The notes beneath the pieces are model-generated. The model was not told the DNA's origin. It saw nothing but the letters and a program-made list of their open reading frames with translations, and ran no database searches. A stretch of 64,000 bases of DNA, taken from the sequence record OR525700, one strand, 5' to 3'. The DNA is from Escherichia phage vB-Eco-KMB37. Shown here one piece after another: positions 1 through 64,000 of this stretch. The number at the start of each line of letters is the position of its first letter. Position 1 is the first letter of the stretch. The translations under genes and the position numbers were made by a program.

Positions 1-116
1 TGTCTTTTTGGGGATAATCTTTTAGATGTATCAAGGATAACTGTTACATTGCAACCTAATGTTTCATCAAAATAGACTTCAATTTCACAGCCTTCATATT
101 TATTACTTTCTGTCAT
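1..116 (-). CDS. Hypothetical protein, partial (N-terminal part only; continues past window start)
   Basis: Minus-strand ATG at 116 preceded by GAGAGG RBS; open frame runs off the window edge. Confidence 0.3.
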   Translation of the reverse strand, partial: MTESNKYEGCEIEVYFDETLGCNVTVILDTSKRLSPKR

Positions 117-128
117 TTGGCCTCTCAA

Positions 129-539
129 TTAGAATTCAGAATCATCATCTCGTGATGGATCATGTTCATTTCCGAAGTCTTCCATTTTGATATGAGAGCT
201 ACCCCAACCTGTAAAATCTTCTTCTCCAAAGTGCAAAATATCTACACCTTGATAGATTCGCTTATATTTATAGTCTTGTCGAACTGGGAAAGTATACAAT
301 GTAGTATTTGCAAACACCACACGTCGATTGTTGTTACTACGAATATTAACACCACGTTCTACTGTATAATGTCCATCGGTAGACATACCAAGCATTACTA
401 ATGCTGCTCGCAATGTAGTGTTATGATATTCGTGAGGAATTTTTCCTCCGTGCTTTTTAGCCATTTCTTTCCAGATCGGTGTAGCCTTAATGGTAGACAT
501 ACTTACGGTCGCCCAAATGGTTGTATTAATTAGTGACAT
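129..539 (-). CDS. Hypothetical protein
   Basis: 136-aa ORF with AAGGAG RBS upstream of the ATG; no recognisable motif. Confidence 0.45.
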   Translation of the reverse strand: MSLINTTIWATVSMSTIKATPIWKEMAKKHGGKIPHEYHNTTLRAALVMLGMSTDGHYTVERGVNIRSNNNRRVVFANTTLYTFPVRQDYKYKRIYQGVDILHFGEEDFTGWGSSHIKMEDFGNEHDPSRDDDSEF

Positions 540-636
540 AAATTCTCCTTCTCTCTTTTAAGGAGAGCATAGCTCTCCTAACGTTAGCCTATACTACACG
601 AATCTCAATTAAAAGTCAACTATAATTTTAAGTTGA

Positions 637-1608
637 TCACCATTTTGTATGGTTCGTCAAAAGTTGACGATGTTGAATCCAACCACAGAAGTTTCCACTC
701 CACAAACGATGTTTACGATCCATATGTGTAATACCTTCTTCCCAAGAGGAAGGGAACGGAGGAATATTAATACCACCTTTCTGTTGTTTTAATCCTGACA
801 AATCCATTTCTTTCATTGGCGTTGCCTGGTGTTCAAACGGAGATGCATGTACCTTTTGTCCAGACAGCAAACGAGAATAGATATCCAATGCTTTATCTTT
901 AGTATCATTCAACTTACGATAACTTACCTGAGCGCAACAAGAAGCTGAAATAGCTTTTGCTTCATCTTCTGTCAACATTTTCTCGTTGGAGAAGGTTTCA
1001 CCCAAGAAATAACGGATCATACCAGTTTCTGGATCTCGATCACGATTAACGTAAGGTGTATGCCATTCCCCTGGGAAAAGAAGATATGGTTCAGAAGATT
1101 CATACAGTTTTTTAATTTCTTTAGCAAGAGCCTCAATAGTAGGATCTGCATCAGCATCTACGCGCAACCACAAGAAGTTTTCTAGCTCTGTAGTGGTTAC
1201 TACAGTCTTCATACGCTGAAATGGTTCTAGTAGTCGGTTTGCAACCTGTTTATGATAACCAGCAAGGGCAAACTCTTCTGCAAAACGTGCAGCACTTAGC
1301 GCAGCCAAGTCCCACCATTCTTTTGCAGTGTAACCTGCATCAATCAGGGCATCGTGATCTGTGCCTTTATCTTGCATACCTGGTTGGTTAGCACCAAAAC
1401 GATAAGGACGTGCTGGAGATTGCCGTACCATTTCAATTAGAGTTTTAACAGGGATAGCTCGACTTGATGCAGCATTACGAGAAAACAAACGATGCGTCAT
1501 CAATTCAGAGTGAATAATTCGAGGATATTCAAGTTCAAAGGTAACAATATCCTTACCTTCGGATGTTTGAGAGTGTGCAATAATTTTTGCTGAAATAGAA
1601 TTTGTCAT
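637..1608 (-). CDS. ThyX-like (flavin-dependent thymidylate synthase family) protein with non-canonical motif
   Basis: Motif ELMTHRLFSRNAASSRAIP resembles the ThyX RHR-x7-S signature but has THR in place of RHR; 323 aa is longer than typical ThyX. Confidence 0.5.
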   Translation of the reverse strand: MTNSISAKIIAHSQTSEGKDIVTFELEYPRIIHSELMTHRLFSRNAASSRAIPVKTLIEMVRQSPARPYRFGANQPGMQDKGTDHDALIDAGYTAKEWWDLAALSAARFAEEFALAGYHKQVANRLLEPFQRMKTVVTTTELENFLWLRVDADADPTIEALAKEIKKLYESSEPYLLFPGEWHTPYVNRDRDPETGMIRYFLGETFSNEKMLTEDEAKAISASCCAQVSYRKLNDTKDKALDIYSRLLSGQKVHASPFEHQATPMKEMDLSGLKQQKGGINIPPFPSSWEEGITHMDRKHRLWSGNFCGWIQHRQLLTNHTKW

Positions 1609-1617
1609 TATTTCTCC

Positions 1618-2322
1618 TTAAGGTAGTAAAATACTTTCAATTTCTTCCCACTGATTATCTAAACCAGTGATAATTACATTAGGAAGTTTCTTTAACTCTT
1701 CCAAGTATGGATCTTCGTAAATAGTGTTGAAATATATTTTCAACGTTTCATCTGGAAATAGGACAAGATTTTCAGCCCTATCGTCAATAGTTACGTCGCA
1801 AGGTAATAAGTATTTTTCTTTTGTTGCGAAAAAGCCATTACCAGATGTTCTACTAAAGTCCACTTTATCTAAAGATCGTGTTACGTGTCTATATTTAGAA
1901 CTAAGGTGTCCACCCTTAGTGTGGCTTGCTATAGATATATTAGCTCCATTTGCAATTATACGATGAACAACATCTGTACTATTAGGTACTACTCCCATAG
2001 TATCATATAGATGTTGGTTATCCCAAAAAGAGTAAGGATCTACACCAAATTGCTTTTTAAAATCAGGAAAATATTTCGTAATATCATAATGCACAGTCTT
2101 ATGTGCCTTATCAAATTTGATATTAGATCTACTTACCGCATTTAACCAACTCAACCATTCTATATCGGCAGGAGCTATTACTAAATCCCAATCACATACT
2201 AGACGCATTATTTCTCCTGTTATAACATTTTCTACACATTGTTTCGTAAATGTCTTCTCCTCCAATAACAATCTGTTCTTTAGAGTCGATAAGTCTAGCA
2301 TTGAAAATAGCTTTTCTTCCAC
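1618..2322 (-). CDS. Hypothetical protein (nucleotide metabolism neighbourhood); true start probably an internal Met near 2208
   Basis: 234-aa ORF; longest form overlaps the tdk 3' end by 130 nt, so a downstream start is more likely. Confidence 0.4.
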   Translation of the reverse strand: MEEKLFSMLDLSTLKNRLLLEEKTFTKQCVENVITGEIMRLVCDWDLVIAPADIEWLSWLNAVSRSNIKFDKAHKTVHYDITKYFPDFKKQFGVDPYSFWDNQHLYDTMGVVPNSTDVVHRIIANGANISIASHTKGGHLSSKYRHVTRSLDKVDFSRTSGNGFFATKEKYLLPCDVTIDDRAENLVLFPDETLKIYFNTIYEDPYLEELKKLPNVIITGLDNQWEEIESILLP

Positions 2323-2755
2323 ATTTACAAATGCTTTTCAATTCTGTAATTGAATCTGCTATGGCTAATAACCGTTCAGAACCTTCAAACAATTCTGTAG
2401 CAAAATCTGTTTTAAGCCCATAACAGAATACAGGAATATCGTAATTATCTACCACATCTCCAAGAATGTCAACCATATCTTTAGTTAGGAATTGTGATTC
2501 GTCCACAAATACTGCATCTACTGGATTTTCTTTAAGTTGTGTATAAATTTCCAGCATATCTTCTTTTGTTTTAACTGGTTTTGCTTCCTCTTTAATACCT
2601 ATCCTAGAAGCAATAGCACAACCAGATCTGGTATCTAAAGCTGAAGTTAAAAGAAGAACTTTCATATTTCTTTCTTTATAGTTCCAAGCTGTTTGTAGCA
2701 GATGTGTGCTTTTACCACTGTTCATCGGACTATATCGGAAATAAAGTTTAGCCAT
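2192..2755 (-). CDS. tdk: Thymidine kinase
   Basis: P-loop SPMNSGKST near N-terminus, VFVDESQF, C-terminal Cys cluster CKCG...CRKC; 187 aa is typical TK size. Confidence 0.85.
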   Translation of the reverse strand: MAKLYFRYSPMNSGKSTHLLQTAWNYKERNMKVLLLTSALDTRSGCAIASRIGIKEEAKPVKTKEDMLEIYTQLKENPVDAVFVDESQFLTKDMVDILGDVVDNYDIPVFCYGLKTDFATELFEGSERLLAIADSITELKSICKCGRKAIFNARLIDSKEQIVIGGEDIYETMCRKCYNRRNNASSM

Positions 2756-2800
2756 ATTTTCTCCTCTAACGCTCCCATTTGTGGGAGCGATAATACTTTA

Positions 2801-3376
2801 TTATTTCTCTTCGTCAAGAAGAATTTTTACTATTTGTTTTCTTCGCTTACTTACTGTACTTTCTGGTGAAATTCCGCGCTTCGTTAGCCAATTTTTATCC
2901 TTTTTAGACTGGCATAAAGCTATCGCTTCCTTCTCCGCTTTTGCTTCCCTGAATGTCATATCGTGCTTGTCAGCATAAGCCAGGATAGCGTTACACTGCT
3001 TACAAACTACACGCAGGTCGTCTTCTGTTACGTACAATAGGCGTAAAACAAAACTTGGGATATCTTCATAACAGGTTAATGTACCTGCTGCATTAATGTG
3101 GTCTACTTGAAAGTCTTTCATACCTCCTGTATGTCCACACAATTCACATTTACAATTCCAAACCTGTTTCGGTTTGCCTGTTTTCTTATCTAAAACTACA
3201 TTGCCATCTTTATCCAACCTATCGGCTTTAAATCGTACAGATTGGATCTTTTTTATCTTATTCGGGTGTCTCACCCATGCTTTCCTTAAGCAACCCCTTA
3301 AATATGTATAAAAGGCTGCTTGAGTTTTCCAAGGTGTTCCATCTCCCCAAATAACTTTAGGTTCTTTATTTTCCAA
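2801..3376 (-). CDS. HNH homing endonuclease
   Basis: CKCELCGH...DHINAAG...CKQCN His-Asn-His/zinc motif; free-standing between metabolic genes. Confidence 0.7.
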   Translation of the reverse strand: MENKEPKVIWGDGTPWKTQAAFYTYLRGCLRKAWVRHPNKIKKIQSVRFKADRLDKDGNVVLDKKTGKPKQVWNCKCELCGHTGGMKDFQVDHINAAGTLTCYEDIPSFVLRLLYVTEDDLRVVCKQCNAILAYADKHDMTFREAKAEKEAIALCQSKKDKNWLTKRGISPESTVSKRRKQIVKILLDEEK

Positions 3377-3560
3377 TAGTGCTCACCTTTTTAGCTACAT
3401 AATCTCCAGGTGGAATGTTATATTTAAAGAAAAGCATACGGTCTAAACCAGCCTTACACATATTTTCTGGGATTGTGATTGTATATAGGAGTTTATCTCC
3501 GCGTTTATTGTATATTTTATATACTTCACCCTCTCCGTATTGTTTACCGTGAGAAGCCAT
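3366..3560 (-). CDS. Hypothetical small protein
   Basis: 64-aa ORF in the co-directional gene string. Confidence 0.3.
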   Translation of the reverse strand: MASHGKQYGEGEVYKIYNKRGDKLLYTITIPENMCKAGLDRMLFFKYNIPPGDYVAKKVSTIGK

Positions 3561-3945
3561 CTACACTCTCCTTCAATTGTTCAATAGCATCTGCTGCTTC
3601 AATATACTTACCTTTATACATTGCTTTTAAAGCCTTACGAACAAGATCATCGTCTGTATATAAATCAATTAGTTGATTAGCTAACTCAATTTTTACAGGA
3701 TTTTTTAAGTTAGGGTAGGCTTCATACAACATATTGTAATACTTATCACTTAATTCTTTTTCAATATGAATAACGTGAATCGCTTTGTTTAGGTTGATCA
3801 CACGATCACCTTTGTTTCGACAAGCATACTTAGCTAACTTAGTGAAACAAGGAGTTGCACCAATTAGATATGCAAGTTCCAAAGGTTGCATACGCATACG
3901 TTTGTAGTGATCACCATCAATTTGAATATCCAGTGCTGTAGTCAT
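3544..3945 (-). CDS. Hypothetical protein (DUF3310-like GDHY motif)
   Basis: N-terminal IDGDHYKRMRMQP...KY.CR pattern recalled from phage DUF3310 proteins. Confidence 0.4.
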   Translation of the reverse strand: MTTALDIQIDGDHYKRMRMQPLELAYLIGATPCFTKLAKYACRNKGDRVINLNKAIHVIHIEKELSDKYYNMLYEAYPNLKNPVKIELANQLIDLYTDDDLVRKALKAMYKGKYIEAADAIEQLKESVDGFSR

Positions 3946-3959
3946 AAATCCTCCAAAAA

Positions 3960-3985
3960 TAAAGGGGCTTTCGCCCCTTTTTATT
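3960..3985. terminator. Bidirectional-looking intrinsic terminator hairpin
   Basis: AAAGGGGC-TTTC-GCCCCTTT hairpin flanked by an A-run and a T-run. Confidence 0.5.
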
Positions 3986-4946
3986 AAATTCCAATAACAG
4001 TGTTTACACGCTTCTCTTTGCTACGTAAATTAACACGTCCACGAGACAGGCTATTACATGATGTGCATCTTAGCACTTGGAATGTACTAACCGCTGTTGT
4101 GTAAACCTTACCAGGAACAACTTCAAGGTGCTCTTTACCGCAACGAGGACAACGAAGTTTTTCATCGTCATAGAATGCAGATACGTTAGGATGTTGTGGA
4201 ATCCATGCACGAAGTTTGATGTAAAGATCTCTAAGAGAAACAACATCACCATCGTTGTATGTTTGCATACGGAAGAAGGCATGTCTATCTCCTTCACAAC
4301 ATGCTTTCCACAAAGGAAAACCTTCATTATCAAGTTTAAAGTTTTCTGTATCAAAATACAGACACATTTCTTTAAGCGCATTAGAAGGTAGTGCAAACTG
4401 CTTCTTAGCTGCCTTGAGTGTATCAATTACAACATAATGTGATGGTGGCTCCATACCGTGAAAAGCAAAACGTTGGTTAATATAAGCCTTATCAAACTTA
4501 ATTCCGTTGTGCGCGATCACAATATCTGCATCGTCAAGCAAGTGCCAGAGATCTTGACATAATTCCCAATCATCTGTATGATCTATGTCAAACAAAGGGT
4601 AATTGCTAAGGTTCTTACCTTCTACTTCCCCTGTTTCTAAATCAGCAGATGAATAGGAAAGCAAGTAACCTCGACGAATAACTTGTTCAGGTGCAATAAA
4701 GGCTTTGAAACGTGAGAAGCTATACACAATCTCCGGTGCTGTCTCTACGTCAATAATTTTAATTACTGGCCCACCTTTATCTTGCGGAGCACCGCGATGT
4801 GGTGAATTTACACGAGCTAAGTAATCATTTACTGTGCTCTTCTTAGTAGAACTTCCCAACACCTCTTGTGCAATCTTACGCGAAGAATAACCTTGTGCTT
4901 TCATAGATACAATCAAGGCTTTCTGTTCGTCTGTTAATTTACTCAA
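3984..4946 (-). CDS. DEDD-family 3'-5' exonuclease with N-terminal HTH and C-terminal zinc ribbon
   Basis: IIDVETAPE (Exo I) and IAHNGIKFDKAYI (Exo II/III-like) motifs; N-terminal sigma-region-4-like HTH; CPRCG...CTSCN at C-terminus. Confidence 0.6.
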   Translation of the reverse strand: MSKLTDEQKALIVSMKAQGYSSRKIAQEVLGSSTKKSTVNDYLARVNSPHRGAPQDKGGPVIKIIDVETAPEIVYSFSRFKAFIAPEQVIRRGYLLSYSSADLETGEVEGKNLSNYPLFDIDHTDDWELCQDLWHLLDDADIVIAHNGIKFDKAYINQRFAFHGMEPPSHYVVIDTLKAAKKQFALPSNALKEMCLYFDTENFKLDNEGFPLWKACCEGDRHAFFRMQTYNDGDVVSLRDLYIKLRAWIPQHPNVSAFYDDEKLRCPRCGKEHLEVVPGKVYTTAVSTFQVLRCTSCNSLSRGRVNLRSKEKRVNTVIGI

Positions 4947-5977
4947 TGTTCCTCCTGCTCTGAAATATATGCTTGTAGCATACTTTCAAAAGTTGTTTCA
5001 TCATTCGCCCAACGTTTCATATATACCAACTGAAAAATTGTCTCTATCCATTCATCAGTTGTCATTTCTACTTCTTCACCATCCCAAGAAGTAAATTTAA
5101 CGCCGTCTGGGAACCATTCATAATACTGATCTTTAACTGTCTGAAAAAGTTCAGCCTGTGTTTTACATTTGGAAATAAGATTAAAGCAAGTAATATCTCC
5201 AAACTTAACATCGAAATCTTGGTAAGGTCGAATACTATCTGTCTTATCGCCCATTAGCATTTGATAAGCTAACCAGTAACTACCCCAACCCTTAACTTCT
5301 TTTTTCTTACCTTTTTCTACGATCCAGATATCACCGATAGATTCATCAATCAGAATAACACAAGGATTTTTATAAACACCATCCTCTTTATAAAAGTTAA
5401 AGAGTAAACTCGGTGTGTGTAAGCTATCTTTGTCGATAGATGCTACAATATGAGAAAACTTACCAGTTTCCTTGTAGGCTTTATACCCTGCATATCCATA
5501 GATTTCTAAAGCATCATCTGCCTCAATACCAGTAACAACGTCACCGTTATGTTTTTCAACTAGATAATCTTTAGTATCTGATAATTGGATTGGTCTTAAA
5601 TCTGATCGCTCTGATTTATATTCTTTTGGCATTTTGAAAGAATGCCGGAAGGTTTTTCCTACCCCGATGACACCGCAATACTTTTGAAGTTTTAGGTGAT
5701 CCACCATCTGGGTTATTTTTGTCTTTGCAGCTTGAAACGTAAAAGAAATATTCTCTGGGACTATTTGAACATCTTTTATTTCAAAATCTTCTTTGGAGAA
5801 CAACTTCTTACCAGCAGCTTCGCGTTGCGCGTTAAGTGCTCCTAACCATCCTCCAATATTTTTTGAAGATTTACCCCAAAAATCTGTTCTTGTTTCAAAC
5901 TCTTTTACATTACCGGAAGCCTTGTGTACAGCGTGGATTTTTCTTTGTTCTAAAGCTGAAGACGCTTGGAACGCCAC
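4943..5977 (-). CDS. Putative FEN-like 5'-3' exonuclease
   Basis: GIEADDALEIYGY and VASIDKDSL motifs resemble the Pol I 5'-nuclease GYEADD / SGDKD signatures. Confidence 0.45.
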   Translation of the reverse strand: MAFQASSALEQRKIHAVHKASGNVKEFETRTDFWGKSSKNIGGWLGALNAQREAAGKKLFSKEDFEIKDVQIVPENISFTFQAAKTKITQMVDHLKLQKYCGVIGVGKTFRHSFKMPKEYKSERSDLRPIQLSDTKDYLVEKHNGDVVTGIEADDALEIYGYAGYKAYKETGKFSHIVASIDKDSLHTPSLLFNFYKEDGVYKNPCVILIDESIGDIWIVEKGKKKEVKGWGSYWLAYQMLMGDKTDSIRPYQDFDVKFGDITCFNLISKCKTQAELFQTVKDQYYEWFPDGVKFTSWDGEEVEMTTDEWIETIFQLVYMKRWANDETTFESMLQAYISEQEEH

Positions 5978-6069
5978 TTGATCGTAGTCTATTGCAAGAA
6001 TTGTGTTCTCGTCAACATATTTGTGCAGGTCTTCCGGTTGGATTAAAATGTAACCGCTAATATTACCTC

Positions 6070-6282
6070 CTATTCATCATCTGAACTCTCTGTTGAGAAT
6101 GTTCGTGTGTAGGGACACTGACGACTTGCAGAAACCTCTATAACCTTGTCGTACATACCGTTAGAGTAAAAACAGTATTTTGTACTTCCAGAAACTTGTT
6201 CTCCAGAATTAATTAAAGTTATTTGACCAGCATAAGAATAAGAACTGATTACTAAAAGTAAACCGACAAGAAGTTTTTTCAT
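6070..6282 (-). CDS. Small secreted protein (signal peptide)
   Basis: MKKLLVGLLLVISSYSYA signal-peptide-like N-terminus; 70 aa with two Cys. Confidence 0.4.
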   Translation of the reverse strand: MKKLLVGLLLVISSYSYAGQITLINSGEQVSGSTKYCFYSNGMYDKVIEVSASRQCPYTRTFSTESSDDE

Positions 6283-6357
6283 TGGTGTGTCTCCTTAAAA
6301 GCCCACCTAACTAAGTAGGTAGGCATATTAACACATATTAAATTAGTAAGTCAAGTA

Positions 6358-7263
6358 TTATTTTTGAATAGTTGACTTGATAAGGTCTTGCATAATACCA
6401 CGGATTTCATTAAAGCACAGAAGGACAGATGCTTCAAAAGATCCTTCTTCGTCGTTAAAGTATTTAGGGAATTTAATACCACTCAACTTAAATTCTTTAT
6501 CAACAATAAAGTTAACGAAACCGTCATATTCCAGGCCAATGGCAACAACGTGCTTACCATCTTCCATAAGTTCTACTGCACGAGATTCGTAAAGGGATTC
6601 TTTACTCCATACAACCACACCTTCAGAATCTTCAAGTTTAATATAATTACCAAGAGTCAGTCGTTCAGCCTCATGTTCTTCTAAGATGGTATCGAAACCT
6701 TTAATAATGGCTTCTTCGTGTACACTAAACGGCAGAACTGGGAAAGTACCCAACACCTCACGAAGAAACACAGCAATATCTTCACTAATTTTCTTAGTAC
6801 CATTAAGAACGTAGGTAATACTGTTTTCAGTGTCTACAACAACATAGTTATAGAAATCATCTGCCTCTGTTTCTGGGAGCAGAGAAAACACGATATCAGC
6901 CTCAATTGCTTTTTTGCTTTCTTTGTCCAAGAAGAACTCTTTAGTAGGATTTGCAGCAATAAACTCTTGTTCCATCTCCTGGAGTTTTTCATTAAGAATG
7001 CGTTTAACTTTCTTCTTGTTAACTTTCTTAACAGACTGCCCTACTTTAATAACCTCTAAACCAGAGAACACTTTTACATAGGAACCATCATCTTCAAAAC
7101 GAACAAGACCAATGGTATGTGCTTGTTGCCCCTGTGCCACAACAAAATCCAGCGGTTTGTCTGTTACTGTGTTCAGTGCTGAAATAGACAGACCATCACC
7201 AGAAATCAGGGTTACGCAAGATTTGAAATTTTTAGCAAACATAGTTTTCTCCTCAAATAACAA
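6358..7263 (-). CDS. RdgC-like recombination-associated protein
   Basis: Central segment ADIVFSLLPETEA...VVVDTENS...DIAVFLREVLGTFPVLPFS aligns by eye with E. coli RdgC; ~300 aa size matches. Confidence 0.5.
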   Translation of the reverse strand: MLFEEKTMFAKNFKSCVTLISGDGLSISALNTVTDKPLDFVVAQGQQAHTIGLVRFEDDGSYVKVFSGLEVIKVGQSVKKVNKKKVKRILNEKLQEMEQEFIAANPTKEFFLDKESKKAIEADIVFSLLPETEADDFYNYVVVDTENSITYVLNGTKKISEDIAVFLREVLGTFPVLPFSVHEEAIIKGFDTILEEHEAERLTLGNYIKLEDSEGVVVWSKESLYESRAVELMEDGKHVVAIGLEYDGFVNFIVDKEFKLSGIKFPKYFNDEEGSFEASVLLCFNEIRGIMQDLIKSTIQK

Positions 7264-7531
7264 CTACAAAATATTTTACACCATCATATTCGACAATATG
7301 ATCAGGATATTTAAATCCTTTATAAGATTTACCAAACAGACTAACAGCTTCATTAGCTTTGTTTTGCGGATTACTCAACCACTGTTCTTCTGTGTAAAAC
7401 TTAAATTCTGTTCTCTTACCTTCTTTTTCTAAACCAACAATTTCCTGTGTGATATCTTCAATACCTGCATTCTTCAAGGATTTGATTACCTGACGCAAAC
7501 CGTGTTTAAAGATATCTTCTGCTGTTAACAT
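7253..7531 (-). CDS. Hypothetical protein
   Basis: 92-aa ORF, co-directional and tightly packed. Confidence 0.35.
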   Translation of the reverse strand: MLTAEDIFKHGLRQVIKSLKNAGIEDITQEIVGLEKEGKRTEFKFYTEEQWLSNPQNKANEAVSLFGKSYKGFKYPDHIVEYDGVKYFVVVI

Positions 7532-7543
7532 AATACCTCCAAT

Positions 7544-7569
7544 AAGCCCCCGAAGGGGCTTTATTTCTT
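7544..7569 (-). terminator. Intrinsic terminator-like hairpin
   Basis: AAGCCCC-CGAA-GGGGCTT hairpin immediately 3' of the 7568..8290 gene. Confidence 0.4.
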
Positions 7570-8290
7570 AAGCAATGATTGCTGCGATATTAGGTTTAAC
7601 AAAGGTAGATGGCTTCATAATTTTACCTTTGTCATCAAAGAATACGTATACCTTTTGAACTTCGTTATATACAGCATGTACTCCAGTATAAGAACCTTCT
7701 GCACGATCTTTGCTTCGCATCTCGATAGCATCACACTCTTTTTCAAGAGCTTCAACAATATCCTTAGTTTCCCAAATAGCCAGGAGTTGCTTCTTGGTAG
7801 GATACTTGGACTCATTGCTATTCAACACTTCACGCATAACCTTCTTCTCGTTATAAACAGAACGTACCAAAGTATCTCGTGCCATACGTGTAAGTGTAAG
7901 AGACATTAGGGCAAATTGCAAGTCATTTTCTACCATTTTATCAAATTCAATGATAACATCGTAAATGTTCTCTGCCAGAACATCTCCTGTCGGCATTTCC
8001 AGAGCTTTATCAACACCTTCTTTACCAAAGAACATAAATGCCAGGTAGGATGCTACCACAAAAATATCTGCTGCTGCATCAAGTAATTCAACGTGATCAT
8101 TTTCCTGTGCTGCTGCTTGAAACTCTTTAAGTTCTTCTCGTACAAAAGAAAGTTGAGCTTCAAACATCTCTTGAGTAAATTCTGGGGTTACTCCACCACG
8201 TGCCTTAGCATTCCAAGCAACAATTTGATCGGCAGCTTTGATAAAGAAGCTATTGTCCACTTTTACTTGTTTGAAAAAATTCTCGATCAT
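7568..8290 (-). CDS. MazG-like nucleotide pyrophosphohydrolase domain protein
   Basis: REELKEF...ELLDAAADIFVVASY resembles the all-alpha MazG/dUTPase-like motif. Confidence 0.4.
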   Translation of the reverse strand: MIENFFKQVKVDNSFFIKAADQIVAWNAKARGGVTPEFTQEMFEAQLSFVREELKEFQAAAQENDHVELLDAAADIFVVASYLAFMFFGKEGVDKALEMPTGDVLAENIYDVIIEFDKMVENDLQFALMSLTLTRMARDTLVRSVYNEKKVMREVLNSNESKYPTKKQLLAIWETKDIVEALEKECDAIEMRSKDRAEGSYTGVHAVYNEVQKVYVFFDDKGKIMKPSTFVKPNIAAIIA

Positions 8291-8299
8291 TGTTTCTCC

Positions 8300-8479
8300 T
8301 TATTTAAAATATTGTTCTAACAAAACACTAATGCGAACTACTGATTCGCCCATATACGCCCCAGCACAGAGGAAAACAACAAATCTACAAAAATTGCAGT
8401 ACCATTTATCCACTGGAAACGAGGCTAACATTATAATTGCAATAGCAATTAACATCATAAGAACTGTTACTAATACCAT
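8300..8479 (-). CDS. Small membrane protein
   Basis: Hydrophobic stretch VLVTVLMMLIAIAIIMLASF; start taken at the internal Met to avoid overlap with the ligase gene. Confidence 0.3.
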   Translation of the reverse strand: MVLVTVLMMLIAIAIIMLASFPVDKWYCNFCRFVVFLCAGAYMGESVVRISVLLEQYFK

Positions 8480-8487
8480 ATTACCTC

Positions 8488-9651
8488 TTACTCTGCTGGT
8501 TCCCAAGTACCTGGAATCATCTTACGTACACGTACCCCAACAGGCTTAGTAGGAATACCTTCGTCTGAAAATTCTTCGTACTCTATTTCAACAAATTGAC
8601 CAATAAGTGTCAAAGCATTTTCTTCTTTACGATAGTTAATGGTTTCATCTGAATCCTTACGCATCAGGAATTCGACTACTTTACCATTTTCCATCTCTCC
8701 TGTCAATACCCCGTCACCATTTTTATCACGCTTTGCACTTACCACTTTAACTTCAAGCGTCTGACGTGGTTTACGTTTAATAACATCATAAGAACGTTTA
8801 TCGAATTCGTAAACACCTTTTGCGTTACGATACACCACACCTTCCGCTTTCTCACGTAGGGCTTTTGCATAGAAAGCATCAAACTGTTCTTGGTTTTCAA
8901 TGTACTCTGTATGTACTACACAAATAAGTTCATCTAAACCCTTATCTTCAACAACTTCTTTTAGAGCAGCCAAAACTTGAACCCTCTTCTCAAATGGTAC
9001 AGATGGCACGGGAACATCATATACATAGTATTTAAGAAGCGGAGTGTTAGCATTATGCTTTTTCCACGCACTATTAATTTGTTGAAGGCTAAGGATACCC
9101 AAACCAGCAAAAACTTCACCGTCAAGAGGATGACCAACTACTTCTTTAATGAAGGTTGGGATTTCTTCCCAGTGAGGTGGAAGTTTATATACCTCCCCAG
9201 CTTTAGATAAACATTCACCTTGCATGTTAATCATTGAACGTAGACCATTCAATTTATATTGTGCATAACCAGGGAACAAAACACGATCAGCATAATCTTT
9301 ATAATCCTGACATTTCATGGGTGTGGAAGGAACATGGTTTTCAGCTTCCTCTTTTGTTTTATAGTACCCATTCTTAATTTGCTTTGTCCATTTGGCAAGA
9401 GCTTCTATTTCAGCTTGTTCTTCTGCTGTTGTTTCATTTGAGCGACCAATATTTTTAGGTTCTGCCGTATAAGATTTGCTAGTGATCTTTCCACCTAATT
9501 GACCATGAGCAACAGTTACAACACTACCTTCGGTATAGACTGACCACTGTCTAATTTTACCTGTAGAAGTTTTACCATATAATGTAGGATTAGTTTGTTT
9601 CATCTTTAACCTCCAGTTGCGAAAGAACCCATTTAGCCATTTCAATTTCAC
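8488..9651 (-). CDS. ATP-dependent DNA ligase
   Basis: Motif I QYKLNGLR (KxNG), plus EG-VV-type and K-x-K-type downstream motifs; 387 aa. Confidence 0.8.
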   Translation of the reverse strand: MKLKWLNGFFRNWRLKMKQTNPTLYGKTSTGKIRQWSVYTEGSVVTVAHGQLGGKITSKSYTAEPKNIGRSNETTAEEQAEIEALAKWTKQIKNGYYKTKEEAENHVPSTPMKCQDYKDYADRVLFPGYAQYKLNGLRSMINMQGECLSKAGEVYKLPPHWEEIPTFIKEVVGHPLDGEVFAGLGILSLQQINSAWKKHNANTPLLKYYVYDVPVPSVPFEKRVQVLAALKEVVEDKGLDELICVVHTEYIENQEQFDAFYAKALREKAEGVVYRNAKGVYEFDKRSYDVIKRKPRQTLEVKVVSAKRDKNGDGVLTGEMENGKVVEFLMRKDSDETINYRKEENALTLIGQFVEIEYEEFSDEGIPTKPVGVRVRKMIPGTWEPAE

Positions 9652-9793
9652 CGTGTAGTCTGCCTAGTTCATAGGCATCATCAATATTACCACCAGTGTA
9701 ATCATCCACCATAAAGTAAGGATCTTCACTACTGTTAGGCGCGTTTGCAATTCTCGTTAGTTCTTCAATAAATGTCATAGTTAACCTTACCAA
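9590..9793 (-). CDS. Hypothetical small acidic protein
   Basis: 67 aa, rich in D/E. Confidence 0.35.
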   Translation of the reverse strand: MVRLTMTFIEELTRIANAPNSSEDPYFMVDDYTGGNIDDAYELGRLHGEIEMAKWVLSQLEVKDETN

Positions 9794-10011
9794 TTATACA
9801 CAAGAGTTTGAATTTCTTCCATCAAATCTTCAAGATCTGTATCAACATATTCAGAAGATGTTGCCATAAAGTATGTAATCATTGTGAACCCTTCCGAAGA
9901 AAGGGCATCAAGGATATCATTAAACATATCTTCCATTTCAGTATTCTCACCAAATGAAAATAACATTTGTTGATCTTCGCTTACACCTTTAACATAGATA
10001 GCTGTGCTCAT
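9787..10011 (-). CDS. Hypothetical small acidic protein
   Basis: 74 aa, rich in D/E. Confidence 0.35.
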   Translation of the reverse strand: MSTAIYVKGVSEDQQMLFSFGENTEMEDMFNDILDALSSEGFTMITYFMATSSEYVDTDLEDLMEEIQTLVYNW

Positions 10012-10014
10012 ATA

Positions 10015-10335
10015 TTAATCCTTAAGACGTTCATTTAAATCTGTAATAACATCATTTAAATCTTCACATTCCAGTGTTAACTCTGAAACTTGTTCATTCA
10101 AACAAGAAACTTCTTCGTTTAGATCTGAAATAATGTTTTCTAATGAATCTACTTGGTCATCATATGCACGTTTTGTTTCTTCAAGTTCTTCCGTAAGATC
10201 ATTAATCAAACGGAGCAAAGATAAGATATAGCCGTCTCCTGTCTCGTTCCTCCACTCACTTCCGTAGCGATAAATAATAATTTCACCATCATCGACTACT
10301 GTAAAATACTTACCTTCACCAGAATAAATTTCCAT
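10015..10335 (-). CDS. Highly acidic coiled-coil protein (candidate DNA mimic / anti-defence)
   Basis: 106 aa, roughly 30 percent D+E, heptad-like LxxL/E-rich C-terminal half. Confidence 0.4.
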   Translation of the reverse strand: MEIYSGEGKYFTVVDDGEIIIYRYGSEWRNETGDGYILSLLRLINDLTEELEETKRAYDDQVDSLENIISDLNEEVSCLNEQVSELTLECEDLNDVITDLNERLKD

Positions 10336-10343
10336 ACACTCTC

Positions 10344-10748
10344 CTATTGTAGCTTAAGTGAACTGCGAAGACGTTTCTCTTGCTGATCACGAATATGTTG
10401 TGGAACCTCATGAATTGAGTCGTTACCGTGCCTATTTTCAACAACTAAAGAGATAACTTGATAACCAAACTCTTCAGCAAGAGTTAAATAAGGTTTAAGT
10501 TCTTTCTCTGTGGTTGAAGTGTTAGAGACAATAATCTTTTTAATATTAGATGCCATAGCATCACGAACAATACTCTGACACCATGCGTGGGCTTTACCTA
10601 CATTTTCTGGCTTCCAATCGTAAACACCACTTTCTGTGTAATGGTATTGATCTGCCTCACAGATAGGCCAATAACCTTCAGAAATAATTTCTGCTACTGT
10701 AGATTTACCTGCACCTGAAACACCACGTAAAATGATAAGTTGTTTCAT
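10344..10748 (-). CDS. P-loop polynucleotide kinase-like protein
   Basis: ILRGVSGAGKSTVA Walker A in a 134-aa protein, resembling the T4 Pnk kinase domain. Confidence 0.55.
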   Translation of the reverse strand: MKQLIILRGVSGAGKSTVAEIISEGYWPICEADQYHYTESGVYDWKPENVGKAHAWCQSIVRDAMASNIKKIIVSNTSTTEKELKPYLTLAEEFGYQVISLVVENRHGNDSIHEVPQHIRDQQEKRLRSSLKLQ

Positions 10749-11681
10749 TTAGCCTCCAAAGAAGTTTTCTATTTCTTTACGTCGCTCTTGTGGATCTAGA
10801 GCAGCCCATTGAACCTTCGTAAAGTTATTTCTAAGCCATTCTAGCAAAGTATAATATTCTTCGTCAACAATTTGTTTAGCATTATTTGGGTTGTCCCAAA
10901 TCATATCCCACTTCTTATTGCCACCACGCATAAGGAACTTCTTAGCAAGATAGTATGGTGACTTAATCTTTAAGAGTAAGTTAAACGGGTAGTTTGTTTC
11001 ACGAACAACAAAGCCTTCGTGTCTACAATGTTTAGACATTTCAACAACATCTGAAAATTTAATCATCGGATAAACTTCAGGACGTTTAAATTTTGTAATA
11101 GATGCAATCCCATCAAGAACACCTTCAGGTAACATGAAACTTGTCCCATCAAGATTTTGAATTCTTGCTCCAATTAAGTATGCGCCTGGTTCTTCTTCGA
11201 CAATATGTGGATCAGAAGGATCACAGATTTCAAAAAGGAAAGTTGCTTTTGCACTTTCTGTCCACTTAATGAAATACTCTATGTCATCACATTCGGAAAC
11301 AATACGGTTCTTGGCAATAGTTGCAAAGTCTGACTCTAGGCTCCCTGTTGTTGATACAACAAGTTGCCCTTTGTACACACCTACAGATGCCATAAAACCG
11401 TTTACTTTACGGACAGCATCTACAATTTCGTCTGCTGGAAGATCTGTACCATTTTCAAAACGATTAAAAATTTTAGTAAAAGGCCAAATAACAACATTGT
11501 CTTCTGAGTCAACAACCAACCCACGACAATCTAAAAGTCGTTTGTCAACGTTCCACAAGTTATCCCAGAATACATTGTTTTTGTATTTAAGTACAGCAAG
11601 ACCAGCATACTCTCCAGATTTAACTTCTTTTTTATGCACTAAACCTTTTGCAATCAGGTCATCACAATTGAACTTAGCCAC
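10749..11681 (-). CDS. Putative RNA ligase (covalent nucleotidyltransferase)
   Basis: Motif I RKVNGFMA (KxNG), motif IV-like EGFVVRE, motif V-like LLLKIKSPYY; distinct from the DNA ligase at 8488..9651. Confidence 0.5.
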   Translation of the reverse strand: MAKFNCDDLIAKGLVHKKEVKSGEYAGLAVLKYKNNVFWDNLWNVDKRLLDCRGLVVDSEDNVVIWPFTKIFNRFENGTDLPADEIVDAVRKVNGFMASVGVYKGQLVVSTTGSLESDFATIAKNRIVSECDDIEYFIKWTESAKATFLFEICDPSDPHIVEEEPGAYLIGARIQNLDGTSFMLPEGVLDGIASITKFKRPEVYPMIKFSDVVEMSKHCRHEGFVVRETNYPFNLLLKIKSPYYLAKKFLMRGGNKKWDMIWDNPNNAKQIVDEEYYTLLEWLRNNFTKVQWAALDPQERRKEIENFFGG

Positions 11682-11682
11682 C

Positions 11683-12234
11683 TTAATCTCCTTTGATTAT
11701 CTTATGATGATCTACAACAACAATATCACGCTTATCCATAATAGAGATGATTTCGTCAAAATGCAAGATTTTCCCGTGTGCATCCCAACCAACATCCAAC
11801 ATTTTCCCATACAAATGATCAGGGAATGATCCGTGAGAGTGTCCGTGTAGCATGATTGATCCATGCCCTTGTTTATTCCAGGCAGCCATAGGGTAATGAC
11901 TTAAGACGAAGAACAGCTTCTGATATTTCACTTCGTCATAATACACAACTTCTCCATACTCTGCAAGCACTTTTCTGTGTTTGCTGTAATCATGGTTCCC
12001 AACACAGTAAGTAATATCCCCTTGGAGACGGGAAGCAATCTTACGGGTATCTTCTTCAGTCCCGAAACAGAAGTCCCCAAGATGGTACATCTTTACTCCT
12101 GGTGTTGTGGCACATTTATTCCATGCTTCGATCAGTGCTTCTGTCATATGCTCCATATCTTCCCACGGACGATATTCAGGAGCAAACTCTCGGATACGTT
12201 TGTGCATAAAATGCAAATCACTTGTAATAAACAT
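11683..12234 (-). CDS. Calcineurin-like metallophosphoesterase
   Basis: DLHFMH, GDFCFG, GNHD, and HGHSHG motifs (DxH...GDxxD...GNH[DE]...GH.H). Confidence 0.7.
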   Translation of the reverse strand: MFITSDLHFMHKRIREFAPEYRPWEDMEHMTEALIEAWNKCATTPGVKMYHLGDFCFGTEEDTRKIASRLQGDITYCVGNHDYSKHRKVLAEYGEVVYYDEVKYQKLFFVLSHYPMAAWNKQGHGSIMLHGHSHGSFPDHLYGKMLDVGWDAHGKILHFDEIISIMDKRDIVVVDHHKIIKGD

Positions 12235-12596
12235 TAGTATAATCCCTCGCTGAATAGTTCACTGTTGTGACCATTTCTTTCGTAGTTAATTTGTTTGGCG
12301 TTATCTGCAATGATATAAGCATCTTTGCGACTCCACCAGTTATAATACTGATCAATAAACCCTTGATTATCAGGTAAGCAAAACAGTTTATCGATCAATC
12401 CTGCATCTTTTAAAACATTAAGTTGTGCAGATAGTACAGGATTTGCATGCCTAACACAAGGAATAATTAACTCTTCGCCATTGTTAAGAATATACTTGTT
12501 CGCAGCGCAGACTATAACACGTTGAGCATAGTGATCCTCACCAATCCAAGTGAGAGGTTGGTAACAAATATCATGTTGATTAGTAGCGCACATCAA
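12234..12596 (-). CDS. Hypothetical protein
   Basis: 120-aa ORF. Confidence 0.4.
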   Translation of the reverse strand: MMCATNQHDICYQPLTWIGEDHYAQRVIVCAANKYILNNGEELIIPCVRHANPVLSAQLNVLKDAGLIDKLFCLPDNQGFIDQYYNWWSRKDAYIIADNAKQINYERNGHNSELFSEGLY

Positions 12597-12751
12597 TTTT
12601 CTCCATACTCTTTTAATTTATCAGCGAAAAAACTGTAATCAGGAAGTAAAAGATCATTACTCGTATCGCTCCAGTTCTCTTCCTCTCTATAGATAAAATG
12701 CCCTTCATCCTCTTCTTGCTCTGACCAAACTGAATAATGCATAATACCTAC

Positions 12752-13126
12752 TTAATAGTTAACACGTTTAATTTCAACACCATAGGATGAAATAAAATTT
12801 TCCTTAGCTAACATATATTTACCAGCAGCAGAAGGATTTGATGTATGAACATAGATAGTTTTAAGAGCATCCCATTCACCCGCGTACAACATACATTCTA
12901 CATCCAAGAACGCATGATATCCTTCTTGATCTTCTCCAAGATCATTATCGAAGTGTATCTCTGAGATAGTATTGAAATTATCTTCATCTGAAACAAAAGA
13001 TGACCAATCCTCAAAAGATTTTAACCAAATGGCATCCTCATAACCATAATCTTTAGGATTTCTTAAATCGTCTAACCAAAGAATTTTAGCCACTATCAAC
13101 CTCCTTCCTGTTTCTCTTCTTTCCAA
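12752..13126 (-). CDS. Hypothetical protein
   Basis: 124-aa ORF, acidic. Confidence 0.4.
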   Translation of the reverse strand: MERRETGRRLIVAKILWLDDLRNPKDYGYEDAIWLKSFEDWSSFVSDEDNFNTISEIHFDNDLGEDQEGYHAFLDVECMLYAGEWDALKTIYVHTSNPSAAGKYMLAKENFISSYGVEIKRVNY

Positions 13127-13287
13127 GTTTTACCTTTATCTACCAATTTCTTAGAAACAGCAAATCTTTCCCCATTGATATAAAACAAATAAAGAATAAA
13201 GGATTTTCCTATAGTTACAGTATCTACTACTTCTACACGCTTCACACCTTGCATGTATTTGGCTTTACCTGAATAAATAAGAAACAT
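13096..13287 (-). CDS. Hypothetical small protein
   Basis: 63-aa ORF. Confidence 0.3.
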   Translation of the reverse strand: MFLIYSGKAKYMQGVKRVEVVDTVTIGKSFILYLFYINGERFAVSKKLVDKGKTWKEEKQEGG

Positions 13288-13565
13288 TACTTATTCCTTT
13301 TGTTGTTGATCACATCTAAAGCTGTGTAAGGCTTGTTTGTACCGCTGTATTCAAGAATAATTGGTACATATTCATAGACCAACTCAAAAGTGCCATACAC
13401 AGAATCTGCAACTGAAATAAGCATTTCAGTGCCTTCGTCGTTCTTAATTAATGAAAATCTTGCCCCTGGTTTATTGAGCACTTCATATTTCTTACCTGCT
13501 GTCAGCAAACCTGAATACCATTCATTTTGCACAACAGACAAACACTTCAGATATGTTTTTCTCAT
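13287..13565 (-). CDS. Hypothetical protein
   Basis: 92-aa ORF. Confidence 0.4.
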   Translation of the reverse strand: MRKTYLKCLSVVQNEWYSGLLTAGKKYEVLNKPGARFSLIKNDEGTEMLISVADSVYGTFELVYEYVPIILEYSGTNKPYTALDVINNKRNK

Positions 13566-13903
13566 TTCTTTTTGCTCCTTCTTTTAGGCTTCTCGTACAA
13601 ACCTAACACAGCCGATTCTTTTGCACAAATAGGAACTGACTTCATTCCTCGTTTTTTAGCTTCTGGTAGATTCAAAACCCACCAGCCAAACCAGTACAAT
13701 TCATCCTCTGTAAAAGGATCTGCCATAGGATCTGCATCACGTTCTTCAAATTTAGCAAGAGCTTCTTCTATCTTTTCTATTGGAGTATCAAAGACAAAAG
13801 CCTCTGTGTCAAATTTTTGTTTCTTAGGAGCGGCTTTTGCCGCCCCATCTTTAGATGCGTGCTTTGTTACGGATCGCTTCTTCGGTGTTTTCGCCATCAA
13901 CAA
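13562..13903 (-). CDS. Hypothetical protein with basic, Lys-rich termini
   Basis: N-terminal AKTPKKRSVTKHASK and C-terminal KPKRRSKKK around an acidic core. Confidence 0.4.
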   Translation of the reverse strand: MLMAKTPKKRSVTKHASKDGAAKAAPKKQKFDTEAFVFDTPIEKIEEALAKFEERDADPMADPFTEDELYWFGWWVLNLPEAKKRGMKSVPICAKESAVLGLYEKPKRRSKKK

Positions 13904-14090
13904 CCTCCATGCGGTGTAAGAAATCTTGCTGGAATCGCCAATACTGTTGACCAGTCCTTACATCTTCGTAGATCACAACAGGATCAAATACTTTAGATAC
14001 ACCTGCTGGTTTAGGGAAGCCAACTACACGATATAAACCACCTTTACTAATACAAGAATATGTTACATCAGTTAAAATTTCTTTTTTCAT
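13851..14090 (-). CDS. Hypothetical protein
   Basis: 79-aa ORF. Confidence 0.35.
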   Translation of the reverse strand: MKKEILTDVTYSCISKGGLYRVVGFPKPAGVSKVFDPVVIYEDVRTGQQYWRFQQDFLHRMEVVDGENTEEAIRNKARI

Positions 14091-14284
14091 TTCTTAATAA
14101 ACTCCAATACAGGTACGTGATCAGCAGTTAAAGTTACACAATTGTAACTCACCTTTTCAACTTCAGAGAATGCTTCAACCCATAGCAAGAAATTCTCTTT
14201 AGCTTCTTCATAATTCAATGTTGACTTAACAACATGGAACTCACCAAGGATTACTCTATAGATTGTTTGCATAGTTTGATTCAT
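14087..14284 (-). CDS. Hypothetical protein
   Basis: 65-aa ORF. Confidence 0.35.
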   Translation of the reverse strand: MNQTMQTIYRVILGEFHVVKSTLNYEEAKENFLLWVEAFSEVEKVSYNCVTLTADHVPVLEFIKK

Positions 14285-14350
14285 TTATTTTTCCTTTGTT
14301 TAAAATGTGTTAAACAATCGCAAATGCTTGTGACGCACTTTGTGATTCCA

Positions 14351-14719
14351 CTAATTAATGTCAGCACTATGATTGTTGAGAGTATAGGATACTCCATCGC
14401 CCAAGTCAACATGAATCTCAACTCCTAACTGTCTTTCTAATGGTAAACGTTTTGAGAATTGATAATTACAAAGTTTACAGTCTAAGTCAAGCAACTCATG
14501 TTTGCTTAAACCTGCAACGATAACTTTGCTCCCCACTGTCCACTCAATACCTTCAAAGTTATCTCTTCTTTTCAAAATGTCAAGTAAGAAGATGATTTGT
14601 TGCCATTCCGTAGACAAGTCTTCTTCATAGAATGCAGAACAAAAAGTTTTATCATCGTAGAAAGCATACATTATGCCTCCATCTATTGTTTCACTTCTAA
14701 CGTAACGTGTGACCCTCAT
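14351..14719 (-). CDS. Hypothetical protein (first gene of the leftward block)
   Basis: 122-aa ORF with GGAGG RBS; sits next to the divergent promoter region. Confidence 0.4.
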   Translation of the reverse strand: MRVTRYVRSETIDGGIMYAFYDDKTFCSAFYEEDLSTEWQQIIFLLDILKRRDNFEGIEWTVGSKVIVAGLSKHELLDLDCKLCNYQFSKRLPLERQLGVEIHVDLGDGVSYTLNNHSADIN

Positions 14720-14739
14720 TATTTCCTCCTGTATGGCTC

Positions 14740-14803
14740 TGTAACGAGCTAATCGCCTTTAAGATATGCAATCACCTTACCTCACAGTAAAACTCGTTAC
14801 AAT
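14740..14803 (-). promoter_or_regulatory. Candidate leftward promoter with flanking 9-bp inverted repeat (possible operator)
   Basis: Minus-strand TTGTAA-N17-TAAGGT; TGTAACGAG (14740-14748) and CTCGTTACA (14784-14792) form an inverted repeat. Confidence 0.3.
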
Positions 14804-15074
14804 CGTTTTTAGGAGGTTCAGGTTGTACTTAAAAATAATCCAAAAAGGTGTTGACAAACGCAAAAAAGTATGCTACCCTAACCCCCGAAAAACGCCGAGC
14901 GCAGCGAGGGGGGTGTTATCTAATCTTGTGATACATGATCTAACAGACAACTGAGTAGTCTACATATAGCACTATGTTATGTCTATAATACTAACATACA
15001 TACTCTATACTAACAATAGATTCTTTATTAATTTTATTATTAATTAAATAATAAATTAAATAATAAATATCTAT

Positions 15075-15103
15075 TGACTTTAGATCTATCTGTATGTAGA
15101 GTA
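15075..15103 (+). promoter_or_regulatory. Sigma70-like promoter upstream of the prs-like gene
   Basis: TTGACT -35 followed by TAGAGT-like -10; AAGGAG RBS then ATG at 15142. Confidence 0.45.
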
Positions 15104-15141
15104 GAGAACATAAAGTCCTAACTCAACTAAGGAGATAAACA

Positions 15142-16035
15142 ATGAAAGTTAGTATTCTACATGGTGTTGACTGTTATGTTACTGATGTAGACGTTAAAGT
15201 CTTTACATTCTCTGGTGGAGAACAACATGTTCAACTAGACACGAATCTATCAGGTTTCAATCATGCTACAGACAGAATCTTACTCTCTTTAGAAGTAAGA
15301 TCTGCTAAAGACTTGATGACTTTGGTTATGACTAAGAATGCATTGGACAATATGCTATATCATAAACCATATTGTGTTGATTTACTCATGTTGTATGTGC
15401 CGTATGCACGACAAGACAGAGTGTGTGAGCCTGGGGAAGCATTCGGAGTTAAAGCCTTTGCTTCTATAATTAATTCATTAAATTTCTCACGTGTTATCGT
15501 TGCTGATCCACATAGTGATGTTACTCCGGCAGTGTTTGACAGACTCTGTGTAATACCTCAAGAAGAGATTGCTTACGAAACTTTAAAGTGGAAGTTACGT
15601 ATGGAGAATTTTGCTCTTGTTAGTCCTGATGGTGGTGCTCTTAAGAAAATATTTAAATTATCTAAGAAAATGTCTTTAGATGTGTTCTGTGCAGAGAAGG
15701 TTAGAGATACTGCAACAGGTGCTATTGTTCGTACAGACATTTCTGTACAGGATTTCAATAAGCGTAACCTGATGATCGTAGATGATATCTGTGACGGCGG
15801 TAGAACTTTTATTGAATTGGCTAAAGTGCTACGTGCTCGTAACGCAGGTAAGATTGAGTTATATGTTACACACGGTATCTTTTCTAAAGGTCTTAAAGAG
15901 TTAAGTGAGCACTTTGACTGCATTCATTCTCTTAATGTGTGGGAAGATAACATCCAAGAAGATTCCGGTGTTCTTGTTAAGAATCAGTCAGATTTGCAAC
16001 AACAAATTGTATCTCCATACGTGTGGAATTTTTAA
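15142..16035 (+). CDS. Ribose-phosphate pyrophosphokinase homolog (Prs-like; possibly an ADP-ribose pyrophosphate synthetase of a NAD+ reconstitution pathway)
   Basis: YARQDR and PRPP-binding MIVDDICDGGRT motifs align with E. coli Prs (YARQDRR, VLVDDMIDTGGT). Confidence 0.8.
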   Translation: MKVSILHGVDCYVTDVDVKVFTFSGGEQHVQLDTNLSGFNHATDRILLSLEVRSAKDLMTLVMTKNALDNMLYHKPYCVDLLMLYVPYARQDRVCEPGEAFGVKAFASIINSLNFSRVIVADPHSDVTPAVFDRLCVIPQEEIAYETLKWKLRMENFALVSPDGGALKKIFKLSKKMSLDVFCAEKVRDTATGAIVRTDISVQDFNKRNLMIVDDICDGGRTFIELAKVLRARNAGKIELYVTHGIFSKGLKELSEHFDCIHSLNVWEDNIQEDSGVLVKNQSDLQQQIVSPYVWNF

Positions 16036-16045
16036 ATAATAAGTG

Positions 16046-16074
16046 TTGACAATAGGGAGTATGCTTAGTAAGAT
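16046..16074 (+). promoter_or_regulatory. Sigma70-like promoter
   Basis: TTGACA-N17-TAAGAT upstream of the NAMPT-like gene. Confidence 0.5.
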
Positions 16075-16106
16075 ACTCCCACACTAACAAACAAGGAGAC
16101 ATAACT

Positions 16107-17840
16107 ATGAATATTTTTGCACCTTTTGCTACTGATTGGTATAAACCTGGTCACAAGCAGATGTACAACCAAAATACAAAACTCATTTTCTCTAATTTAA
16201 CTCCTCGTAATGATAAAAACTTTGCACACTATGCAGATCGTGAAGCACGTGGTGTAATTGTTTTAGGTATTCGTCGAGCAGTTACTGATGCTCTTGTAAC
16301 TATGTGGGATAGCTTCTTTAAAATGTCTCGTAGTGCAGCAGTAAATAAATTTTATCGTATGTCTAAAAATGCATTAGGTGCTTCTGCTCCTTCTGCTGAA
16401 TGTTGGGGAGAATTGCACGATTTAGGTTATCTTCCGCTGGAAGTTCGATCTCTGCCAGAAGGTGTTTTGTGTCCTATTGGTGTTCCTGTGTTTACTGTGC
16501 ATAATACTTTAGAAAAATTCTTTTGGTTAACTAACTATGTGGAAACACTATTGTCAGATGAAACTTGGAAGACAATGACTAATGCTACAGCAGCTTTTCA
16601 GTATAAGCGTATTGCTATGGCATATGCGATGGCAACGTGTGATAATATTGATCATGTTAACTTCCAGTGTCATGATTTTAGCCTACGTGGTTTAAGTAAT
16701 ATCGAAGATGGTTATAAGAGTGGTATCGCTCATTTGGCATCTTTCACAGGAACAGATAACATTCTGGCTATTGAGACTGTGCATGATTATTATGGTATTG
16801 ATTATGATCAGTTTGTTGCAGGTTCTATTCCGGCAACAGAACATTCAGTAGCAACGACTAACATTGGAGCTATTGTTGAAGATCTGAAGAAACATTTCCC
16901 ACATCTTAAAGATGATGTTGATGGGCTTCGTTATGTAGCAGAGAAAGAGTTTCTTCGCCGCTATATTGAAGAAATTGTTCCAGAAGGTTTTTGTTCATAT
17001 GTAGCAGATTCTTATGACTACTGGGCTGTCTTGACTCGCATTCTGGTCGAGTTGAAAGATTCCATTATGTCACGAAATGGTCGTCTTGTTATTCGTCCAG
17101 ATTCAGGAGATCCGGTTAAAGTTGTTGCAGGATACAATGTTGAATCTTTTGATAACTATGAAGACCTTTTAAATAATGGTATTGCTACAGCCACTGAAGT
17201 AGTTCATTTGGCTGATGTTAATAAGTATTACAATGTTCTTCAGGATTGCAGTGTTGCTGATTGTATTGATGAAACTTATGAGATTCCTTATTGTGAAGCA
17301 GTAGGTTCTATTCAAATCCTTTGGGAAGTGTTTGGTGGTACTATCAACCGAAAAGGCTACAAGGTTCTTGATCAGCACATCGGTATGATTTATGGTGATT
17401 CTATTACTGTTGAACGAGAACACGAAATCTTACGCCGACTGAAGAAGAAAGGTTTTGCAGCTTCCAATATTGTATTTGGTGTTGGTAGTTATACTTATCA
17501 GTTCAATACACGAGATACTTTTGGTTTTGCTGTTAAAGCAACAGGTAGTATCATCGGTGAACACGAAATTTTGGTAAGTAAGGAGCCTAAAACTGATCCT
17601 GGTAAACGTTCTGCAAAAGGTTTTATTAAGGTTGTTAAGGATACAAACGGTAAAATTTCTCTCGTGGATAATCTTTCTTTTAAAGATATTCAAGATGAAG
17701 ACAATGAGTTAAAAGTTATCTTCAGGGATGGTACGGTTATTACACCACAAGTAGAAGGACGTGATGAAACATTTACGGATATCCGCAATCGTGTTGATGT
17801 AGAGGTTCTTCGTACTATGGGAACCATCCAGGTTGACTAA
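16107..17840 (+). CDS. Nicotinamide phosphoribosyltransferase family protein (NadV/NAMPT-like; possibly Namat)
   Basis: 577 aa; N-terminal DWYKPGHKQMY and overall NAMPT-like architecture; adjacent to the Prs-like gene. Confidence 0.8.
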   Translation: MNIFAPFATDWYKPGHKQMYNQNTKLIFSNLTPRNDKNFAHYADREARGVIVLGIRRAVTDALVTMWDSFFKMSRSAAVNKFYRMSKNALGASAPSAECWGELHDLGYLPLEVRSLPEGVLCPIGVPVFTVHNTLEKFFWLTNYVETLLSDETWKTMTNATAAFQYKRIAMAYAMATCDNIDHVNFQCHDFSLRGLSNIEDGYKSGIAHLASFTGTDNILAIETVHDYYGIDYDQFVAGSIPATEHSVATTNIGAIVEDLKKHFPHLKDDVDGLRYVAEKEFLRRYIEEIVPEGFCSYVADSYDYWAVLTRILVELKDSIMSRNGRLVIRPDSGDPVKVVAGYNVESFDNYEDLLNNGIATATEVVHLADVNKYYNVLQDCSVADCIDETYEIPYCEAVGSIQILWEVFGGTINRKGYKVLDQHIGMIYGDSITVEREHEILRRLKKKGFAASNIVFGVGSYTYQFNTRDTFGFAVKATGSIIGEHEILVSKEPKTDPGKRSAKGFIKVVKDTNGKISLVDNLSFKDIQDEDNELKVIFRDGTVITPQVEGRDETFTDIRNRVDVEVLRTMGTIQVD

Positions 17841-17911
17841 ATAAAAACTTCGTGATAAGATTAAGGTAAGGAGAGCCTGCAACTGCCCTGGATGGGCTTC
17901 ACGAAGGATTT

Positions 17912-18133
17912 ATGAAACAACATAATTTTTATTTTCGTTGCCGAGCCTGTAACAGACACTTGACTAATCATTCCCGTAGAGACAGGAATGGTAATATTCA
18001 AGAGTCGGATCTATGCTCGATTTGTACAAGTTTGGCATTCGACGACAGTCCCGAAAGGGTTTATCAACATCAAAGTGTAACTGATCTTCTTCTAAATTAC
18101 ACAGCACCAGAGGAGGAATTAGATTTCACATAA
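17912..18133 (+). CDS. Small zinc-ribbon protein
   Basis: CRACNRH...CSIC pair of CxxC motifs in 73 aa. Confidence 0.4.
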   Translation: MKQHNFYFRCRACNRHLTNHSRRDRNGNIQESDLCSICTSLAFDDSPERVYQHQSVTDLLLNYTAPEEELDFT

Positions 18134-18146
18134 TTAAGGAAACAGT

Positions 18147-18257
18147 ATGTCTACAGAAATTATTTTTGGCTTATCTGTTTTTATTGCTATTGTATCTTTT
18201 GTATGCGGTTATACACTAGGTTACAGATCAAGAAAAAATATTGTAAAAACTAGTTGA
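18147..18257 (+). CDS. Small hydrophobic peptide (36 aa)
   Basis: AAGGAAACA RBS then ATG; single TM-like segment GLSVFIAIVSFVCGY; below the ORF-track length cutoff. Confidence 0.3.
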   Translation: MSTEIIFGLSVFIAIVSFVCGYTLGYRSRKNIVKTS

Positions 18258-18283
18258 CAACATAGCTAGTTATTTGCTAAGAT
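18254..18283 (+). promoter_or_regulatory. Sigma70-like promoter
   Basis: TTGACA-N18-TAAGAT. Confidence 0.5.
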
Positions 18284-18313
18284 AAGCACAAGTTAAACAA
18301 AAAGGAGAAAACT

Positions 18314-18580
18314 ATGACAGAAAAGACTTATGGTAAAGAATTGATTGAGAAGCACGTATTGATTGATAATAAAGGTGGAGCAATCTTTATTTTTGAACCT
18401 GAATCAGTTCTTACTGAAAACGAAAATGGTAGCGTTAGCCTTAAAACAGAAAGTTTGGTAATTGACTTCCTTGCTCTTCTGGATGAAATGGGGCTTCCTC
18501 ACGAAGAAGAAGCAGCTATTGCTTTGATTGCAGTTCTTCTGGAGAAACGCGAAGCTGGTGAAATGACCCAGTATGCTTAA
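18314..18580 (+). CDS. Hypothetical protein
   Basis: 88-aa ORF with AAGGAG RBS. Confidence 0.45.
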   Translation: MTEKTYGKELIEKHVLIDNKGGAIFIFEPESVLTENENGSVSLKTESLVIDFLALLDEMGLPHEEEAAIALIAVLLEKREAGEMTQYA

Positions 18581-18587
18581 TATTCAA

Positions 18588-18663
18588 GGTTCCATAGCTC
18601 ACTGACGAAAGCGCACACCTCATAAGTGTCGAGGGCAGGGATTGTAACCCTGGGGAACCACCA
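18588..18663 (+). tRNA. tRNA-Met (anticodon CAT)
   Basis: 76 nt incl. CCA; acceptor GGTTCCA/GGGAACC, anticodon loop CTCATAA; T-loop atypical (ATTGTAA). Confidence 0.6.
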
Positions 18664-18694
18664 TTTAAAAGGAGGTGCTATGCATCTCCTATAT

Positions 18695-18780
18695 GCAAGT
18701 GTGGTGGAATTGGTGATACACATTGTGCTTAAAACGCAACGCTTAAATGATTGAGGGTTCGAATCCCTCCACTTGCACCA
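18695..18780 (+). tRNA. tRNA-Leu (anticodon TAA), type II
   Basis: Acceptor GCAAGTG/CACTTGC, loop CTTAAAA, long variable arm, T-arm GAGGG-TTCGAAT-CCCTC, CCA encoded. Confidence 0.7.
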
Positions 18781-18782
18781 AC

Positions 18783-18890
18783 GCCTAGTAGGGTATTTGG
18801 TAATTCCGAGGCCATCAAAGCCTGAAAAATATGTTAGACCGTTTTGTCTAACTAAATACGAAATATGGTTCGATTCCATAACTAGGCTCC
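18783..18890 (+). tRNA. Atypical tRNA-like element (about 107 nt)
   Basis: Perfect 7-bp acceptor pairing GCCTAGT/ACTAGGC and T-arm TATGG-TTCGATT-CCATA, but about 32 nt too long, with an extra 7-bp hairpin GTTAGAC/GTCTAAC; anticodon not resolved. Confidence 0.3.
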
Positions 18891-18923
18891 CGATTTAAAT
18901 AGTAATTTTTTAATAAAAATATC

Positions 18924-18952
18924 TTGACATTTACTTAGTTTTTTGTTATAGT
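18924..18952 (+). promoter_or_regulatory. Sigma70-like promoter
   Basis: TTGACA-N17-TATAGT. Confidence 0.55.
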
Positions 18953-18963
18953 CATTATGAAAA

Positions 18964-19045
18964 CGGGGTGTATCTCACCTGACTTCTAATCAGGCGTTAA
19001 CCGAGTAATTGGAGTATGCAGGTTCGAATCCTGTCACCCCGGCCA
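18964..19045 (+). tRNA. Atypical tRNA-like element (anticodon-like loop TCT, Arg-like)
   Basis: Perfect acceptor CGGGGTG/CACCCCG, stem-loop CCTGA-CTTCTAA-TCAGG, T-arm GCAGG-TTCGAAT-CCTGT, CCA; no canonical D-arm and a 24-nt insert before the T-arm. Confidence 0.35.
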
Positions 19046-19063
19046 AAAAGTTTTAAAAACTAC

Positions 19064-19092
19064 TTGACAAGCAAGATAGTTTTATGTTAGAT
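19064..19092 (+). promoter_or_regulatory. Sigma70-like promoter
   Basis: TTGACA-N17-TTAGAT. Confidence 0.5.
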
Positions 19093-19108
19093 TTAAAGTA
19101 TGGTAACA

Positions 19109-19198
19109 GGAAGGTAGGGCGCAGCGGTGCGCAACCAGGTTTGAACCCTGGCCCATTGTAGCGATACGGTGATGGTTCGACTCCATTATCTTCCTCCA
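19109..19198 (+). tRNA. tRNA-Ser (anticodon TGA), type II
   Basis: Acceptor GGAAGGT/ATCTTCC, anticodon arm CCAGG-TTTGAAC-CCTGG, long variable arm, CCA. Confidence 0.65.
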
Positions 19199-19216
19199 AA
19201 TTCGCTTAGGAGCTTT

Positions 19217-19369
19217 ATGAATTATAAAACTATTGGACAGGTTGTTACCGGAGTTAAGATTGTAGATAATAAAGTTGTTTATGAGTATTCTAATCTTCAA
19301 CAATCTGAAGATGGTAAAAATATTCGTATGGTAAAAGCAGAACAAAAAGATTCCGGTTGTTTTGAATAA
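19217..19369 (+). CDS. Hypothetical small protein (50 aa)
   Basis: AGGAG RBS then ATG at 19217; the longer track ORF would start inside the preceding tRNA. Confidence 0.35.
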   Translation: MNYKTIGQVVTGVKIVDNKVVYEYSNLQQSEDGKNIRMVKAEQKDSGCFE

Positions 19370-19377
19370 TTAATAAC

Positions 19378-19463
19378 GGTAGATTGGTGAAATGGTAGCC
19401 ACAACAGTTTGCTAAACTGTAGTCGGAAACGGCGTGTAGGTTCAAGTCCTACATCTACCGCCA
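19378..19463 (+). tRNA. tRNA-Ser (anticodon GCT), type II
   Basis: Acceptor GGTAGAT/ATCTACC, anticodon arm ACAGT-TTGCTAA-ACTGT, long variable arm, discriminator G, CCA. Confidence 0.7.
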
Positions 19464-19597
19464 AGTTATCTTTAATGTAGCTTGTAATCTTACTTTAATA
19501 GAGTAAATCTTCGGCAAGTGGCGGTAACCACTTTACCGATACCCTAATACTTCATAGTCAAGTGCCGCAAACACTGGCTATTTTAAAGATAATTTAT

Positions 19598-19673
19598 ACA
19601 TCGTTAGCTTAGTTGGTAGAGCAAGGGGCTTTTAACTCCAAGGTCGAAGGTTCGAATCCTTCACGATGTACCA
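19598..19673 (+). tRNA. tRNA-Lys (anticodon TTT)
   Basis: Acceptor ACATCGT/ACGATGT, loop CTTTTAA, T-arm GAAGG-TTCGAAT-CCTTC, CCA. Confidence 0.7.
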
Positions 19674-19678
19674 AACAC

Positions 19679-19765
19679 GTAGGTATCGCATAGCGGCAAT
19701 TGCTGGAGACTGTAAATCTCCTGCCCTTCGGGGCTTCGTTGGTTCGAGTCCAACTACCTGCACCA
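19679..19765 (+). tRNA. tRNA-Tyr (anticodon GTA), type II
   Basis: Anticodon arm GGAGA-CTGTAAA-TCTCC, long variable arm, T-arm GTTGG-TTCGAGT-CCAAC, CCA. Confidence 0.7.
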
Positions 19766-19772
19766 AATTAAA

Positions 19773-19857
19773 GATGGATTGGCCTAGTGGTTGGGCGACG
19801 GACTGTTAATCCGTGAACGAAAGTTCTAGCAAGGTTCAAATCCTTGATCCATCGCCA
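19773..19857 (+). tRNA. Type II (long-variable-arm) tRNA with Asn anticodon GTT
   Basis: Perfect acceptor GATGGAT/ATCCATC, 3-bp D-stem, anticodon arm ACGGA-CTGTTAA-TCCGT, 15-nt variable arm with GAAC-GAAA-GTTC hairpin, discriminator G, CCA. Confidence 0.6.
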
Positions 19858-19864
19858 GAATCAT

Positions 19865-19941
19865 GGACTTGTAGAGTTAAGGTAAACCCTCAGTCGCCAA
19901 GAGGCTTCTGGAATTGCAGGTATCGAATCCTGCCGAGTCCA
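19865..19941 (+). tRNA. Atypical tRNA-like element (anticodon unresolved)
   Basis: Acceptor GGACTTG/CGAGTCC pairs well; T-loop has 8 nt (TATCGAAT); no clean 5-bp/7-nt anticodon arm; no encoded CCA. Confidence 0.3.
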
Positions 19942-19947
19942 ATTATT

Positions 19948-20022
19948 GCTCCTATCGTATAACGGCTATTACGGTTGCCTTGTAAGCAACTTATCAGGGT
20001 TCGAGTCCTTGTGGGAGCACCA
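19948..20022 (+). tRNA. tRNA-Thr (anticodon TGT)
   Basis: Acceptor GCTCCTA/TGGGAGC, anticodon arm GTTGC-CTTGTAA-GCAAC, CCA. Confidence 0.7.
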
Positions 20023-20045
20023 ATTTTAACTCTAAAGGAGTGTAT

Positions 20046-20369
20046 GTGACAGAAAAAGAGTTAGAGAAATATTTTAATATCAATGTTTTCGATGGTTTTG
20101 ATGATATTGAAGATGTTGAAAGATATTATGAAGTAGAGTTAGATAAGGATAACATTGTAATTCTTTCTGCCACTTATGATTGTGCATATTATGAAGGTGA
20201 ATCTCACGTTTATTTTTATGATATGAAAACATCTTTGTTTTATGAAGTACACGCATATCATTGTTCTTGTTATGGTTTAGAAGGTCAGTGGGAACCTGAA
20301 GAAATAGGTGATTTGGACTTTACTATTGCATATCTAAACAGACGTGGTGCATCTACTATTTTAAAATAA
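20046..20369 (+). CDS. Hypothetical protein
   Basis: AAGGAG RBS; likely GTG start at 20046 (track start 20040 lies inside the RBS). Confidence 0.45.
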   Translation: MTEKELEKYFNINVFDGFDDIEDVERYYEVELDKDNIVILSATYDCAYYEGESHVYFYDMKTSLFYEVHAYHCSCYGLEGQWEPEEIGDLDFTIAYLNRRGASTILK

Positions 20370-20383
20370 ATATCAAAAGCCTC

Positions 20384-20413
20384 TTGACAAAGGGGCTAAT
20401 AATATGTTAGAGT
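20384..20413 (+). promoter_or_regulatory. Sigma70-like promoter
   Basis: TTGACA-N17-TAGAGT-like. Confidence 0.5.
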
Positions 20414-20424
20414 AATATTGTTAA

Positions 20425-20499
20425 GCGGGTATAGTGTTAATGGTAGCATATGAGGTTTCCACCCTCCAGGTGCAGGTTCAAGTCCTGTTACTCGCTCCA
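20425..20499 (+). tRNA. tRNA-Gly (anticodon TCC)
   Basis: Acceptor GCGGGTA/TACTCGC, loop TTTCCAC, T-arm GCAGG-TTCAAGT-CCTGT, CCA. Confidence 0.7.
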
Positions 20500-20517
20500 A
20501 GATTATTTAAATGGAAT

Positions 20518-20570
20518 CGCTAGAGAAAATTTCTCTTTTCGCTCATGGTTTTCTCCTTCAAACTCTAGCG
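20518..20570 (+). other. Structured spacer between tRNA-Gly and tRNA-Gln (nested inverted repeats)
   Basis: Outer 8-bp inverted repeat CGCTAGAG...CTCTAGCG enclosing hairpin GAGAAA/TTTCTC. Confidence 0.3.
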
Positions 20571-20598
20571 GTTCTTTTTAAGTGATTTTTAGTTTTAT

Positions 20599-20673
20599 TG
20601 GAGATTAGCCTAGTGGGAAGGCAACGGCCTTTGAAGTCGTGATGACTAGGTTCGATTCCTAGATCTCCAGCCA
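20599..20673 (+). tRNA. tRNA-Gln (anticodon TTG)
   Basis: Acceptor TGGAGAT/ATCTCCA, anticodon arm ACGGC-CTTTGAA-GTCGT, T-arm CTAGG-TTCGATT-CCTAG, CCA. Confidence 0.75.
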
Positions 20674-20680
20674 ATATTTA

Positions 20681-20756
20681 CAGTGCGTAGCGCAGTTGGT
20701 AGCGTGGGAGCTTTGGATGCTTCGGGTCGCAGGTTCGAGTCCTGCCGCACTGACCA
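20681..20756 (+). tRNA. tRNA-Pro (anticodon TGG)
   Basis: Acceptor CAGTGCG/CGCACTG, anticodon arm GGAGC-TTTGGAT-GCTTC, T-arm GCAGG-TTCGAGT-CCTGC, CCA. Confidence 0.75.
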
Positions 20757-20761
20757 AATTT

Positions 20762-20836
20762 GCAGAGATAGCTGAGACGGATTAGTGCTACCCTGAAAAG
20801 GTAGAAAGGATGGATCGTTACCATCTCTCTGCACCA
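20762..20836 (+). tRNA. tRNA-Phe (anticodon GAA)
   Basis: Acceptor GCAGAGA/TCTCTGC, anticodon arm CTACC-CTGAAAA-GGTAG, CCA. Confidence 0.7.
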
Positions 20837-20913
20837 AATAACACCATCCAAGGAGTAGACTTGGTTAACTGTCAATAGCACATTGAGGCTTCTTACAGTG
20901 GTGTACTTATTAT

Positions 20914-20998
20914 GGCTAAGTGGTGGAATGGTATACACGATACGCTTAGAACGTATTGCCCCAGTGGATTGTGAGTTCGAGTCTCACCTTAGCTACCA
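20914..20998 (+). tRNA. tRNA-Leu (anticodon TAG), type II
   Basis: Anticodon arm ATACG-CTTAGAA-CGTAT, long variable arm, T-arm GTGAG-TTCGAGT-CTCAC, CCA. Confidence 0.7.
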
Positions 20999-21085
20999 TA
21001 TCTAAGAGATATCATAGGGTTTGCAACGGATATCTACCGTCCTATTAAGGATACCACGCCAAGACGGGTTATAAAGGGTTAGCCA

Positions 21086-21161
21086 TTGATAGTGTGAAGC
21101 TGGCGTTTCGAGTGCTTTCATAAGGCATTGCGAGAAGAGTTCGATTCTCTTACTATCAACC
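21086..21161 (+). tRNA. tRNA with CAT anticodon (Met or Ile2)
   Basis: Acceptor TGATAGT/ACTATCA, loop TTCATAA with wobble-containing stem, T-arm AAGAG-TTCGATT-CTCTT, CCA. Confidence 0.55.
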
Positions 21162-21177
21162 AAATTACTACAGATTG

Positions 21178-21256
21178 CGCGGGATAGAGGAGTCTGGTCG
21201 TCCTCGCCAGTTTCATATGCTGGAGATCATCGGTTCGAATCCGATTTCCGCCTCCA
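21178..21256 (+). tRNA. tRNA with CAT anticodon (Met or Ile2), boundaries approximate
   Basis: D-stem AGGA/TCCT, loop TTCATAT, T-arm ATCGG-TTCGAAT-CCGAT; acceptor pairing imperfect. Confidence 0.5.
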
Positions 21257-21332
21257 ATAAATACCTCCCTTCTGGTGTAATGATTAAATTACATTGACAC
21301 TTCAAGGAACTCATAGCCGGGTAGATTTAAAA

Positions 21333-21397
21333 GAGTATGGTACTCAATATGGCTCCAAACCATAGATCAAGGGGTTCGATTCCTCACCTTGCTGCCA
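21333..21397 (+). tRNA. Possible tRNA-Trp (anticodon CCA), 5' boundary uncertain
   Basis: Anticodon arm TATGG-CTCCAAA-CCATA and T-loop TTCGATT plus CCA are clear; no acceptable 5' acceptor strand found with a normal D-arm. Confidence 0.3.
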
Positions 21398-21401
21398 ATA
21401 T

Positions 21402-21477
21402 TGTGGTATCGTACAGATGGTTAGTACACTCGACCGATAATCGAGAAACAACGGTTCGACTCCGTTTACCACGACCA
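21402..21477 (+). tRNA. tRNA-Ile (anticodon GAT)
   Basis: Acceptor TGTGGTA/TACCACG, D-stem GTAC/GTAC, anticodon arm CTCGA-CCGATAA-TCGAG, CCA. Confidence 0.7.
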
Positions 21478-21588
21478 AACTCCGTGCCAGCGGTGTCTTC
21501 GAAGAACAAGCCTAGTTCCTTCTGAGATGGAGGGGTGCGACTCCTTAACGCACATACCACTACTACTAAATACTTATCAGGAGATATT

Positions 21589-21858
21589 ATGTATACTTTA
21601 AAAGTAATTCGCAAGTTTCCTCAAGAAGAGGAAGTAAGAATTTATAACACTGTACCATTCGTAGTAAATGAAGAAGAATTCTTTTATTGCTTAGAAGATG
21701 AAGTAATTATTCAATATCATTGGGAAGGTTATGACAGACAAGATGGTGTTGTAGCTTCTGTGCTTGCTGGTGATAGAGTGTTATTCATTCACAAAACTGA
21801 ATCAGCATATTTAATGAATGATAAAGGACAAACTGTTAAAGTAATTAACAGACCATAA
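21589..21858 (+). CDS. Hypothetical protein
   Basis: CAGGAG RBS then ATG at 21589 (track ORF extended upstream into the tRNA region); followed by a terminator. Confidence 0.45.
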   Translation: MYTLKVIRKFPQEEEVRIYNTVPFVVNEEEFFYCLEDEVIIQYHWEGYDRQDGVVASVLAGDRVLFIHKTESAYLMNDKGQTVKVINRP

Positions 21859-21870
21859 AGAATTTTATAA

Positions 21871-21897
21871 AAGCCTCCTTTTTGGAGGTTTTTTATT
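21871..21897 (+). terminator. Rho-independent terminator
   Basis: CCTCC-TTTTT-GGAGG hairpin followed by TTTTTTATT. Confidence 0.6.
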
Positions 21898-21964
21898 ATC
21901 TATAAAATAAAGATCTTTACAAAACGTATAAAATATGTTATCCTTAAGTAAGGAGGTGCATATT

Positions 21965-22255
21965 ATGCCTAAATTGAAAAGAGGTCGAGGTAGACCTACA
22001 GCCGAAATGCAACAGATTTATGCTATGGATGCTGCACAGGCGCAAGTAAAAGAAATTTTTGCTGGTCGTTATTTAGATGCTATGCGTTACATTGCAGATC
22101 TTGTTGTAGATGAAAAGGCTTCTGCTAATATTAAGTTGACTGCTTCTAAGATCATCAAAGAACAAGTAGAAGAATGGCTGGAAGAACATTATGAATCTAT
22201 GGAAGAAGAAGATATTCTTCCAGAAAATTCTCCCCCTCAAAAAATCGTTATCTAA
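21965..22255 (+). CDS. Small basic DNA-binding-like protein (possible small terminase or regulator)
   Basis: AAGGAGG RBS; N-terminal PKLKRGRGRPTAE AT-hook-like motif, acidic C-terminus. Confidence 0.35.
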   Translation: MPKLKRGRGRPTAEMQQIYAMDAAQAQVKEIFAGRYLDAMRYIADLVVDEKASANIKLTASKIIKEQVEEWLEEHYESMEEEDILPENSPPQKIVI

Positions 22256-22301
22256 TTCTCCTCTCTTGGGAACTTTGTTCCCCCTCTCCTTGTTAATTAA
22301 C

Positions 22302-22337
22302 ACCCCTTTCCGAAAGGTTAGGGGGTTTTTTATTTTA
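22302..22337 (+). terminator. Rho-independent terminator (tandem hairpins)
   Basis: CCCCT...AGGGGG stem enclosing CCGAAAGG, then TTTTTTATTTT. Confidence 0.5.
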
Positions 22338-22393
22338 TACCTATTGCTTTTATATATGTTTTTATGATATGATTAATACAGGAGGACTATAAA

Positions 22394-22567
22394 ATGAGAA
22401 ACTATGTAGCTAAACACGATTTTAATAGGGCTTCTTATCACAGAGATAAGAAGAACAGTTATTCGCGTAAATGGGATCTGGAGGAAGAGTTAGATTATGA
22501 TTACAGAAGAACAATGGAAGGAGATTTTGGAGAATGCACAACCGATGGTAGTGAAGAAGATAGTTAA
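22394..22567 (+). CDS. Hypothetical small protein (57 aa)
   Basis: GGAGGA RBS then ATG; below track cutoff; charged, no TM segment. Confidence 0.25.
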   Translation: MRNYVAKHDFNRASYHRDKKNSYSRKWDLEEELDYDYRRTMEGDFGECTTDGSEEDS

Positions 22568-22602
22568 TAATTCACCAAATCTGCCTAAAGTAAAATTTAA
22601 AG

Positions 22603-41644: not shown

Positions 41645-44520
41645 TGTCAAGAATTAAGCACAGAATTGACAATGTTTTTCAACTGATCGATGGACATATT
41701 CAGTTCTTAGATCGTAATACAGGTTTAACTGTAGATCCTACAGTGCAACACTATGTATTAAACCCACAAAACGTTCTAGCTAATAACAGACACTTTATAA
41801 ACTGGACTGCTCAAGAAGGGCAACCAAACGGGGATGCTACAACAGAAGGTCAATCCGTGCTTATTCTTGGTTGCGCTTATGCATACCTAGCTTCCGGCGA
41901 TACAAAGTATTTAGACTCTGCTAAAAAATATTGGCAAGCCTATATAGATTACTTCTTTGGTGGTCAACCGATCCCCGATCCGCCAGCAAAATATCGCCCT
42001 AACTGGATTATTAACGGTAAAGAACCACGTCTTGCGCACTATCCTCTTACAGATGATGGCTACCCTACACACGGAGGTTTTAAGGGTAGCTTAATGACGT
42101 GGACTAACGGTAGAACAGTTATTCCTCATGGTGCTCCACATTGGGGAGAATACCTTGACAAAGCATGGTTTGCTTTTAATGGTAATCTAGGATGGAACTC
42201 TGTAAACGCTACAGTATATGCTGTTAATGCAGATGGTACAACAGATTGGTCTAAGAAGGGAGATCAATGGGATGTTGATTGGATCATTGATCGTCTAGGA
42301 CGTAAAGTTGATTGGGATGGAAATATCTTAGAAGAAGGTTTTCCAACATCTCAATACGGAACAGTTCAACTAAAAAATACTTCTGTAAACGGTACATATA
42401 AATTTAACTACGCGACTTGTAATCCTGTTGAACACGGTGGTTATTTAATGGAGCGTAACACTATGTGGCATAACAGACCAGTTAACGTTCCGGTAGAAAT
42501 GGGCTTTCAGGATAATGCGTCAGATGCTGAAACTTGGTGGTGTGATGCTAATTACCTGATGTACCAAATTACAGGGGAAAGAAAATATTGGCTATGCTGG
42601 CAGTCTTCACTGTTAGTGTGTCAAGATTATTCAAACATTGATATGTTTGATAAATTCTTCCGTAAGTCTACATATGCAACTATTCCGTTTACAGATGGCA
42701 TCTCTTACGATTATTCGTATCCGTCTACAGCAATACCTAAATATTCAAGAGATACTTTAGGTTATATTGTTATTAGACAAGATGTTGCTGCTCAAACAAC
42801 ATTAGAACAGCAAGCCATTTGGTTTAAAGTTGATCAGAACTCTAAGTTACGAGTTCAGTTCCAAGGTGTAGATGACGTAGGACATGGTATCCTTTTCCGT
42901 CCAGAATTGGAGCTAAGTAAGACCAAAGATGAAAATAACACAGTAACTTACCGTTGTGGTTTACCACTAGGTACAGCTAATATGACAAGCATGGATATTC
43001 CACTATCCAGCTTTATGAGAAGTACCCCTCCTAGTGGTGGAACATATATTATCGCAGATCCGCGAATTATTGTTGACTGGGGTGACAATACTGTGATACA
43101 ATATAAGTATGTAACAGGTATTGCTGGAACTAATAATGACCAGATTGTTACTGCATCAATGGATACGGATGGTGGTGTTACTGTTGGTTTTTGGTTAACT
43201 CCTACATCAAAAGCTAATGTTAAGTCTATTACATATAGAACATATGAAGATGACTTTAACATGACTATCACGGATGCTCAAGGTTGGAGATGGTGGGCTA
43301 TGCTGCCTAAAACGCAAGGGGCATGGAGTACGAAGACTTTATCAGCCTCTGCTTTTAAGTTAAGTGCTTACCAGCCTAATCATCCAGAAACAGATCCTAA
43401 ACCTTCAGCAATAAATCTTACTGCTGTAGATCAGGTAAATTTAGTTCTTGATACGGCTCCTGTCAATGGTTTAACAGGAACAATAGATTTCTATTGTATT
43501 AACGATGTACCTGAAAGATATTCGTCATCTTCTGGTGATGATTATACCATGTACTTCCGTATTACTGTACAGGCTTCAAGTCCTCATACTGCTAAGTTAG
43601 GTGATTGTACTATTATTGACTATAAGTTAAATAGTCTTAATTACACACCAGGAATAATTCCATTCTCTAATATCAGTGACCCAAACACTGCATTATACGA
43701 TGGATGGCGTGGTATTCCATACCCAGGATACCAGTATCCTTCCTTATACTGTTTCGCAGGTAGGGATATTGATTGGACACGTTTAAACAACAGTATTGAT
43801 TTCTTGTATGATGCTCAAATGTGGTTTTATAACACGTTTGATCCTGTGATGCCTGGGCCTATGGCACAAGCATATGTGTGGGATCGTTGGGATGCAAGAA
43901 AATACGGTGAACCTAATACGTTTACAATGAAACACTGGAATGAAAAAGCGTGGGATGGTTATGAAGCTCGTGCATTCTACTGTGCTTGTCATGCTGTATA
44001 CGAACTTGTACAAAGAGGAGAAACACCTCCTGAAAAACTAGTAACTGTTTGTAAAAATTGGATCAACTACCTTAAATGGTTCCAAGACAATAATGATGGA
44101 AGAACACCAACTATCTTTAACCCAGATGGTACAGTTCTTGCACCTATTGATGACTTTACTAGTCATATGTCTGCACTGTTTATGGCTGGTTGTTCAATCA
44201 TGGGCTTGGCAGGTTATGATTCACAAATTCCAAACATTGGTATTGTAGCAGACAGATGTTTTGATCTGATTCAGCAAAACTATATTGTGCTTTCCCCTAA
44301 CCATCCGATGAATGGTTCCTGGAGTGTTGCACCACGCCCAGATTCAGATAACGGAATGTTCTTTGGTTTCCATGCTGGAGAACTATTACGTGGTTTTGGT
44401 TTATATGCCTTGTATCGTAAACTAAACCCTCAAAACGCTTTACCAATTTTGGATAATAGTAACATACCAACACTAACTGTTCTAACTATGAATGATATTA
44501 GTGTTGATGTAACCAAATAA
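41644..44520 (+). CDS. Large baseplate or fibre-associated structural protein (958 aa)
   Basis: Size and position; Trp/Tyr-rich; no domain assigned. Confidence 0.4.
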   Translation: MSRIKHRIDNVFQLIDGHIQFLDRNTGLTVDPTVQHYVLNPQNVLANNRHFINWTAQEGQPNGDATTEGQSVLILGCAYAYLASGDTKYLDSAKKYWQAYIDYFFGGQPIPDPPAKYRPNWIINGKEPRLAHYPLTDDGYPTHGGFKGSLMTWTNGRTVIPHGAPHWGEYLDKAWFAFNGNLGWNSVNATVYAVNADGTTDWSKKGDQWDVDWIIDRLGRKVDWDGNILEEGFPTSQYGTVQLKNTSVNGTYKFNYATCNPVEHGGYLMERNTMWHNRPVNVPVEMGFQDNASDAETWWCDANYLMYQITGERKYWLCWQSSLLVCQDYSNIDMFDKFFRKSTYATIPFTDGISYDYSYPSTAIPKYSRDTLGYIVIRQDVAAQTTLEQQAIWFKVDQNSKLRVQFQGVDDVGHGILFRPELELSKTKDENNTVTYRCGLPLGTANMTSMDIPLSSFMRSTPPSGGTYIIADPRIIVDWGDNTVIQYKYVTGIAGTNNDQIVTASMDTDGGVTVGFWLTPTSKANVKSITYRTYEDDFNMTITDAQGWRWWAMLPKTQGAWSTKTLSASAFKLSAYQPNHPETDPKPSAINLTAVDQVNLVLDTAPVNGLTGTIDFYCINDVPERYSSSSGDDYTMYFRITVQASSPHTAKLGDCTIIDYKLNSLNYTPGIIPFSNISDPNTALYDGWRGIPYPGYQYPSLYCFAGRDIDWTRLNNSIDFLYDAQMWFYNTFDPVMPGPMAQAYVWDRWDARKYGEPNTFTMKHWNEKAWDGYEARAFYCACHAVYELVQRGETPPEKLVTVCKNWINYLKWFQDNNDGRTPTIFNPDGTVLAPIDDFTSHMSALFMAGCSIMGLAGYDSQIPNIGIVADRCFDLIQQNYIVLSPNHPMNGSWSVAPRPDSDNGMFFGFHAGELLRGFGLYALYRKLNPQNALPILDNSNIPTLTVLTMNDISVDVTK

Positions 44521-44528
44521 GGAAAATA

Positions 44529-46688
44529 ATGAAACAGGCTATTTTTACTGTAACTCGAAATACGAGAGTAAATGCCAGTTCATTCAGCTATAAGACCGTC
44601 GATGGAACGGCGGTCGCTGGTAGAGATTATGTAGCTAAACAGGGAACAGTAACGTTCCCTTCTGATGCAGATTCTGCTACTGTAGTGGTTGATGTATATG
44701 AACGTCCGGCAAACTCTTTAGATCTTTATTTTACTCTTGAGATTACTAGCATAAGTCAAAATAACATGATGATCAATGAAGAAATTCGTTGTGTTATTAC
44801 GACTAATCAATCGAATACGACCCCGCTAACTTGGCCTGTTGTGAAGTCTAGAATGTTTGATCCTAAGTTTTGGACAATAGATTCTCAAGCAACAGAAAGT
44901 TGTTCTATTATCTCTAATGGTGATTCTTTCACAGCAAGAATGGTTAATAGGACAGTGGCTGGTCTTGCTGGGATTATTTGGTCAACTTACGATAAATATG
45001 ATCACAAAGGATTAGGCTACCAAGAACATTCTGACTTAAGTAAAGAGAAACTTTGGTTTAAAATGGAACTTAGTCAAGGTGTTCCTGGATTAAAAGAAGA
45101 AAAATTAATACCATCCTTAACAGTGACACTGAAGGATGAAACAGTTCATTATGTATCTCTAAACTTTTATGCAGAAGAAGTTTCAGAGGATGGTAAAACA
45201 GCAACAATCAAACTAGATTTCTCAAATTTAAAATCTGGGCCAGAAAATGATATTGTTGTTGACACTACACAGATAGATAATATGTTCTTCTCCTTGATCT
45301 CAACGAGGTATCAAGAAATTGAAGATATTATTCCTGTAGACAATGAGGATCTTTCCTTTAAGTTTACCATACTGGAGCCTGATACTGGTTACAGTATGAT
45401 GAATATGGGTAATTTAAATGTTCCAGCACACACCATAAGAATGTGTACATCTTATGATGATATGTATAACCTGACCCCAGAGCGAGTTATTTCTAACACC
45501 TACAGATTAGGTTATAGGGATATGATTAACCACTATAATGGTATGTCACACTATTATCAGTTTAGTTGGGATGCTGGTTCTAATAAATGGGCTTTGAATA
45601 GAACAGAATATTTAAACCCAGCAACAGAAGCATGGTTTGATAATTTCCACGCTAATGCAAAAGCTATGGGCTACACAGTAATGAATTCCTTAAGTTTTGA
45701 ACTTATGAGTACAGTGTGTCCTGTAGAATGGGTACAACATACTTGGAATGATAATCTTGCTGCTACAGGTTATGAGCCACCAAGTTATGTTTTATCTCCT
45801 TCAATTGATGAAGGGATGGATTATTTACAAGGTGTAATAAATAAGATAGCTTCTATATCCGCTGCTAATGATCTTCCGGTTATTATTCAGGTTGGTGAAC
45901 CGTGGTGGTGGTATAACACAGCTACCAATCTACCGTGTATTTATGATTATACAACCAAAGTTGCATTTAATAATGAAACTGGATTGTATGCACAAGATGT
46001 TGGTACAGTTAAAAATTATAAAACTGGTACACCATATGATGAATATTATGCATTCCTATCTAAAACATTAGGACTGCGTGTTGCTAAATTTGCAACAGAT
46101 ACCAGATTAGCATATCCTGGAGCTAAAGTTACATTGTTACCATTTGTGCCATCCATTTTGGGTAATGGTATGATGGAGTTTGTTAACTTCCCTAAAGATT
46201 ATTATATCCCAGAAAACTTTGACTTTTATTGTTCAGAATGTTATGACTGGTTGTTGGAAGGTAAGATGGAAAGATCTTTCGACGCTATCACAATACCCAA
46301 TGAGCAACTAGGTTTTAGTTATGATAAGATACATTATCTTGCAGGGTTTGTTCCAGATGCAACTCTAGCACCATTATATGGCTTTGATCCTGAATCAGAC
46401 TACAGAACATACTTGTGGAAAATGATTATAGGTAATATTGTATTGAATGATCAGAAGTTTGTTGGTTTATATCAATACATATGGGCTTACCCACAAATAA
46501 TGCATGATTCAATAACTGTTCTTAATTCAAAATCCCAAGTGTTTTATATGGGTAATGTGCCTTTGAATTGCTACTTGCAAGATATCACTCTTAAACAGGT
46601 AAATGTTGAGATTGCCACTATAAGTGGAATTACATTAGCCACCAAATCTGGAGAAGATTTAGTAACAACACAAAAATTTTATATATAG
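44529..46688 (+). CDS. Large structural protein (719 aa)
   Basis: Size and position. Confidence 0.4.
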   Translation: MKQAIFTVTRNTRVNASSFSYKTVDGTAVAGRDYVAKQGTVTFPSDADSATVVVDVYERPANSLDLYFTLEITSISQNNMMINEEIRCVITTNQSNTTPLTWPVVKSRMFDPKFWTIDSQATESCSIISNGDSFTARMVNRTVAGLAGIIWSTYDKYDHKGLGYQEHSDLSKEKLWFKMELSQGVPGLKEEKLIPSLTVTLKDETVHYVSLNFYAEEVSEDGKTATIKLDFSNLKSGPENDIVVDTTQIDNMFFSLISTRYQEIEDIIPVDNEDLSFKFTILEPDTGYSMMNMGNLNVPAHTIRMCTSYDDMYNLTPERVISNTYRLGYRDMINHYNGMSHYYQFSWDAGSNKWALNRTEYLNPATEAWFDNFHANAKAMGYTVMNSLSFELMSTVCPVEWVQHTWNDNLAATGYEPPSYVLSPSIDEGMDYLQGVINKIASISAANDLPVIIQVGEPWWWYNTATNLPCIYDYTTKVAFNNETGLYAQDVGTVKNYKTGTPYDEYYAFLSKTLGLRVAKFATDTRLAYPGAKVTLLPFVPSILGNGMMEFVNFPKDYYIPENFDFYCSECYDWLLEGKMERSFDAITIPNEQLGFSYDKIHYLAGFVPDATLAPLYGFDPESDYRTYLWKMIIGNIVLNDQKFVGLYQYIWAYPQIMHDSITVLNSKSQVFYMGNVPLNCYLQDITLKQVNVEIATISGITLATKSGEDLVTTQKFYI

Positions 46689-46696
46689 GAGTAAAA

Positions 46697-47548
46697 ATGT
46701 CAACTACAATTACTAATTTACCCGAAACATCAAAAGTTAATGGTTCTGATTACCTGGTTTTAGACCAATCTGATAAGACTGTTAAAAGCACAGTTTCCAA
46801 CTTTCTTACTGACACTGGGGTGGTTTTAGCCACCCAGTTGAAAGATACAGATGGGGCATCTTTCATCAATACTTCTGACGGTGACTCTGTGCAGGTACAC
46901 CTAGATGCTATTGAGTCTGCTGCCCAAGTAACCACAAATTTGATTAAAGAAACCAATTCTGTAATTCCACCAGACTATAGTCGCCAACTTATTATTGGTG
47001 TTACTGATCGTGCGGGTGAAGCCAGTGCACAAATTCGTGCCGATGCTGGTAAAGGCGAAACTAATCCTATCCCCCAATGTATAGCAACTGACCCGGTAAC
47101 AGGAGAATTCTTTATTACTCGTGGATGGGATGCAATATCTCCTGTGTACGTTCATATTTATGACCGTAATTTTAACTTCCTTAAGGTTGTACGAGCTGGA
47201 GGTGGTTGGGGTGAGGGTATAGTTATCGGCTATGTTAATGGTGAACGTCGTATTGCAGTTAGTCGTGCATCTGCTGGGTATGCTGTTTATTCTTTACCGG
47301 CTACTGAAGACATTACTGGTTTAAATAGTGCAACTCTATTGTTTGAGCAGACTAGTGCTAACCAAGAGGCACAGCTTTCCAGTTATGGTAACTATGTAAC
47401 AATTCGCTGTTCTCATCTTGGTGATGACCGGTATATACGCCGCAGTCTGTATAGTGTGTATGACTTACAAGAATTTCTTACTACACCAGACCCAGTAAGA
47501 AAGAGTTTTATTCATTTCCCGTCTGACCAGATGAGTGGGGGGTATTGA
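46697..47548 (+). CDS. Tail fibre-associated protein (putative)
   Basis: Position; overlaps next gene by 14 nt in another frame. Confidence 0.35.
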   Translation: MSTTITNLPETSKVNGSDYLVLDQSDKTVKSTVSNFLTDTGVVLATQLKDTDGASFINTSDGDSVQVHLDAIESAAQVTTNLIKETNSVIPPDYSRQLIIGVTDRAGEASAQIRADAGKGETNPIPQCIATDPVTGEFFITRGWDAISPVYVHIYDRNFNFLKVVRAGGGWGEGIVIGYVNGERRIAVSRASAGYAVYSLPATEDITGLNSATLLFEQTSANQEAQLSSYGNYVTIRCSHLGDDRYIRRSLYSVYDLQEFLTTPDPVRKSFIHFPSDQMSGGY

Positions 47549-48761
47549 TACTAACTTCTTGGTTACTAAGTGTCAGGCAACTTGCCTTAGCCCTCGTGGG
47601 ATGGCTGGTCACAACGGTCAGACTTGGCACACTGTCAATGCTAACAGAGAGCTTCCGGGTTATCGCTTGCGATTCATTGAGGTATCTCATGGTGGTGATG
47701 TAATCACTAACCAAGTGCTGCATCCTAAATATGTGCTCGCTGAATATGCAAACAAAGGTTGGACACGTCCACTTGGTCAACCTTTAGATAATACGGAACC
47801 AGAAGGTATCTGCTACTCAAATGAGTATGGGTATGTCTGGCTTACAGTAATTTCTGAGCGAGTGTTTATTACCGCTCAGTATAATCCTGTACTGGCTGCC
47901 GAGTTGGATACTAATCGTGATTTAGACTTACGTGTGGCAGCTTTGCCACAGAGTAACAACCCAGGTAGTGCAAGATCTGTGTCAGCTAATGCCCCGATAG
48001 ATGATACTTCTGGTACTGCGTTGACTACCCCAGATGAAATTGTGGATATGATGCGTGCACGCCACTTACGTTACTACTCATGCTCACTCCGTAATGGATT
48101 AACTTTTGGTGATGTTTCTTTTACTGGAGACTACAATATGGCTGAGTTTGTATTGGTGGATGGAAACCAGTGTGCTGTCACTATCACCATTGAACGTAGT
48201 AATGTTCACCAGTTCTTCGCCTCTGGTGATACCCCAAGAAGATGGATGTATAGTGCAGTGCAGTATGGAGGTACTACATCTGATCAGGTAACAGGGGGTA
48301 GGACTTCTATGATCCAAATCGCACCAAATAACTTTGGGCAGATCAGGGTAGTTACCGCTGGCACTGGCAATCATACCCCGATGCAGTTTATAAGTAACCA
48401 GACAGCAGCAGTGGGGTCAATCACTATGACCAGCACTGCTACTGCATTCAACACTACATCGGATGAACGTCTTAAAGTGCTGCATGGCAATGTTCCAGAT
48501 GCTTTATCTATTATTGAATCTATGATTAATGACGGTGCAGTCCAGATGGCGGCATTTAAAGCTGATCCAGATAAAATATACCCTATGCTGATTGCCCAAC
48601 GCGTAGCTAAGTCTTGTGACTTTGCTGTAACTAAAGGTGATGGTGAGTATGGTGAAGAAGGATTCATCCCTGATATGGTAGATTACAGTAAACTTGTTCC
48701 ACTTTTGTTTGCTGCCATTATGCAGTTAAAAGCAAAGTTAGATGAGTGTGAAAGTAAGTAA
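47535..48761 (+). CDS. Tail fibre/spike protein with C-terminal intramolecular chaperone (S74-like) domain
   Basis: C-terminal about 100 aa (TSDERLKVLHGNV...LVPLLFAAIMQLKAKL) resemble the auto-cleaving chaperone domain of endosialidase-type fibres. Confidence 0.5.
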   Translation: MGGIDTNFLVTKCQATCLSPRGMAGHNGQTWHTVNANRELPGYRLRFIEVSHGGDVITNQVLHPKYVLAEYANKGWTRPLGQPLDNTEPEGICYSNEYGYVWLTVISERVFITAQYNPVLAAELDTNRDLDLRVAALPQSNNPGSARSVSANAPIDDTSGTALTTPDEIVDMMRARHLRYYSCSLRNGLTFGDVSFTGDYNMAEFVLVDGNQCAVTITIERSNVHQFFASGDTPRRWMYSAVQYGGTTSDQVTGGRTSMIQIAPNNFGQIRVVTAGTGNHTPMQFISNQTAAVGSITMTSTATAFNTTSDERLKVLHGNVPDALSIIESMINDGAVQMAAFKADPDKIYPMLIAQRVAKSCDFAVTKGDGEYGEEGFIPDMVDYSKLVPLLFAAIMQLKAKLDECESK

Positions 48762-48766
48762 TAGTA

Positions 48767-48790
48767 ATCCCCTCTTCGGAGGGGTTCTTA
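48767..48790 (+). terminator. Rho-independent terminator
   Basis: CCCCTC-TTCG-GAGGGG hairpin then TTCTT. Confidence 0.5.
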
Positions 48791-48809
48791 GAAAAACAAA
48801 GAGGTACTT

Positions 48810-48959
48810 ATGAACGAGATGTTCTCACAAGGCGGTATTGCCCCAGGTACTACTGCCATTAGTCTTAGTGCTGCTGTACTTGTGCATTCAGCGGGTTCTG
48901 TAGACCTTGGGGAATTAGCTGTATCTTGTGATTTAAAAAGTAATGAGAACGCACCATGA
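48810..48959 (+). CDS. Hypothetical small protein (49 aa)
   Basis: AGAGG RBS; stop overlaps the next ATG (ATGA coupling). Confidence 0.25.
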   Translation: MNEMFSQGGIAPGTTAISLSAAVLVHSAGSVDLGELAVSCDLKSNENAP

Positions 48960-49201
48960 GAAAATTTTTAATAGGTATGTTTTGTACATATCCTGATAAT
49001 AAAGTCAGTTCTACTAAAGTTTGGAATGCTATTGGTATGATTGTTATGTCCAGTATGTTTATTTATTTGGGAATTGATAAAGAAATTCCTGAATGGATGG
49101 GCTGGGCTTTTGTTTTTATGATCACACCATCCAGACTAATGAAGAATTTAATAGATTTACGTTGGGGCAGATCACCTGCCCCTGATAAGGAGGATAACTA
49201 A
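48956..49201 (+). CDS. Small two-TM membrane protein (holin-like or exclusion-like)
   Basis: Two hydrophobic segments (VWNAIGMIVMSSMFIYLGI; WMGWAFVFMITP) and charged C-terminus in 81 aa. Confidence 0.4.
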   Translation: MRKFLIGMFCTYPDNKVSSTKVWNAIGMIVMSSMFIYLGIDKEIPEWMGWAFVFMITPSRLMKNLIDLRWGRSPAPDKEDN

Positions 49202-50688
49202 TGGCAGATTATGGTTTAACAGATGCTGGTTTTGTAATTCCAACGTTTGATGATATTTTAAATAATTATATGACAGCATTGAAAAACACTTTCGGTGCAG
49301 ATACAGCTACATCTGAAGATACTGTCTTTGGTCAACTGTTTCGTATTATTGCATATACAGATTACACCCTTTGGGAAGGTATGCAAGGTGTTTACAATAC
49401 CCAAACCTTAGATGGTGCAGAAGGTATTTACCTTGATGAAATCTTCTCTAAAAGAGGTTTTTATCGTAAAGCTGCTTCTGCTGGTAGTGGTTATGCTTAT
49501 GTTAAATCTAACAATAAGGCAGCTTGGACTTATGAACTAAGCACAGATGTTTATTTTAATGCCGATAACGATTTGACATATTATGTCAGTGCACCAACAA
49601 TGTTGAATGCTAAGATTGGAGCATATACCATTTCTAAAGCAAACGCAACAGCTTCTGGTGAAACTTCTATTACTTTCTACATTCAAAGTGCTATTGATGG
49701 TGGTCTTAACAGTAAAACACTAAGTCCTAGCAATACAAACTTTATTTTAGATCTCACGAATTTCATTAAAGCTAACGTATCAACAACAGATCGTGCTTTA
49801 GTATGGAATGATGCTAGTAATGTTTATATGGGTTATAATCCAGAAGATAATGTTAACCCAATAGGTCTAGTAACACCAGTGAAATTTTACGCATCTATTG
49901 CAATTGGTACAAAATGGAGTGAAATTCCAGTTACGTGTTCAGACGTTGGTTATAATCCAGTAGGTACAGAAAGTATTACAGGTATTTCTTCAACGTTTAC
50001 AGGTTTTTTAGATACAGGTAACTTCTATCCATTCTCTCCAGGTACGGATGTTGAAACAGATGCAGAATTCCGCTCTCGTTTCAATGATAATATGGATGAA
50101 GCTAATGCTGCTACTCGTGCTGCTATTGTTAAAGCCCTGCTACTGACAGATGGTGTGACAAAGGTTAAGATTTATGATAACCCTACATTACATGATCAGG
50201 AACATGCTCCAGCTATGACATTCCAGACTATTGTGTATGGTGGTACAGCAGAAGAAGTTGCACAGGTTATTTATAATACTAAGCCTATTAACACCCTAAC
50301 CTATGGTACAACAGCAATTACTATCGTAACAGAAGATGGTGGTCAAGAAGTAATTCGTTTTTCTCCTGGTGACAATGCTGAATATTCACTTAAACTAGTA
50401 TATCAAACTGGCAATGGTAGTGTGTTAAGTACAACAGAAAGAGAAAATATTGTTTCTGCTCTTTCAAATCTACAGGCTTATTTTGAGTTAGGGTCAACAG
50501 TAACTAACGATCAGATAAAAGGTGTAATTTATTCTGCACTTGCGTTCGGACGCTTGACTTCTCTCCGTGTTTATGTTAAACTTAATACTGAGGATGACAG
50601 TAAATATAATGAGGGAGATATCACTCCAGCGTACAATGTTGTACCATCCTTTGACCTTGATAATATTTCCTACGAGTACGGAGTCTAA
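49201..50688 (+). CDS. Baseplate J-like protein (putative)
   Basis: 495 aa; position two genes upstream of the fibre and Tfa genes (J-I-H-Tfa-like order). Confidence 0.4.
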   Translation: MADYGLTDAGFVIPTFDDILNNYMTALKNTFGADTATSEDTVFGQLFRIIAYTDYTLWEGMQGVYNTQTLDGAEGIYLDEIFSKRGFYRKAASAGSGYAYVKSNNKAAWTYELSTDVYFNADNDLTYYVSAPTMLNAKIGAYTISKANATASGETSITFYIQSAIDGGLNSKTLSPSNTNFILDLTNFIKANVSTTDRALVWNDASNVYMGYNPEDNVNPIGLVTPVKFYASIAIGTKWSEIPVTCSDVGYNPVGTESITGISSTFTGFLDTGNFYPFSPGTDVETDAEFRSRFNDNMDEANAATRAAIVKALLLTDGVTKVKIYDNPTLHDQEHAPAMTFQTIVYGGTAEEVAQVIYNTKPINTLTYGTTAITIVTEDGGQEVIRFSPGDNAEYSLKLVYQTGNGSVLSTTERENIVSALSNLQAYFELGSTVTNDQIKGVIYSALAFGRLTSLRVYVKLNTEDDSKYNEGDITPAYNVVPSFDLDNISYEYGV

Positions 50689-50690
50689 AA

Positions 50691-51320
50691 ATGGCAGTGA
50701 GTGTTGACCATGTGACAACGTGGGATAGTATCAATGAAGATGTTAAAGACCTACTGATTGAAGATTTTAAATCTTCTCCGAACATTGTCAAACTACTCTA
50801 CATCATTTCTAGCGAAAAACAAAAGATAGATCAGGCAATGATCTATCTTGCCAAACACCGCTTAATCTCTACTGCAACTGGTAAGTATTTAGATCTTATT
50901 GGTGAAGAGATGGGAATGGAAAGAAATGGTGCTACAGATGAAGAGTATCGTACAATATTAAAAATCAGGGCTTATCGTGTTGCGTCTTCTGGTACGCGAG
51001 ATGATATCATTGATATGTTCGCTCGTTTTACAGGAACAGAAAAAGAAACGATCAATACATACGTTGGATTAAATAAAACATTCGACGTATTCTTTTATAA
51101 TTTGTGTCTACAATCCGATCAGGCAGTAGCACAGTTACTTAACGTTTTCCCGATCCTAAGTAGTTATCGCTTAGGTGCGAAAGCGGGTGCAGCCTTTGGT
51201 TTCACTTCCTATTATGCCACAACTCCACCTCATGGTATAGGTGGTTTAGGTTCTCTTTACACAGAGGCTGAAGGAGATGATACAGGGCGAATGACTATGC
51301 TGATAGCTCAAATAGAATAA
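50691..51320 (+). CDS. Baseplate/tail protein (gpI-like position)
   Basis: Position only. Confidence 0.35.
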   Translation: MAVSVDHVTTWDSINEDVKDLLIEDFKSSPNIVKLLYIISSEKQKIDQAMIYLAKHRLISTATGKYLDLIGEEMGMERNGATDEEYRTILKIRAYRVASSGTRDDIIDMFARFTGTEKETINTYVGLNKTFDVFFYNLCLQSDQAVAQLLNVFPILSSYRLGAKAGAAFGFTSYYATTPPHGIGGLGSLYTEAEGDDTGRMTMLIAQIE

Positions 51321-51333
51321 GGAGTTACTCTTA

Positions 51334-52314
51334 ATGGCAAAGCCACAATACTACCCTGACTGGGCGACACAAACAGTAACCCTCCCAGGAACGGGAAACA
51401 CAAACAAGATTAGACCAAAAGAAACCATCCGTAATGTTGGTATGGATTTTGGTCAGATTATGACTTGTGAAGAAATGAACTGGATCTTAAACAATATTGG
51501 GTCTTGGATTCGCTATATGCAAGATGAATTCTTCCCAACATTGCCTACCACATATCTTCCTATAGTCGGTACTAAAATTACAATGGCAGGTGATGCTACA
51601 GGTGAAGTTACATGGAATGGTAATGCTGCTGTAACACTATCTATTCAAGTAGTAGATAACAGCCATAATCACTTATCAGCTAACATTACAGACGCAACAT
51701 CGAACCAAGTTGTAGGAAATGTCCTTGTTAAGCGTGATAATGGTGGTGCTATCTATGCAGGTGATATTTACACTTGTGGTACAGGTGCTACAGATCCTGC
51801 AACATTATTTTTTAGAAACTATAATGGACAAACAGTAGGCAATATGTCTTCTGAACCAGGTGCAGGTGGTCAACTCTATATTTATAGAATAAATCCATCT
51901 ACTGGAGGAACATCTTGTGGAGTCCGTTTGTATGATGCAGGTTATGTTTTAATAGACAATCCTCGTTCTAATTCTGGTCAAGATACTGGCAATGGTAATG
52001 CTCTTGTAAGATTAGATTATCTTAACTCAAGACTAAACTCATTGCAAAGTACACTGCAAAATAATATTAACAACGTTAATAGCAACTTGCAAGGCCAAAT
52101 TAATAACATTAACAATAGAGTTTCTTCTGTTGTGTCTTCTATCCGTCTAGGTACACGTATTAAAGCTGGTGTATCTGAATCTCCTTTCTATGCTGGTCAC
52201 GTGATCACAGGTTGGGGTTTTGGTGATAAGAAAGAACTTCGTGGTGCTTGGTATTGGTCTGCTCCGCTACAATATTACATTAATGGTAGGTGGATAACAG
52301 TAACCAACGTTTAG
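51334..52314 (+). CDS. Tail fibre protein
   Basis: Asn/Ser/Gln-rich coiled-coil segment; immediately upstream of a Tfa gene. Confidence 0.55.
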   Translation: MAKPQYYPDWATQTVTLPGTGNTNKIRPKETIRNVGMDFGQIMTCEEMNWILNNIGSWIRYMQDEFFPTLPTTYLPIVGTKITMAGDATGEVTWNGNAAVTLSIQVVDNSHNHLSANITDATSNQVVGNVLVKRDNGGAIYAGDIYTCGTGATDPATLFFRNYNGQTVGNMSSEPGAGGQLYIYRINPSTGGTSCGVRLYDAGYVLIDNPRSNSGQDTGNGNALVRLDYLNSRLNSLQSTLQNNINNVNSNLQGQINNINNRVSSVVSSIRLGTRIKAGVSESPFYAGHVITGWGFGDKKELRGAWYWSAPLQYYINGRWITVTNV

Positions 52315-52326
52315 TAAGGAGAACAC

Positions 52327-52878
52327 ATGAAAAAAGATGTTATTTACACTGGCTTTGAACTATATCAACCAGAATTGACAGAAGAAAATGTCATCTATCT
52401 TTCAATAGGTGCTGGTTTTCTTAAAGATAAAGATGGTAATGATTGGTACGAAATTCAGAAATATTTATCCAAAAATTACCCTGATGCCTATTTCTTAACT
52501 CTAGATCACAACAATGTAGTTGTTGCAGCTACGAAAGATGTTTCTACATATTTTCCCGCTGGTCTTACTGTTCTTGTAACATACAATGTTCCAGATAAAA
52601 TAGAAGAAGAAAGCAACCTAGGGTCGTGGAGATATGACAATGGTAAGTTTATTTCTCATAATGGGTTTGCAATAGAAGATGCCAACCTTAAAATGGAAAA
52701 AGAATTAACTTGGGCCACAAATCAAATATCTGCAATTCAAGATTTAGAGGAATTACAAGGTTTATCTGAAGAACAAAAAGATTGGTTAGGAAAAGTTAAA
52801 CTCTATCGTGCAACATTAATTCAAATTAACGTTGAAGATGCACCTAATATAACTTGGCCTACAAGACCTAAGAAATAG
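52327..52878 (+). CDS. Tail fibre assembly protein (Tfa-like)
   Basis: 183 aa; C-terminal region ...DWLGKVKLYRATLIQINVEDAPNITWPTRP typical of Tfa chaperones. Confidence 0.65.
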   Translation: MKKDVIYTGFELYQPELTEENVIYLSIGAGFLKDKDGNDWYEIQKYLSKNYPDAYFLTLDHNNVVVAATKDVSTYFPAGLTVLVTYNVPDKIEEESNLGSWRYDNGKFISHNGFAIEDANLKMEKELTWATNQISAIQDLEELQGLSEEQKDWLGKVKLYRATLIQINVEDAPNITWPTRPKK

Positions 52879-52887
52879 GGGCAATGT

Positions 52888-53229
52888 ATGGAGCTAACAG
52901 AAGTATGGGATATCGCTAAAGAGGCGATTATCCCTCTTATTGGCGTAATCTGGGTGGTCTTCAAACAGAAGATAGATGATATGGCAAGTGATTTGGATAA
53001 AATGGAAGACAAATACCGCGAACTAGAAAAGAAGTTGGTGTTTGTTGAATCCACTTATGCTACCAAAGCAGAACTTGCTCAAATGCTTAACCAGATCAAC
53101 TCTACATTAATGGCAAATAATACTGCCTTAGAACAGAAGATTGAAAAAATAATGGATTTAAAAAATGCTCCTGTTCAATTAATGTTAGAGGAGATTACAA
53201 AGCGCACACAAAGTAAGGACAAAAATTAA
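52888..53229 (+). CDS. Hypothetical protein with N-terminal TM-like helix and coiled coil
   Basis: EAIIPLIGVIWVVF hydrophobic segment then Lys/Glu-rich coiled coil. Confidence 0.35.
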   Translation: MELTEVWDIAKEAIIPLIGVIWVVFKQKIDDMASDLDKMEDKYRELEKKLVFVESTYATKAELAQMLNQINSTLMANNTALEQKIEKIMDLKNAPVQLMLEEITKRTQSKDKN

Positions 53230-55643
53230 TGGCGAATTTTCCAACATATCCTGCTACGACACTAGAACAAGGTGTTGATCTGGTTATATTCTCGTCTAAC
53301 CAGATGCATGATGTTATTAATGGGGATGCTACAGCAACTGTAGAAACCGAAACAGGTTTAATACCTACACTGCGTAAAGCACTTGTTGATAACTTCTTCT
53401 TTAAGAGTCCTGTTGCTTGGTCAGCAGGATCAACTGAAACTGTATTTAACCAGTTACGTTATTTTGAAAACGGTATCTTGAGTGGGTACTATTATGCCCC
53501 ATCTGCCACTACTGCTAACCCTGTACCTATGCAGGGTACACCTGTAGGAGACAGTAACTGGACTCTGTACGCTCTTAAAACTGAACAGTTAGCTTCAGAT
53601 GTGTATCCTTGGTATTTTAAAGGTGCTACAGGATATGAAACAGAAATCAGTCCTCCTTATATCTTTGATAATGCTATTGTCACCATTAACGGTGTAATTC
53701 AGATTCAAGGTGAAGCATTTACTATCAAAGATAGTAAAATTATTCTGGCAGAACCATTAGGTTTAGATCCGTCTACTGGTCTACCTAACAAATTGTTTGC
53801 TTTTATTGGTAAAACAACAGCCTCTACTTCTTACGTAGAGAAAAACCTTTTGTCATCTACCACTGGTGCAGCAATGGTTGGTCTTCCATCTGGAGGCAAC
53901 CTGTTACAAGCTCAATACTTTGTAACGCCTGAGCAGTTTGGTGCAATTGGTGATGGAGTTACCGATGATACTCAAGCAATTTTAAAAACCATTACTTTCG
54001 CTAACACGAATAACATTCAAGTACGTGCAGATAAGAATTATAGATTCACAAGCTCAATTGCTATGTCTGGTATTCGTTGGTATGGAGGTACATTCACTGG
54101 TAACGGTGGAACAATGATTTCTACTGTATCCTGTTGGATGGAAAACGTTCGCTTTGAAAAATGTTATGTTAAGATGTTAGGTGGCGATTGCCGATTCTAT
54201 CGTAATATCTTCTCCAATGCAACATCTACAGCAGCATTCTTAATGCAAGCAATGACAAGTGAAGGTACGTTGGACTTCAGTTACAACGAAATGTATGGTT
54301 GTAAATATGCGATCCTGCAACAAGGTACTGGAGAAGTAATGACCTACGGGCGTTACTCTAACAACTATATTCACGATATCAAAGGTGATGCTATTGAACT
54401 TAACGTAGTTCAAAAACACTACACTGAAGGTTTGATTATCGAGAATAACCACATTGCTAACGTAGATGCTTCTGGACAAGGGGCAAACTGGGGTATTGGT
54501 ATTGGTGTAGCAGGTAGTGGCCCATATGGTGTTGATGTTCCTGATTCACAATATGTACGTAACTTCAGTATCGTTGGGAATAGGGTTTACAATTGCCGTC
54601 AATGTTTACACGTTGAAATGGGTAAAAACTTCACGATACGTGATAATGAAGTTTATCCTAACACAGCAGTTTCAACAGGTACAGGTTTAACTACTTGTGG
54701 TGTTGCATTATACGGATGCCAAGATTTTGAAGTTGATGGTTTAACTGGTTATCTGCTTAATGATCCGTCTGTTTCAACACGCATGGTCTTTATTGATTGG
54801 GGTGTTAACAGTGGAAGATATGCGGGGCCACCAATTAACTTTACAATTAAGAATTTGGATATTCCAGAATCTTCAATTGAGATTGCAACATCTGGATCAG
54901 ATGCTTGGGAAAACTCTACAATTGTTAGTAACATCAATTGTAATGTTTTTAAATGGCGTGGGCTACCATCTAGCTCTACTTTTAATAATATTCGTTGCCG
55001 TAGTATTGACTTTATTGGTCAACACGGAAGCGGAGAAGGAAGTGGTGGCGGTTTCTATACTCGCAGCCAATTCACGTATATGAAGTGGGTAGGATGTACA
55101 GCACTTAGCGGAGATGAAACAACAGTTTCTTTTGCTAAAATCTACACTGATCGTTGCGATCAGGTTGGAAATAACTTTGGTGTTCCAACTGCTGTTGATG
55201 GTACAGGTCATCGTGGGCCAGTTTTAACTACTATTTCTGAACAATATTTTACAGCTTATGATGAATTCCCAGGTGGGCGTGAATTCCCTACTGGAACAGT
55301 TATTCATTGTGCAAGCGGTAAAAAACATGTTGTTACAGTAGGTGGTGCTTTCTTTAGTGCCAACGAGAAAATAAAAGCAACTGTTACAGGTCAAACCTAT
55401 CTACAGTCTAATGCTTTAAACTGGGCTAGTAATGGCTACGCTAAAGCAGCAGGTACTAAGATTGTTATTCCAGGTGCAGGTGCAAATGGCGGCGATCTTG
55501 TGACAACTATAGCACGTGCTACATATGTGACAAATAGTTTGTACACAATAGATATTGCAGATCCAATTGTAACACCTACAGCAGAGAATACACAAATCAA
55601 AGCTCTGAACCCTGTTACTTTTGTTACTGTCAATAATGCTTAA
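53229..55643 (+). CDS. Tail spike with parallel beta-helix (pectate-lyase-like) domain, putative depolymerase
   Basis: Repetitive N/G/V-rich beta-helix-like segments (NNHIANVDASGQGANWGIGIGVAG...VGNRVYNCRQCLHVE...RDNEVY); 804 aa. Confidence 0.55.
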   Translation: MANFPTYPATTLEQGVDLVIFSSNQMHDVINGDATATVETETGLIPTLRKALVDNFFFKSPVAWSAGSTETVFNQLRYFENGILSGYYYAPSATTANPVPMQGTPVGDSNWTLYALKTEQLASDVYPWYFKGATGYETEISPPYIFDNAIVTINGVIQIQGEAFTIKDSKIILAEPLGLDPSTGLPNKLFAFIGKTTASTSYVEKNLLSSTTGAAMVGLPSGGNLLQAQYFVTPEQFGAIGDGVTDDTQAILKTITFANTNNIQVRADKNYRFTSSIAMSGIRWYGGTFTGNGGTMISTVSCWMENVRFEKCYVKMLGGDCRFYRNIFSNATSTAAFLMQAMTSEGTLDFSYNEMYGCKYAILQQGTGEVMTYGRYSNNYIHDIKGDAIELNVVQKHYTEGLIIENNHIANVDASGQGANWGIGIGVAGSGPYGVDVPDSQYVRNFSIVGNRVYNCRQCLHVEMGKNFTIRDNEVYPNTAVSTGTGLTTCGVALYGCQDFEVDGLTGYLLNDPSVSTRMVFIDWGVNSGRYAGPPINFTIKNLDIPESSIEIATSGSDAWENSTIVSNINCNVFKWRGLPSSSTFNNIRCRSIDFIGQHGSGEGSGGGFYTRSQFTYMKWVGCTALSGDETTVSFAKIYTDRCDQVGNNFGVPTAVDGTGHRGPVLTTISEQYFTAYDEFPGGREFPTGTVIHCASGKKHVVTVGGAFFSANEKIKATVTGQTYLQSNALNWASNGYAKAAGTKIVIPGAGANGGDLVTTIARATYVTNSLYTIDIADPIVTPTAENTQIKALNPVTFVTVNNA

Positions 55644-55650
55644 TTAAAAA

Positions 55651-55674
55651 AGGGGCGAAAGCCCCTTTATAAAA
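55651..55674 (+). terminator. Rho-independent terminator
   Basis: AGGGGC-GAAA-GCCCCT hairpin then TTTAT. Confidence 0.5.
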
Positions 55675-55685
55675 GGAGTAGTAAA

Positions 55686-57647
55686 GTGATTTTAACACGT
55701 CCAAATAGTGCCATTGCAGACATGGTAGAGTCTCGCTATAGAAAGCGTAGAAGTTTTGCAAGTGGTTTTACCTTAAGAGATGCTCGTGAAGCATTGCTCT
55801 TTGAAACTGACGGTAACTACTATCAGTGGAAAGGTTCTCTACCTAAAGTTGTACCTGCTAACTCTACTCCTACATCTACTGGAGGGATTTCAGATACAGC
55901 TTGGAAAAATGTGGGTAATGCAGATGACATTGCTCAAATAGAATCAGAATTAGATGCTATTGAAGCTGAAATTGAAGATCTTAGAGAATCCATTCCAGAA
56001 GCTGGTAAATCAGCTTACCAGATTGCCGTAGACAATGGTTTCCAAGGTACTGAGACAGACTGGTTGGCTTCTTTAAAAGGTGATCCAGGTGCTCCATTAA
56101 AGCTGCTAGGGACGCTATCTAATACCAACCAATTACCTACAACTGGAAACAATGCAGGAGATGCATGGATTGTAGGCGAGAATATGTATGCTTGGGATGG
56201 TACTGCTTGGAGAAAAGTAAACTCACAGGGGCCAGAAGGTAAATCAGCTTATCAAGTTTGGCTTGCAGCAGGAAACCAAGGTACAGAACTAGATTATCTT
56301 GCTTCAATTAAAGGTGATAAAGGGGAGCCTGGCCCAGAGGGGCCACAAGGTGTGCCAGGTAACAATGCTAATGGTTTTGATTACCAAGGTGCAGCTAATT
56401 CCGTTTCAGATCTTCCTTCTGCATCTCCTGGAAACACATCTCAAGCATGGAGTATTGGTACATATCTATACGTGTCAAACGGTGTAGAATGGATCAATAT
56501 GGGCGCTATAGTGGGGCCAAAAGGAGATAAAGGCGACAAAGGAGATAAGGGTAACACTGGTGATTCTGCTTATCAAGTCTGGTTAAATGCTGGTAACGTT
56601 GGTACTATTGACGAATATATTGCCTCTCTGAAAGGAGAAAAAGGTGATAAGGGAGACAAGGGTGATCAAGGTGAGCAGGGTATACAAGGCTTGACGGGGC
56701 CAACTGGTGCAGGGTTGACCATTATTGATATTCTGACTGACACTTCTGAACTACCACAAACTGGAGAAGATGGTGATGGTTATCTGATCAATAATGAACT
56801 TTGGGTTTGGTTGCAAGGAGCCACACAGTGGACAAATGTTGGTCGTTTAGCTGGTACTCCAATCACTGCAAAAGGACACGTTGCGTCTGCAAGTGCACTT
56901 CCTCCTACATCCAATTACGGTGATGCTTATCTGACGGAAGATACAGGTCATCTTTACATTTACACCTATGATGAACAAACTCAAACTGCTGAATATGTAG
57001 ATATGGGTAGTTTGAAAGGTGATAAGGGTGAGAAAGGTGACGCTGGTACTAATGGTACGGATGGTGCAACTTGGATTGTTAAAACAACAGATCCAATCTC
57101 TAGTGATGGTAAACAAGGGGATTATGCCTTTAATATCTCCACTGGCGAGGTGTTCTTAAAAACATCTGCAACTGCCTGGACTTCTCAAGGTACACTGCCT
57201 AGCATCACAGATGCACCTAGTGACGGTAAGATCTATGCTCGTAAAGATGGAACATGGGAAGAACTCACTAGTTCTGTAGATGGTCAAGATATAGTTCCAA
57301 CAAAAGTAACAACTAATTTTATAGAGGTTACAGCATACACCAACAACTCTGTTACAGGGGACTGGACACCTCCAGGAACACATAACATGAATGTGTTGAA
57401 TCTTACTGGTAACTCTACTATAAAAGCATGGCCTGGTGTCGAAGATAGCACAAAACCTAAACCATTCTCTGCAATAGTTTATCTTATCCAAGATGCCACT
57501 GGGGGTCATACTGTTACTTTAGATCCATCTTACAAAGTAATTGGTTCTAGTGATATTAATACAGATCCTAACGGAGTAACAATACTACAACTAACATATT
57601 GTGGTGTTGGTGATTACGTGGATGCTATTGTTGCTAAACGCACATAA
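55686..57647 (+). CDS. Tail fibre with collagen-like Gly-X-Y repeats
   Basis: GDKGEPGPEGPQGVPG, GPKGDKGDKGDKGNTGD, KGEKGDKGDKGDQGEQGIQGLTGPTG; a roughly 30-aa SAYQ...LASLKG motif repeated three times; GTG start. Confidence 0.6.
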   Translation: MILTRPNSAIADMVESRYRKRRSFASGFTLRDAREALLFETDGNYYQWKGSLPKVVPANSTPTSTGGISDTAWKNVGNADDIAQIESELDAIEAEIEDLRESIPEAGKSAYQIAVDNGFQGTETDWLASLKGDPGAPLKLLGTLSNTNQLPTTGNNAGDAWIVGENMYAWDGTAWRKVNSQGPEGKSAYQVWLAAGNQGTELDYLASIKGDKGEPGPEGPQGVPGNNANGFDYQGAANSVSDLPSASPGNTSQAWSIGTYLYVSNGVEWINMGAIVGPKGDKGDKGDKGNTGDSAYQVWLNAGNVGTIDEYIASLKGEKGDKGDKGDQGEQGIQGLTGPTGAGLTIIDILTDTSELPQTGEDGDGYLINNELWVWLQGATQWTNVGRLAGTPITAKGHVASASALPPTSNYGDAYLTEDTGHLYIYTYDEQTQTAEYVDMGSLKGDKGEKGDAGTNGTDGATWIVKTTDPISSDGKQGDYAFNISTGEVFLKTSATAWTSQGTLPSITDAPSDGKIYARKDGTWEELTSSVDGQDIVPTKVTTNFIEVTAYTNNSVTGDWTPPGTHNMNVLNLTGNSTIKAWPGVEDSTKPKPFSAIVYLIQDATGGHTVTLDPSYKVIGSSDINTDPNGVTILQLTYCGVGDYVDAIVAKRT

Positions 57648-57649
57648 TC

Positions 57650-57676
57650 AAAGCCCCTTCGGGGGCTTATTGTTTA
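57650..57676 (+). terminator. Rho-independent terminator
   Basis: AAGCCCC-TTCG-GGGGCTT hairpin then ATTGTTT. Confidence 0.5.
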
Positions 57677-57686
57677 AGGAGATTAA

Positions 57687-60506
57687 ATGTATCCTATTCC
57701 TTTATTTATGTCAACAACATCAGCTTCAGTAGTAACAGCTACATCTATAACTACTTCCTCTATTGGTATTGCAATAGTTGGTGGTAAAAAACAACTGACA
57801 TACACAGTTACACCCGAAGATGGTGCGTTATTTGATATAGCTTTTTCATCTTCAGATGATACCAAAATGGTTATAGATAATAGTGGTATGATGGAGTTTG
57901 TTGCCGAAGGTGGTTTTGATGCAATAATGACAGCTAAAAATAATTTAGGTGCTGTCTTAACTGATCAATCTGGTGGTTATGCTTCAGAATTAAGTGTGTA
58001 CACTGAAAGTCTATCGGCTATGGATGTAGGCACTACTCAACAGTTGGTTGCTACAATCAGTCCAGAAGGTGCTAAAGACCTTCCAGATATGGTAATTACA
58101 TACACCACAACAGATCCAGAAGTAGCTACTGTAAGCCCTACAGGGTTAATAACTGCTCTTAAAGATGGCGGTTGCCGTATAGGTTGTACTGCAACGTATC
58201 AAGGAACAGTTGTGGCCTCTGATAGTTCTTATTTAGGTGTTAATGCTATTCCTGTTATTTCTAATGTAACAGCCGTGGCAAACAGCTATGGAGACGTTCG
58301 TGTTGCTTGGGATGTAGCTGATCCGCTAGACGGTGATACTTATACTGTAGAAGTATTAGATTTAAGTAATAATAGTGTTCAGTGGACTACAACAACCACG
58401 AATACTTACGCCTACTTTGATATCTCTGACTCTATTCCTCTTTATGGGTTTGCTCCAACATACCTTAAAATTAGCGTTAAGAGCACCAAAGCAGCAGCCG
58501 TTATCTTTAATAACTCAATAGCTACAGATGATTCGTTCATTAAAGAAGTTATTGTCTTTGCTGGACAAGATAACGTAAATGCACACTTTACAGAACTATC
58601 TGGTGCAAATAAAGCAGCAATGGGTAGCACAACAGCCCGTAATGCATATGCTACGCAACGTGGTTTAGCAAATGCTGAAGTTCTTCCGTTAAATACAGCT
58701 TCTGGATCATCAGCAGCAGATAAATATGCTGACGATAAAGCTGGAACAGGTACACCAGATAACTACTGGTATGATCTGGATAACACAGCAGATGGGCCAT
58801 GCTTAACTAACTTTATCACTAAAGTCACACCTTATGCAAGTAAGGTTAAAGCAATTATTTGGGGACAAGGTGAAAATGATGCTGTATCAGCATCTTCGAC
58901 TGTTGCAGGTAGGTACAGTAACACTACACGTTACCATGATGCTACGATAGCTATCTTTGATAAGATGCGTACAATAGTTCCTGCTTCTCAAGCAAAAATT
59001 GTTTGGCAGATCCTAGGACGTTCTTATTTATATGGTGTAGAAGTTAATGGTGTGGATTGGCAGAAGTACAGAAATGTACAAAGAACCATCTCTACAGCAC
59101 GTGATGATGTTATCATTGGTTCTTGGGTAGATGGTGCTGAACGTTACAGTGGTTATGTTTATGAAGAAGGTATTGATGGTCGTATCCATTATATTTCTTC
59201 TGTATACCAAACAGCAGCTACAAAACTTGCTAAATCAGCAGCAGACGGTACAGACTTAACATCAACGTCACCTGTTTGGGTTGATATGGCTGTTCCAACT
59301 GGAGCAACAGCTACTTCCCAACCTAATCAAGATACAATTTTAGCATGGGATGCTCAAGGCTATAGTAAACACTACTTCCGTAATATTAACGTCTTAACAG
59401 CATCTGTAGTAGCTGAACAAACGCTTAATACGAACAGTTATACGTTTACCTATGCAGATCAAGTAGAACAATATGGTTTTGCGGCAGGAACTACTATATT
59501 TGATGTTGCATATTATGACGAAGCAAATGATGTGTTATCTCCTTTAGTACGTTTTAATGTTAACGTTACAGCAGGAACAGTGGAAGACAAACCTGTCGTG
59601 ATGGATTATGACTTGACGCAAGAAACTCTTCCATCAGGTGTTCAGGCTAATGGCGGGAACTCTTTTGCTCGTGCTTCTGGAGATATACTTGTAGCCACTA
59701 ACACCTTGGTTGCTCCGTTGGAGTATGTTGGTACTACCCCTGTAGGTAGACGTGTAACAGCTAACACAGCCTCACAAATTTTTGTCAACAACGCCTTAAC
59801 AAGTGCAAGCCCGTGGGTAAAGACCAACTTAACTGTTGCAGCTTCGTCTGATAACTCTCCGGCTGGAACTACTGCCAATGTATTCAAATTAACTCCGACT
59901 ACAACCTCTGGTAGTCATATCTTAACTGCAACATATACTAACGCGTACAACATATACGCCGGACGTAACTGGTCTGCCTCTGTTTTCTTGAAAGCGAACG
60001 GGATTACTAAGGCCAAACTAAGATTACAAGCAGGGACTGAAGTTAATGAGGGTACTTTTGATTTAGCAGCAGGCACATTCACAGGAAGTGAAGCTAATAT
60101 TATATCTATGGGCAACGGTTGGTATCGTGCTATTCTGCATAAAACAGGGATAGCCAAACAGTCCTCCATAAGTTTTGAAATAATTGCCTTGGATGCAACT
60201 GGTGCGGAGATTTTCGCTGGAGATGGTACTAGTAACCTTGCAGTTTGGTTGCCACAGCTTGAAGGTGCTCCTACAGGACAAACATCAAAAGCTGGATCGC
60301 CTTTTGTCTGCACATATCCTGGAAATTTAGGAGGAGTATCCTTCACTATACCAAGGAACGGACATACTGGCGTGGATGTTTACTATTCCAACGGAGACGT
60401 TGTTCGTGACGTATTCTCTGGTACGGCATCTACTTGGACAATAAACTACTCCAGCTTGTACGATTGGGGATCAGTCTTTATTACAGGTTTGAAATATTAC
60501 GACTAA
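57687..60506 (+). CDS. Large tail fibre with Ig-like (Big_2-type) repeats and an SGNH/SASA-like esterase domain
   Basis: Two Big_2-like N-terminal segments; esterase-like motifs VIVFAGQDNVNAHF and AIIWGQGENDAV (GQSN / WxQGExD pattern); 939 aa. Confidence 0.5.
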   Translation: MYPIPLFMSTTSASVVTATSITTSSIGIAIVGGKKQLTYTVTPEDGALFDIAFSSSDDTKMVIDNSGMMEFVAEGGFDAIMTAKNNLGAVLTDQSGGYASELSVYTESLSAMDVGTTQQLVATISPEGAKDLPDMVITYTTTDPEVATVSPTGLITALKDGGCRIGCTATYQGTVVASDSSYLGVNAIPVISNVTAVANSYGDVRVAWDVADPLDGDTYTVEVLDLSNNSVQWTTTTTNTYAYFDISDSIPLYGFAPTYLKISVKSTKAAAVIFNNSIATDDSFIKEVIVFAGQDNVNAHFTELSGANKAAMGSTTARNAYATQRGLANAEVLPLNTASGSSAADKYADDKAGTGTPDNYWYDLDNTADGPCLTNFITKVTPYASKVKAIIWGQGENDAVSASSTVAGRYSNTTRYHDATIAIFDKMRTIVPASQAKIVWQILGRSYLYGVEVNGVDWQKYRNVQRTISTARDDVIIGSWVDGAERYSGYVYEEGIDGRIHYISSVYQTAATKLAKSAADGTDLTSTSPVWVDMAVPTGATATSQPNQDTILAWDAQGYSKHYFRNINVLTASVVAEQTLNTNSYTFTYADQVEQYGFAAGTTIFDVAYYDEANDVLSPLVRFNVNVTAGTVEDKPVVMDYDLTQETLPSGVQANGGNSFARASGDILVATNTLVAPLEYVGTTPVGRRVTANTASQIFVNNALTSASPWVKTNLTVAASSDNSPAGTTANVFKLTPTTTSGSHILTATYTNAYNIYAGRNWSASVFLKANGITKAKLRLQAGTEVNEGTFDLAAGTFTGSEANIISMGNGWYRAILHKTGIAKQSSISFEIIALDATGAEIFAGDGTSNLAVWLPQLEGAPTGQTSKAGSPFVCTYPGNLGGVSFTIPRNGHTGVDVYYSNGDVVRDVFSGTASTWTINYSSLYDWGSVFITGLKYYD

Positions 60507-60508
60507 TA

Positions 60509-60540
60509 AAAAAGGAGCCATTAGGCTCCTTTTCTTTTAT
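60509..60540. terminator. Bidirectional terminator between convergent genes; first copy of a repeated hairpin
   Basis: AGGAGCC-ATTA-GGCTCCT hairpin then TTTCTTTT; near-identical copy at 61678-61700. Confidence 0.55.
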
Positions 60541-60541
60541 C

Positions 60542-60973
60542 TTAATCAGTGAAAATTACGCTTACATCTTCTTTAGAAAAGAGTTTATGATCTTCACCTT
60601 TTGTCTCAAGAGTTTCATACAGGCTAAGAAGTTCTGAAACATCTTTCTCTACCAGTTTCTTCAATGTTGCAATTTTCTGTTTGCGACTCTTAATACGTTC
60701 AGCTACAACCTTACGCTGGTATCCGGCAGTACGATAACCTGAGAAAGTTACACCAGTAAGGCTTGCAGTTACAGGATCGTAATGACGTTCAATCTGAAAC
60801 TTATTAAAAGGTACAGCGTCATCACGAATAATCTTACCGCCATTACTTACTTGACGAAGACCAGTAACTTGTTCCAGTCGTGCCATAGAAATCTTTGGAG
60901 ACAGACCAGAGTCCAGGTTCATACCATTGTTAATCAGTGCTTTCAGGGTGATTTTGCTGTTCAGTGTACTCAT
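60542..60973 (-). CDS. Hypothetical protein (start probably internal Met near 60922)
   Basis: 143-aa ORF whose longest form overlaps the methyltransferase 3' end by 44 nt. Confidence 0.4.
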   Translation of the reverse strand: MSTLNSKITLKALINNGMNLDSGLSPKISMARLEQVTGLRQVSNGGKIIRDDAVPFNKFQIERHYDPVTASLTGVTFSGYRTAGYQRKVVAERIKSRKQKIATLKKLVEKDVSELLSLYETLETKGEDHKLFSKEDVSVIFTD

Positions 60974-61661
60974 TTAGTCGTTCCTCCGCTTGCTTAAAAA
61001 TATTTACATCGGCTTCACAGCCTAAGTATTCTCTACCTGTTAAAAGTGCCGCAACTTGTGTTGTTGCACTTCCAGAGAAGAAGTCTAAGACTACATCTCC
61101 TTCGTTGGTGTGTATATTAATAAGGTCACAAAACAAAGTCAAGTGTTTTTGTGTTGGATGAAAACGATCTGCTCCTTGATAGATAGGATACTCAAACACA
61201 CCCTTATGGTAGGAAGCATTGAAGGTTGGTTTCGAACCTTTAACACAAACAATAGCCATCTCTTTAGCGTTACTAAGGTAGTTAACACCACTGTTGATGG
61301 GTACAGGGTTTGTTTTAATCCATTCGATAGTACGGAACATACGAAAACCAAGCGGTTCAAGGATTTCACGTAGCTCTTGGATCTTCCAGATATCATACCA
61401 AACTATGCAAGTACCACCTTTTCTAAGCACCCTGTAGGCTTCTTTGAATACTTCTTTAAAGTAAGGAATATCTACAACATCCCAGTCACCAAAGTTGTAA
61501 GATACACGGAATCTATCCGTATCTTTTCCAGTAGGCTCTCCAGACTGAAAATTTGTGTCACGAGAAATAGCATATGGTGGGTCAGTAAGAATCAAATCTA
61601 CACTATTGCTTTCGAGGGTTTGCAGGTAGTTTAATGCGGTGTTGTTTACAAATTCGCTCAT
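60930..61661 (-). CDS. DNA methyltransferase, beta class (N6-adenine or N4-cytosine)
   Basis: DPPY (ILTDPPYAI) near the N-terminus and AdoMet motif VLDFFSGSATT near the C-terminus. Confidence 0.8.
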   Translation of the reverse strand: MSEFVNNTALNYLQTLESNSVDLILTDPPYAISRDTNFQSGEPTGKDTDRFRVSYNFGDWDVVDIPYFKEVFKEAYRVLRKGGTCIVWYDIWKIQELREILEPLGFRMFRTIEWIKTNPVPINSGVNYLSNAKEMAIVCVKGSKPTFNASYHKGVFEYPIYQGADRFHPTQKHLTLFCDLINIHTNEGDVVLDFFSGSATTQVAALLTGREYLGCEADVNIFKQAEERLNEYTEQQNHPESTD

Positions 61662-61677
61662 TATATCTCCTTCAAAG

Positions 61678-61700
61678 AAAAGGAGCCGTTAGGCTCCTTA
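61678..61700 (-). terminator. Terminator-like hairpin; second copy of the repeated hairpin
   Basis: AAGGAGCC-GTTA-GGCTCCTT between the SSB-like and methyltransferase genes. Confidence 0.45.
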
Positions 61701-61721
61701 TATTCACACAATATTTAACTA

Positions 61722-62669
61722 TTAGAAACAGTGCAGGAAGTTTCGACCATACTGCAAACCAATAGGAGCAAATGGGATATCATCATCGAAATCTTGAACA
61801 ACAGGTTCTGGTTCTTTCGGTGCTGGCTCTTTCTTCTCTACTTTTTTAGTTTCTTTCTTAACTTCTTGTACTGGGGTAGACATTCCACGGATAGCAGCAG
61901 CTACTTTATCAGACAAAGCAAGAACTTCACGAGCAGCTTCAATAATCTCTTCTGCCGTTACAGTTTTACCTGTATGATCACGACAAGCGTTAAGAATTGC
62001 GTGTCCAACTGAAGCACCAAGATCATAGTCAGTCACATCAACGCCACGATCTTTAGCAATTTCTGCTTTCAGAGTAACAGTTGCAGATTGTACCACACCA
62101 GCCAAGTCGAAAGCATCACCTTTCACACCAGCACGTAGAAGCTCCAGAGCGCCGTTTACAGCGTGTCCTGTTTCAATCCCTACGGTATCACGTTTTTTGT
62201 AGTTAGGCTTACTACCTTCGTTATTAGATGGCTTATTTCCACCTTTTGAAGAAGATTGTGCTTGCTGAACACCTTCTGTTGAAAGAATAGTGATTTTACC
62301 TTTAGAGGAATTGTAGTATGTTTTGCCATTCCATTCAGAAGGTTTAACATCCATAGTTAGTTCTACACCTTTTTCGATAGTAACCCACTTATCACCATCT
62401 TTAACTTGCAGGTTTTCATGTTCTGGATGCAGTTTAACTTCACCTAGGCTAACCCAAACACCTTTATCATCAGCACCAGCACCTTTCTCTTTAATAAGCA
62501 GGGATGCTTTGTGAGTTGATTCAATTTTCTTATCTGGCTGACCTGCAACCTTAATATAAGAGACTTTCATTTCATCAAACTTATCTAGTTTGACATATTC
62601 AACGATACCTTCAGCCCAGAATGCTTCTTTTTTAGTACGACGGTCGATTTCAGAATTAATTACTGGCAT
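61722..62669 (-). CDS. ssDNA-binding-like protein with SSB-type acidic motif
   Basis: Gly/Ser/Gln/Lys-rich linker then DFDDDIPF near the C-terminus, followed unusually by 15 more residues. Confidence 0.45.
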   Translation of the reverse strand: MPVINSEIDRRTKKEAFWAEGIVEYVKLDKFDEMKVSYIKVAGQPDKKIESTHKASLLIKEKGAGADDKGVWVSLGEVKLHPEHENLQVKDGDKWVTIEKGVELTMDVKPSEWNGKTYYNSSKGKITILSTEGVQQAQSSSKGGNKPSNNEGSKPNYKKRDTVGIETGHAVNGALELLRAGVKGDAFDLAGVVQSATVTLKAEIAKDRGVDVTDYDLGASVGHAILNACRDHTGKTVTAEEIIEAAREVLALSDKVAAAIRGMSTPVQEVKKETKKVEKKEPAPKEPEPVVQDFDDDIPFAPIGLQYGRNFLHCF

Positions 62670-62685
62670 AAATTCTCCTCTATAA

Positions 62686-63084
62686 TTACATTACTTTAAC
62701 ACAAAACTCTCGTAAAAGAGTAGCGTCAGTTTCTTCCAACAGGTATTTACCAAGACCAATACCAAATCCTATTTCACCACTTTCAAAATGGAGGATTTGT
62801 ATCTTTTCTCCACCAAGGTTAATTACTTTTGCTTTTCCAGGATTATCCAAAACATCTCGTATTGTATCCTGTAGTAACATAAGTTCACGTTTTGTGATAG
62901 TGGTTTCAGATATCTCTTTGTTTTCTACTCTCACTGTTAAACGGTTGTATCCACCAAAGAGACATAGTATTTGAATAAAAAAGGTATTATCTTGAGGTTC
63001 AACATCTTTTTTAGTTAGCTCAAGACGATTAGTTTCTCTACTGTAGAACGTCTCGACTAAGATTTTAGAACGATTATCTGTCAT
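62686..63084 (-). CDS. Hypothetical protein
   Basis: 132-aa ORF. Confidence 0.4.
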   Translation of the reverse strand: MTDNRSKILVETFYSRETNRLELTKKDVEPQDNTFFIQILCLFGGYNRLTVRVENKEISETTITKRELMLLQDTIRDVLDNPGKAKVINLGGEKIQILHFESGEIGFGIGLGKYLLEETDATLLREFCVKVM

Positions 63085-63127
63085 TCAAGTCCTCATAATA
63101 ACACACAATTATAATGTTTGTCAACAC

Positions 63128-63742
63128 TTAAATTTTAAATTCTTCACTGTTAAATGAATCCAGTGTACGTACTTCTGGTTCTTTGGGAATGAAAACGTCT
63201 TTTACAAAGCGGAACATGGGGAAACGTTCTGCCATTTTACGGACGTGTGCTTCTTTACCTGTGTATCGGTGATTAATAGTACAAATATTAGTTTTCAGTG
63301 CAAATTCAAAATCTGGATGATATACATAATTTTGACCATCCCAGTAACACAAGCAAATAGCTACATCAAAGTTCCATACGATTTCACTGCGTACACCTTC
63401 TTCCATAATCATAAAGTTAAACTTAAGATCTTTATAGTATGCTTCAAATACCCATTTCAAATGTGGTAGTTCGGCATAAGTGTGTTCTGTTTGCTTAGTA
63501 AGTTGTTTAACATTACGTGCACCAACACCCAACATCAAAAATTTCTCTACTAATACGAGTGTATTGTGGTTAGGCATACGCAAGTAAATGTCAATATCTT
63601 GTGCAGGTTTCTCTAATCGCCAATCACGTACAGCGCCGCCAGCGACAATTGCAAACGGATCTACCAGTTGGCACATACGTAATACTTCTAAAGCTCGTAC
63701 TTTTTGATCTTCAATATTCATATTTTCTCCTATCGTTTCCAC
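63128..63742 (-). CDS. Pol-beta superfamily nucleotidyltransferase with CCA-adding-enzyme-like head motif
   Basis: AIVAGGAVRDWRLEKPAQDIDIYL matches the class II tRNA nucleotidyltransferase GGxVRD...DxD signature; only 204 aa. Confidence 0.55.
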   Translation of the reverse strand: METIGENMNIEDQKVRALEVLRMCQLVDPFAIVAGGAVRDWRLEKPAQDIDIYLRMPNHNTLVLVEKFLMLGVGARNVKQLTKQTEHTYAELPHLKWVFEAYYKDLKFNFMIMEEGVRSEIVWNFDVAICLCYWDGQNYVYHPDFEFALKTNICTINHRYTGKEAHVRKMAERFPMFRFVKDVFIPKEPEVRTLDSFNSEEFKI

Positions 63743-63975
63743 TCTTTGTGTTGTTCTACATGCTCAAGCATTTCATTATATAGTGCTTTAAGATGTGGAA
63801 CAACTCTTTCATCTTCAGTTTCAAAGAATTTTGTAAGCTGTTCTGCCTTAGCTTTCAACCAGCAAAGATGCGCTTCAATTTCAGTATTAAAACGTCCCAG
63901 CGTTATAACACGTCCATCACGTTGAATATGGGCTTTATACTTTTTACGATCTTTTTCGTAACTACAGCCTACCAT
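63730..63975 (-). CDS. AP2-like DNA-binding domain protein (possible homing-endonuclease fragment; may extend past window end)
   Basis: YKAHIQRDGRVITLGRFNTEIEAHLCW resembles AP2-type domains attached to HNH endonucleases. Confidence 0.35.
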   Translation of the reverse strand: MVGCSYEKDRKKYKAHIQRDGRVITLGRFNTEIEAHLCWLKAKAEQLTKFFETEDERVVPHLKALYNEMLEHVEQHKEWKR

Positions 63976-64000
63976 AGTTCCATGAGATCTTTTACTTACT

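What the first reader, a model, noticed from the sequence alone, without database searches (positions are those of the whole stretch)
18783..18890. tRNA-like element with perfect acceptor and T arms but a 107-nt body
GCCTAGT/ACTAGGC acceptor and TATGG-TTCGATT-CCATA T-arm are textbook, yet the core is about 32 nt too long even for a type II tRNA and carries an extra 7-bp hairpin. The only anticodon-like loop (CATCAAA) would read TCA (opal). Could be an interrupted tRNA, a suppressor, or a minihelix decoy for tRNA-targeting enzymes.
Basis: seen in the sequence. Interest (0 to 1): 0.55.

Follow-up and report, generated by a model that had tools for sequence, protein, structure and literature searches.

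The report
Conserved non-decoding tRNA-shaped phage RNA
This is a real, conserved 100-110-nt RNA that folds like a tRNA but has a shortened, non-standard "anticodon" arm and a large extra domain; about 200 E. coli, Klebsiella, Salmonella, Cronobacter and Erwinia phage genome records carry it unnamed or misnamed, and it is most likely a tRNA mimic rather than a stop-codon suppressor.

Summary
Window 18783-18890 (+) has a 7-bp acceptor stem, a canonical T arm, a D arm, a short anticodon-like hairpin (loop CAUCAAA) and an extra 7-bp hairpin flanked by A-rich linkers. It directly follows tRNA-Leu in the tRNA cluster of a phi92-like (Justusliebigvirus) phage.

It belongs to an undescribed RNA family found in about 200 phage records: Justusliebigvirus, four Vequintavirinae genera and one Schitoviridae phage. 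No copy was found in 185,579 bacterial and archaeal species genomes.

Covariation supports the fold strongly: 93.8% of cells pair against 32-44% in slid controls, and 19 of 28 pairs show double changes. The tertiary elbow pair G19:C56 switches to U19:A56.

The opal-suppressor reading is poorly supported. The arm is always 15-16 nt rather than 17, and position 33 is A or C. Most members have 6-nt loops, and UGA stops are not avoided in UCA-type phages.

The tRNA core and linkers are frozen, while the extra hairpin and two loop bases turn over faster than the flanking spacers.

Best reading: a tRNA-processed, non-decoding tRNA mimic that engages a tRNA-binding factor, possibly a tRNA-cleaving defence. 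That function is inferred, not shown. The closest known kind is the T5 RNA1/RNA2 and T4 rnaC stable tRNA-like RNAs, whose functions are also unknown.

The parts
18783..18789 (+). Acceptor stem, 5' strand (GCCUAGU). The predicted RNase P site is immediately 5' of G18783, 2 nt after the CCA of tRNA-Leu.
   Evidence: Pairs with 18881-18887. All 7 pairs are kept in 21 of 21 sequences, and 3 pairs show double changes. It abuts the upstream tRNA in nearly all clades.
18790..18791 (+). Connector A8-G9. A8 is invariant in the family, where canonical tRNAs have U8.
   Evidence: Alignments A3 and A4. The same A8-G9 occurs in this phage's tRNA-Ser(UGA).
18792..18807 (+). D arm, GGUAUU-UGGU-AAUUCC. It can be read as 4 bp plus an 8-nt loop, or as 6 bp plus a 4-nt loop (tRNA-Sec-like). 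It contains G18 and G19.
   Evidence: Three of the four inner pairs covary. Minimum-energy folds predict the 6-bp/4-nt form in 23 of 26 members; the window's clade has one U.U mismatch.
18809..18823 (+). Anticodon-like arm: 4-bp stem AGGC/GCCU with the 7-nt loop CAUCAAA (18813-18819). It is 15 nt long instead of the canonical 17.
   Evidence: Stem pairs 27:42 and 30:39 covary. The loop is identical in Justusliebigvirus, Henunavirus and UTK0002, but is C-N-N-C-C-A or closed in the other clades.
18824..18832 (+). 5' linker GAAAAAUAU. The GAAAA part is near-invariant in the family.
   Evidence: Alignments A3 and A4.
18833..18852 (+). Extra (variable-region) hairpin: 7 bp plus the 6-nt loop CGUUUU. 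This is the fast-evolving, cassette-like part.
   Evidence: All 26 members form a hairpin here, and all 6 scored pairs show double changes. At least six unrelated sequence alleles exist. The hairpin was replaced between loci that are 98-99% identical in their flanks.
18853..18863 (+). 3' linker UAAAUACGAAA. AAUAC is invariant, and most clades read AAUACAUAG.
   Evidence: Alignments A3 and A4.
18864..18880 (+). T arm UAUGG-UUCGAUU-CCAUA, with a canonical T loop. C56 (18871) pairs with G19 (18800).
   Evidence: All 5 pairs are kept in every sequence, and 3 covary. The tertiary 19:56 pair is G:C in 12 sequences and U:A in 9, and is never broken.
18881..18891 (+). Acceptor stem 3' strand (ACUAGGC), discriminator U (18888), then CCC. 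Most relatives encode U-CCA.
18695..18780 (+). tRNA-Leu(UAA), the upstream member of the same predicted transcript.
   Evidence: ARAGORN and Rfam, 57.1 bits.
18254..18283 (+). Promoter-like site (TTGACA-18-TAAGAT). It probably drives the 88-aa ORF, the Met-like tRNA, tRNA-Leu and the element.
   Evidence: Consensus scan only. Not evidence of function.
18924..18952 (+). Promoter-like site (TTGACA-17-TATAGT) that starts the next unit, so the element is the last RNA of its own unit.
   Evidence: Consensus scan, 11 of 12 matches.

Best explanation
The element is the gene for a stable, non-decoding tRNA mimic.

**Shown here:**
- It folds into a tRNA-type cloverleaf with an intact D-loop/T-loop elbow.
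- It carries a shortened anticodon-like arm.
- Its variable region is enlarged: a hairpin between two conserved A-rich single strands.
- It belongs to a family confined to lytic enterobacterial phages.

**Inferred from position and anatomy:**
- It is transcribed with the upstream tRNAs.
- RNase P releases it at G18783.
- It is trimmed at the 3' end and completed to U73-CCA by the host CCA-adding enzyme, like a tRNA.

**Inferred, not shown:**
- It does not read codons.
- It uses its tRNA shape to occupy a tRNA-binding host factor. The most likely target is a tRNA-cleaving or tRNA-modifying anti-phage system.
- The frozen core and linkers provide recognition.
- The fast-changing extra hairpin and loop positions 33/34 are the surfaces under an arms race, since these are the two sites where known tRNA nucleases cut.
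For: **Fold**
- 93.8% of pair cells are paired, against 32-44% for slid controls.
- 19 of 28 pairs show double changes, and 0 of 500 shuffles reach the observed score.
- The elbow pair 19:56 is G:C in 12 sequences and U:A in 9.
- Alignment-free folding of all 26 distinct members recovers the acceptor, T arm and extra hairpin in 26 of 26, and the D and anticodon-like arms in 23 of 26.

**Distribution**
- 30 Justusliebigvirus records plus Henunavirus and one Ithacavirus.
- Mydovirus and Seunavirus.
- About 120 Vequintavirus records.
- None in 185,579 bacterial and archaeal species genomes with two signature patterns.

**tRNA-type maturation**
- It starts 2 nt after the CCA of an upstream tRNA in most clades.
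- It ends in U-CCA in most members.

**Non-decoding**
- The arm is 15-16 nt in every member.
- Position 33 is A or C outside the rV5 type.
- 6-nt loops occur in 18 of 26 sequences.
- One member would have A34.
- UGA is not avoided as a stop, and there are no readthrough extensions.

**Arms-race signature**
- L021 versus L027: flanks 98-99% identical, core 100%, variable region 63%.
- L032 versus L034: flanks 95% and 91%, core 100%, variable region 70%, and the loop also differs.

**Context**
- Septu and retron-Eco7 cut the variable arm of tRNA-Tyr. T5 tRNA-Tyr is reported to resist cleavage through its distinctive variable loop, and phage tRNA-Tyr is suggested to act as a decoy or supplement (PMC13096335).
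- Schlafen, PARIS and PrrC-type systems cut anticodon arms (PMC13056530).
- NAD-salvage genes lie directly upstream.
Against: - There is no expression, processing or binding data. Every functional step is inferred.
- Fast turnover of the hairpin and loop could reflect relaxed constraint plus recombination rather than selection.
- A simple substrate decoy would have to compete with about 10^5 cellular tRNAs, so it would need to be a tight-binding inhibitor. Nothing here shows that.
- The strict conservation of CAUCAAA across three clades, and of C-C-A in the 6-nt loops, shows the loop is not free to drift. A pure strut would not need that.
- No partner protein gene co-occurs nearby.
- The elbow covariation may be a single evolutionary event.
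- Alignment A4 was fitted to the model, although the core columns are identical in the MAFFT alignment A3.
Confidence: 0.4

Rival explanations
1. It is an active opal (UGA) suppressor tRNA in the UCA-type clades (Justusliebigvirus, Henunavirus, UTK0002). It would be charged through its long variable arm (Ser) or through U73/G1:C72/C2:G71 (Gly), and would read UGA at a low level.
For: - The 7-nt loop C-A-U-C-A-A-A resembles tRNA-Sec (CUUCAAA) and tRNA-Trp (CUCCAAA). It is identical across three clades whose stems covary.
- The A36-A37-A38 context is present.
- The tRNA-Sec-like 6-bp/4-nt D arm and the long variable arm are present.
- U73-CCA is encoded in Henunavirus and UTK0002.
- Some depositors annotate it tRNA-sup(tca).
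- In the window, UGA stops are followed by another stop within 2-21 codons (median 3), against a median of 8.5 for UAA.
Against: - A33 replaces U33.
- The anticodon stem has only 4 bp.
- Relatives have 6-nt or closed loops while the rest of the RNA is conserved.
- UGA ends 13-14% of long ORFs in the window and 20-33% in Hena1, which is not lower than in rV5 at 3-11%.
- The near-stop pattern is not reproduced in Hena1.
- Long ORFs are intact under the standard code.
- Rfam tRNA and tRNA-Sec models give no hit at E<=10 in the window.
Confidence: 0.12
2. It is an aminoacylatable tRNA-like RNA that works off the ribosome. Examples would be a substrate or trap for enzymes or toxins that act on aminoacyl-tRNA or on the CCA end. 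Its identity would be set by the discriminator, the first acceptor pairs and the loop.
For: - G1:C72 and C2:G71 are invariant while pairs 3-5 covary.
- The 6-nt loops all read N-C-C at the positions aligned to 34-36 (UCC, GCC, ACC), mostly with U73. From established knowledge, this resembles the E. coli tRNA-Gly identity set (U73, G1:C72, C2:G71, C35, C36).
- The rV5 type combines UUU with A73, the tRNA-Lys set.
Against: - The coupling is not strict. C73 occurs with CAUCCA (SPLA5a), and C or U with UAU (TH18, Av-05).
- Pair 3:70 is C:G, A:U or U:A, not the G3:C70 of tRNA-Gly.
- The register of a 6-nt loop is ambiguous. The same bases can be read as a displayed N-C-C-A.
- The rV5 type does not encode CCA.
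- Charging cannot be tested with these tools.
Confidence: 0.12
3. It is a decaying tRNA duplicate (pseudo-tRNA), perhaps derived from the phage's class II tRNA-Ser(UGA). It would be kept only as a cis-acting processing unit for the tRNA precursor and have no trans function.
For: - It shares A8-G9, U73 and an extended D stem with the phage tRNA-Ser(UGA).
- T5 tRNA-Ser1 is the best non-family hit of the model at 29 bits.
- The same cluster holds other degenerate tRNA-like genes.
- The anticodon arm looks degenerate.
Against: - The non-tRNA linkers (GAAAA, AAUACAUAG) are among the most conserved positions across five or more genera that are otherwise only 70-80% identical.
- Length is held at 100 or 108-110 nt.
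- All helices are maintained by compensation.
- It was acquired by an unrelated Schitoviridae phage.
- Any ordinary tRNA could serve as a processing unit.
Confidence: 0.12
4. The extra hairpin plus the A-run is an intrinsic terminator for the minus strand that happens to lie inside a tRNA-like gene.
For: The scan reports a terminator-like site on the minus strand: stem 18852-18833 followed by ATATTTTTC.
Against: - One such site is what shuffles give by chance (mean 0.9).
- All neighbouring genes and tRNAs are on the plus strand, so nothing needs terminating.
- In other clades the run is only UAUUUUC, and the hairpin can be as weak as 3 bp.
- It does not explain the conserved 3' linker or the cloverleaf.
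Confidence: 0.03

Closest known systems
Phage T5 RNA1 (144 nt) and RNA2 (125 nt), annotated 'tRNA-like stable RNA with unknown functions' (NC_005859)
   Same: - Encoded inside a lytic coliphage tRNA cluster, abutting tRNAs.
- Acceptor-like stem, D arm and canonical T arm (GGUUCRAnUCC).
- An enlarged body with an extra hairpin.
- Function unknown.
   Different: - No detectable homology: the family model scores none of the T5 stable RNAs at E<1 with filters off.
- Different sizes.
- The T5 RNAs enlarge the anticodon-side domain, whereas this family shortens that arm and enlarges the variable region.
Phage T4 rnaC (species 1 RNA, 139 nt) and rnaD (species 2 RNA, 119 nt)
   Same: - Small stable RNAs directly next to tRNA-Arg in the T4 tRNA cluster.
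- rnaC has the same local layout: AAAAAUAU, then a 7-10-bp hairpin with a 6-nt loop, then a short A-rich linker, then a canonical T arm.
   Different: - The model gives rnaC only 11.3 bits (E about 0.1), below ordinary T4 tRNAs.
- rnaC lacks a clean 7-bp acceptor stem and a tRNA-like D arm.
- rnaD has no T arm.
Bacterial tRNA-Sec (Rfam RF01852)
   Same: - A possible 6-bp D stem with a 4-nt loop.
- A long variable arm.
- The loop C-N-U-C-A-A-A with a UCA triplet in three clades.
- Weak model hits of 23-27 bits in Mydovirus and Seunavirus members.
   Different: - 7/5 rather than 8/5 acceptor/T helices.
- U73 rather than G73.
- A33.
- A 4-bp anticodon stem.
- Long conserved single-stranded linkers around the extra arm.
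- All scores are far below the 47-bit threshold, and there is no hit in the window.
Class II tRNA-Ser(UGA) of the same phages and of T5
   Same: - A8-G9, discriminator U73, an extended D stem with a small loop, a long variable arm and a similar T arm.
- The likely evolutionary source.
   Different: - tRNA-Ser has a 5-bp anticodon stem and a normal 7-nt loop with U33.
- It has no long linkers, is 90 nt long, and is called by ARAGORN (and annotated as tRNA-Ser in relatives); Rfam gives it only a sub-threshold tRNA-Sec hit (35.3 bits).
Phage tRNAs that counter tRNA-cleaving defences (T5 and T6 tRNA-Tyr against retron-Eco7 and Septu; PMC13096335, PMC11555353)
   Same: - Encoded in phage tRNA clusters.
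- The variable arm is the contested surface.
- A decoy or supplement role has been proposed.
   Different: - Those are functional decoding tRNAs with experimental evidence.
- This RNA is unlikely to decode, and no defence system has been linked to it.

Membership tests
Canonical elongator tRNA (Rfam RF00005) | 7-bp acceptor stem and 5-bp T stem with a T loop of type UUCRAnU | tested here: met
   All pairs are kept in 21 of 21 sequences. The sequence shows this directly.
Canonical elongator tRNA (Rfam RF00005) | D arm with G18-G19 contacting the T loop (G19:C56) | tested here: met
   The 19:56 pair is G:C in 12 sequences and U:A in 9, always paired.
Canonical elongator tRNA (Rfam RF00005) | 5-bp anticodon stem and a 7-nt loop with U33 and a purine at 37 | tested here: not met
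   The window has a 4-bp stem and the loop CAUCAAA with A33. The arm is 15-16 nt in all 26 members.
Canonical elongator tRNA (Rfam RF00005) | Score at or above the family gathering threshold (29 bits), or a call by ARAGORN | tested here: not met
   There is no hit at E<=10 in the window and no ARAGORN call. Only the 100-nt rV5-type relatives pass, at 35.5 and 33.1 bits.
Opal suppressor tRNA | UCA anticodon in a decoding-competent anticodon arm | tested here: inconclusive
   The UCA triplet is centred in a 7-nt loop, but with A33 and a 4-bp stem. Decoding competence is not testable here.
Opal suppressor tRNA | Anticodon conserved among orthologues | tested here: not met
   CAUCAAA occurs in only 7 of 26 distinct sequences. 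The others have C-N-N-C-C-A or closed loops.
Opal suppressor tRNA | Genome shows UGA avoidance, readthrough extensions or UGA recoding | tested here: not met
   The UGA share of stops is 13-14% in the window and 20-33% in Hena1, against 3-11% in rV5. There are no long extensions after UGA.
tRNA-Sec (RF01852) | 13-bp acceptor/T helix (8/5 in bacteria) | tested here: not met
   The arrangement is 7/5. A8 cannot pair with position 65 (A.A in the window, A.C elsewhere).
tRNA-Sec (RF01852) | 6-bp D stem with a 4-nt loop, and a long extra arm | tested here: inconclusive
   Folding predicts this in 23 of 26 members. The two extra U-A pairs never vary, so covariation says nothing either way.
tRNA-Sec (RF01852) | G73 discriminator and a model score of at least 47 bits | tested here: not met
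   The discriminator is U73. The best family scores are 23-27 bits, and the window has none.
T4 rnaC / T5 RNA1-RNA2 (phage stable tRNA-like RNAs) | Encoded within a phage tRNA cluster with tRNA-like ends, and oversized for a tRNA | tested here: met
T4 rnaC / T5 RNA1-RNA2 (phage stable tRNA-like RNAs) | Sequence and structure homology to those RNAs | tested here: not met
   Model R1 with filters off gives rnaC 11.3 bits (E about 0.1) and no T5 stable RNA at E<1.
T4 rnaC / T5 RNA1-RNA2 (phage stable tRNA-like RNAs) | Accumulates as a stable RNA in infected cells | not testable with these tools
   No expression data are available.
Y RNA-like (YrlA) and the tmRNA tRNA-like domain | Match to the Rfam models | tested here: not met
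   No hit on the element at E<=10. The only YrlA and tmRNA_permuted hits lie over neighbouring tRNAs.

The most novel reading that the evidence does not exclude
The family is a dedicated RNA inhibitor or bait for host tRNA-targeting immunity.

- It would be a tRNA-shaped molecule that no longer decodes.
- Its invariant core and A-rich linkers would lock onto a tRNA-cleaving or tRNA-modifying defence effector.
- Its cassette-like extra hairpin and loop positions 33/34 would diversify in an arms race.

If so, the long-unexplained stable tRNA-like RNAs of T4 and T5 would be members of the same functional class, an RNA-based anti-defence.
Probability: 0.25. Interest if true: 0.8.

Novelty: new member of a known kind. 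Interest (0 to 1): 0.55.

Why it matters
Phage tRNA clusters have held oversized, stable tRNA-like RNAs of unknown function since the T4 and T5 work of the 1970s and 1980s. This family offers three things that help.

- **A comparative handle.** About 200 genome records in at least six genera give a well-resolved fold. The alignment separates frozen parts (core and linkers) from fast-evolving parts (extra hairpin and two loop bases). This suggests where a partner binds and gives mutants to test.
- **Timeliness.** Several newly described defences (PARIS, retron-Eco7, Septu, Schlafen) act by cutting tRNAs, and phage tRNAs are emerging as counter-measures.
- **Annotation.** The gene is currently missed, or called tRNA-Lys, tRNA-TERM/suppressor, tRNA-OTHER or a tiny ORF. 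That distorts tRNA counts and suggests stop-codon suppression for which there is no evidence.

Tried and rejected
1. **Window-type signature scans.** Scans of viral, genome and metagenome collections returned only the same clades plus four chance matches. One viral scan was wasted on a pattern with the wrong spacing.
2. **Homology to T4 rnaC/rnaD and the T5 stable RNAs.** Not supported by the covariance model.
3. **sRNA-like seed role for the conserved linkers.** Their complements are not enriched in the window: 8 against 3.5 expected (one of the 8 is the element itself), and 1 against 1.9.
4. **Intramolecular pairing of the linkers with the D arm.** GUAUUU/AAAUAC pairs only in the window's clade and is not conserved.
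5. **Kissing between the extra-hairpin loop and the anticodon-like loop.** Four base pairs are possible in one allele only, so this was rejected.
6. **Small ORF.** Some records annotate one, but there is no conserved reading frame, and the substitution pattern is compensatory base-pairing.
7. **Neighbouring protein partner.** Pfam finds only NAD-salvage enzymes and the terminase.
8. **Strict coupling of anticodon and discriminator (Gly or Lys identity).** Weakened when more members were added.
9. **Literature.** Searches found no description of this family. One query was too loose to be informative and one failed on term length.

Full report
**Where it is**

The window matches phi92-like E. 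coli myoviruses of the genus Justusliebigvirus. It is 99.7% identical to phage inny over 1 kb. Positions 18.58-21.5 kb hold a tRNA cluster in which ARAGORN finds 15 tRNAs. The finding starts 2 nt after the CCA of tRNA-Leu(UAA) at 18695-18780. A consensus promoter follows it 33 nt downstream. ARAGORN does not call it, and neither does Rfam at the gathering threshold or at E<=10. The related records leave it blank or place a tiny ORF on it.

The acceptor stem, T arm, extra 7-bp hairpin and CATCAAA loop are exactly as described. There is also a D arm at 18792-18807. The element is about 20 nt longer than the class II tRNAs of this phage, and about 32 nt longer than class I tRNAs. On its own the sequence folds with z = -3.0.

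**It is one member of a family**

BLAST from the element and then from its divergent relatives gave these members:

| Group | Evidence |
|---|---|
| 30 Justusliebigvirus records | |
| Erwinia Henunavirus, annotated 'tRNA-sup(tca)' | |
| One Salmonella Schitoviridae phage (UTK0002) | |
| Mydovirus and Seunavirus phages of Klebsiella, Raoultella, Proteus, Enterobacter, Cronobacter and Salmonella | |
| About 120 Vequintavirus (rV5-like) records with a 100-nt version | |

The rV5-like copies are annotated as tRNA-Lys, tRNA-OTHER, tRNA-TERM, tRNA-???(atcc) or nothing. Two signature patterns found no copy in 185,579 bacterial and archaeal species genomes. Metagenome and IMG/VR scans added only phage contigs. 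I collected 26 distinct sequences.

**The fold is real and tRNA-like**

I built a covariance model from 20 sequences and used it to re-align 21. On that alignment:

- 93.8% of pair cells are standard pairs, against 32-44% when the 3' partners are slid by 1-3 columns.
- 19 of 28 pairs have changes on both sides.
- No shuffle out of 500 reaches the observed score.
- Every helix has compensatory pairs.
- The D-loop base equivalent to G19 and the T-loop base equivalent to C56 change together. They are G:C in 12 sequences and U:A in 9, and never unpaired. So the L-shape elbow is conserved.

Two cautions apply. This alignment was fitted to the model, although the core columns are the same in the plain MAFFT alignment. 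The elbow switch may also be a single evolutionary event.

Folding each of the 26 sequences on its own gives the acceptor stem, T arm and extra hairpin in all 26. It gives the D and anticodon-like arms in 23. The exceptions are the window's clade, whose D stem has one U.U mismatch. The energy model prefers a 6-bp D stem with a 4-nt loop, as in tRNA-Sec. This explains the sub-threshold tRNA-Sec hits in relatives.

**What is frozen and what moves**

Invariant or nearly invariant positions are:

- G1:C72, C2:G71 and A8 (canonical tRNAs have U8);
- UUUG in the D loop;
- GAAAA after the anticodon-like arm;
- AAUAC(AUAG) before the T stem;
- the T arm.

The anticodon-like arm is 15-16 nt in every member, never 17. 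It takes three forms: 4 bp with CAUCAAA; 5 bp with a 6-nt loop C-[A/C]-[U/G/A]-C-C-A; or, in the rV5 type, AGGAU-UUUUA-AUCCU, which can close further.

The extra hairpin exists in at least six unrelated sequence versions, and all of them pair. Between loci whose 400-nt flanks are 98-99% identical and whose RNA core is 100% identical, the variable region is only 63% identical (L021 versus L027). L032 versus L034 shows the same pattern, and there the loop differs too. So the hairpin, and two loop bases, turn over faster than the neighbouring spacers.

**Suppressor test**

The UCA triplet sits in a loop that resembles those of tRNA-Sec and tRNA-Trp. That loop is strictly conserved in three clades, so this reading deserved a fair test. 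The evidence against it is as follows:

- A33 and a 4-bp stem.
- The triplet is lost in most of the family while everything else is kept.
- One member would have A34.
- UGA ends 13-14% of long ORFs in the window and 20-33% in Hena1, both UCA-type, against 3-11% in rV5.
- No long in-frame extensions follow UGA.

The short distance to the next stop after UGA in the window (median 3 codons, n = 9) is not reproduced in Hena1. I rate an active suppressor at about 0.12.

**Origin and relatives**

The element shares A8-G9, U73 and the extended D stem with this phage's own class II tRNA-Ser(UGA). T5 tRNA-Ser1(UGA) is the best non-family hit of the model. A tRNA-Ser-type ancestor is therefore plausible.

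The T4 and T5 records annotate oversized stable RNAs of unknown function in their tRNA clusters. T5 RNA1 and RNA2, and T4 rnaC, have the same general build. None of them scores significantly with the model. This is therefore a new family of a known, unexplained kind.

**How it most likely works**

- *Shown:* the fold, the distribution, and the pattern of constraint.
- *Inferred from position and ends:* co-transcription with the upstream tRNAs, RNase P cleavage at G18783, and 3' trimming with CCA completion.
- *Inferred from anatomy:* it does not decode.
- *Inferred from context only:* it occupies a tRNA-binding host factor.

I favour a tRNA-targeting defence effector as that factor. The two fast-moving sites are the sites such nucleases cut. 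Septu and retron-Eco7 cut the variable arm of tRNA-Tyr (PMC13096335). Schlafen cuts the anticodon arm (PMC13056530), as, from general knowledge, do PARIS and PrrC.

The conserved C-C-A or UCAAA in the loop, and the invariant first two acceptor pairs, leave room for a chargeable RNA. The loops and discriminators resemble the Gly and Lys identity sets, but the coupling is not strict.

No partner gene lies nearby, the linker complements are not enriched in the genome, and no paper in the library describes the family.

**Verdict**

This is a genuine, conserved, inconsistently annotated tRNA-shaped RNA. The suppressor label is probably wrong. Its function is open, with a tRNA-mimic or anti-defence role the best-supported guess at moderate confidence.

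Noticed in passing
window 18964-19045 (+): A tRNA-like gene with its own strong consensus promoter (18924-18952). It has a 7-bp acceptor stem, a normal T arm, the anticodon loop CUUCUAA (UCU, Arg) and G73-CCA. The D arm is replaced by about 4 nt, and there is a 20-nt variable region. Rfam tRNA gives 38.6 bits and ARAGORN misses it. Relatives annotate it tRNA-Undet or tRNA-OTHER.
   Followed up: partly
window 18586-18662 (+): A Met-like tRNA (loop CUCAUAA) with an aberrant T loop (AUUGUAA) and an encoded ACCA end. It is annotated tRNA-Met in relatives but is missed here by both ARAGORN and Rfam.
   Followed up: no
window 21316-21399 (+): An unannotated, degenerate tRNA-Trp-like gene between tRNA-Met and tRNA-Ile. 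Its anticodon arm is UAUGG-CUCCAAA-CCAUA, its T loop is GGUUCGAUUCC, it ends in CCA, and its acceptor stem is mismatched. A TTGACA promoter-like hexamer lies just upstream. It gives only a weak hit to my model (14.4 bits) and no Rfam hit at E<=0.1.
   Followed up: partly
window 19109-19198 (+): The phage tRNA-Ser(UGA) has A8, a U73 discriminator and an extended D stem with a 4-nt loop. It aligns to Rfam's tRNA-Sec model at 35.3 bits, below the threshold. The same is seen in rV5-like phages (40.2 bits) and in T5 tRNA-Ser1.
   Followed up: partly
window 15142-17840 (+): Two NAD-salvage genes lie directly upstream of the tRNA cluster: a PRPP-synthetase-like protein (297 aa) and a NAMPT/NAPRTase-family protein (577 aa). 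Hena1 carries PnuC and NMN adenylyltransferase genes. From general knowledge, such pathways can counter NAD-depleting defences.
   Followed up: no
L040 (T5, NC_005859) 8285-11950 and L039 (T4) 4909-5172: T5 annotates eight stable RNAs of unknown function in its tRNA region. T4 annotates rnaC and rnaD. T5 RNA1 and RNA2 and T4 rnaC fold as oversized tRNA-like molecules.
   Followed up: partly
Phage records MG065646, MG065652, MG065658 and others (hits H151-H162): About 18 records named 'Campylobacter phage' (about 135-141 kb) carry the rV5-type element at 93% identity to E. coli Vequintavirus phages. This suggests they are rV5-like coliphages or are mislabelled.
   Followed up: no
L047 (Hena1) 3167-3253: Hena1 annotates an 87-nt tRNA-Trp, which is unusually long for a class I tRNA. 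It may be another non-canonical tRNA in these clusters.
   Followed up: no
L018 (Ro1) 804-1196: In Raoultella phage Ro1 a 130-aa ORF is annotated between tRNA-Thr and the element, where related phages have a further tRNA directly abutting it. The ACCAAT junction before the element is retained.
   Followed up: no

What the first reader, a model, noticed from the sequence alone, without database searches (positions are those of the whole stretch)
18964..19045. tRNA-like element lacking a D-arm, with an Arg-like (TCT) anticodon hairpin and 24-nt insert
Acceptor CGGGGTG/CACCCCG is a perfect 7-bp helix, the anticodon-like hairpin and T-arm are canonical and CCA is encoded, but only 5 nt separate position 9 from the anticodon stem and 24 nt sit before the T-arm. 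A second element (about 21333-21397, Trp-like) shows a similar compressed 5' half.
Basis: seen in the sequence. Interest (0 to 1): 0.5.

Follow-up and report, generated by a model that had tools for sequence, protein, structure and literature searches.

The report
Phage arginine tRNA with rewired D-arm
This is very probably a working arginine tRNA gene of a phi92-like coliphage whose D-stem is formed across the anticodon arm instead of beside it, one member of a large phage-only family of arginine and isoleucine tRNAs that gene finders and genome annotations almost always miss.

Summary
Window 18964-19045 has a 7-bp acceptor stem, a UCU anticodon hairpin, a canonical T-arm and an encoded CCA. 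There is no D-arm where one belongs, and 24 nt lie before the T-arm (Rfam tRNA 38.6 bits; ARAGORN misses it).

It is not simply D-armless. In 124 distinct relatives, CTC (18974-76) always pairs with GAG (19003-05) across the anticodon arm, in 12 compensatory versions. The hairpin that energy folding predicts inside the insert does not covary.

The 12 nt after this helix (TAATTGGAGTAT) behave as a relocated D-loop. On the same scaffold, the base after GG is A in 26/26 members with Arg anticodons and T in 44/46 members with Ile or CAU anticodons, as the ArgRS (A20) and IleRS (U20) identity rules predict.

The family is abundant in viral and metagenome contigs. Only 4 hits turned up in 185,579 cellular genomes, all on MAG contigs. 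It is present but unannotated in FelixO1, PBECO4 and Mydo.

AGA supplies 27% of the phage's Arg codons, and the cluster holds no other tRNA-Arg.

No description was found in the literature. Expression and charging are untested.

The parts
18924..18952 (+). sigma-70-type promoter-like site: TTGACA, 17-nt spacer, TG-TATAGT. It ends 12 nt before the tRNA 5' end.
   Evidence: 11 of 12 consensus matches, TG extension. It is a consensus match only; transcription is not shown.
18964..18970 (+). acceptor stem, 5' strand (CGGGGTG)
   Evidence: Pairs with 19035-19041. 99.5% of cells are paired across 54 sequences and all 7 pairs show double changes.
18971..18973 (+). connector U8-A9-U10 (TAT)
   Evidence: Invariant in alignment A1. 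TAT in 115 of 124 members, TAC in 8.
18974..18976 (+). 5' strand (CTC) of the long-range D-type helix
   Evidence: Pairs with 19003-19005. No unpaired cells in 54 sequences; 124/124 paired in 12 haplotypes; mutual-information ranks 7 and 12 of 3321.
18978..18994 (+). anticodon arm CCTGA-CTTCTAA-TCAGG; anticodon TCT at 18985-18987 (reads AGA, and AGG by wobble)
   Evidence: 95.6% of cells paired and all 5 pairs covary. U33, C35 and A37 are present in 124/124.
18995..19002 (+). 8-nt linker CGTTAACC forming the 3' side of an asymmetric internal loop (1 nt against 8 nt)
   Evidence: CGTTAA was fixed by the search pattern. In divergent members the linker is 3-8 nt with a different sequence.
19003..19005 (+). 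3' strand (GAG) of the long-range D-type helix
   Evidence: As for 18974-18976.
19006..19017 (+). D-loop-equivalent segment TAATTGGAGTAT. GG (19011-12) is taken as G18/G19, A19013 as A20, and the final T (19017) as position 48.
   Evidence: The base after GG follows the anticodon's amino acid: A in 47/48 and 26/26 Arg-type members, T in 30/31 and 44/46 Ile-type members. The assignment to tertiary partners is inference.
19018..19034 (+). T-arm GCAGG-TTCGAAT-CCTGT
   Evidence: 99.3% of cells paired. The T-loop has the canonical TTCGAAT sequence.
19035..19045 (+). acceptor stem 3' strand CACCCCG, discriminator G (19042), encoded CCA (19043-45)
   Evidence: The discriminator is G or A in 118/124 and CCA is encoded in 95/124.

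Best explanation
The element is a functional elongator tRNA-Arg(UCU) gene of a phi92-like coliphage (Justusliebigvirus) with a non-canonical core.

The acceptor stem, T-arm and anticodon arm are standard. The D-stem is built differently. The three nucleotides after U8-A9-U10 (CTC) run straight into the anticodon stem and pair with three nucleotides (GAG) that lie 3' of the anticodon arm. The short helix that normally stacks on the anticodon stem is therefore made with swapped strand connectivity.

The D-loop (TAATTGGAGTAT, carrying G18 G19 A20) follows this helix and leads directly into the T-stem, taking the place of the variable loop.

Inferred mode of action:
- Transcription starts from its own promoter.
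- RNase P and 3' trimming release an ~82-nt RNA ending in the encoded CCA.
- The GG docks on the T-loop to make the elbow.
- Host ArgRS charges the RNA, reading A20, C35, U36 and G73.
- The tRNA decodes AGA (and AGG), which are frequent in the phage genes and rare in E. coli.

Shown here: the sequence anatomy, the long-range helix, the Arg/Ile-specific signature at the position-20 equivalent, the phage-only distribution and the codon usage. Inferred: transcription, processing, the three-dimensional fold, charging and decoding.
For: (1) The Rfam tRNA score is above the gathering threshold.

(2) Across 54 distinct relatives all three canonical helices covary (95.6-99.5% paired). The 11-42, 12-41 and 13-40 helix has no unpaired cell, with 19 and 11 double changes. 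The score collapses when the partners are slid by 1-3 columns.

(3) An unbiased mutual-information scan places 12-41 and 13-40 at ranks 7 and 12 of 3321 column pairs. Every other pair in the top 12 is a canonical stem pair.

(4) With metagenome sequences added there are 124 distinct members: the helix is paired in 124/124 in 12 haplotypes, and 123/124 anticodons are Arg (TCT 110, CCT 5, ACG 5, TCG 3). U33, C35, U/G36 and A37 are present in 124/124, and the discriminator is A or G in 118/124. This is the bacterial Arg identity set given in PMC9976931.

(5) On the same scaffold, with the anticodon left free in the search pattern, only Arg (TCT, ACG) and Ile/CAU (TAT, GAT, CAT) anticodons occur. 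The base after GG is A in 26/26 Arg members and T in 44/46 Ile/CAU members (Fisher p=1e-18). The discriminator is A in 46/46 of the Ile/CAU type (independently). This matches A20 for ArgRS and U20 plus A73 for IleRS.

(6) One 37.5-kb contig carries three copies, with CCT, TCT and ACG anticodons, among 30 canonical tRNAs.

(7) The element sits inside tRNA clusters. In FelixO1, L026, L037, L051, L057, L074, L078 and L082 it supplies an Arg anticodon that the canonical tRNAs of the locus lack.

(8) In the window, AGA is 26.7% of Arg codons (10.3 per 1000), and neither ARAGORN nor the Rfam tRNA model finds any other tRNA-Arg in the 64-kb window.

(9) A promoter lies 12 nt upstream and CCA is encoded.

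(10) The family is phage-specific: 72 viral contigs against 4 true hits, all on MAG contigs, in 185,579 cellular genomes.
Against: There are no expression, processing, aminoacylation or structure data.

Nearest-neighbour energies do not favour the 3-bp helix. In the window sequence the proposed fold is -21.4 kcal/mol against -26.3 for the MFE fold with a CCGA/TTGG hairpin. Over the family the helix costs about +1.2 kcal/mol, and RNAalifold does not predict it. The helix would therefore need tertiary stabilisation.

Many columns (CGTTAA, GGAGTATG, TAANTGG) were fixed by the search patterns, so their invariance is not independent evidence.

The mapping of individual nucleotides to U8-A14, A15-U48 and G18/G19-T-loop contacts is inference without covariation support.

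Some phages carry the element next to canonical tRNA-Arg(UCU) genes (L044, L287), so it is not always the only AGA decoder.

About 1 in 10 members (6 of 58) lacks CCA and has a 12-15 bp leader-trailer extension of unclear meaning.
Confidence: 0.8

Rival explanations
1. It is the same RNA, but the rewired core exists mainly as a counter-defence device. Changing the D-stem/anticodon-stem junction and the variable region would let the phage keep a chargeable Arg (and Ile) tRNA that host tRNA-cleaving immune nucleases cannot recognise or cut. This adds a selective reason to the best explanation rather than replacing it.
For: Phage tRNAs are known to rescue infection from tRNA-targeting defences (PARIS, PMC11464382; Retron-Eco7 and Septu, PMC12673091 and PMC13096335; anticodon-loop escape, PMC10264068; all listed). 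P2-OLD removes the anticodon arm of several E. coli tRNAs, Arg among them, by cutting on both sides of the arm (PMC12445682). Those are the junctions that are rebuilt here. The scaffold is confined to phages, is kept alongside canonical tRNA-Arg(UCU) in some genomes, and the window also encodes an Rnl1-type RNA ligase.
Against: No nuclease known to target tRNA-Arg(UCU) or tRNA-Ile through the D-arm was identified. The anticodon loop is the ordinary CUUCUAA. Nothing here tests resistance. Codon supply alone explains the gene's presence in the window.
Confidence: 0.25
2. It is a truly D-armless tRNA. The 5' connector would be unpaired, and the 24-nt insert would be either a type-II-like variable-arm hairpin (CCGA-GTAA-TTGG, 19001-19012) or unstructured.
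For: The MFE and centroid folds of the window sequence contain exactly this hairpin, and it is 4.9 kcal/mol more stable than the proposed fold.
Against: The hairpin shows no compensatory change and is broken in 28/54 sequences at pair 41-46 and in 16/54 at pair 39-48. Its nucleotides 40-41 covary instead with 12-13. Divergent members lack the hairpin sequence altogether.
Confidence: 0.07
3. It is a tRNA-like RNA that does not act in translation. It could be a decoy or sponge for a tRNA-binding host protein, a primer, or a processing or termination signal in the tRNA operon.
For: 6 of 58 members lack CCA and sit on a 19-22 bp stem made with leader and trailer, which looks more like a processing stalk than a normal pre-tRNA. 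One such copy lies next to a canonical tRNA-Arg(UCU) (L044).
Against: A decoy has no need to keep the anticodon within one amino acid's codon set, to couple it to the position-20 base and the discriminator in the way ArgRS and IleRS require, or to keep U33, A37 and a 7/5 acceptor-T stack. No Rfam family other than tRNA matches.
Confidence: 0.06
4. It is a decaying tRNA pseudogene left by a deletion of the D-arm and an insertion in the variable region.
For: Most annotations ignore it and ARAGORN rejects it. One interrupted copy and one truncated copy exist (L083/L327 and L497).
Against: The architecture is conserved with compensatory substitutions across Justusliebigvirus, Felixounavirus, Kolesnikvirus, Asteriusvirus, Mydovirus, Streptomyces phages and hundreds of environmental contigs.
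Confidence: 0.02

Closest known systems
Canonical bacterial and phage tRNA-Arg(UCU), e.g. the tRNA-Arg of T5-like phages (Rfam RF00005)
   Same: Same acceptor and T-arm sequences: 31 of 32 nt identical to the T5-like tRNA-Arg 3' part. Same CUUCUAA anticodon loop, G73, encoded CCA, location in a phage tRNA cluster, and a GG-A motif of the D-loop type.
   Different: There is no D-arm between position 9 and the anticodon stem. The D-stem 3' strand and the D-loop lie after the anticodon arm. The variable loop is replaced by that segment. Standard gene finders fail on it or call it 'Undet'.
D-armless metazoan mitochondrial tRNA-Ser(AGY/GCU)
   Same: No D-arm in the usual place. [quoted passage not shown]
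   Different: The mitochondrial tRNA has lost the tertiary core and the canonical T-loop, and needs a co-evolved SerRS. The phage tRNA keeps a canonical TTCGAAT T-loop and a 12-nt GG-containing D-loop equivalent. Its extra helix is separated from the anticodon stem by a 1x8-nt internal loop. It appears to use the host's ordinary ArgRS identity set, and it is viral, not organellar.
Type II tRNAs (Leu, Ser, Tyr) and phage tRNAs with long variable arms
   Same: Total length is similar (82 nt), and there are more than 20 nt between the anticodon arm and the T-arm.
   Different: Type II tRNAs have a normal D-arm and a covarying variable-arm hairpin. Here the candidate hairpin does not covary and the D-arm is missing at its usual site.
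Other non-canonical cloverleaves: 8/4 and 9/3 allo-tRNAs, tRNA-Sec, tRNA-Pyl (PMC5389517, PMC7609411)
   Same: They are naturally occurring functional tRNAs that depart from the standard cloverleaf, some of them in phages.
   Different: Those vary in helix lengths but keep the order acceptor, D, anticodon, variable, T. Here the order of the strands is changed. The 2020 review of non-canonical tRNAs mentions no phage case.

Membership tests
tRNA (Rfam RF00005) | Score at or above the family's gathering threshold | tested here: met
   38.6 bits against 29.
tRNA (Rfam RF00005) | 7-bp acceptor stem, discriminator base, 3' CCA | tested here: met
   18964-70 pairs with 19035-41, then G19042 and CCA 19043-45. 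99.5% of cells paired in the family.
tRNA (Rfam RF00005) | 5-bp anticodon stem and 7-nt loop with U33 and a purine at 37 | tested here: met
   U33 and A37 are present in 124/124.
tRNA (Rfam RF00005) | 5-bp T-stem with a T-Psi-C-type loop | tested here: met
   GCAGG-TTCGAAT-CCTGT. 99.3% of cells paired.
tRNA (Rfam RF00005) | D-arm (stem 10-13/22-25 and loop) between position 9 and the anticodon stem | tested here: not met
   Only 7 nt separate the acceptor and anticodon stems. The Rfam alignment deletes 15 model positions and ARAGORN makes no call. An equivalent helix is formed with a strand 3' of the anticodon arm.
tRNA (Rfam RF00005) | Aminoacylation and use on the ribosome | not testable with these tools
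   This needs charging assays, tRNA-seq or decoding reporters.
Bacterial tRNA-Arg (ArgRS identity set: A20, C35, U/G36, A/G73; PMC9976931) | C35, U or G at 36, and A or G at 73 | tested here: met
   The window has C18986, T18987 and G19042. In the family, C35 is present in 124/124, U/G36 in 124/124 and A/G73 in 118/124.
Bacterial tRNA-Arg (ArgRS identity set) | A20 in the D-loop | tested here: inconclusive
   There is no canonical D-loop. The base after GG (A19013) is A in 47/48 and 26/26 Arg-type members and T in Ile-type members, as expected if it is position 20. The spatial equivalence is not shown.
D-armless mitochondrial tRNA-Ser(AGY) | 5' connector paired with the region 3' of the anticodon stem (extended anticodon stem) | tested here: met
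   The 3-bp covarying helix 18974-76 / 19003-05. It is separated from the anticodon stem by a 1x8-nt internal loop.
D-armless mitochondrial tRNA-Ser(AGY) | Loss of the D-loop/T-loop tertiary core and of the canonical T-loop | tested here: not met
   The canonical TTCGAAT T-loop and a conserved GG-containing segment are retained.
Type II (long variable arm) tRNA | Base-paired variable arm supported by covariation, plus a normal D-arm | tested here: not met
   The 38-41/46-49 hairpin has one double change among 54 sequences (pair 41-46) and only 70.8% of cells paired. There is no D-arm at the normal site.

The most novel reading that the evidence does not exclude
This would be a previously undescribed structural class of elongator tRNA, the first outside organelles without a conventionally placed D-arm. 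The D-stem strands are swapped and the D-loop is moved to the variable-loop position, yet the RNA still folds into an L-shape and is charged by the host's ordinary ArgRS (and, in sister members, IleRS). The class is confined to phages, spans phages of enterobacteria and Streptomyces and contigs from many metagenomes, and may have evolved so that phage Arg and Ile decoders escape host tRNA-cleaving defences.
Probability: 0.5. Interest if true: 0.88.

Novelty: new variant of a known kind. Interest (0 to 1): 0.78.

Why it matters
The cloverleaf order of strands is treated as universal outside animal mitochondria. A large, conserved family that keeps every functional module but connects them differently would show that the tRNA core tolerates a topological rewiring while still serving standard synthetases, RNase P, EF-Tu and the ribosome.

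On the practical side, the gene is missing from the annotation of well-studied phages (FelixO1, phi92 relatives, PBECO4, Mydo). Phage tRNA repertoires, codon-compensation analyses and screens of phage tRNAs against tRNA-targeting defence systems therefore systematically omit an AGA decoder, and elsewhere an AUA decoder.

The scaffold could also interest people who design orthogonal or nuclease-resistant tRNAs.

All the key claims can be tested directly with transcripts, E. coli ArgRS and phi92 or FelixO1 infections.

Tried and rejected
1. Re-permutation test. I moved the D-stem 3' strand and the D-loop-like segment back to the canonical place in silico and asked ARAGORN to recognise the result. 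It recognised 52-54 of 54, but also about 77% of controls with the segment shuffled. The test is uninformative.

2. Energy-based support. Neither single-sequence MFE and centroid folds, RNAalifold nor nearest-neighbour energies predict or favour the 3-bp helix. Its support is comparative only.

3. Model R1 was built with a mistyped structure string, with the anticodon stem one column out of register. It was discarded and R2 was used.

They were useful only after filtering with the covariance model or a structural descriptor.

5. A conventional cloverleaf using another 5' strand was rejected for element 1, because a promoter lies upstream and the 5' strand covaries. It was accepted for element 2.

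6. A variable-arm hairpin was rejected.

7. A pseudogene was rejected on conservation.

8. YrlA, tmRNA-like or any other Rfam family: no match, even at E up to 10.

9. Nine full-text literature searches and two reviews turned up no description of such a phage tRNA. The library lacks most subscription-journal papers, so prior description cannot be excluded.

10. Multiple alignment of the eight Trp-type elements was mis-registered by MAFFT, so the pairs were counted with a script instead.

Full report
**Setting.** The window is 97-98% identical to phi92-like Escherichia myophages (Justusliebigvirus, Stephanstirmvirinae). Positions 18588-21477 on the + strand are the phage's tRNA cluster. ARAGORN finds 15 tRNAs there and Rfam finds 14. 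The cluster lies between NAD-salvage genes (a PRPP-synthetase-like gene and a NAPRTase/NadV gene) and the terminase and portal genes.

**The observation.** It is correct to the base. The parts are:
- acceptor stem CGGGGTG / CACCCCG
- connector TATCTCA
- anticodon hairpin CCTGA-CTTCTAA-TCAGG, with anticodon TCT, U33 and A37
- 24 nt, CGTTAACCGAGTAATTGGAGTATG
- T-arm GCAGG-TTCGAAT-CCTGT
- discriminator G73 and an encoded CCA

The Rfam tRNA model scores the element 38.6 bits (gathering score 29). It reaches that score only by deleting 15 D-arm positions and inserting 20 nt before the T-arm. ARAGORN does not call it. One relative (phage PATM) annotates it as 'tRNA-Undet'. In 23 of 23 sampled phage records that hold a homologue, nothing, a hypothetical protein or an HNH gene is annotated over it.

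**Relatives.** BLAST finds the whole 82-nt element at 82-86% identity in:
- FelixO1 and other Felixounavirus phages
- Erwinia phage Ep030 (Kolesnikvirus)
- the jumbo phage PBECO4
- Proteus phage Mydo and Klebsiella relatives
- phage FH3
- Streptomyces phage Stanimal

T5-like phages share only the 3' part, inside a normal tRNA-Arg.

A pattern of the conserved insert that leaves the anticodon free retrieved very different numbers from the three collections:
- 72 viral contigs
- 12 hits in one genome per species for 185,579 bacteria and archaea; only 4 of these are real, and all 4 lie on MAG contigs

The element is therefore a phage feature.

**The key structural result.** The first homologues showed that CTC (18974-76) changes together with GAG (19003-05): CTTC/GAAG in FH3 and CGC/GCG in Stanimal. 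On 54 distinct sequences (alignment A1):
- The canonical helices are 95.6-99.5% paired, and 16 of their 17 pairs show double changes (the outer T-stem pair 55-71 only alternates G-C with G-U).
- Pair 11-42 is C-G in all 54.
- Pair 12-41 is U-A in 35, G-C in 10 and A-U in 9.
- Pair 13-40 is C-G in 43, G-C in 6 and U-A in 5.
- Not one cell of these three pairs is unpaired.
- Sliding the 3' partners by 1-3 columns drops the paired fraction from 94.8% to 33-47%.

A blind mutual-information scan with APC correction over all 3321 column pairs ranks 12-41 seventh and 13-40 twelfth. Everything else in the top twelve is a canonical stem pair.

With the metagenome sequences there are 124 distinct members. 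The helix is paired in 124/124, in 12 different versions.

The alternative CCGA-GTAA-TTGG hairpin, which is what MFE folding predicts for the window sequence, has almost no compensatory change (one double change in 54 sequences, at pair 41-46). It is broken in 28/54 sequences at that pair.

A caveat belongs here. Thermodynamic models do not favour the 3-bp helix (-21.4 against -26.3 kcal/mol in the window; about +1.2 kcal/mol on average), and RNAalifold omits it. The evidence for it is purely comparative.

**What the rest of the insert is.** After the helix comes TAATTGGAGTAT, and then the T-stem. This reads like a D-loop (A14 A15 .. G18 G19 A20 .. A21) followed by U48, though that reading alone is only a resemblance. 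The test came from sister members.

- The covariance model R2 found, in a locus fetched for an Arg copy, a member with anticodon TAT (Ile) and GGTT instead of GGAG.
- A pattern that fixes the Ile anticodon but leaves the base after GG free gave 31 distinct members. The helix is paired in 30/31 (10 X/Y combinations, 9 of them fully paired; the first pair also varies here). The discriminator is A in 31/31 and the base after GG is T in 30/31.
- A pattern for the Arg type that leaves the same base free gave A in 47/48. Fisher p is 1.7e-19.
  - Their anticodons are TAT 28, GAT 10, CAT 8, TCT 16 and ACG 10, which means Ile/CAU and Arg only.
  - The base after GG is A in 26/26 Arg members and T in 44/46 Ile/CAU members (p=1e-18).
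  - The discriminator is A in 46/46 of the Ile/CAU members and G or A in the Arg members.
  - The helix is paired in 71/72.

Bacterial identity sets are A20, C35, U/G36 and A/G73 for Arg, and U20, U21 and A73 (among others) for Ile (PMC9976931 Table 1). So the nucleotide after GG behaves as position 20. These RNAs are under the selection expected of substrates of ArgRS and IleRS.

In the 124 Arg-type sequences, U33, C35, U/G36 and A37 are invariant and the discriminator is A or G in 95% (the printed position labels in that output are shifted by one).

**Model.** The order of the strands is:

acceptor 5' strand, U8 A9 U10, [helix strand], N, anticodon arm, linker of 3-8 nt, [helix strand], D-loop equivalent, T-arm, acceptor 3' strand.

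The short helix can stack on the anticodon stem as the D-stem does, but with the connectivity of its two strands exchanged. The strand that continues into the anticodon stem comes directly from position 10. The strand that would normally follow position 9 now follows the anticodon arm and leads into the D-loop. From there the chain enters the T-stem, where the variable loop normally would. Formally, the segment 'D-stem 5' strand plus D-loop' has moved from before the anticodon arm to after it. This geometric reading, and the U8-A14, A15-U48 and G18/G19-T-loop contacts it implies, are inference.

**Function in this phage.**
- AGA makes up 26.7% of Arg codons (10.3 per 1000) in 42 long ORFs of the window. 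By general knowledge it is among the rarest codons in E. coli.
- The cluster has no other tRNA-Arg.
- FelixO1 has a canonical tRNA-Arg(ACG) plus this element as its only UCU decoder.
- In eight informative loci the element supplies an Arg anticodon that is absent from the locus's canonical set. Two loci (L044, L287) are redundant for UCU.
- One contig carries three copies, with CCU, UCU and ACG anticodons.
- A strong promoter-like site (TTGACA, 17-nt spacer, TG-TATAGT) ends 12 nt upstream, and the next one follows the CCA.

**Why rewired?** This is unknown. tRNA-cleaving defence systems and phage tRNAs that escape them are now well documented. P2-OLD cuts on both sides of the anticodon arm of several tRNAs, including Arg, and the window encodes an Rnl1-type RNA ligase. 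Escape from such nucleases is an attractive hypothesis, but it is untested here.

**Comparison with known things.**
[quoted passage not shown] That tRNA has lost the tertiary core, whereas the phage tRNA keeps a canonical T-loop and a D-loop equivalent.
- Known non-canonical bacterial and phage tRNAs (8/4 and 9/3 allo-tRNAs, tRNA-Sec, tRNA-Pyl) keep the canonical order of arms.
- No Rfam family other than tRNA matches.
- Nine literature searches found no description. The library is incomplete, so this is absence of evidence only.

**The second element.** Comparison with phages FKP3, SarahDanielle, LPML1, POP15, CR9, F1M1E and Ro1 shows the following:
- The acceptor 5' strand is AGCCGGG (21315-21), and it covaries with CCTTGCT (21387-93).
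- It is followed by an 11-nt connector.
- Next is a covarying D hairpin, GAGTA-TGG-TACTC (21333-45); in relatives it is GAGTT/AACTC, GGGT/ACCC or TTGCT/AGCAA.
- Then come a CCA anticodon arm, a 5-nt variable loop and a T-arm.

It is a second unannotated, non-canonical tRNA of a different kind. It has an expanded 8-9 connector and a tiny D-loop, and it is not D-armless.

**Limits.**
- Several invariant columns were imposed by the patterns.
- Sequences are not phylogenetically independent. The 12 or more helix versions and the two amino-acid classes argue for many independent events.
- Nothing is known about expression.

Noticed in passing
window 21315-21397 (+): An unannotated tRNA-Trp(CCA)-like gene. 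It has an 11-nt connector between the acceptor and D stems, a 5-bp D hairpin with a 3-nt TGG loop, a C-U mismatch in the acceptor stem (pair 4-69) next to a G-U wobble (5-68), and an A-A mismatch at 49-65. It is conserved with compensatory changes in Justusliebigvirus, some Ounavirinae, Certrevirus and Mydovirus phages. Rfam scores it below threshold (22.9 bits) and with the wrong 5' strand.
   Followed up: partly
window 18783-18888 (+): A ~106-nt tRNA-like element with anticodon loop CAUCAAA (TCA, opal-reading, with A rather than U at position 33), a ~38-nt variable arm containing the hairpin GTTAGAC/GTCTAAC, and no encoded CCA. Its 70%-identical homologue in Erwinia phage Hena1 is annotated tRNA-sup(tca). 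It is absent from phage Paula and is called by neither ARAGORN nor Rfam here.
   Followed up: partly
window 18588-18663 (+): A tRNA-Met(CAT)-like gene, annotated as tRNA-Met in phages Paula and PATM. Its T-loop is ATTGTAA instead of TTCRANN, and its D-loop has no GG, so both partners of the elbow contact are missing. In the window it also carries a G-to-A change in the D-stem, and neither ARAGORN nor the Rfam tRNA model detects it.
   Followed up: no
loci L015 5506-5585, L431, L464-L496, L519-L600 (viral contigs): A sister family on the same rewired scaffold with Ile anticodons (TAT, GAT) and CAT. It has linker AGAAA, GGT instead of GGA, discriminator A, and a U-U or U-C mismatch at the first anticodon-stem pair. 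It is almost absent from cultured phage records: the only hit is unannotated, in crAss-like phage cr130_1.
   Followed up: partly
loci L009, L012, L014, L026, L033, L044: Six of 58 distinct Arg-type members lack an encoded CCA. Their acceptor stem is extended by 12-15 further leader-trailer base pairs, giving a 19-22 bp helix that is often followed by a T-run. This could be an RNase III-type processing stalk or a terminator. The L044 copy sits next to a canonical tRNA-Arg(TCT).
   Followed up: partly
L083 1458-1530 and L327 6452-6530: Two contigs hold the same Arg-type copy interrupted inside the T-arm (…GGAGTATGGGAGT|GTGATTGACATATTGTTCACGGG…). This may be an insertion, such as an intron or a homing-endonuclease cassette, or a shared truncation.
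   Followed up: no
window 10749-11681 (-) and 15142-17840 (+): An Rnl1-type (T4 RNA ligase 1 family) ORF, which is the enzyme class that repairs anticodon-nuclease damage, and next to the tRNA cluster a PRPP-synthetase-like ORF and a NAPRTase/NadV ORF.
   Followed up: no
window 19773-19857; loci L038, L057, L061, L026, L082: Phage tRNAs for Asn, Ile(TAT), Lys, Gln and Trp that have a normal D-arm plus a long, type-II-like variable arm (85-96 nt), although these amino acids normally use short variable loops.
   Followed up: no
window 18924-18952, 19064-19093, 20384-20413 (+): Near-consensus sigma-70 promoters (TTGACA with an extended -10) directly precede individual tRNA genes inside the cluster. 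This suggests several short transcription units rather than one operon.
   Followed up: no

Follow-up and report, generated by a model that had tools for sequence, protein, structure and literature searches.

Escherichia phage vB-Eco-KMB37 (sequence record OR525700) encodes a genuine tRNA that combines an asparagine anticodon with the long variable arm of a type II tRNA, and that belongs to a large class of long-arm tRNA-Asn genes which is restricted to phages and mobile elements and is almost absent from cellular genomes. According to the textbook rule, a long variable arm occurs in bacteria only on Leu, Ser and Tyr tRNAs (and on tRNA-Sec), and SerRS relies on it chiefly; the phage-restricted long-arm tRNA-Asn is a natural exception to this rule. 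Based on its identity marks, the phage tRNA probably decodes AAC and AAU and would be charged with asparagine by the AsnRS of the host. The analysis covered a stretch of 64,000 nucleotides of this phage, which is referred to as the window throughout.

A tRNA-Asn (gtt) of 85 nt is called by ARAGORN at positions 19773-19857 on the plus strand of the window, with the anticodon at gene position 33. The Rfam model RF00005 matches positions 19773-19854 over its full length (model positions 1-71) with 56.5 bits as compared to a gathering score of 29 (E-value of 1.7e-9 for the whole window). In the covariance-model alignment, the anticodon loop is CUGUUAA with posteriors near 1, and the surplus bases are accommodated as an insertion in the variable region. 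The minimum-free-energy fold (-29.5 kcal/mol, z -2.6) likewise contains these five helices. The gene and its component parts are as follows:

19773-19857, plus strand: type II tRNA-Asn(GUU) gene with encoded CCA (ARAGORN, RF00005 and fold)
Acceptor stem: GAUGGAU/AUCCAUC, 7 bp (sequence)
19782-19796, plus strand: D arm GCCT-AGTGGTT-GGGC with a 7-nt loop, following U8 and G9 (covariance-model alignment)
Position 26: G26, between the D arm and the anticodon arm (sequence)
19798-19814, plus strand: anticodon arm ACGGA-CUGUUAA-UCCGU (covariance-model alignment)
19805-19807, plus strand: anticodon GTT (positions 34-36), within the loop CTGTTAA at 19803-19809
19815-19829, plus strand: long variable arm, 15 nt in total (sequence)
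19815-19818, 19819-19822, 19823-19826 and 19827-19829, plus strand: parts of the variable arm, namely stem GAAC, loop GAAA, stem GTTC and unpaired TAG, respectively
T arm: CAAGG-UUCAAAU-CCUUG (sequence)
19854-19857, plus strand: discriminator G73 (19854), followed by the encoded CCA (sequence)

A sequence-only reading of this DNA had described a type II tRNA whose anticodon is that of Asn and whose discriminator is G73; this unusual combination is borne out by ARAGORN, RF00005 and the sequence, as are the perfect 7-bp acceptor stem and the 15-nt variable arm with a hairpin of its own (GAAC-GAAA-GUUC followed by UAG). Its claim that the core of the anticodon arm is identical to that of E. coli tRNA-Asn likewise holds, namely for positions 28-43 (CGGACUGUUAAUCCGU), the E. 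coli reference sequence having been verified in 5,425 genomes. The D stem, given as 3 bp, required amendment: three Watson-Crick pairs are indeed present, but the covariance model adds a fourth pair, the wobble U13-G22. The anticodon falls at the same site in the covariance model as in that reading. An intron or a mis-folded anticodon was also considered, and was ruled out as ARAGORN yields the same cloverleaf as the covariance model. Positions 19773-19857 of the window are hereby confirmed to represent a genuine tRNA gene of the phage in which an Asn anticodon is combined with a type II arm.

The fold of this tRNA is maintained among its relatives. In a gap-free alignment of 15 divergent homologues, 98.4% of cells are paired and 17 of the 25 pairs change on both sides, with compensatory changes being present in every helix, while none of 500 shuffles reached the observed value and slid controls were 31-44% paired. 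For the extra helix of these 15 homologues, pairing amounts to 98.3% with compensatory changes in three of its four pairs; the closing G:C pair does not vary, nor does the central A in the 3' tail of the extra arm. The extra-arm helix is clearly kept by compensatory changes. An alternative explanation, according to which the gene is decaying and non-functional, its variable loop having been disrupted by an insertion, could appeal to other cluster members that look degenerate (an Arg(UCU)-like element and a 79-nt CAT tRNA). The extent of pairing and the compensatory changes in every helix speak against it, as do the 100 distinct sequences of the same design and the 100% conservation in about 50 isolates, and we regard decay as barely credible.

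The gene resides in a tRNA cluster that is 98% identical to those of Escherichia phages EC.P2 and PHB05 and of other phi92-like Justusliebigvirus genomes. The following features of the cluster and of the remainder of the window are relevant:

18695-21477, plus strand: cluster of 15 tRNAs (ARAGORN)
19598-19673, plus strand: tRNA-Lys(UUU), among the nearest neighbours of the tRNA-Asn
19679-19765, plus strand: tRNA-Tyr, among the nearest neighbours of the tRNA-Asn
19948-20022, plus strand: tRNA-Thr(UGU), among the nearest neighbours of the tRNA-Asn
18924-18952, 19064-19093 and 20384-20413: promoter-like sites around the tRNA cluster
21869-21893: terminator-like hairpin of the tRNA cluster
10749-11681: T4 Rnl1-type RNA ligase encoded by the phage

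The T4 Rnl1 enzyme family mends nuclease-cut tRNA in T4. Two elements of the cluster are degenerate in appearance, namely an Arg(UCU)-like element at 18964-19045, which lacks a D arm, and a CAT tRNA of 79 nt, the latter being annotated as pseudo in phAPEC8. The tRNA-Asn under study is the sole Asn tRNA that ARAGORN identified in the cluster; the G+C content of the window is 38% and Asn codons occur at 56 per 1000 (5.6% of the phage codons).

A gene that is 100% identical occurs in about 50 phage records, among them that of the BASEL phi92-like phage EmilieFrey, where it is mostly annotated as tRNA-Asn, and Asn(GUU) tRNAs of 82-86 nt were found in several groups of isolated phages independently of the scan pattern described below. 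The same architecture is present in phAPEC8 (Phapecoctavirus), in PVP-SE1 (Seunavirus), in Proteus phage Stubb and Providencia phage PSTCR5 (both T5-like), in Novosibvirus and Priunavirus, in Epseptimavirus-type relatives of T5 (291 records) and in a T4-like Serratia phage; the tRNA-Asn of SP15 and that of TrudiRoth (Bas30, Epseptimavirus) are also type II. Bas31-33 belong to Tequintavirus. Across these groups the stems of the extra arm (GAAC/GUUC, GUUC/GAAC and GAGU/ACUC) differ in a compensatory manner. The usual architecture of the family consists of a variable-region hairpin of 3-4 bp, usually closed by a tetraloop and followed by 3-4 unpaired bases, and the core is remodelled, often carrying a type II-like D arm and G9, the latter in 40% of type II Asn versus 4% of class I Asn.

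Viral contigs were scanned with a pattern composed of the Asn anticodon arm, 17-30 further bases and the T loop, by which at least 117 viral metagenome contigs with a long Asn(GUU) tRNA were identified; pooling all scans, 100 distinct type II Asn sequences pass the stem checks. When a class-neutral pattern with the same anticodon arm was employed, about 18 among the 120 viral matches listed (approximately 15%) were type II. The type II pattern returned 81 stretches in 185,579 bacterial and archaeal species, each represented by one genome, of which only 19 are long Asn tRNAs, corresponding to 19 loci, and 11 of these 19 belong to arrays with 7-36 tRNAs such as phages and mobile elements carry. 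No match to a type II tRNA-Asn was obtained in 5,426 complete E. coli genomes.

Which amino acid such a tRNA might carry was assessed on 100 type II Asn tRNAs, for which 100 class I Asn, 117 Ser, 66 Tyr and 96 Leu tRNAs of the same loci served as comparison, the GUU anticodon of the family being given by the selection of the sequences rather than serving as an independent mark. The observed marks are:

Discriminator: G73 in type II Asn 97%, class I Asn 97% and Ser 66% (77/117); A73 in Tyr 98% (65/66) and Leu 100% (96/96)
1:72 pair: type II Asn U-A 66%, G-C 32%; class I Asn U-A 77%, G-C 20%; G-C in Ser 91% and Tyr 89% (59/66); Leu G-C 54%, G-U 38%
2:71 pair: type II Asn C-G 46%, G-C 38%; class I Asn C-G 61%, G-C 39%; Ser G-C 94%; Tyr G-C 70% (46/66); Leu C-G 76% (73/96)
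3:70 pair: type II Asn C-G 37%, G-C 23%, U-A 22%, A-U 16%; class I Asn C-G 54%, G-C 26%; Ser A-U 86%; Tyr G-C 62% (41/66); Leu C-G 50%, G-C 28%
Arm geometry (unpaired bases 5', 3'): type II Asn (0,3), (1,4) or (1,3); class I Asn no arm; Ser (1,1) in 60/117; Tyr (1,3); Leu (1,2)
Arm stem: type II Asn 3-4 bp; Ser mostly 5-7 bp; Tyr and Leu mostly 3-4 bp

In E. coli, Asn identity is determined by the anticodon G34, U35 and U36 together with the discriminator G73, and U1-A72 serves as the GatCAB mark of tRNA-Asn; G1-C72 and G2-C71 are absolutely conserved in tRNA-Ser, which has A or U at 3:70, while antideterminants comprise C2-G71 against SerRS (Table 3 of that source) and G73 against TyrRS and LeuRS (PMC9976931). 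Judged by sequence, the family forms a class of its own, in which the identity marks are those that go with the Asn anticodon. The window tRNA itself possesses G34, U35, U36 and G73, which represent all four published determinants for the E. coli AsnRS. It lacks the U1-A72 pair by which tRNA-Asn can alternatively be charged through ND-AspRS plus GatCAB, but its G1-C72 pair is compatible with a host that, like E. coli, uses AsnRS. It carries G73 and GUU in place of the A73 and GUA of tRNA-Tyr, it departs from the Ser acceptor in that G1-C72 is followed by A2-U71 and U3-A70, and its arm (4 bp, with no unpaired base on the 5' side and three on the 3' side) is not of the Ser type. Its 15-nt variable region with a 4-bp hairpin departs from the 4-5-nt loop that defines a class I body, and compares to variable loops of 4-6 nt for the class I Asn tRNAs in the same data.

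Isotype profiles, used as a stand-in for isotype-specific models, were built on one half of each class and tested on the other half, the held-out members scoring 32-51 bits on their own profile and 7-17 bits on the other profiles. On the Ser profile, the window tRNA scores 14.2 bits, as compared to 34.2 +/- 12.9 for held-out Ser, 15.9 for Tyr and 13.5 for Leu tRNAs; it reaches 9.8 on the Tyr profile (31.8 +/- 12.8 for held-out Tyr) and 6.3 on the Leu profile, while true members reach 32-49. Its score of 26.8 on the class I Asn profile is reduced to 3.4, which is background, when the anticodon arm is masked. The window tRNA is thus placed outside Ser, Tyr and Leu by these profiles, contrary to the chimera that the sequence-only reading had considered, and the homologue set likewise does not consist of ordinary Ser or Tyr tRNAs. 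By the profiles and the acceptor marks, the gene is neither a Ser or Tyr tRNA that was misread nor a Ser body bearing an Asn anticodon.

It had also been suggested that this tRNA might be charged with serine and read Asn codons; in an extended form of this suggestion, SerRS would load it by way of the long arm and G73, and Asn codons would partly be read as Ser, either to diversify the proteome in a programmed manner or to the detriment of the host. For SerRS, the long arm and G73 are what counts, the anticodon being disregarded (PMC9976931), and the window tRNA contains both C11-G24 and G1-C72; T5-like members, which have G1-C72, G2-C71, G73 and a long arm, are closer to the Ser identity set than the window tRNA. 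The shortness of the arm does not by itself exclude SerRS, since the phage's own tRNA-Ser(GCU) has an arm of only 4 bp (with a GAAA loop). Against this suggestion, A2-U71 and U3-A70 take the place of the conserved Ser pairs in the window tRNA, the arm geometry is (0,3) rather than (1,1), the Ser profile score lies at background, 46% of the family carry C2-G71, a SerRS antideterminant (PMC9976931), and the family keeps U1-A72 as true tRNA-Asn does. Furthermore, the gene is the sole Asn tRNA of the cluster, and efficient Ser insertion would be very costly because Asn accounts for 5.6% of the phage codons. Conversion of tRNA-Tyr to Ser acceptance reportedly (Himeno and colleagues, 1990) took more than G73, arm changes included, which also argues against it. 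Serine charging as a dual or principal identity consequently appears very improbable; a side-reaction with serine is possible, yet would be unlikely to dominate. A GenBank note for T5 states that an amber change of the anticodon does not make the T5 tRNA-Asn a suppressor; this observation does not apply to the Ser identity of type II Asn tRNAs, given the class I structure of the tRNA-Asn in T5.

AsnRS is a class II enzyme, and such enzymes approach the tRNA from the side of the variable loop, for which reason the arm could interfere with AsnRS. The evolutionary persistence of the family is what argues that the arm is probably tolerated by AsnRS, and charging with asparagine by the host enzyme, followed by decoding of AAC and AAU, is the identity for which we have fair confidence.

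With respect to the purpose of the arm, the host defence PARIS offers a possible context. The AriB effector targets E. coli tRNA-Asn(GUU), tRNA-Lys(UUU), as well as tRNA-Thr(UGU), with Asn as a secondary target; its cleavage site lies in the anticodon stem, between positions 40 and 41, U39 being critical, and an AlphaFold 3 model places its second subunit on D-loop positions 16-17 (PMC12409363). The T5 versions of the Lys, Asn and Thr tRNAs together neutralise PARIS, while Bas34's own tRNA-Asn is insufficient against it (PMC12409363), a result that counts neither for nor against evasion by means of the arm. The tRNA-Asn of SP15 served only as a negative control against PrrC. We tentatively propose that the extra arm would alter the shape of the tRNA beside the anticodon stem and the elbow, such that host factors which attack tRNA-Asn, for example AriB, might no longer fit the long-arm form, while the host-identical anticodon stem-loop, on which AsnRS, the Q34 and t6A37 modifications and decoding all depend, would be kept. 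Selection of the arm for a shape change that evades tRNA-targeting host defences is a possibility which we regard as doubtful on present sequence comparisons.

Several observations bear on this proposal. In the window, the Lys, Tyr, Asn and Thr(UGU) genes lie within about 425 bases, and position 39 differs from that of the host in the phage Lys (C39) and Thr (G39) tRNAs. The phage tRNA-Asn retains the host sequence U36-A-A-U-C-C41 unchanged, without substitution at the AriB positions 39-41, and its extra helix starts directly after position 43. The tRNA-Asn of T5 is class I with a divergent anticodon stem. Class I and type II Asn tRNAs occur together at a minimum of 12 loci (10 viral contigs and two cellular tRNA arrays), and among the viral pairs listed the anticodon stem of the class I copy is divergent in nine out of nine. 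The canonical stem of type II Asn tRNAs is partly a selection effect because the scan pattern fixed the anticodon stem. PVP-SE1 exhibits the arm and a changed 31:39 pair together. The T4 Rnl1-type RNA ligase of the phage and the co-occurrence of type II Asn with extra arms on other isotypes are further points in favour. These observations fit two alternative routes of escape, one by a change of the stem and one by a change of shape. The AriB site is still present in the anticodon stem of the window tRNA, and phages with type II Asn originate from many environments; both of these points count against the evasion idea.

Long-arm versions of other class I isotypes were also encountered in phage arrays, namely of Ile(UAU) (13/23), Thr(UGU) (10/74), Cys (8/57), Trp (4/59), Glu(UUC) (4/70) and Lys(UUU) (2/70), while none was found among 153 Arg tRNAs in these arrays; Asn(GUU) is the commonest of the long-arm class I isotypes in phages. 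The other long-arm isotypes are enriched in loci with type II Asn (49/731 versus 8/385, odds ratio of 3.4, p of 5e-4 with loci counted regardless of relatedness), and long-arm Thr(UGU) tRNAs often have the stem CUGA/UCAG, in which the AriB site U36-A-A-U-C-A41 (PMC12409363) is contained. Phages may perhaps have evolved a parallel long-arm set of tRNAs that belong to class I in every cell, with the arm acting as a shape disguise that would prevent immune nucleases such as AriB from docking, a suggestion that we advance with considerable reserve. If true, such a disguise would represent an alternative to the point mutations of the T5 anticodon stem.

The arm may instead be a neutral legacy without an adaptive role, carried by a tRNA that simply serves Asn decoding in an AT-rich, Asn-rich phage. 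Its source would be a type II ancestor, for example a tRNA-Tyr in which GUA became GUU (A36U together with A73G), or an insertion into the variable loop, and a long variable region, once present, would have to stay folded. The geometry and length of the arm are indeed similar to those of bacterial tRNA-Tyr (3-4 bp, three unpaired bases on the 3' side), the Tyr gene adjoins the Asn gene in both the window and phAPEC8, similarity to the D arm of Tyr is seen in some type II Asn tRNAs (CCCGAGYGG...), the phage uses 56 Asn codons per 1000, and covariation demonstrates structural constraint but does not prove a function of the arm. However, no Tyr paralogy was detected in the same genomes, the mean identity being 0.60 to Tyr and 0.60 to class I Asn; Tyr profile scores lie at background; and the acceptor stems are like those of class I Asn and unlike those of Tyr. 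A frequency of approximately 15% in phages against 19 loci in 185,579 cellular species would be unexpected for a neutral trait, as would the co-occurrence with extra arms on other isotypes. We consider a neutral legacy, the main rival explanation, to be unlikely.

When profiles for 20 isotypes were restricted to the body (acceptor, D and T arms), the best matches were spread over many isotypes, among them Cys with 26, class I Asn with 16, Gln with 11 and Ser with nine, and no paralogue of type II Asn was found among the tRNAs of the same loci (identities of 0.60 for Tyr, 0.60 for class I Asn and 0.55-0.58 for the rest). Since neither the body-only profiles nor the same-locus identities indicate a clear parent, no claim is made concerning origin. 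Type II Asn tRNAs combine a Tyr-like arm geometry with acceptor stems like those of class I Asn.

The sequence-only reading had, as a further option, envisaged a decoy, which in its explicit form would be an inhibitor that titrates a host factor, such as a nuclease specific for tRNA-Asn or a modification enzyme, by means of its host-identical anticodon arm. The anticodon arm is identical to that of the host over 16 nt, and inhibition of AriB through competition from over-expressed viral tRNAs has been raised as a possibility (PMC12409363). A 7-bp acceptor, G73, CCA, a canonical T loop and G18G19 are nevertheless kept under selection, and U1-A72 is present in two thirds of the family; such translation features would be needless in a decoy, which renders this role disfavoured and, in our estimation, highly improbable. 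On the whole, a functional tRNA of the type II phage class that decodes Asn codons and is most likely charged with asparagine is the best overall explanation, and one that we hold with moderate confidence.

The gene is already routinely annotated as tRNA-Asn, its type II nature being new within the literature searched: no description of a long-arm tRNA-Asn in phages was found in the full-text literature, most subscription journals lying outside the search, nor was one found in review articles that deal with the identity of tRNAs, with non-canonical tRNAs or with those of phages. Hundreds of phage records either list the long-arm genes under the unqualified label 'tRNA-Asn' or miss them altogether. 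The class suggests that recognition of the AsnRS type probably tolerates an extra arm, and it provides natural test cases of how synthetases, modification enzymes and defence nucleases read the shape of a tRNA. Through this class, a second and structural means of escape from tRNA-targeting immunity may come to light for phage tRNAs, and it could supply scaffolds for the engineering of orthogonal tRNAs.

Among known systems, the class I tRNA-Asn of E. coli (asnT/U/V/W) shares with the window tRNA the GUU anticodon, the CUGUUAA loop, positions 28-43, G73, A37 after U36 and the encoded CCA, and the frequencies of the 1:72 and 2:71 pairs in the long-arm family match those of class I tRNA-Asn. The E. 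coli tRNA differs in its 5-nt variable loop, A9, another D arm and U1-A72 as opposed to G1-C72 in the phage, and overall identity between the two is only 0.61. Type II Tyr, Ser and Leu tRNAs share the long arm with a short stem and tetraloop, and many family members share their G9 and kind of D arm, Tyr being closest to long-arm Asn in arm geometry. Tyr and Leu identity, however, require A73, and the G73 of the window tRNA excludes both, while for Ser it lacks G2-C71, A3-U70 and the Ser arm geometry; its anticodon is not that of Ser, Leu or Tyr. The tRNA-Asn of T5 is likewise a phage copy of an isoacceptor that is attacked by a host defence nuclease, yet it is a class I tRNA of 78 nt with an altered anticodon stem, whereas the window tRNA has the host stem and an extra arm. 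The nev-tRNAs of nematodes and the allo-tRNAs of bacteria likewise unite a long arm with the anticodon of a class I amino acid, but they are charged, or thought to be charged, by virtue of their body (Leu, Ser, Ala) and can mistranslate (PMC3333845, PMC5389517). Allo-tRNAs have acceptor/T-stem lengths of 8/4 or 9/3, unlike the canonical 7/5 of the window tRNA, and the mismatch of body and anticodon which characterises the nev and allo type would not apply to the phage tRNA, whose marks appear to agree with asparagine.

Among the viral loci compared (L005-L310), the phage tRNA arrays include long-arm forms of class I isotypes (those normally with a short variable loop) besides Asn, and type II Asn genes co-occur with such forms in these arrays. 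Within the same arrays, 13 of the 23 Ile(UAU) tRNAs have the long arm (for example in loci L006, L021, L025, L027 and L149), an AGAUUA/AGAUAA motif recurring in its loop, and long-arm Thr(UGU), Cys, Trp, Glu(UUC) and Lys(UUU) are present at lower rates, Thr being exemplified by L018 and L096. No long-arm form was found for Arg in the phage tRNA arrays (0/153). The clearest cellular cases of type II Asn(GUU) are in Micromonospora/Verrucosispora chromosomes (L132, L133, L142 and L198), each of which carries a copy of 89-90 nt within an array of 23-36 tRNA genes spanning 8 kb or less; these look like tRNA arrays that were acquired.

Further odd tRNA genes or matches were observed in the cluster and in phage PVP-SE1:
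21178-21256, + strand, CAT-anticodon tRNA of 79 nt
21334-21394, + strand, sub-threshold tRNA match (22.9 bits) just upstream of tRNA-Ile
L002 2348-2433 (Salmonella phage PVP-SE1), gene of 86 nt annotated as tRNA-Lys
The CAT tRNA has a D stem of 5 bp and a D loop of 9 nt, and its homologue in phage phAPEC8 is annotated 'tRNA-Pseudo-CAT'. For the PVP-SE1 gene, despite its tRNA-Lys annotation, ARAGORN assigned no isotype and gave an anticodon of four bases (ggca); the gene may represent a further non-canonical tRNA of such clusters.

Concerning tRNA cleavage by the host, mutation of position 39 abolishes cutting by AriB, the nuclease of the PARIS defence system (PMC12409363), and both of the following genes differ from E. 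coli at this position:
19598-19673, + strand, tRNA-Lys(UUU)
19948-20022, + strand, tRNA-Thr(UGU)
The phage sequences read U36-A-A-C-U-C41 (Lys) and U36-A-A-G-C-A41 (Thr), the E. coli sequence being U36-A-A-U-C-A41. Two adjoining genes, separated from the tRNA cluster by about 8 kb, could constitute a tRNA-repair pair:
10749-11681, - strand, predicted RNA ligase of the T4 Rnl1 family (PF09511, 53.3 bits)
11683-12234, - strand, weak match to a calcineurin-like phosphoesterase, below the Pfam cut-off

Two tRNA-like RNAs were also found:
18964-19045, + strand, tRNA-like RNA without a D arm (Rfam tRNA call, 38.6 bits)
19858-19947, + strand, unannotated tRNA-like RNA directly 3' of tRNA-Asn
The region's best promoter-like site (TTGACA-17-TATAGT, 18924-18952) lies just upstream of the former, which ARAGORN missed. 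In its otherwise tRNA-like fold the anticodon loop is CUUCUAA (UCU, Arg AGA), CCGA-GUAA-UUGG forms an extra arm, and the 3' end is CCA. Phage records with similar sequence number 674, and in 233 of these the similarity extends over at least 80% of the element; most leave it unannotated, and one labels it 'tRNA-OTHER'.

The RNA following tRNA-Asn combines an acceptor-like pairing (GGACUUG/CGAGUCC) with a segment resembling a T arm (GCAGG-UAUCGAAU-CCUGC) and lacks CCA. Its sequence is present in 87 phage records at 95-99% conservation; in one of these, phAPEC8, it is 97.6% identical, whereas the adjacent tRNA-Asn is only 75.6% identical. It can be aligned with the 'rna3, putative tRNA-like RNA' of phage T5, with which it shares the blocks TGTAGAGTTAA-GTAAACC and ATTGC.G..ATCGAAT, and which likewise lies directly 3' of the T5 tRNA-Asn.

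Follow-up and report, generated by a model that had tools for sequence, protein, structure and literature searches.

In phage T4, the tail-fibre cluster closes with the holin gene t, which follows fibre assembly gene 38 directly and lies far from the endolysin gene e and the spanins. T7 places its holin gene 17.5 directly after fibre gene 17, and its spanins lie beside the large terminase gene. XhlA/XhlB of Bacillus PBSX combine a small holin carrying two transmembrane domains (TMDs) with a membrane-anchored coiled-coil partner. For the phi92-, rV5- and PVP-SE1-like myophages, which see wide use in cocktails for therapy and biocontrol, the holin has been reported as unidentifiable or assigned to differing genus-specific small proteins. 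The holin of the rV5-like group 'could not be positively identified' (PMC6658697), and the rV5 authors found two TMDs by both predictors in gp129 only (PMC3606486).

We analysed a window of 64,000 nucleotides from Escherichia phage vB-Eco-KMB37 (OR525700), a Justusliebigvirus (phi92-like) myophage to which phage W22 is near-identical. Surrounded by tailspike, fibre and baseplate genes, positions 48810-49201 hold a 49-codon open reading frame (ORF) and a gene for an 81-aa membrane protein. The first-pass annotation had regarded membrane proteins as unexpected among fibre genes, an expectation contradicted by T4 t and T7 17.5. We read the 81-aa protein as probably a holin, or at least a holin-type lysis membrane protein, and the 49-codon ORF as a decayed tailspike remnant that is no partner to it. 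Judged by genomic context, the 81-aa protein is most likely the long-sought holin of phi92/rV5-like phages. The features referred to below are as follows.

22603-23034, + strand: i-spanin (phrog_4297, 1.9e-40, Rz-like spanin)
22940-23269, + strand: o-spanin with lipobox LMMTGC, overlapping the i-spanin (phrog_1267, 2e-20, Rz-like spanin)
46697..48761, + strand: variable tailspike cassette in the position of phi92 gp143, read as ORFs 46697-47548 and 47535-48761
48769..48784, + strand: stable hairpin CCCCTC-UUCG-GAGGGG, 3' of the stop of the upstream tailspike gene
48798..48804, + strand: Shine-Dalgarno sequence AAAGAGG serving the 49-codon ORF
48810..48959, + strand: 49-codon ORF, tailspike remnant
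48956..49201, + strand: 81-aa membrane gene, phrog_1322, probable holin
49187-49193, + strand: perfect Shine-Dalgarno sequence AAGGAGG for the baseplate wedge gene, within the last codons of the 81-aa gene
49201..50688, + strand: baseplate J / gp6-like wedge subunit (Pfam Baseplate_J, 4.5e-11; phrog_6, 2.5e-46)
52888..53229, + strand: 113-aa protein, a single transmembrane helix at its N-terminus plus a coiled coil (phrog_15210; 'lipoprotein' in relatives)

Both small ORFs lie on the + strand where they were first annotated, in what had rightly been called a tail-fibre module. Their ATGA overlap is also real, with the TGA of the 49-codon ORF sharing bases with the ATG of the 81-aa gene. At the other end, the stop codon TAA of the 81-aa gene runs into the ATG (49201) of its conserved downstream neighbour, the baseplate-J-like gene, giving TAATG at 49199-49203. 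The ribosome-binding site belonging to the 81-aa gene itself is a weak GAGAA. Co-orientation and the start/stop overlaps suggest that this gene sits in the late tail operon and is expressed late. The T4-type late-promoter motif TATAAATA was neither enriched nor found near the locus, the rV5 motif TGGTAAAATA showed no enrichment and no copy near it, and a sigma-70 promoter scan performed at chance level.

The tailspike cassette upstream matches the DNA of other phages only over its first ~177 nt and has weak PHROG tail-fibre matches; relatives have unrelated cassettes at this position. The hairpin at 48769..48784 is the border of this exchangeable cassette, and relatives carry an equivalent hairpin of other sequence in its place. 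Our scan called the palindrome on the minus strand only, and the + reading comes from the perfect palindromic hairpin. It is not a strong intrinsic terminator on the + strand because only TTCTT follows it there; it is likely a transcript-end or attenuator hairpin.

On alignment, the 49-codon ORF is evidently no partner protein: it is a remnant, truncated twice, of the part of a CBA120-TSP1-type tailspike gene that encoded the N-terminal domain, and its product is probably non-functional. PD06, BME3 and ZCKP1 carry a 102-aa form that is nearly identical to CBA120 TSP1 (PDB 4OJ5) over its first 60 residues and matches residues 1-95 of that structure at E = 4e-49. Aligned with the PD06 102-aa form and Vi01 TSP3, the window's ORF retains codons 1-9 and 63-102 of this 102-codon truncated form; 53 codons are gone in frame, with the junction at 48836/48837. 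PHROG tailspike families match residues 9-40 only, tblastn matches fall within Ackermannviridae and Gamaleyavirus tailspikes, and the ORF closes with unrelated read-through of ~8 residues (DLKSNENAP). Set against CBA120 TSP1 and the related N-terminal domains of TSP3, TSP4 and G7C gp63.1, the ORF is without a receptor-binding or enzymatic body and its domain is internally deleted. Intact members of this family have a domain of ~95 residues plus a body; the ORF, with neither, is a fragment of the family and not a member.

The first-pass annotation had described the two ORFs as a translationally coupled pair of small proteins. That reading fails because the 49-aa ORF is a gene fragment and the overlap is not conserved. 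At least five decay states of the remnant occur in relatives, and it is absent altogether from some (ESCO5 and phAPEC8). The ATGA overlap has been lost in ESCO9, where the fragment has no start codon, and in ESCO8, where an MNE-start ORF is frameshifted and stops about 60 nt upstream; given these losses, we rejected selection for translational coupling as the force keeping the remnant open. In SKA64 the front of the ORF has been swapped for half of a T7-type holin gene. Differences in the ORF comprise 0 synonymous and 2-3 non-synonymous changes, and the remnant DNA stays alike between genera in which synonymous sites of the membrane gene have reached saturation. The remnant moves with the variable tailspike cassette and not with the 81-aa gene, and is evolutionarily part of the variable region.

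We consider it quite improbable that the 49-aa product is functional, whether as a stub occupying the tailspike docking site or as an obligatory leader peptide, a question independent of how the 81-aa protein is read. Such a role would fit the good Shine-Dalgarno sequence and ATG, compared with the weak site of the membrane gene, as well as a 53-codon deletion that preserved both frame and ATGA overlap and the 3 of 5 independent variants that stay open through to ATGA. Yet ESCO9, ESCO8, ESCO5 and phAPEC8 are viable isolates with no start, a frameshift or no fragment at all, half a holin gene can stand in for the ORF front in SKA64, the substitutions are all non-synonymous, and residues 10-62 of the roughly 95-residue domain are missing. 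On our reading, the ORF descends from a CBA120 TSP1-type tailspike gene gained horizontally. Truncation first left only the 102 codons of the N-terminal domain, and an in-frame deletion later removed 53 internal ones. The original start codon and ribosome-binding site survive; the Shine-Dalgarno sequence at 48798..48804 derives from the ancestral tailspike gene, and AGAAAAACAAAGAGG-N5-ATG is common to PD06, ZCKP1, alia, W22 and ECGD1. Ribosomes probably translate the remnant and may re-initiate at ATGA, but its coupling to the 81-aa gene is incidental and dispensable. The remnant is a clear, datable case of tailspike cassette exchange among Ackermannviridae, T7-like phages and Stephanstirmvirinae, followed by decay, and it warns against labelling such stubs 'tail protein'.

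The 81-aa protein matches phrog_1322 ('membrane protein') at E = 4.7e-27, its residues 1-80 aligning with profile positions 3-82 of 87, and 23 of 23 aligned relatives match the same family. Scans of the protein and 22 relatives against Pfam, NCBIfam and PHROG returned no named family besides phrog_1322; none of the holin models in these collections matched the 81-aa protein, which counts against a holin. At E <= 0.1 the protein has no match to Pfam PF10841 (DUF2644). The local version of that model matches 2 of the 23 relatives (best E = 0.036), and precomputed tables give PF10841 for the distant members P0039, P0054, P0056, P0058 and P0059; by these matches, phrog_1322 and PF10841 probably overlap at their edges.

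Two hydrophobic helices had been annotated at first pass. TM1, at about residues 22-40, is robust and is the only such transmembrane helix (Kyte-Doolittle mean 1.71 over 19 residues). The second did not hold up as called: running from W47 to about M62, it is short, kinked by a proline (P58) and under the threshold used for a TM call. An AlphaFold2 model of low confidence (pLDDT 63.7) has helices at residues 2-9, 19-41, 46-56 and 59-70; a Foldseek search of BFVD with this model returned family members and nothing else, and a profile search of the PDB gave no match. The BME3 authors assigned an 81-residue protein to class II (two-TMD) by DeepTMHMM and listed it as holin-like on topology (PMC12210895). 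We take it that this protein is encoded by the 81-aa gene of BME3, whose product is identical in sequence to the window's and which the BME3 GenBank record labels 'membrane protein-holin'.

The topology we propose is an N-in/C-in hairpin in the inner membrane with an acidic periplasmic loop, DKEIPE. The C-terminus is a basic amphipathic helix followed by a charged tail, the last 22 residues including 5 basic and 4 acidic ones. The protein thus has the small size (81 aa), at least one transmembrane helix and charged hydrophilic C-terminus by which holins are recognized. Its family shares the cytoplasmic motifs S-H/S-T-K-x-W before TM1 and L-R-W/F/Y-G after TM2. The conservation of these motifs is stronger than is usual for holins, a point against that assignment.

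The 81-aa gene family is found in 371 phage records, with roughly one copy in each genome throughout the supergroup. Record counts for the family and for the major capsid protein are 218 versus 217 in Escherichia, 40 versus 40 in Klebsiella and 15 versus 15 in Cronobacter phages, so that the gene is in essence core to the rV5-like supergroup of enterobacterial and Aeromonas phages. The gene is under strong purifying selection: compared with ZCKP1, pS is 0.74 and pN 0.10 (pN/pS 0.14), and differences within the genus are synonymous only. The protein is invariant among phages whose neighbouring tailspike cassettes differ, and the gene lies in the tail module in every rV5-like supergroup case.

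These patterns bear on a function that was also suggested at first pass, superinfection exclusion, either by an Imm-like injection block from the inner membrane or by receptor masking. Its appeal lies in the position among receptor-binding genes, in a size and helical-hairpin membrane architecture resembling T4 Imm (83 aa), and in the PHROGs category of phrog_1322, 'moron, auxiliary metabolic gene and host takeover'. We nevertheless regard exclusion as very unlikely. Purifying selection on this core gene is strong, its protein stays identical where tailspikes differ, and the gene belongs to a late operon, in contrast to known injection blockers such as T4 imm, which act early. Comparison of the family with T4 Imm by hhalign gave a probability of 0.4%, there was no Pfam match (Imm_superinfect included), and family members occur within endolysin-spanin cassettes.

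Those cassettes, found on contigs outside the window's lineage, support, by context, the holin candidacy raised at first pass: in them, homologues of the 81-aa protein stand with an endolysin before them and spanins after. In two contigs (L031/L032), the order is a gp25-like gene, an Amidase_3 endolysin (phrog_435, 1e-38), the phrog_1322 member (4e-18), an i-spanin (phrog_1152, 3e-20), an overlapping lipoprotein with lipobox MMGC, and a J-like wedge gene. The L031 wedge protein is 40% identical to that of the window (E = 7e-117), and the L031 phrog_1322 member is 36% identical to the 81-aa protein. A 157-aa ORF of the window (41171-41644), considered as a gp25-like gene, gave no PDB match and no BLASTP similarity to the L031 Sheath_initiator protein and was set aside. 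In L029, a Peptidase_M15_4 endolysin precedes the phrog_1322 member (3e-23), which is followed by two overlapping membrane or coiled-coil genes. In L034/L035, an endolysin with GH108 and PG_binding_3 domains overlaps the member (6e-23), and i- and o-spanin come next. The endolysin C-terminus overlaps the start of the member in L026, and a weak spanin match follows the member in L028. Three unrelated endolysin families (Amidase_3, Peptidase_M15_4 and GH108) thus stand ahead of the phrog_1322 member, and spanins or spanin-like genes come next in most endolysin-member contigs. Neither the endolysins of these cassettes nor the T4-lysozyme-type endolysin of W22 has an N-terminal transmembrane or signal-anchor segment, and a canonical holin is therefore required.

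Adjacency differs in the window, where the 81-aa gene lies 26 kb from the spanins and the endolysin is beyond the window; in its own lineage no endolysin adjoins the gene, whereas the homologues in L031/L032, L029, L034/L035 and L026 do adjoin one. The spanins at 22603..23269, the window's other lysis genes, adjoin the large terminase gene, as in T7, and no transmembrane protein lies next to them, which bears out the first-pass remark that no holin was seen there. The endolysin whose presence elsewhere in the genome was to be checked is also accounted for: near-identical W22 encodes a T4-lysozyme-type endolysin outside the region covered by the window, and its annotation includes no holin. One W22 gene is annotated as a 'hol-like chemotaxis protein', whose window homologue would be near 10 kb on the minus strand; it is without a hydrophobic segment and is no holin candidate.

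The 81-aa protein could instead be an antiholin or timing accessory of the lysis system, with another membrane protein as the true holin, a reading that we judge unlikely. In L034, the genes shortly before the endolysin encode a separate four-TMD protein of 126 aa and a coiled-coil/TM protein that weakly matches holin and hemolysin PHROGs, and the phrog_1322 member sharing that cassette could be the antiholin or accessory. L029 similarly has a coiled-coil protein with a C-terminal TMD upstream of its endolysin, W22 encodes several other small two- or three-TMD proteins, and TM-plus-coiled-coil proteins (phrog_5345 / phrog_15210) recur beside or near the phrog_1322 family. Against this, the phrog_1322 member is the sole non-spanin membrane protein of the L031/L032 cassette, and the other small W22 membrane proteins all lie in early-strand regions. 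Two published candidates from other genera are not supergroup-wide: the CB7_82 family comprises 11 records only, none from Stephanstirmvirinae, and the rV5 gp129 family 116 records, none named as Stephanstirmvirinae. We rejected both as the supergroup holin, each being narrow and genus-restricted. The additional membrane proteins in the L034 cassette, and the fact that the two-TMD call in rV5 fell on gp129 only, do speak against a holin. The 113-aa protein at 52888..53229 has weak matches to phrog_5345 and an Rz-like spanin, and phrog_5345 proteins directly adjoin phrog_1322 genes in L036 and adjoin or lie near them in CB7. Also conserved and late, it is the second membrane protein of the fibre module and, speculatively, a possible accessory lysis protein.

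The tail-module setting raises a further alternative, in which the 81-aa protein serves as a morphogenesis factor anchored in the membrane, or as a minor baseplate or fibre component of the virion, with wedge coupling setting its stoichiometry. The TAATG that couples it to the J-like gene both in the window and in L033, confinement to the tail module within the supergroup, the strongly conserved juxtamembrane motifs and the 'structural protein' label in ESCO5, ESCO8, ESCO9 and ECGD1 are all compatible with such a role. We hold it improbable all the same. In LL12, CB7 and 2L372D the gene stands before a fibre gene several kilobases downstream, and wedge adjacency is not conserved; the L029 and L034 lysis cassettes have no adjoining wedge gene. 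CB7_35 was not detected by virion mass spectrometry that did detect all its structural neighbours, and the phAPEC8 copy is annotated as hypothetical. We set the 'structural protein' labels (ESCO5, ECGD1) aside, with no proteomic evidence traceable behind them. A more ambitious possibility, to which we give very little credence, is a new holin class in which start/stop overlaps tie holin dosage to baseplate and fibre synthesis, the conserved motifs bind a tail protein or a TM-plus-coiled-coil partner, and tail completion gates hole formation. If true, it would make lysis timing an assembly-sensing clock and not a pure concentration clock.

As an ordinary holin, the 81-aa protein would be made late, on the tail and baseplate transcript, and would insert into the inner membrane as a short hairpin of helices, its N- and C-termini remaining in the cytoplasm. 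It would build up until a membrane lesion triggers, giving the soluble T4-lysozyme-type endolysin, encoded elsewhere, access to the cell wall; the spanins at 22.6-23.3 kb would next disrupt the outer membrane. The gene would then be of an ordinary kind, and the functional assignment a useful one. With phrog_1322 in the holin slot of relatives' lysis cassettes, there is one testable candidate for several hundred genomes and a handle on lysis timing in the group.

We compared the 81-aa protein with described membrane proteins of similar roles or size, and found no similarity to lambda S or spanins. T4 Imm, an 83-aa inner-membrane protein, is close in size; imm differs in being an early gene outside structural operons. 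The PBSX module is echoed in the recurrence of phrog_1322 genes beside TM-plus-coiled-coil proteins (phrog_5345 / phrog_15210; L029, L034). The XhlA and holin/hemolysin matches are weak and sub-threshold, and the 113-aa protein differs in having its TM helix at the N-terminus, not the C-terminus, and in being encoded 3.7 kb from the 81-aa gene.

Like the 81-aa protein, the T7 class II holin gp17.5 (PF10746) is a membrane protein of small size (67 aa) whose C-terminal tail is charged. Local profile similarity extends over the loop, TM2 and the C-terminal helix, with the motif L-x-E-W ... Y ... K-x-I-D/S-L/W-K/R. The hhalign score of 26.6 exceeds shuffles (11 +/- 2.5, maximum 21; 0 of 180 reached it) and other real membrane proteins (7-17). 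The probability depends on the alignment used, at 45% for the whole family, 33% for the distant half, 5% for the close half and 0.2% for Stephanstirmvirinae only; this inconsistency across subsets and the marginal TM2 count against a holin. The N-terminal half of the T7 holin is unrelated, the 81-aa protein is the longer of the two, with a clear first transmembrane helix, and hmmscan of the 81-aa protein against PF10746 gave no match. Homology to the T7 holin is suggestive and not established, since there is no HMM match, the profile signal is gone with close relatives only and the N-terminal half is unrelated. The T4 holin T differs more, with 218 aa, one TMD, a large periplasmic domain and no sequence similarity to the 81-aa protein. 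T4 and the window phage are nonetheless alike in having dispersed lysis genes and a soluble T4-type lysozyme as endolysin.

The window is nearly colinear with Justusliebigvirus genomes (phi92-like, Stephanstirmvirinae), that of Escherichia phage W22 among them, and the tail genes around the locus run as follows.

Gene order around the locus
phi92 gp141-like tail protein
44529-46688, 719-aa protein with a non-contractile-tail-sheath TIM-barrel domain
46697-48761, variable tailspike cassette
48810-48959 (+), 49-aa ORF (remnant)
48956-49201 (+), 81-aa ORF (membrane gene, phrog_1322)
49201-50688, baseplate-J-like wedge protein
DUF2612 baseplate protein, fibre and fibre assembly protein, in that order
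52888-53229, 113-aa membrane protein
colanidase tailspike (by W22 annotation)

Both small ORFs exist and their ATGA overlap is real, as the first-pass annotation had described from the window. Its framing of them as a coupled small-protein pair has to be given up, because the 49-aa ORF is a decaying tailspike fragment that is broken or missing in some relatives. A good ribosome-binding site (AAAGAGG-N5-ATG) serves the 49-aa ORF, and the 81-aa gene has nothing but GAGAA at -11 to -7; the 81-aa and wedge genes overlap at TAATG, with the wedge gene's AAGGAGG sitting within the final codons of the 81-aa gene.

Judged by sequence comparison, the 49-aa ORF is a remnant of a tailspike gene. PHROG tailspike families cover only its residues 9-40, at internal positions of 550-1170-aa tailspikes, and tblastn found the same segment within Ackermannviridae and G7C-like podophage tailspikes. 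At this position PD06, BME3 and ZCKP1 carry a 102-aa ORF that amounts to the whole N-terminal domain of a tailspike of this kind; it aligns with residues 1-95 of the CBA120 TSP1 structure 4OJ5 (E = 4e-49) and additionally matches 4QNL, 5W6F/6NW9 and 5W6H. In the window, MNEMFSQGG (codons 1-9) is fused straight to IAPGTT... (codons 63-102), with 53 codons of the 102-codon form missing in-frame. Comparing eleven relatives revealed a decay series.

States of the small ORF upstream of the membrane gene
102 aa: PD06, ZCKP1 (BME3 too)
49 aa: window, ECGD1, alia, W22
114-aa chimera: SKA64 (residues 1-51 are 47/51 identical to a T7-type holin)
66-codon open frame without a start codon: ESCO9
frameshifted: ESCO8 (MNE-start ORF stops ~60 nt upstream of the membrane gene)
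absent: ESCO5, phAPEC8 (membrane gene with its own AGAGG site and a 7-residue N-terminal extension)

The substitutions, too, are consistent with decay: the 40 shared codons of the remnant show 0 synonymous and 2-3 non-synonymous differences between phages, whereas within-genus differences in the membrane gene are all synonymous. Counts this small are by themselves no proof of neutrality, and more weight rests on the structural variants. Although the membrane genes of ZCKP1 (Phapecoctavirus) and PD06 (Justusliebigvirus) are almost saturated with synonymous changes (pS 0.74), the two phages share identical remnant DNA; the remnant therefore moves with the exchangeable tailspike cassette, with the recombination boundary at the ATGA.

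At the DNA level the window's cassette, at the position of phi92 gp143, is new beyond its N-terminal anchor: of the whole cassette, these first ~177 nt are the only part with a match among 50,697 phage records. The cassette comprises ORFs of 283 aa and 408 aa (GTG start) with a 14-nt overlap; they may be separate genes, as they are in W22, or a single gene with a frameshift. Variant cassettes each end in a GC-rich tetraloop hairpin of differing sequence (window 48769-48784, CCCCTCTTCGGAGGGG; also records L001, L002, L006 and L011), followed by the conserved string TAGAAAAACAAAGAGG; together, hairpin and RBS resemble a recombination joint for the cassette system. The SKA64 chimera (L024, OM362897; 1114-1458) joins a T7/K1F-type holin front to the tailspike-domain remnant at ~10 nt of microhomology (CAG-TTGGTG), which implies that a T7-like podophage "tailspike + holin" block recombined into a Phapecoctavirus. 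That this holin fragment lies beside the proposed resident holin gene is a coincidence.

The 81-aa ORF is a genuine gene, under constraint and part of the core. Its product matches phrog_1322 (E = 4.7e-27) and has no family in Pfam or NCBIfam; a profile search run exhaustively over 1.84 billion representative proteins yielded only 23 clusters, so the family is small. We found the protein by tblastn in 371 phage records; in the enterobacterial and Aeromonas rV5-like supergroup its numbers per host genus nearly equal those of the major capsid protein, and pN/pS against ZCKP1 is 0.14. Its family's position in the tail module varies: the gene immediately precedes the wedge gene in Stephanstirmvirinae and in L033, another family-bearing record, and lies between a fibre-assembly gene plus a TM-plus-coiled-coil protein (upstream) and a fibre gene (downstream) in LL12, CB7, 2L372D and the L036 record. 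CB7_35 was undetected in virions by mass spectrometry, while its structural neighbours were detected. About 20 GenBank "Campylobacter phage" records (e.g. A110a, A13b, C15) encode proteins with 100% identity to their counterparts in E. coli phi92-like or rV5-like phages, namely the 81-aa protein (A110a) and rV5 gp129 (C15), and their host labels look doubtful.

Of the two TM helices proposed earlier, hydropathy gives one clearly (residues 22-40); the second stretch is short, from 47 to ~62, and proline-kinked. A low-confidence AlphaFold2 model (pLDDT 63.7) places helices at 2-9, 19-41, 46-56 and 59-70. An N-in/C-in topology is indicated by the charges: +3 net on the N-terminal side, an acidic loop (DKEIPE) and, after TM2, an amphipathic helix that is basic. 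Conserved across phrog_1322 are S-(H/S)-T-K-x-W before TM1, E-W opening TM2 and L-R-(W/F/Y)-G after it.

Decisive evidence for the role of the gene comes from contigs encoding divergent family members (those described below all match phrog_1322 at 1e-18 to 1e-25). The ~100-kb myophage contigs L031/L032 encode a gp25-like Sheath_initiator, an Amidase_3 endolysin, the member (36% identical to the window's protein), an i-spanin, an overlapping lipoprotein (lipobox MMGC) and a J-like wedge protein 40% identical to the window's over its full length; this is the orthologous locus with a complete lysis cassette. Elsewhere, the member starts 2 nt after a Peptidase_M15_4 endolysin and precedes two overlapping membrane/coiled-coil genes (L029), overlaps a GH108 + PG_binding_3 endolysin by 4 nt ahead of i- and o-spanin (lipobox MVGC; L034/L035), has its start overlapped by an endolysin C-terminus (L026) or is followed by a weak spanin match (L028). 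Three unrelated endolysin families thus directly precede members, and spanins or spanin-like genes follow in most contigs. An endolysin, a small membrane protein and spanins in a row are the standard genomic signature of a holin. The cassette endolysins and W22's T4-lysozyme-type endolysin are without an N-terminal signal-anchor, and therefore require a canonical holin.

This synteny and the core-gene status support the holin proposed at first pass, which we consider probable; that the protein is either a holin or an antiholin is highly probable. The other early proposal, a superinfection-exclusion factor, is unlikely. Some phrog_1322 cassettes also encode coiled-coil proteins with a C-terminal TMD and weak holin and hemolysin matches (L034 3416-4178, L029 319-669), and L034 has an additional four-TMD 126-aa protein. 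Holin systems with several components may be encoded by such cassettes, and the L034 member is possibly an antiholin or accessory, since another multi-TMD protein shares its cassette.

Published work describes the holin of the phi92/rV5-like group as lacking positive identification (PMC6658697), as does the KPP-1 paper. The rV5 paper proposed gp129 (PMC3606486), whose family spans 116 records named Escherichia, Campylobacter, Shigella, 'Phage' or Vequintavirinae, with none from Stephanstirmvirinae among the matches listed; the CB7 paper proposed CB7_82, which adjoins a SleB-like hydrolase and has a family of 11 records. From topology only, the BME3 paper called a 61-residue and an 81-residue protein class-II-holin-like (PMC12210895), and in the BME3 GenBank record the 81-aa gene, which encodes a protein identical to that of the window, is labelled 'membrane protein-holin'. 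The holin reading has thus been suggested before; the synteny and core-gene arguments are new as far as we found in the literature. Similarity to a T7 holin profile exceeded shuffled and real-protein controls and was lost with close relatives only, and we claim no homology with the T7 holin. The gene is of an ordinary kind, and its functional assignment is useful for a large, much-used phage group.

The 113-aa protein (52888-53229), a 'lipoprotein' in relatives' annotation, has no lipobox; it comprises one N-terminal TM helix and a long coiled coil, and belongs to phrog_15210, with weak matches to an Rz-like spanin and phrog_5345. Counterparts in phrog_5345 come after the fibre-assembly gene in both LL12 and CB7 and occupy the corresponding region in 2L372D; in CB7, 2L372D and L036 they adjoin or lie near phrog_1322 genes. 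The 113-aa protein may have an accessory part in lysis, and its slot directly after the fibre-assembly gene is that of T4 t. Outside the window, W22 (PV159336) has an unannotated 88-aa ORF with two strong TM segments in a gap between annotated genes (129169-129435), one of several small early-region membrane proteins.

In the mechanism we propose, the 81-aa gene would be transcribed late with the tail genes, and ribosomes would load at the remnant's RBS or the weak GAGAA site. The protein would insert in the inner membrane as a hairpin and build up to a critical level, at which lesions would release the soluble lysozyme; the spanins (22603-23269, +) would then complete lysis. Such scattering of lysis genes, with the proposed holin among the fibre genes, the spanins beside the large terminase gene and the endolysin at another site, is known from other phages: T7 has the same holin and spanin positions, and T4 has its holin among the fibre genes and its endolysin elsewhere.

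Follow-up and report, generated by a model that had tools for sequence, protein, structure and literature searches.

A SASA-type esterase-fold domain with aspartate in place of the nucleophilic serine, probably a pseudo-esterase, in a tail-associated protein of a phi92-like coliphage

The tail-fibre/tailspike cluster of Escherichia phage vB-Eco-KMB37 closes with a gene whose product bears the signature of sialate-O-acetylesterase (SASA) type carbohydrate esterases, with aspartate standing where the catalytic serine belongs. The question raised by this locus is whether such a domain still removes acetyl groups from a host polysaccharide or serves the phage in some other way. The window analysed, 64,000 nucleotides of sequence record OR525700, derives from a Justusliebigvirus (phi92-like) myophage of E. 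coli with 97-99% identity to phages ALITA, inny, alia and PaulScherrer. The gene (Table 1) is followed by a strong hairpin that separates the convergent late (+) and early/middle (-) gene blocks, and a terminator is annotated at the same place in the records of Paula, PATM and phAPEC8. Orthologues occur in phage alia (A0A6B9X4H6), in ALITA as a pair designated "tail carbohydrate esterase" (a name given by the depositors) and "tail protein", and in phi92 as the fragments gp152/gp153. Judged by synteny and homology only, the 939-aa protein appears to be associated with the virion; no virion proteomics for it was found in those parts of the literature on phi92, PVP-SE1, BME3 and rV5 that were accessible.

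Table 1. Features of the gene, its product and a companion gene, in positions of the window
Feature	Position	Strand	Basis or remark
Ribosome-binding site AAGGAG	57676..57681	+	5 nt before ATG; direct sequence reading
CDS, modular tail-associated protein	57687..60506	+	939 aa, ATG start (ORF listing)
Short conserved N-terminal peptide (MYPIPLF...) of the 939-aa protein
Two Big_2 bacterial Ig-like domains, aa ~10-190	57714..58256	+	Pfam PF02368, E 2e-13, 2 stretches
First beta-sandwich (FN3-like) linker domain, inferred, aa ~192-280	58260..58526	+	Beta-strand pattern, low-confidence model
SGNH-fold, SASA-family domain without catalytic serine, aa ~283-525	58533..59261	+
Asp295, codon GAT	58569..58571	+	Block I nucleophile Ser column, GQSN to GQDN; Gln294 precedes
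SASA Block III W392-G-Q394-G395-E396-N397-D398	58860..58880	+	Alignments
His501, Block V histidine, loop before last helix	59187..59189	+	Alignment; topology from model
Second beta-sandwich, aa ~538-630	59298..59576	+	Homology to the beta-sandwich repeats at the C-terminus of N4-like gp65 proteins
Mobile C-terminal beta-rich module, aa 631-939, fold unassigned	59577..60503	+	Homology (phAPEC8_00180)
Intrinsic-terminator-like hairpin and T-run	60510..60543	.	Just past stop codon; 10-bp stem, 5 GC pairs
Companion gene, outside the 57687-60506 ORF	44529..46688	+	Calx-beta, NCTSP_N and TIM-barrel_NCTSP; GMSHY motif at aa 338

The initial annotation had described two Ig-like repeats followed by a pair of esterase-like motifs, and its coordinates coincide exactly with the listed ORF, in which the motifs VIVFAGQDNVNAHF and AIIWGQGENDAV occupy aa 288-301 and 389-400, respectively. 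The repeats score 50.5 bits against Big_2 (threshold 22.8), match PHROG 215/28902, and share 63% identity with the Big_2 pair of phAPEC8_00180. While the Ig repeats and the esterase-like domain stand as proposed, the layout had omitted the beta-sandwich lying between them as well as the second beta-sandwich and the C-terminal module of ~300 aa that follow. The first sandwich, deleted in phi92 and without a match in a Pfam search, is taken from a single-sequence AlphaFold model of aa 190-939 with a pLDDT of 37. The second is found by BLASTP at several places in gp65 proteins (positions 264-369 of the core query, which is aa 271-560 of the protein), its strands being modelled at core 268-286. 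The C-terminal module, again without a Pfam match, is 62% identical to the C-terminus of phAPEC8_00180; at ~30% identity it also resembles post-tape-measure proteins of Kagunavirus and virion proteins of cyanophages. Within the genus its last ~90 aa exist as different alleles, and in EmilieFrey-type phages nucleotide identity to the gene ends at nt 2544. In sum, Ig-like, beta-sandwich and globular domains are strung together in this protein much as in monomeric N4 gp65. Neither a trimerisation domain nor an anchor domain was detected in it, and the earlier label of "tail fibre" is in this respect unproven.

Comparison of the core by phmmer with 1.84 billion representative proteins yielded 78 relatives at E <= 1e-3 (35 at E <= 1e-10) with GQSN, QGExD and His motifs in matching columns, so that the likeness to SASA esterases first noticed in the motifs is beyond chance. 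A word-indexed protein search, run with the core and also with a profile of 13 sequences, gave just two near-identical fragments. Of the Pfam assignments anticipated for this protein, Big_2 proved significant, but the direct SASA (PF03629) score (full protein 14.3 bits, core 16.7) does not reach the gathering score of 24.8. Four relatives, labelled here P0005 (31.9), P0010 (30.8), P0044 (48.6) and P0050 (36.3), do exceed it, and those that pass include ones related to the domain at E 6e-70 and 2e-46; membership in the SASA family is therefore transitive only. In searches of the PDB, a profile of homologues from the phage collection (alignment A1) found no esterase, and a profile of the broader, trimmed phmmer relatives (alignment A2) reached 2APJ and 1ZMB weakly (E 0.003-0.014). 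The assignment is thus marginal from sequence alone, and the decisive evidence is comparison of the predicted fold. An AF2 model based on A2 (pLDDT 94.1, pTM 0.89) displays the three-layer alpha/beta/alpha, flavodoxin-like architecture with parallel beta-sheet by which the SGNH superfamily is recognised, and Foldseek retrieved with it N4 gp65 first (TM 0.75-0.76, E ~1e-15), then SGNH esterases, with dozens of SGNH carbohydrate esterases among the matches. The middle domain is accordingly shown to be a genuine SGNH-fold, SASA-type domain descended from active carbohydrate esterases, as the initial annotation had supposed from the motifs. Its identification with the TIM barrel of non-contractile sheath proteins, an idea suggested by PF23845, was rejected, the barrel of P0005 and of a further relative, P0008, being a separate upstream domain and the model being SGNH.

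The first motif reads GQDN rather than GQSN, a difference that had been quoted earlier but not weighed. In the A2 profile "GqSn" aligns with GQSN, and "WaQGEnD" with WYQGESD / WHQGESD, of 2APJ / 1ZMB, which sets Asp295 on the catalytic serine. The model places this residue between strand beta1 (core 17-23) and a helix starting at core 25, the position expected of an SGNH nucleophile (PMC9487903). Of the 67 related domains represented at this column, 53 have serine and only four aspartate, the window and Av-05 types being among these four; P0006, which is 48% identical, has Ala. The Block I serine that marks the superfamily is thus replaced here by Asp295. The surroundings are better preserved, core W122, G125 and E126 of Block III being at least 90% conserved in A2, as is His501, whose column holds histidine in 48 of the 55 aligned domains represented there. 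The Block V Asp lies at -4 from His501 (DGRIH), and is absent in the Av-05 type, the DxxH register occurring only in distant relatives; NanS also dispenses with this Asp (PMC9487903). At sequence level, Gly340 within "ASGSSAADK" fits the family consensus GSSAADK and would correspond to the oxyanion-hole Gly of Block II (loop after beta2), and the SASA combination of a nucleophile-adjacent Gln with a Block III network is present as Gln294 and W392-G-Q394-G395-E396. In SASA enzymes this Gln (GQSN) is oriented by the (H)QGE network to form an inverted oxyanion hole (PMC9487903). Of the catalytic-site residues, the window phage retains, at the level of sequence, Gln294, Gly340, Gln394-Gly395-Glu396 and His501, the serine being the sole loss. 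Compared with the SASA/CE6-type family (PF03629) and its solved members 1ZMB, At4g34215 (2APJ) and E. coli NanS (3PT5), the domain is set apart by Asp for Ser, by an Asp four rather than three residues before His, by its sub-threshold Pfam score, and by its embedding between beta-sandwich domains of a phage tail protein. The initial annotation had made its esterase reading hang on a catalytic Ser/His/Asp arrangement; half of such an arrangement is found, His501 and the SASA oxyanion-hole residues being present and the serine and the Block V Asp register missing.

In a neighbour-joining tree, itself rough, the Asp-bearing proteins form a single clade within lineages that carry QS, QGE and H, which places the change from GQSN to GQDN in an ancestor shared by the Justusliebigvirus and Av-05-type proteins. 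The Av-05-type orthologue combines Asp with loss of three further catalytic residues, His501 being kept in both members of the clade. Its identity to the window protein is 45% in the catalytic blocks (48% overall), whereas Ser-bearing relatives near the window type show 48-58% in the blocks and 38-46% overall; these values suggest that constraint may have been relaxed after a derived loss. The aspartate itself is conserved between two lineages only 48% identical, which argues against simple drift at this position.

Without the Block I serine, the accepted SGNH mechanism has no means of forming its acyl-enzyme (PMC9487903). The domain is for this reason most likely a pseudo-esterase, and because of the Ser-to-Asp change O-acetylesterase activity is predicted to be absent or non-canonical. 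An active, receptor-modifying deacetylase, as originally proposed, is not supported, given Asp295 for Ser, the want of a DxxH register and the sub-threshold direct SASA score. The reading we prefer, with a probability of roughly 55%, is that the gene encodes an accessory, late-expressed, tail-associated glycan-recognition protein whose SASA-type domain would be a pseudo-esterase with a kept sugar-binding pocket. On this proposal the nucleophile would have changed from Ser to Asp in an ancestor while the remaining SASA signature was kept and the pocket persisted; the domain would then act as a lectin-like adhesion module, leaving acetyl groups in place and aiding reversible adsorption to a surface polysaccharide. 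The CE2 esterases (2W9X, 2WAO), in which the SGNH catalytic cleft doubles as a non-catalytic carbohydrate-binding site, offer a conceptual precedent as judged by entry titles; 2W9X, whose title names non-catalytic carbohydrate binding, is among the structure-search matches. In CE2 enzymes a Ser-His dyad is retained, and their SGNH subfamily is not that of the window domain.

As a counterpoint, the kept non-Ser residues and His501 could mean that the pocket still does chemistry, and the carboxylate of Asp295 could in principle serve as nucleophile or general base. We nevertheless regard it as unlikely that the domain is an active carbohydrate O-acetylesterase acting on O-antigen, capsule or another exopolysaccharide by a non-canonical route, for example through water activated by His501 or with Asp295 as base or nucleophile. 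Its true SASA-family fold, its full set of Gln294, Gly340, QGE 394-396 and His501, the conservation of Asp across a divergence to 48% identity and the name chosen by the ALITA depositors all speak for activity. However, no SGNH enzyme is known to us with an Asp nucleophile. The nearest Asp orthologue has lost three more of the catalytic residues, and in another close relative the site holds Ala. Unconventional SGNH triads do exist, as illustrated by NanS without its Block V Asp (PMC9487903) and by the "diluted triad" entry 9H4U among the Foldseek matches; against this, the accepted mechanism requires the Block I serine, and activity is abrogated when oxyanion-hole residues of SASA Blocks I and III are substituted (PMC9487903). 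The esterase tailspike G7C gp63.1 (4QNL) and other SGNH tailspikes and fibres differ in SGNH subfamily and have a trimeric tailspike layout that is not evident in the window protein. For G7C gp63.1, a catalytic serine and O-antigen deacetylation have reportedly been demonstrated.

The closest solved structure is N4 gp65, a non-contractile tail sheath/receptor-binding protein (9LC0, 9YF4, 9YF5, 9YFT). The core is homologous to its two tandem SASA-like domains (aa 422-707 and 717-1004), with BLASTP, tblastn and profile matches at aa 429-603 and 720-1059, repeated at 1093-1373 in gp65 proteins, and the succession of central SASA-like domain(s) and repeated beta-sandwich domains is common to both. 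Catalytic degeneracy is likewise seen in the N4 copies, copy B having Gln for Ser and Tyr for His. A separate observation is that the N-terminus of gp64 may complete, in trans, the truncated first SASA-like copy of N4 gp65, so that an SGNH domain would be split across the sheath heterodimer. The window ORF differs from gp65 in having one SASA-like domain, Big_2 domains and another C-terminal module, in belonging to a contractile-tailed phage, and in giving no Pfam match to the NCTSP_N anchor (PF23844) or TIM-barrel_NCTSP (PF23845). Both of these reside in the separate companion ORF 44529-46688 (75.3 and 274.8 bits). Its product shows homology to N4 gp64 as well as to the N-terminal portion of N4 gp65, and is of the type of phi92 Gp142, a putative fibre binding the N4 glycan receptor, NGR (preprint 10.64898/2026.04.02.716166). 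A published N4/Vequintavirinae "glycan deacetylase" homology (PMC8594841) was considered for the 939-aa protein and rejected, the S5F legend concerning N4 Gp64 and another fibre, here ORF 44529-46688.

This correspondence invites the reading that the protein is a second NGR-recognition component, which with ORF 44529-46688 would rebuild the N4 gp64/gp65 module set in two polypeptides, its SASA-like pocket binding the ManNAc-based NGR polymer. The core does match both tandem domains of the N4 receptor-binding protein, P0005 and P0008 join in single chains the NCTSP_N, TIM-barrel and SASA-like domains that the window distributes over two ORFs, and nfrA/nfrB/wecB are needed by Justusliebigvirus phages and N4 alike (PMC8669472, PMC11990801). 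We hold this binding role to be doubtful because the NGR-dependent rV5-like Vequintavirus phages are without a core homologue and the NGR-associated shared motif GMSHY lies in the gp142-type protein rather than in the 57687-60506 ORF. In addition, gp65-like SASA domains are spread over phages of Achromobacter, Pseudomonas and Delftia and over siphoviruses, which implies that they track a module and not one receptor. A bolder version is improbable in our estimation: that the Asp-for-Ser domain is a dedicated site, either a lectin pocket for a glycan that is acetylated or of ManNAc type, NGR for example, or an enzyme based on carboxylates, forming with the gp142-type protein a two-polypeptide N4 gp64/gp65 receptor-recognition machine drawn from a glycan toolkit exchanged among podoviruses, siphoviruses and myoviruses.

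The distribution of the gene bears on whether it retains any function. It carries a nonsense codon at 720 in ALITA, and in phi92 a 218-nt deletion and frameshifts, the match there ending at aa 628; searches of rV5-like and Phapecoctavirus phages found nothing homologous to the core, and the syntenic gene of phAPEC8 has an RCC1-like propeller in place of the SASA-type domain. Broken, absent or replaced as it is in these phages, the 939-aa protein appears dispensable in some settings. Such disruption, the lost serine with more decay in the Av-05 type, and the absence of the cassette from sister genera would fit a vestigial domain or gene, the decaying remnant of an acquired esterase cassette, now a spacer or functionless. 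That is a poor prospect, however, for a gene that is intact with 97-99% nucleotide conservation in at least 18 records (most of its length being covered in 25), has a good ribosome-binding site and terminator, encodes a well-packed model (pLDDT 94), and keeps every non-Ser active-site residue in the window lineage. Least credible is a neofunctionalised enzyme in which Asp295 with Glu396, Asp398 and His501 would form a carboxylate-based site, glycosidase-like or lyase-like on host polysaccharide, for although Asp is conserved within the clade and acidic residues and His come together, judged by motif position, in what was the active site, the Av-05 type has lost neighbouring pocket residues, and we know of no precedent for carboxylate-based chemistry in the SGNH fold.

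Annotation pipelines already give the gene the esterase name seen in ALITA, the same reading that the initial annotation reached. If the serine-less domain is non-catalytic, as the pseudo-esterase reading holds, host-range models and engineering in which it figures as a receptor-destroying enzyme would be mistaken, and it would represent a further case in which phages have turned an enzyme fold into a lectin. Interest in the finding is for specialists, and nothing is overturned by it. From the perspective of tail evolution, the homology to the central domains of gp65 constitutes a second, much larger region shared by N4 and phi92-like phages, the literature found reporting the short gp142/gp65 domain only, and it bears on the assembly of the phi92-like "Swiss-army-knife" adsorption apparatus from mobile modules.

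The open reading frame described in the initial annotation as a tail fibre is present exactly where it had been placed (57687..60506, plus strand; 939 aa with an ATG start, from the ORF listing), and it closes the tail-fibre cluster as its last gene, the hairpin behind it lying at the junction of the plus-strand late block and a convergent minus-strand block. Both esterase-like motifs noticed in the product were recovered, VIVFAGQDNVNAHF at aa 288-301 and AIIWGQGENDAV at aa 389-400, and the Ig-like repeats correspond to two significant Big_2 stretches in Pfam (E 2e-13), whereas the SASA match of the full protein remained below threshold (14.3 bits vs a gathering value of 24.8) and spans Block III only. 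The upstream neighbour is the orthologue of phi92 gp151; its N-terminal Tail_spike_N domain is of the TSP1/Gp66 type, its collagen-like G-X-Y repeats are separated by repeated units of ~50 aa, and it shows weak similarity to Fibritin_C (E 0.004). Between the two genes lies a GC-rich 7-bp hairpin, AAGCCCCTTCGGGGGCTT (57651-57668), followed by a poor T-run, which could attenuate read-through and leave the last gene expressed below the level of the fibre.

Coordinates of features in the window and, where a phage is named in the position column, in the corresponding comparison locus
Feature	Position	Strand	Remarks
Phi92 Gp142-type fibre	44529-46688	+	719 aa; Calx-beta, NCTSP_N and TIM-barrel_NCTSP (274.8 bits)
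DUF2612-like protein	50691-51320		
Colanidase-type tailspike	53229-55643		Upstream of the collagen-repeat fibre gene, within the tail-fibre cluster
Collagen-repeat fibre with Tail_spike_N domain	55686-57647	+	Adjoins ORF 57687-60506 upstream
Ribosome-binding site AAGGAG	57676-57681	+	From the sequence
Asp295 codon, GAT	58569-58571		
C-terminal module, ~300 aa	59577-60503		Separate and mobile; without a Pfam family
Hairpin, 10 bp, GC-rich, with T-run	60510-60533		Directly 3' of the ORF stop codon
ALITA orthologue	ALITA (L001) 12001-14820		
N4 gp65	N4 (L003) 1844-5992		
N4 gp64	N4 (L003) 6025-7278		
Phi92 gp152 and gp153	phi92 (L005) 8408-10070		
C-terminal module locus	phAPEC8 (L010) 2237-4912		
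C-terminal module locus	fFiEco03 (L011) 2904-4274		Kagunavirus siphophage

The assignment of an SGNH/SASA fold was correct, as attested by Pfam-passing relatives, a structure model, Foldseek and profile matches. Several Ser-bearing relatives of the core (the SASA-like part, from aa 271), found by phmmer among representative proteins, exceed the Pfam SASA threshold: P0005 (31.9 bits; phmmer E to the core 6e-70), P0010 (30.8 bits; 2e-46), P0044 (48.6 bits) and P0050 (36.3 bits). The confident AlphaFold2 model of aa 271-560, computed from a 27-sequence alignment of phmmer relatives, has an alternating beta/alpha topology (mean pLDDT 94.1, pTM 0.89), and its top Foldseek match is N4 gp65 (TM 0.75-0.76, E ~1e-15), followed by SGNH carbohydrate esterases. 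A profile of the 27 sequences finds 2APJ (E 0.0034) and 1ZMB (E 0.014). Identification of the core with the TIM-barrel_NCTSP domain was rejected, that Pfam family being a separate upstream domain in gp65-type proteins.

The ORF is 97-99% identical in nucleotides to genes of Escherichia phages ALITA, inny, Paula, alia, phiWec187 and PaulScherrer, all of Justusliebigvirus (phi92-like, Stephanstirmvirinae), where it is deposited variously as "hypothetical protein", "tail protein", "lateral tail fiber protein", "non-contractile tail sheath" (KKE7M) and "tail carbohydrate esterase" (ALITA). When aa 271-624 were compared by tblastn with the phage collection, matches formed three tiers: Justusliebigvirus orthologues (>90% identity); Av-05, TH18 and 18-1-2 (~49%); and, at 22-28%, the "tail sheath and receptor binding protein" of N4-like podoviruses, N4 gp65 included, together with some Casjensviridae siphoviruses. 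The same search gave no core match in rV5-like Vequintavirus or Phapecoctavirus phages. A word-indexed protein database search returned fragments only; exhaustive phmmer over 1.84 billion representatives returned 78 relatives at E<=1e-3, 35 of them at E<=1e-10. The Justusliebigvirus gene also occurs, at 92-97% identity, in ~146-151 kb genomes recorded as Campylobacter phages C3 and A145 (MG065656.1, MG065645.1), Klebsiella phage ZCKP1 (MH252123.1) and Serratia phage KKP_3264 (OK210077.1), whose host labels may reflect either a very broad host range or mis-attribution or contamination.

SGNH catalysis depends on the Block I Ser, located where strand beta1 ends, whose attack on the ester yields an acyl-enzyme; the hallmark of SASA proteins is a Gln beside this Ser (GQSN), which a Block III (H)QGE network keeps in place and which forms an inverted oxyanion hole, and there is a Block V His with an optional partner Asp, NanS having none (PMC9487903). 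HMMER aligned the profile segment "faGqSn" to LSGQSNMAG (2APJ) and MLGQSNMAG (1ZMB), and "ivWaQGEnDa" to VLWYQGESDV and ILWHQGESDS, respectively. Asp295 occupies the Ser column of the window protein, and the model places it between strand beta1 (core 17-23) and a helix starting at core 25, the canonical position of the nucleophile. The 78 relatives supplied 98 aligned stretches, 67 of which are occupied at this column, by Ser (53), Asp (four), Ala (three) or another residue (seven). The remaining signature is retained (Gln294; Gly340, in a region with family consensus GSSAADK; Trp392; Gln394-Gly395-Glu396; Asn397; Asp398; His501), with the closest Asp upstream of His501 at -4, not -3. Sequence and model together indicate that the domain is probably not a canonical esterase, and the proposed step to a receptor-modifying esterase is unsupported because the defining nucleophile is missing. 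We favor, with a probability of about 0.55, a pseudo-esterase: the SASA-type domain of an accessory, putatively tail-associated protein would have been kept for sugar binding. The retained residues speak for, and the absent Ser against, the first alternative, a non-canonical active esterase, which we consider unlikely.

N4 gp65 (structures 9LC0 and 9YF4/5/T) is likewise degenerate. The core matches it twice (aa 429-603 and 720-1059), and a 13-sequence profile delimits two tandem domains (422-707 and 717-1004), of which copy B has Gln for Ser and Tyr for His, whereas copy A keeps the Ser and ends before Block V; several gp65 copies from Achromobacter, Delftia and Pseudomonas keep both Ser and His. 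Copy A (aa ~434-602) covers only profile positions 14-177, up to Block III, and the N-terminus of N4 gp64 (aa 14-76, "...GIGQIHFN...") weakly matches the Block V part (E 0.076), which suggests that the first SGNH domain of N4 may be completed in trans across a gp64-gp65 heterodimer.

Justusliebigvirus phages and N4 both require the nfrA/nfrB/wecB-dependent "N4 glycan receptor", NGR (PMC8669472, PMC11990801). A 2026 preprint (10.64898/2026.04.02.716166) places the NGR-associated domain, with its GMSHY motif, in the phi92 Gp142-type fibre, which it proposes as the NGR binder; the published homology between N4 and myoviruses concerns another protein than the one studied here. The window's Gp142-type fibre has GMSHY at aa 338, matches N4 gp64 by tblastn (E 3e-31) and is homologous to N4 gp65 aa 55-115 and 356-416. 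Single chains such as P0005 and P0008 join NCTSP_N, TIM barrel and SASA-like domains; by sequence comparison, the myovirus therefore has the module set of the N4 sheath divided between the Gp142-type gene and ORF 57687-60506, ~11 kb apart. The metagenomic P0005 (2270 aa) represents an "unsplit" form, in which two Ser-bearing SASA-like domains share the chain with NCTSP_N, the TIM barrel and a DUF2612 baseplate domain; the window has its own DUF2612-like protein. An essential role of the SASA-like protein in binding NGR is ruled out by its absence, in tblastn, from NGR-dependent rV5-like phages. An NGR-directed co-receptor module, a reading compatible with a pseudo-esterase, ranks below an active esterase in our estimation.

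A distance-based neighbour-joining tree of 48 domains unites the window type and the Av-05 type (GGDN) in one Asp clade, sister to P0006 (GQAN), P0007 and P0008 (both GQSN). The clade is nested within lineages bearing the full QS|QGE|H signature, and the serine loss is therefore derived. Identity between the Av-05 type and the window protein is 45% over the four catalytic blocks, no higher than the 48% over the whole domain, whereas the nearest Ser-bearing relatives of the window type reach 48-58% in the blocks vs 38-46% overall, a pattern that would be expected from relaxed catalytic constraint after loss of the nucleophile. That the cassette is simply vestigial appears less probable again than a co-receptor role, and a neofunctionalised enzyme is very improbable.

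The SASA-type domain is one of several modules. It is followed (aa ~538-630) by a match to the repeated beta-sandwich domains of gp65 proteins and then by the C-terminal module, which shares 62% identity with the phAPEC8_00180 C-terminus and ~30% with cyanophage virion proteins and with the product of a Kagunavirus gene immediately downstream of the tape measure; Justusliebigvirus itself has two alleles of it (~96% and ~61% identity). The syntenic phAPEC8 gene has the N-terminal peptide (MFPIPIF vs MYPIPLF), the C-terminal module and a Big_2 pair in common with the ORF, but carries an RCC1-like beta-propeller and lacks the SASA cassette, while the Av-05 orthologue (647 aa) ends after the second beta-sandwich. 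Broken copies also occur: phi92 gp152 and gp153 are pieces of a single gene that has lost 218 nt (aa ~199-272), carries another frameshift near aa 335 and ends at aa 628, and the ALITA orthologue, annotated as two CDS, is interrupted in frame by a stop at codon 720; both still encode GQDN. From these module swaps and broken copies it follows that the protein is a losable mosaic of swappable, putative glycan-recognition modules on an Ig-domain frame.
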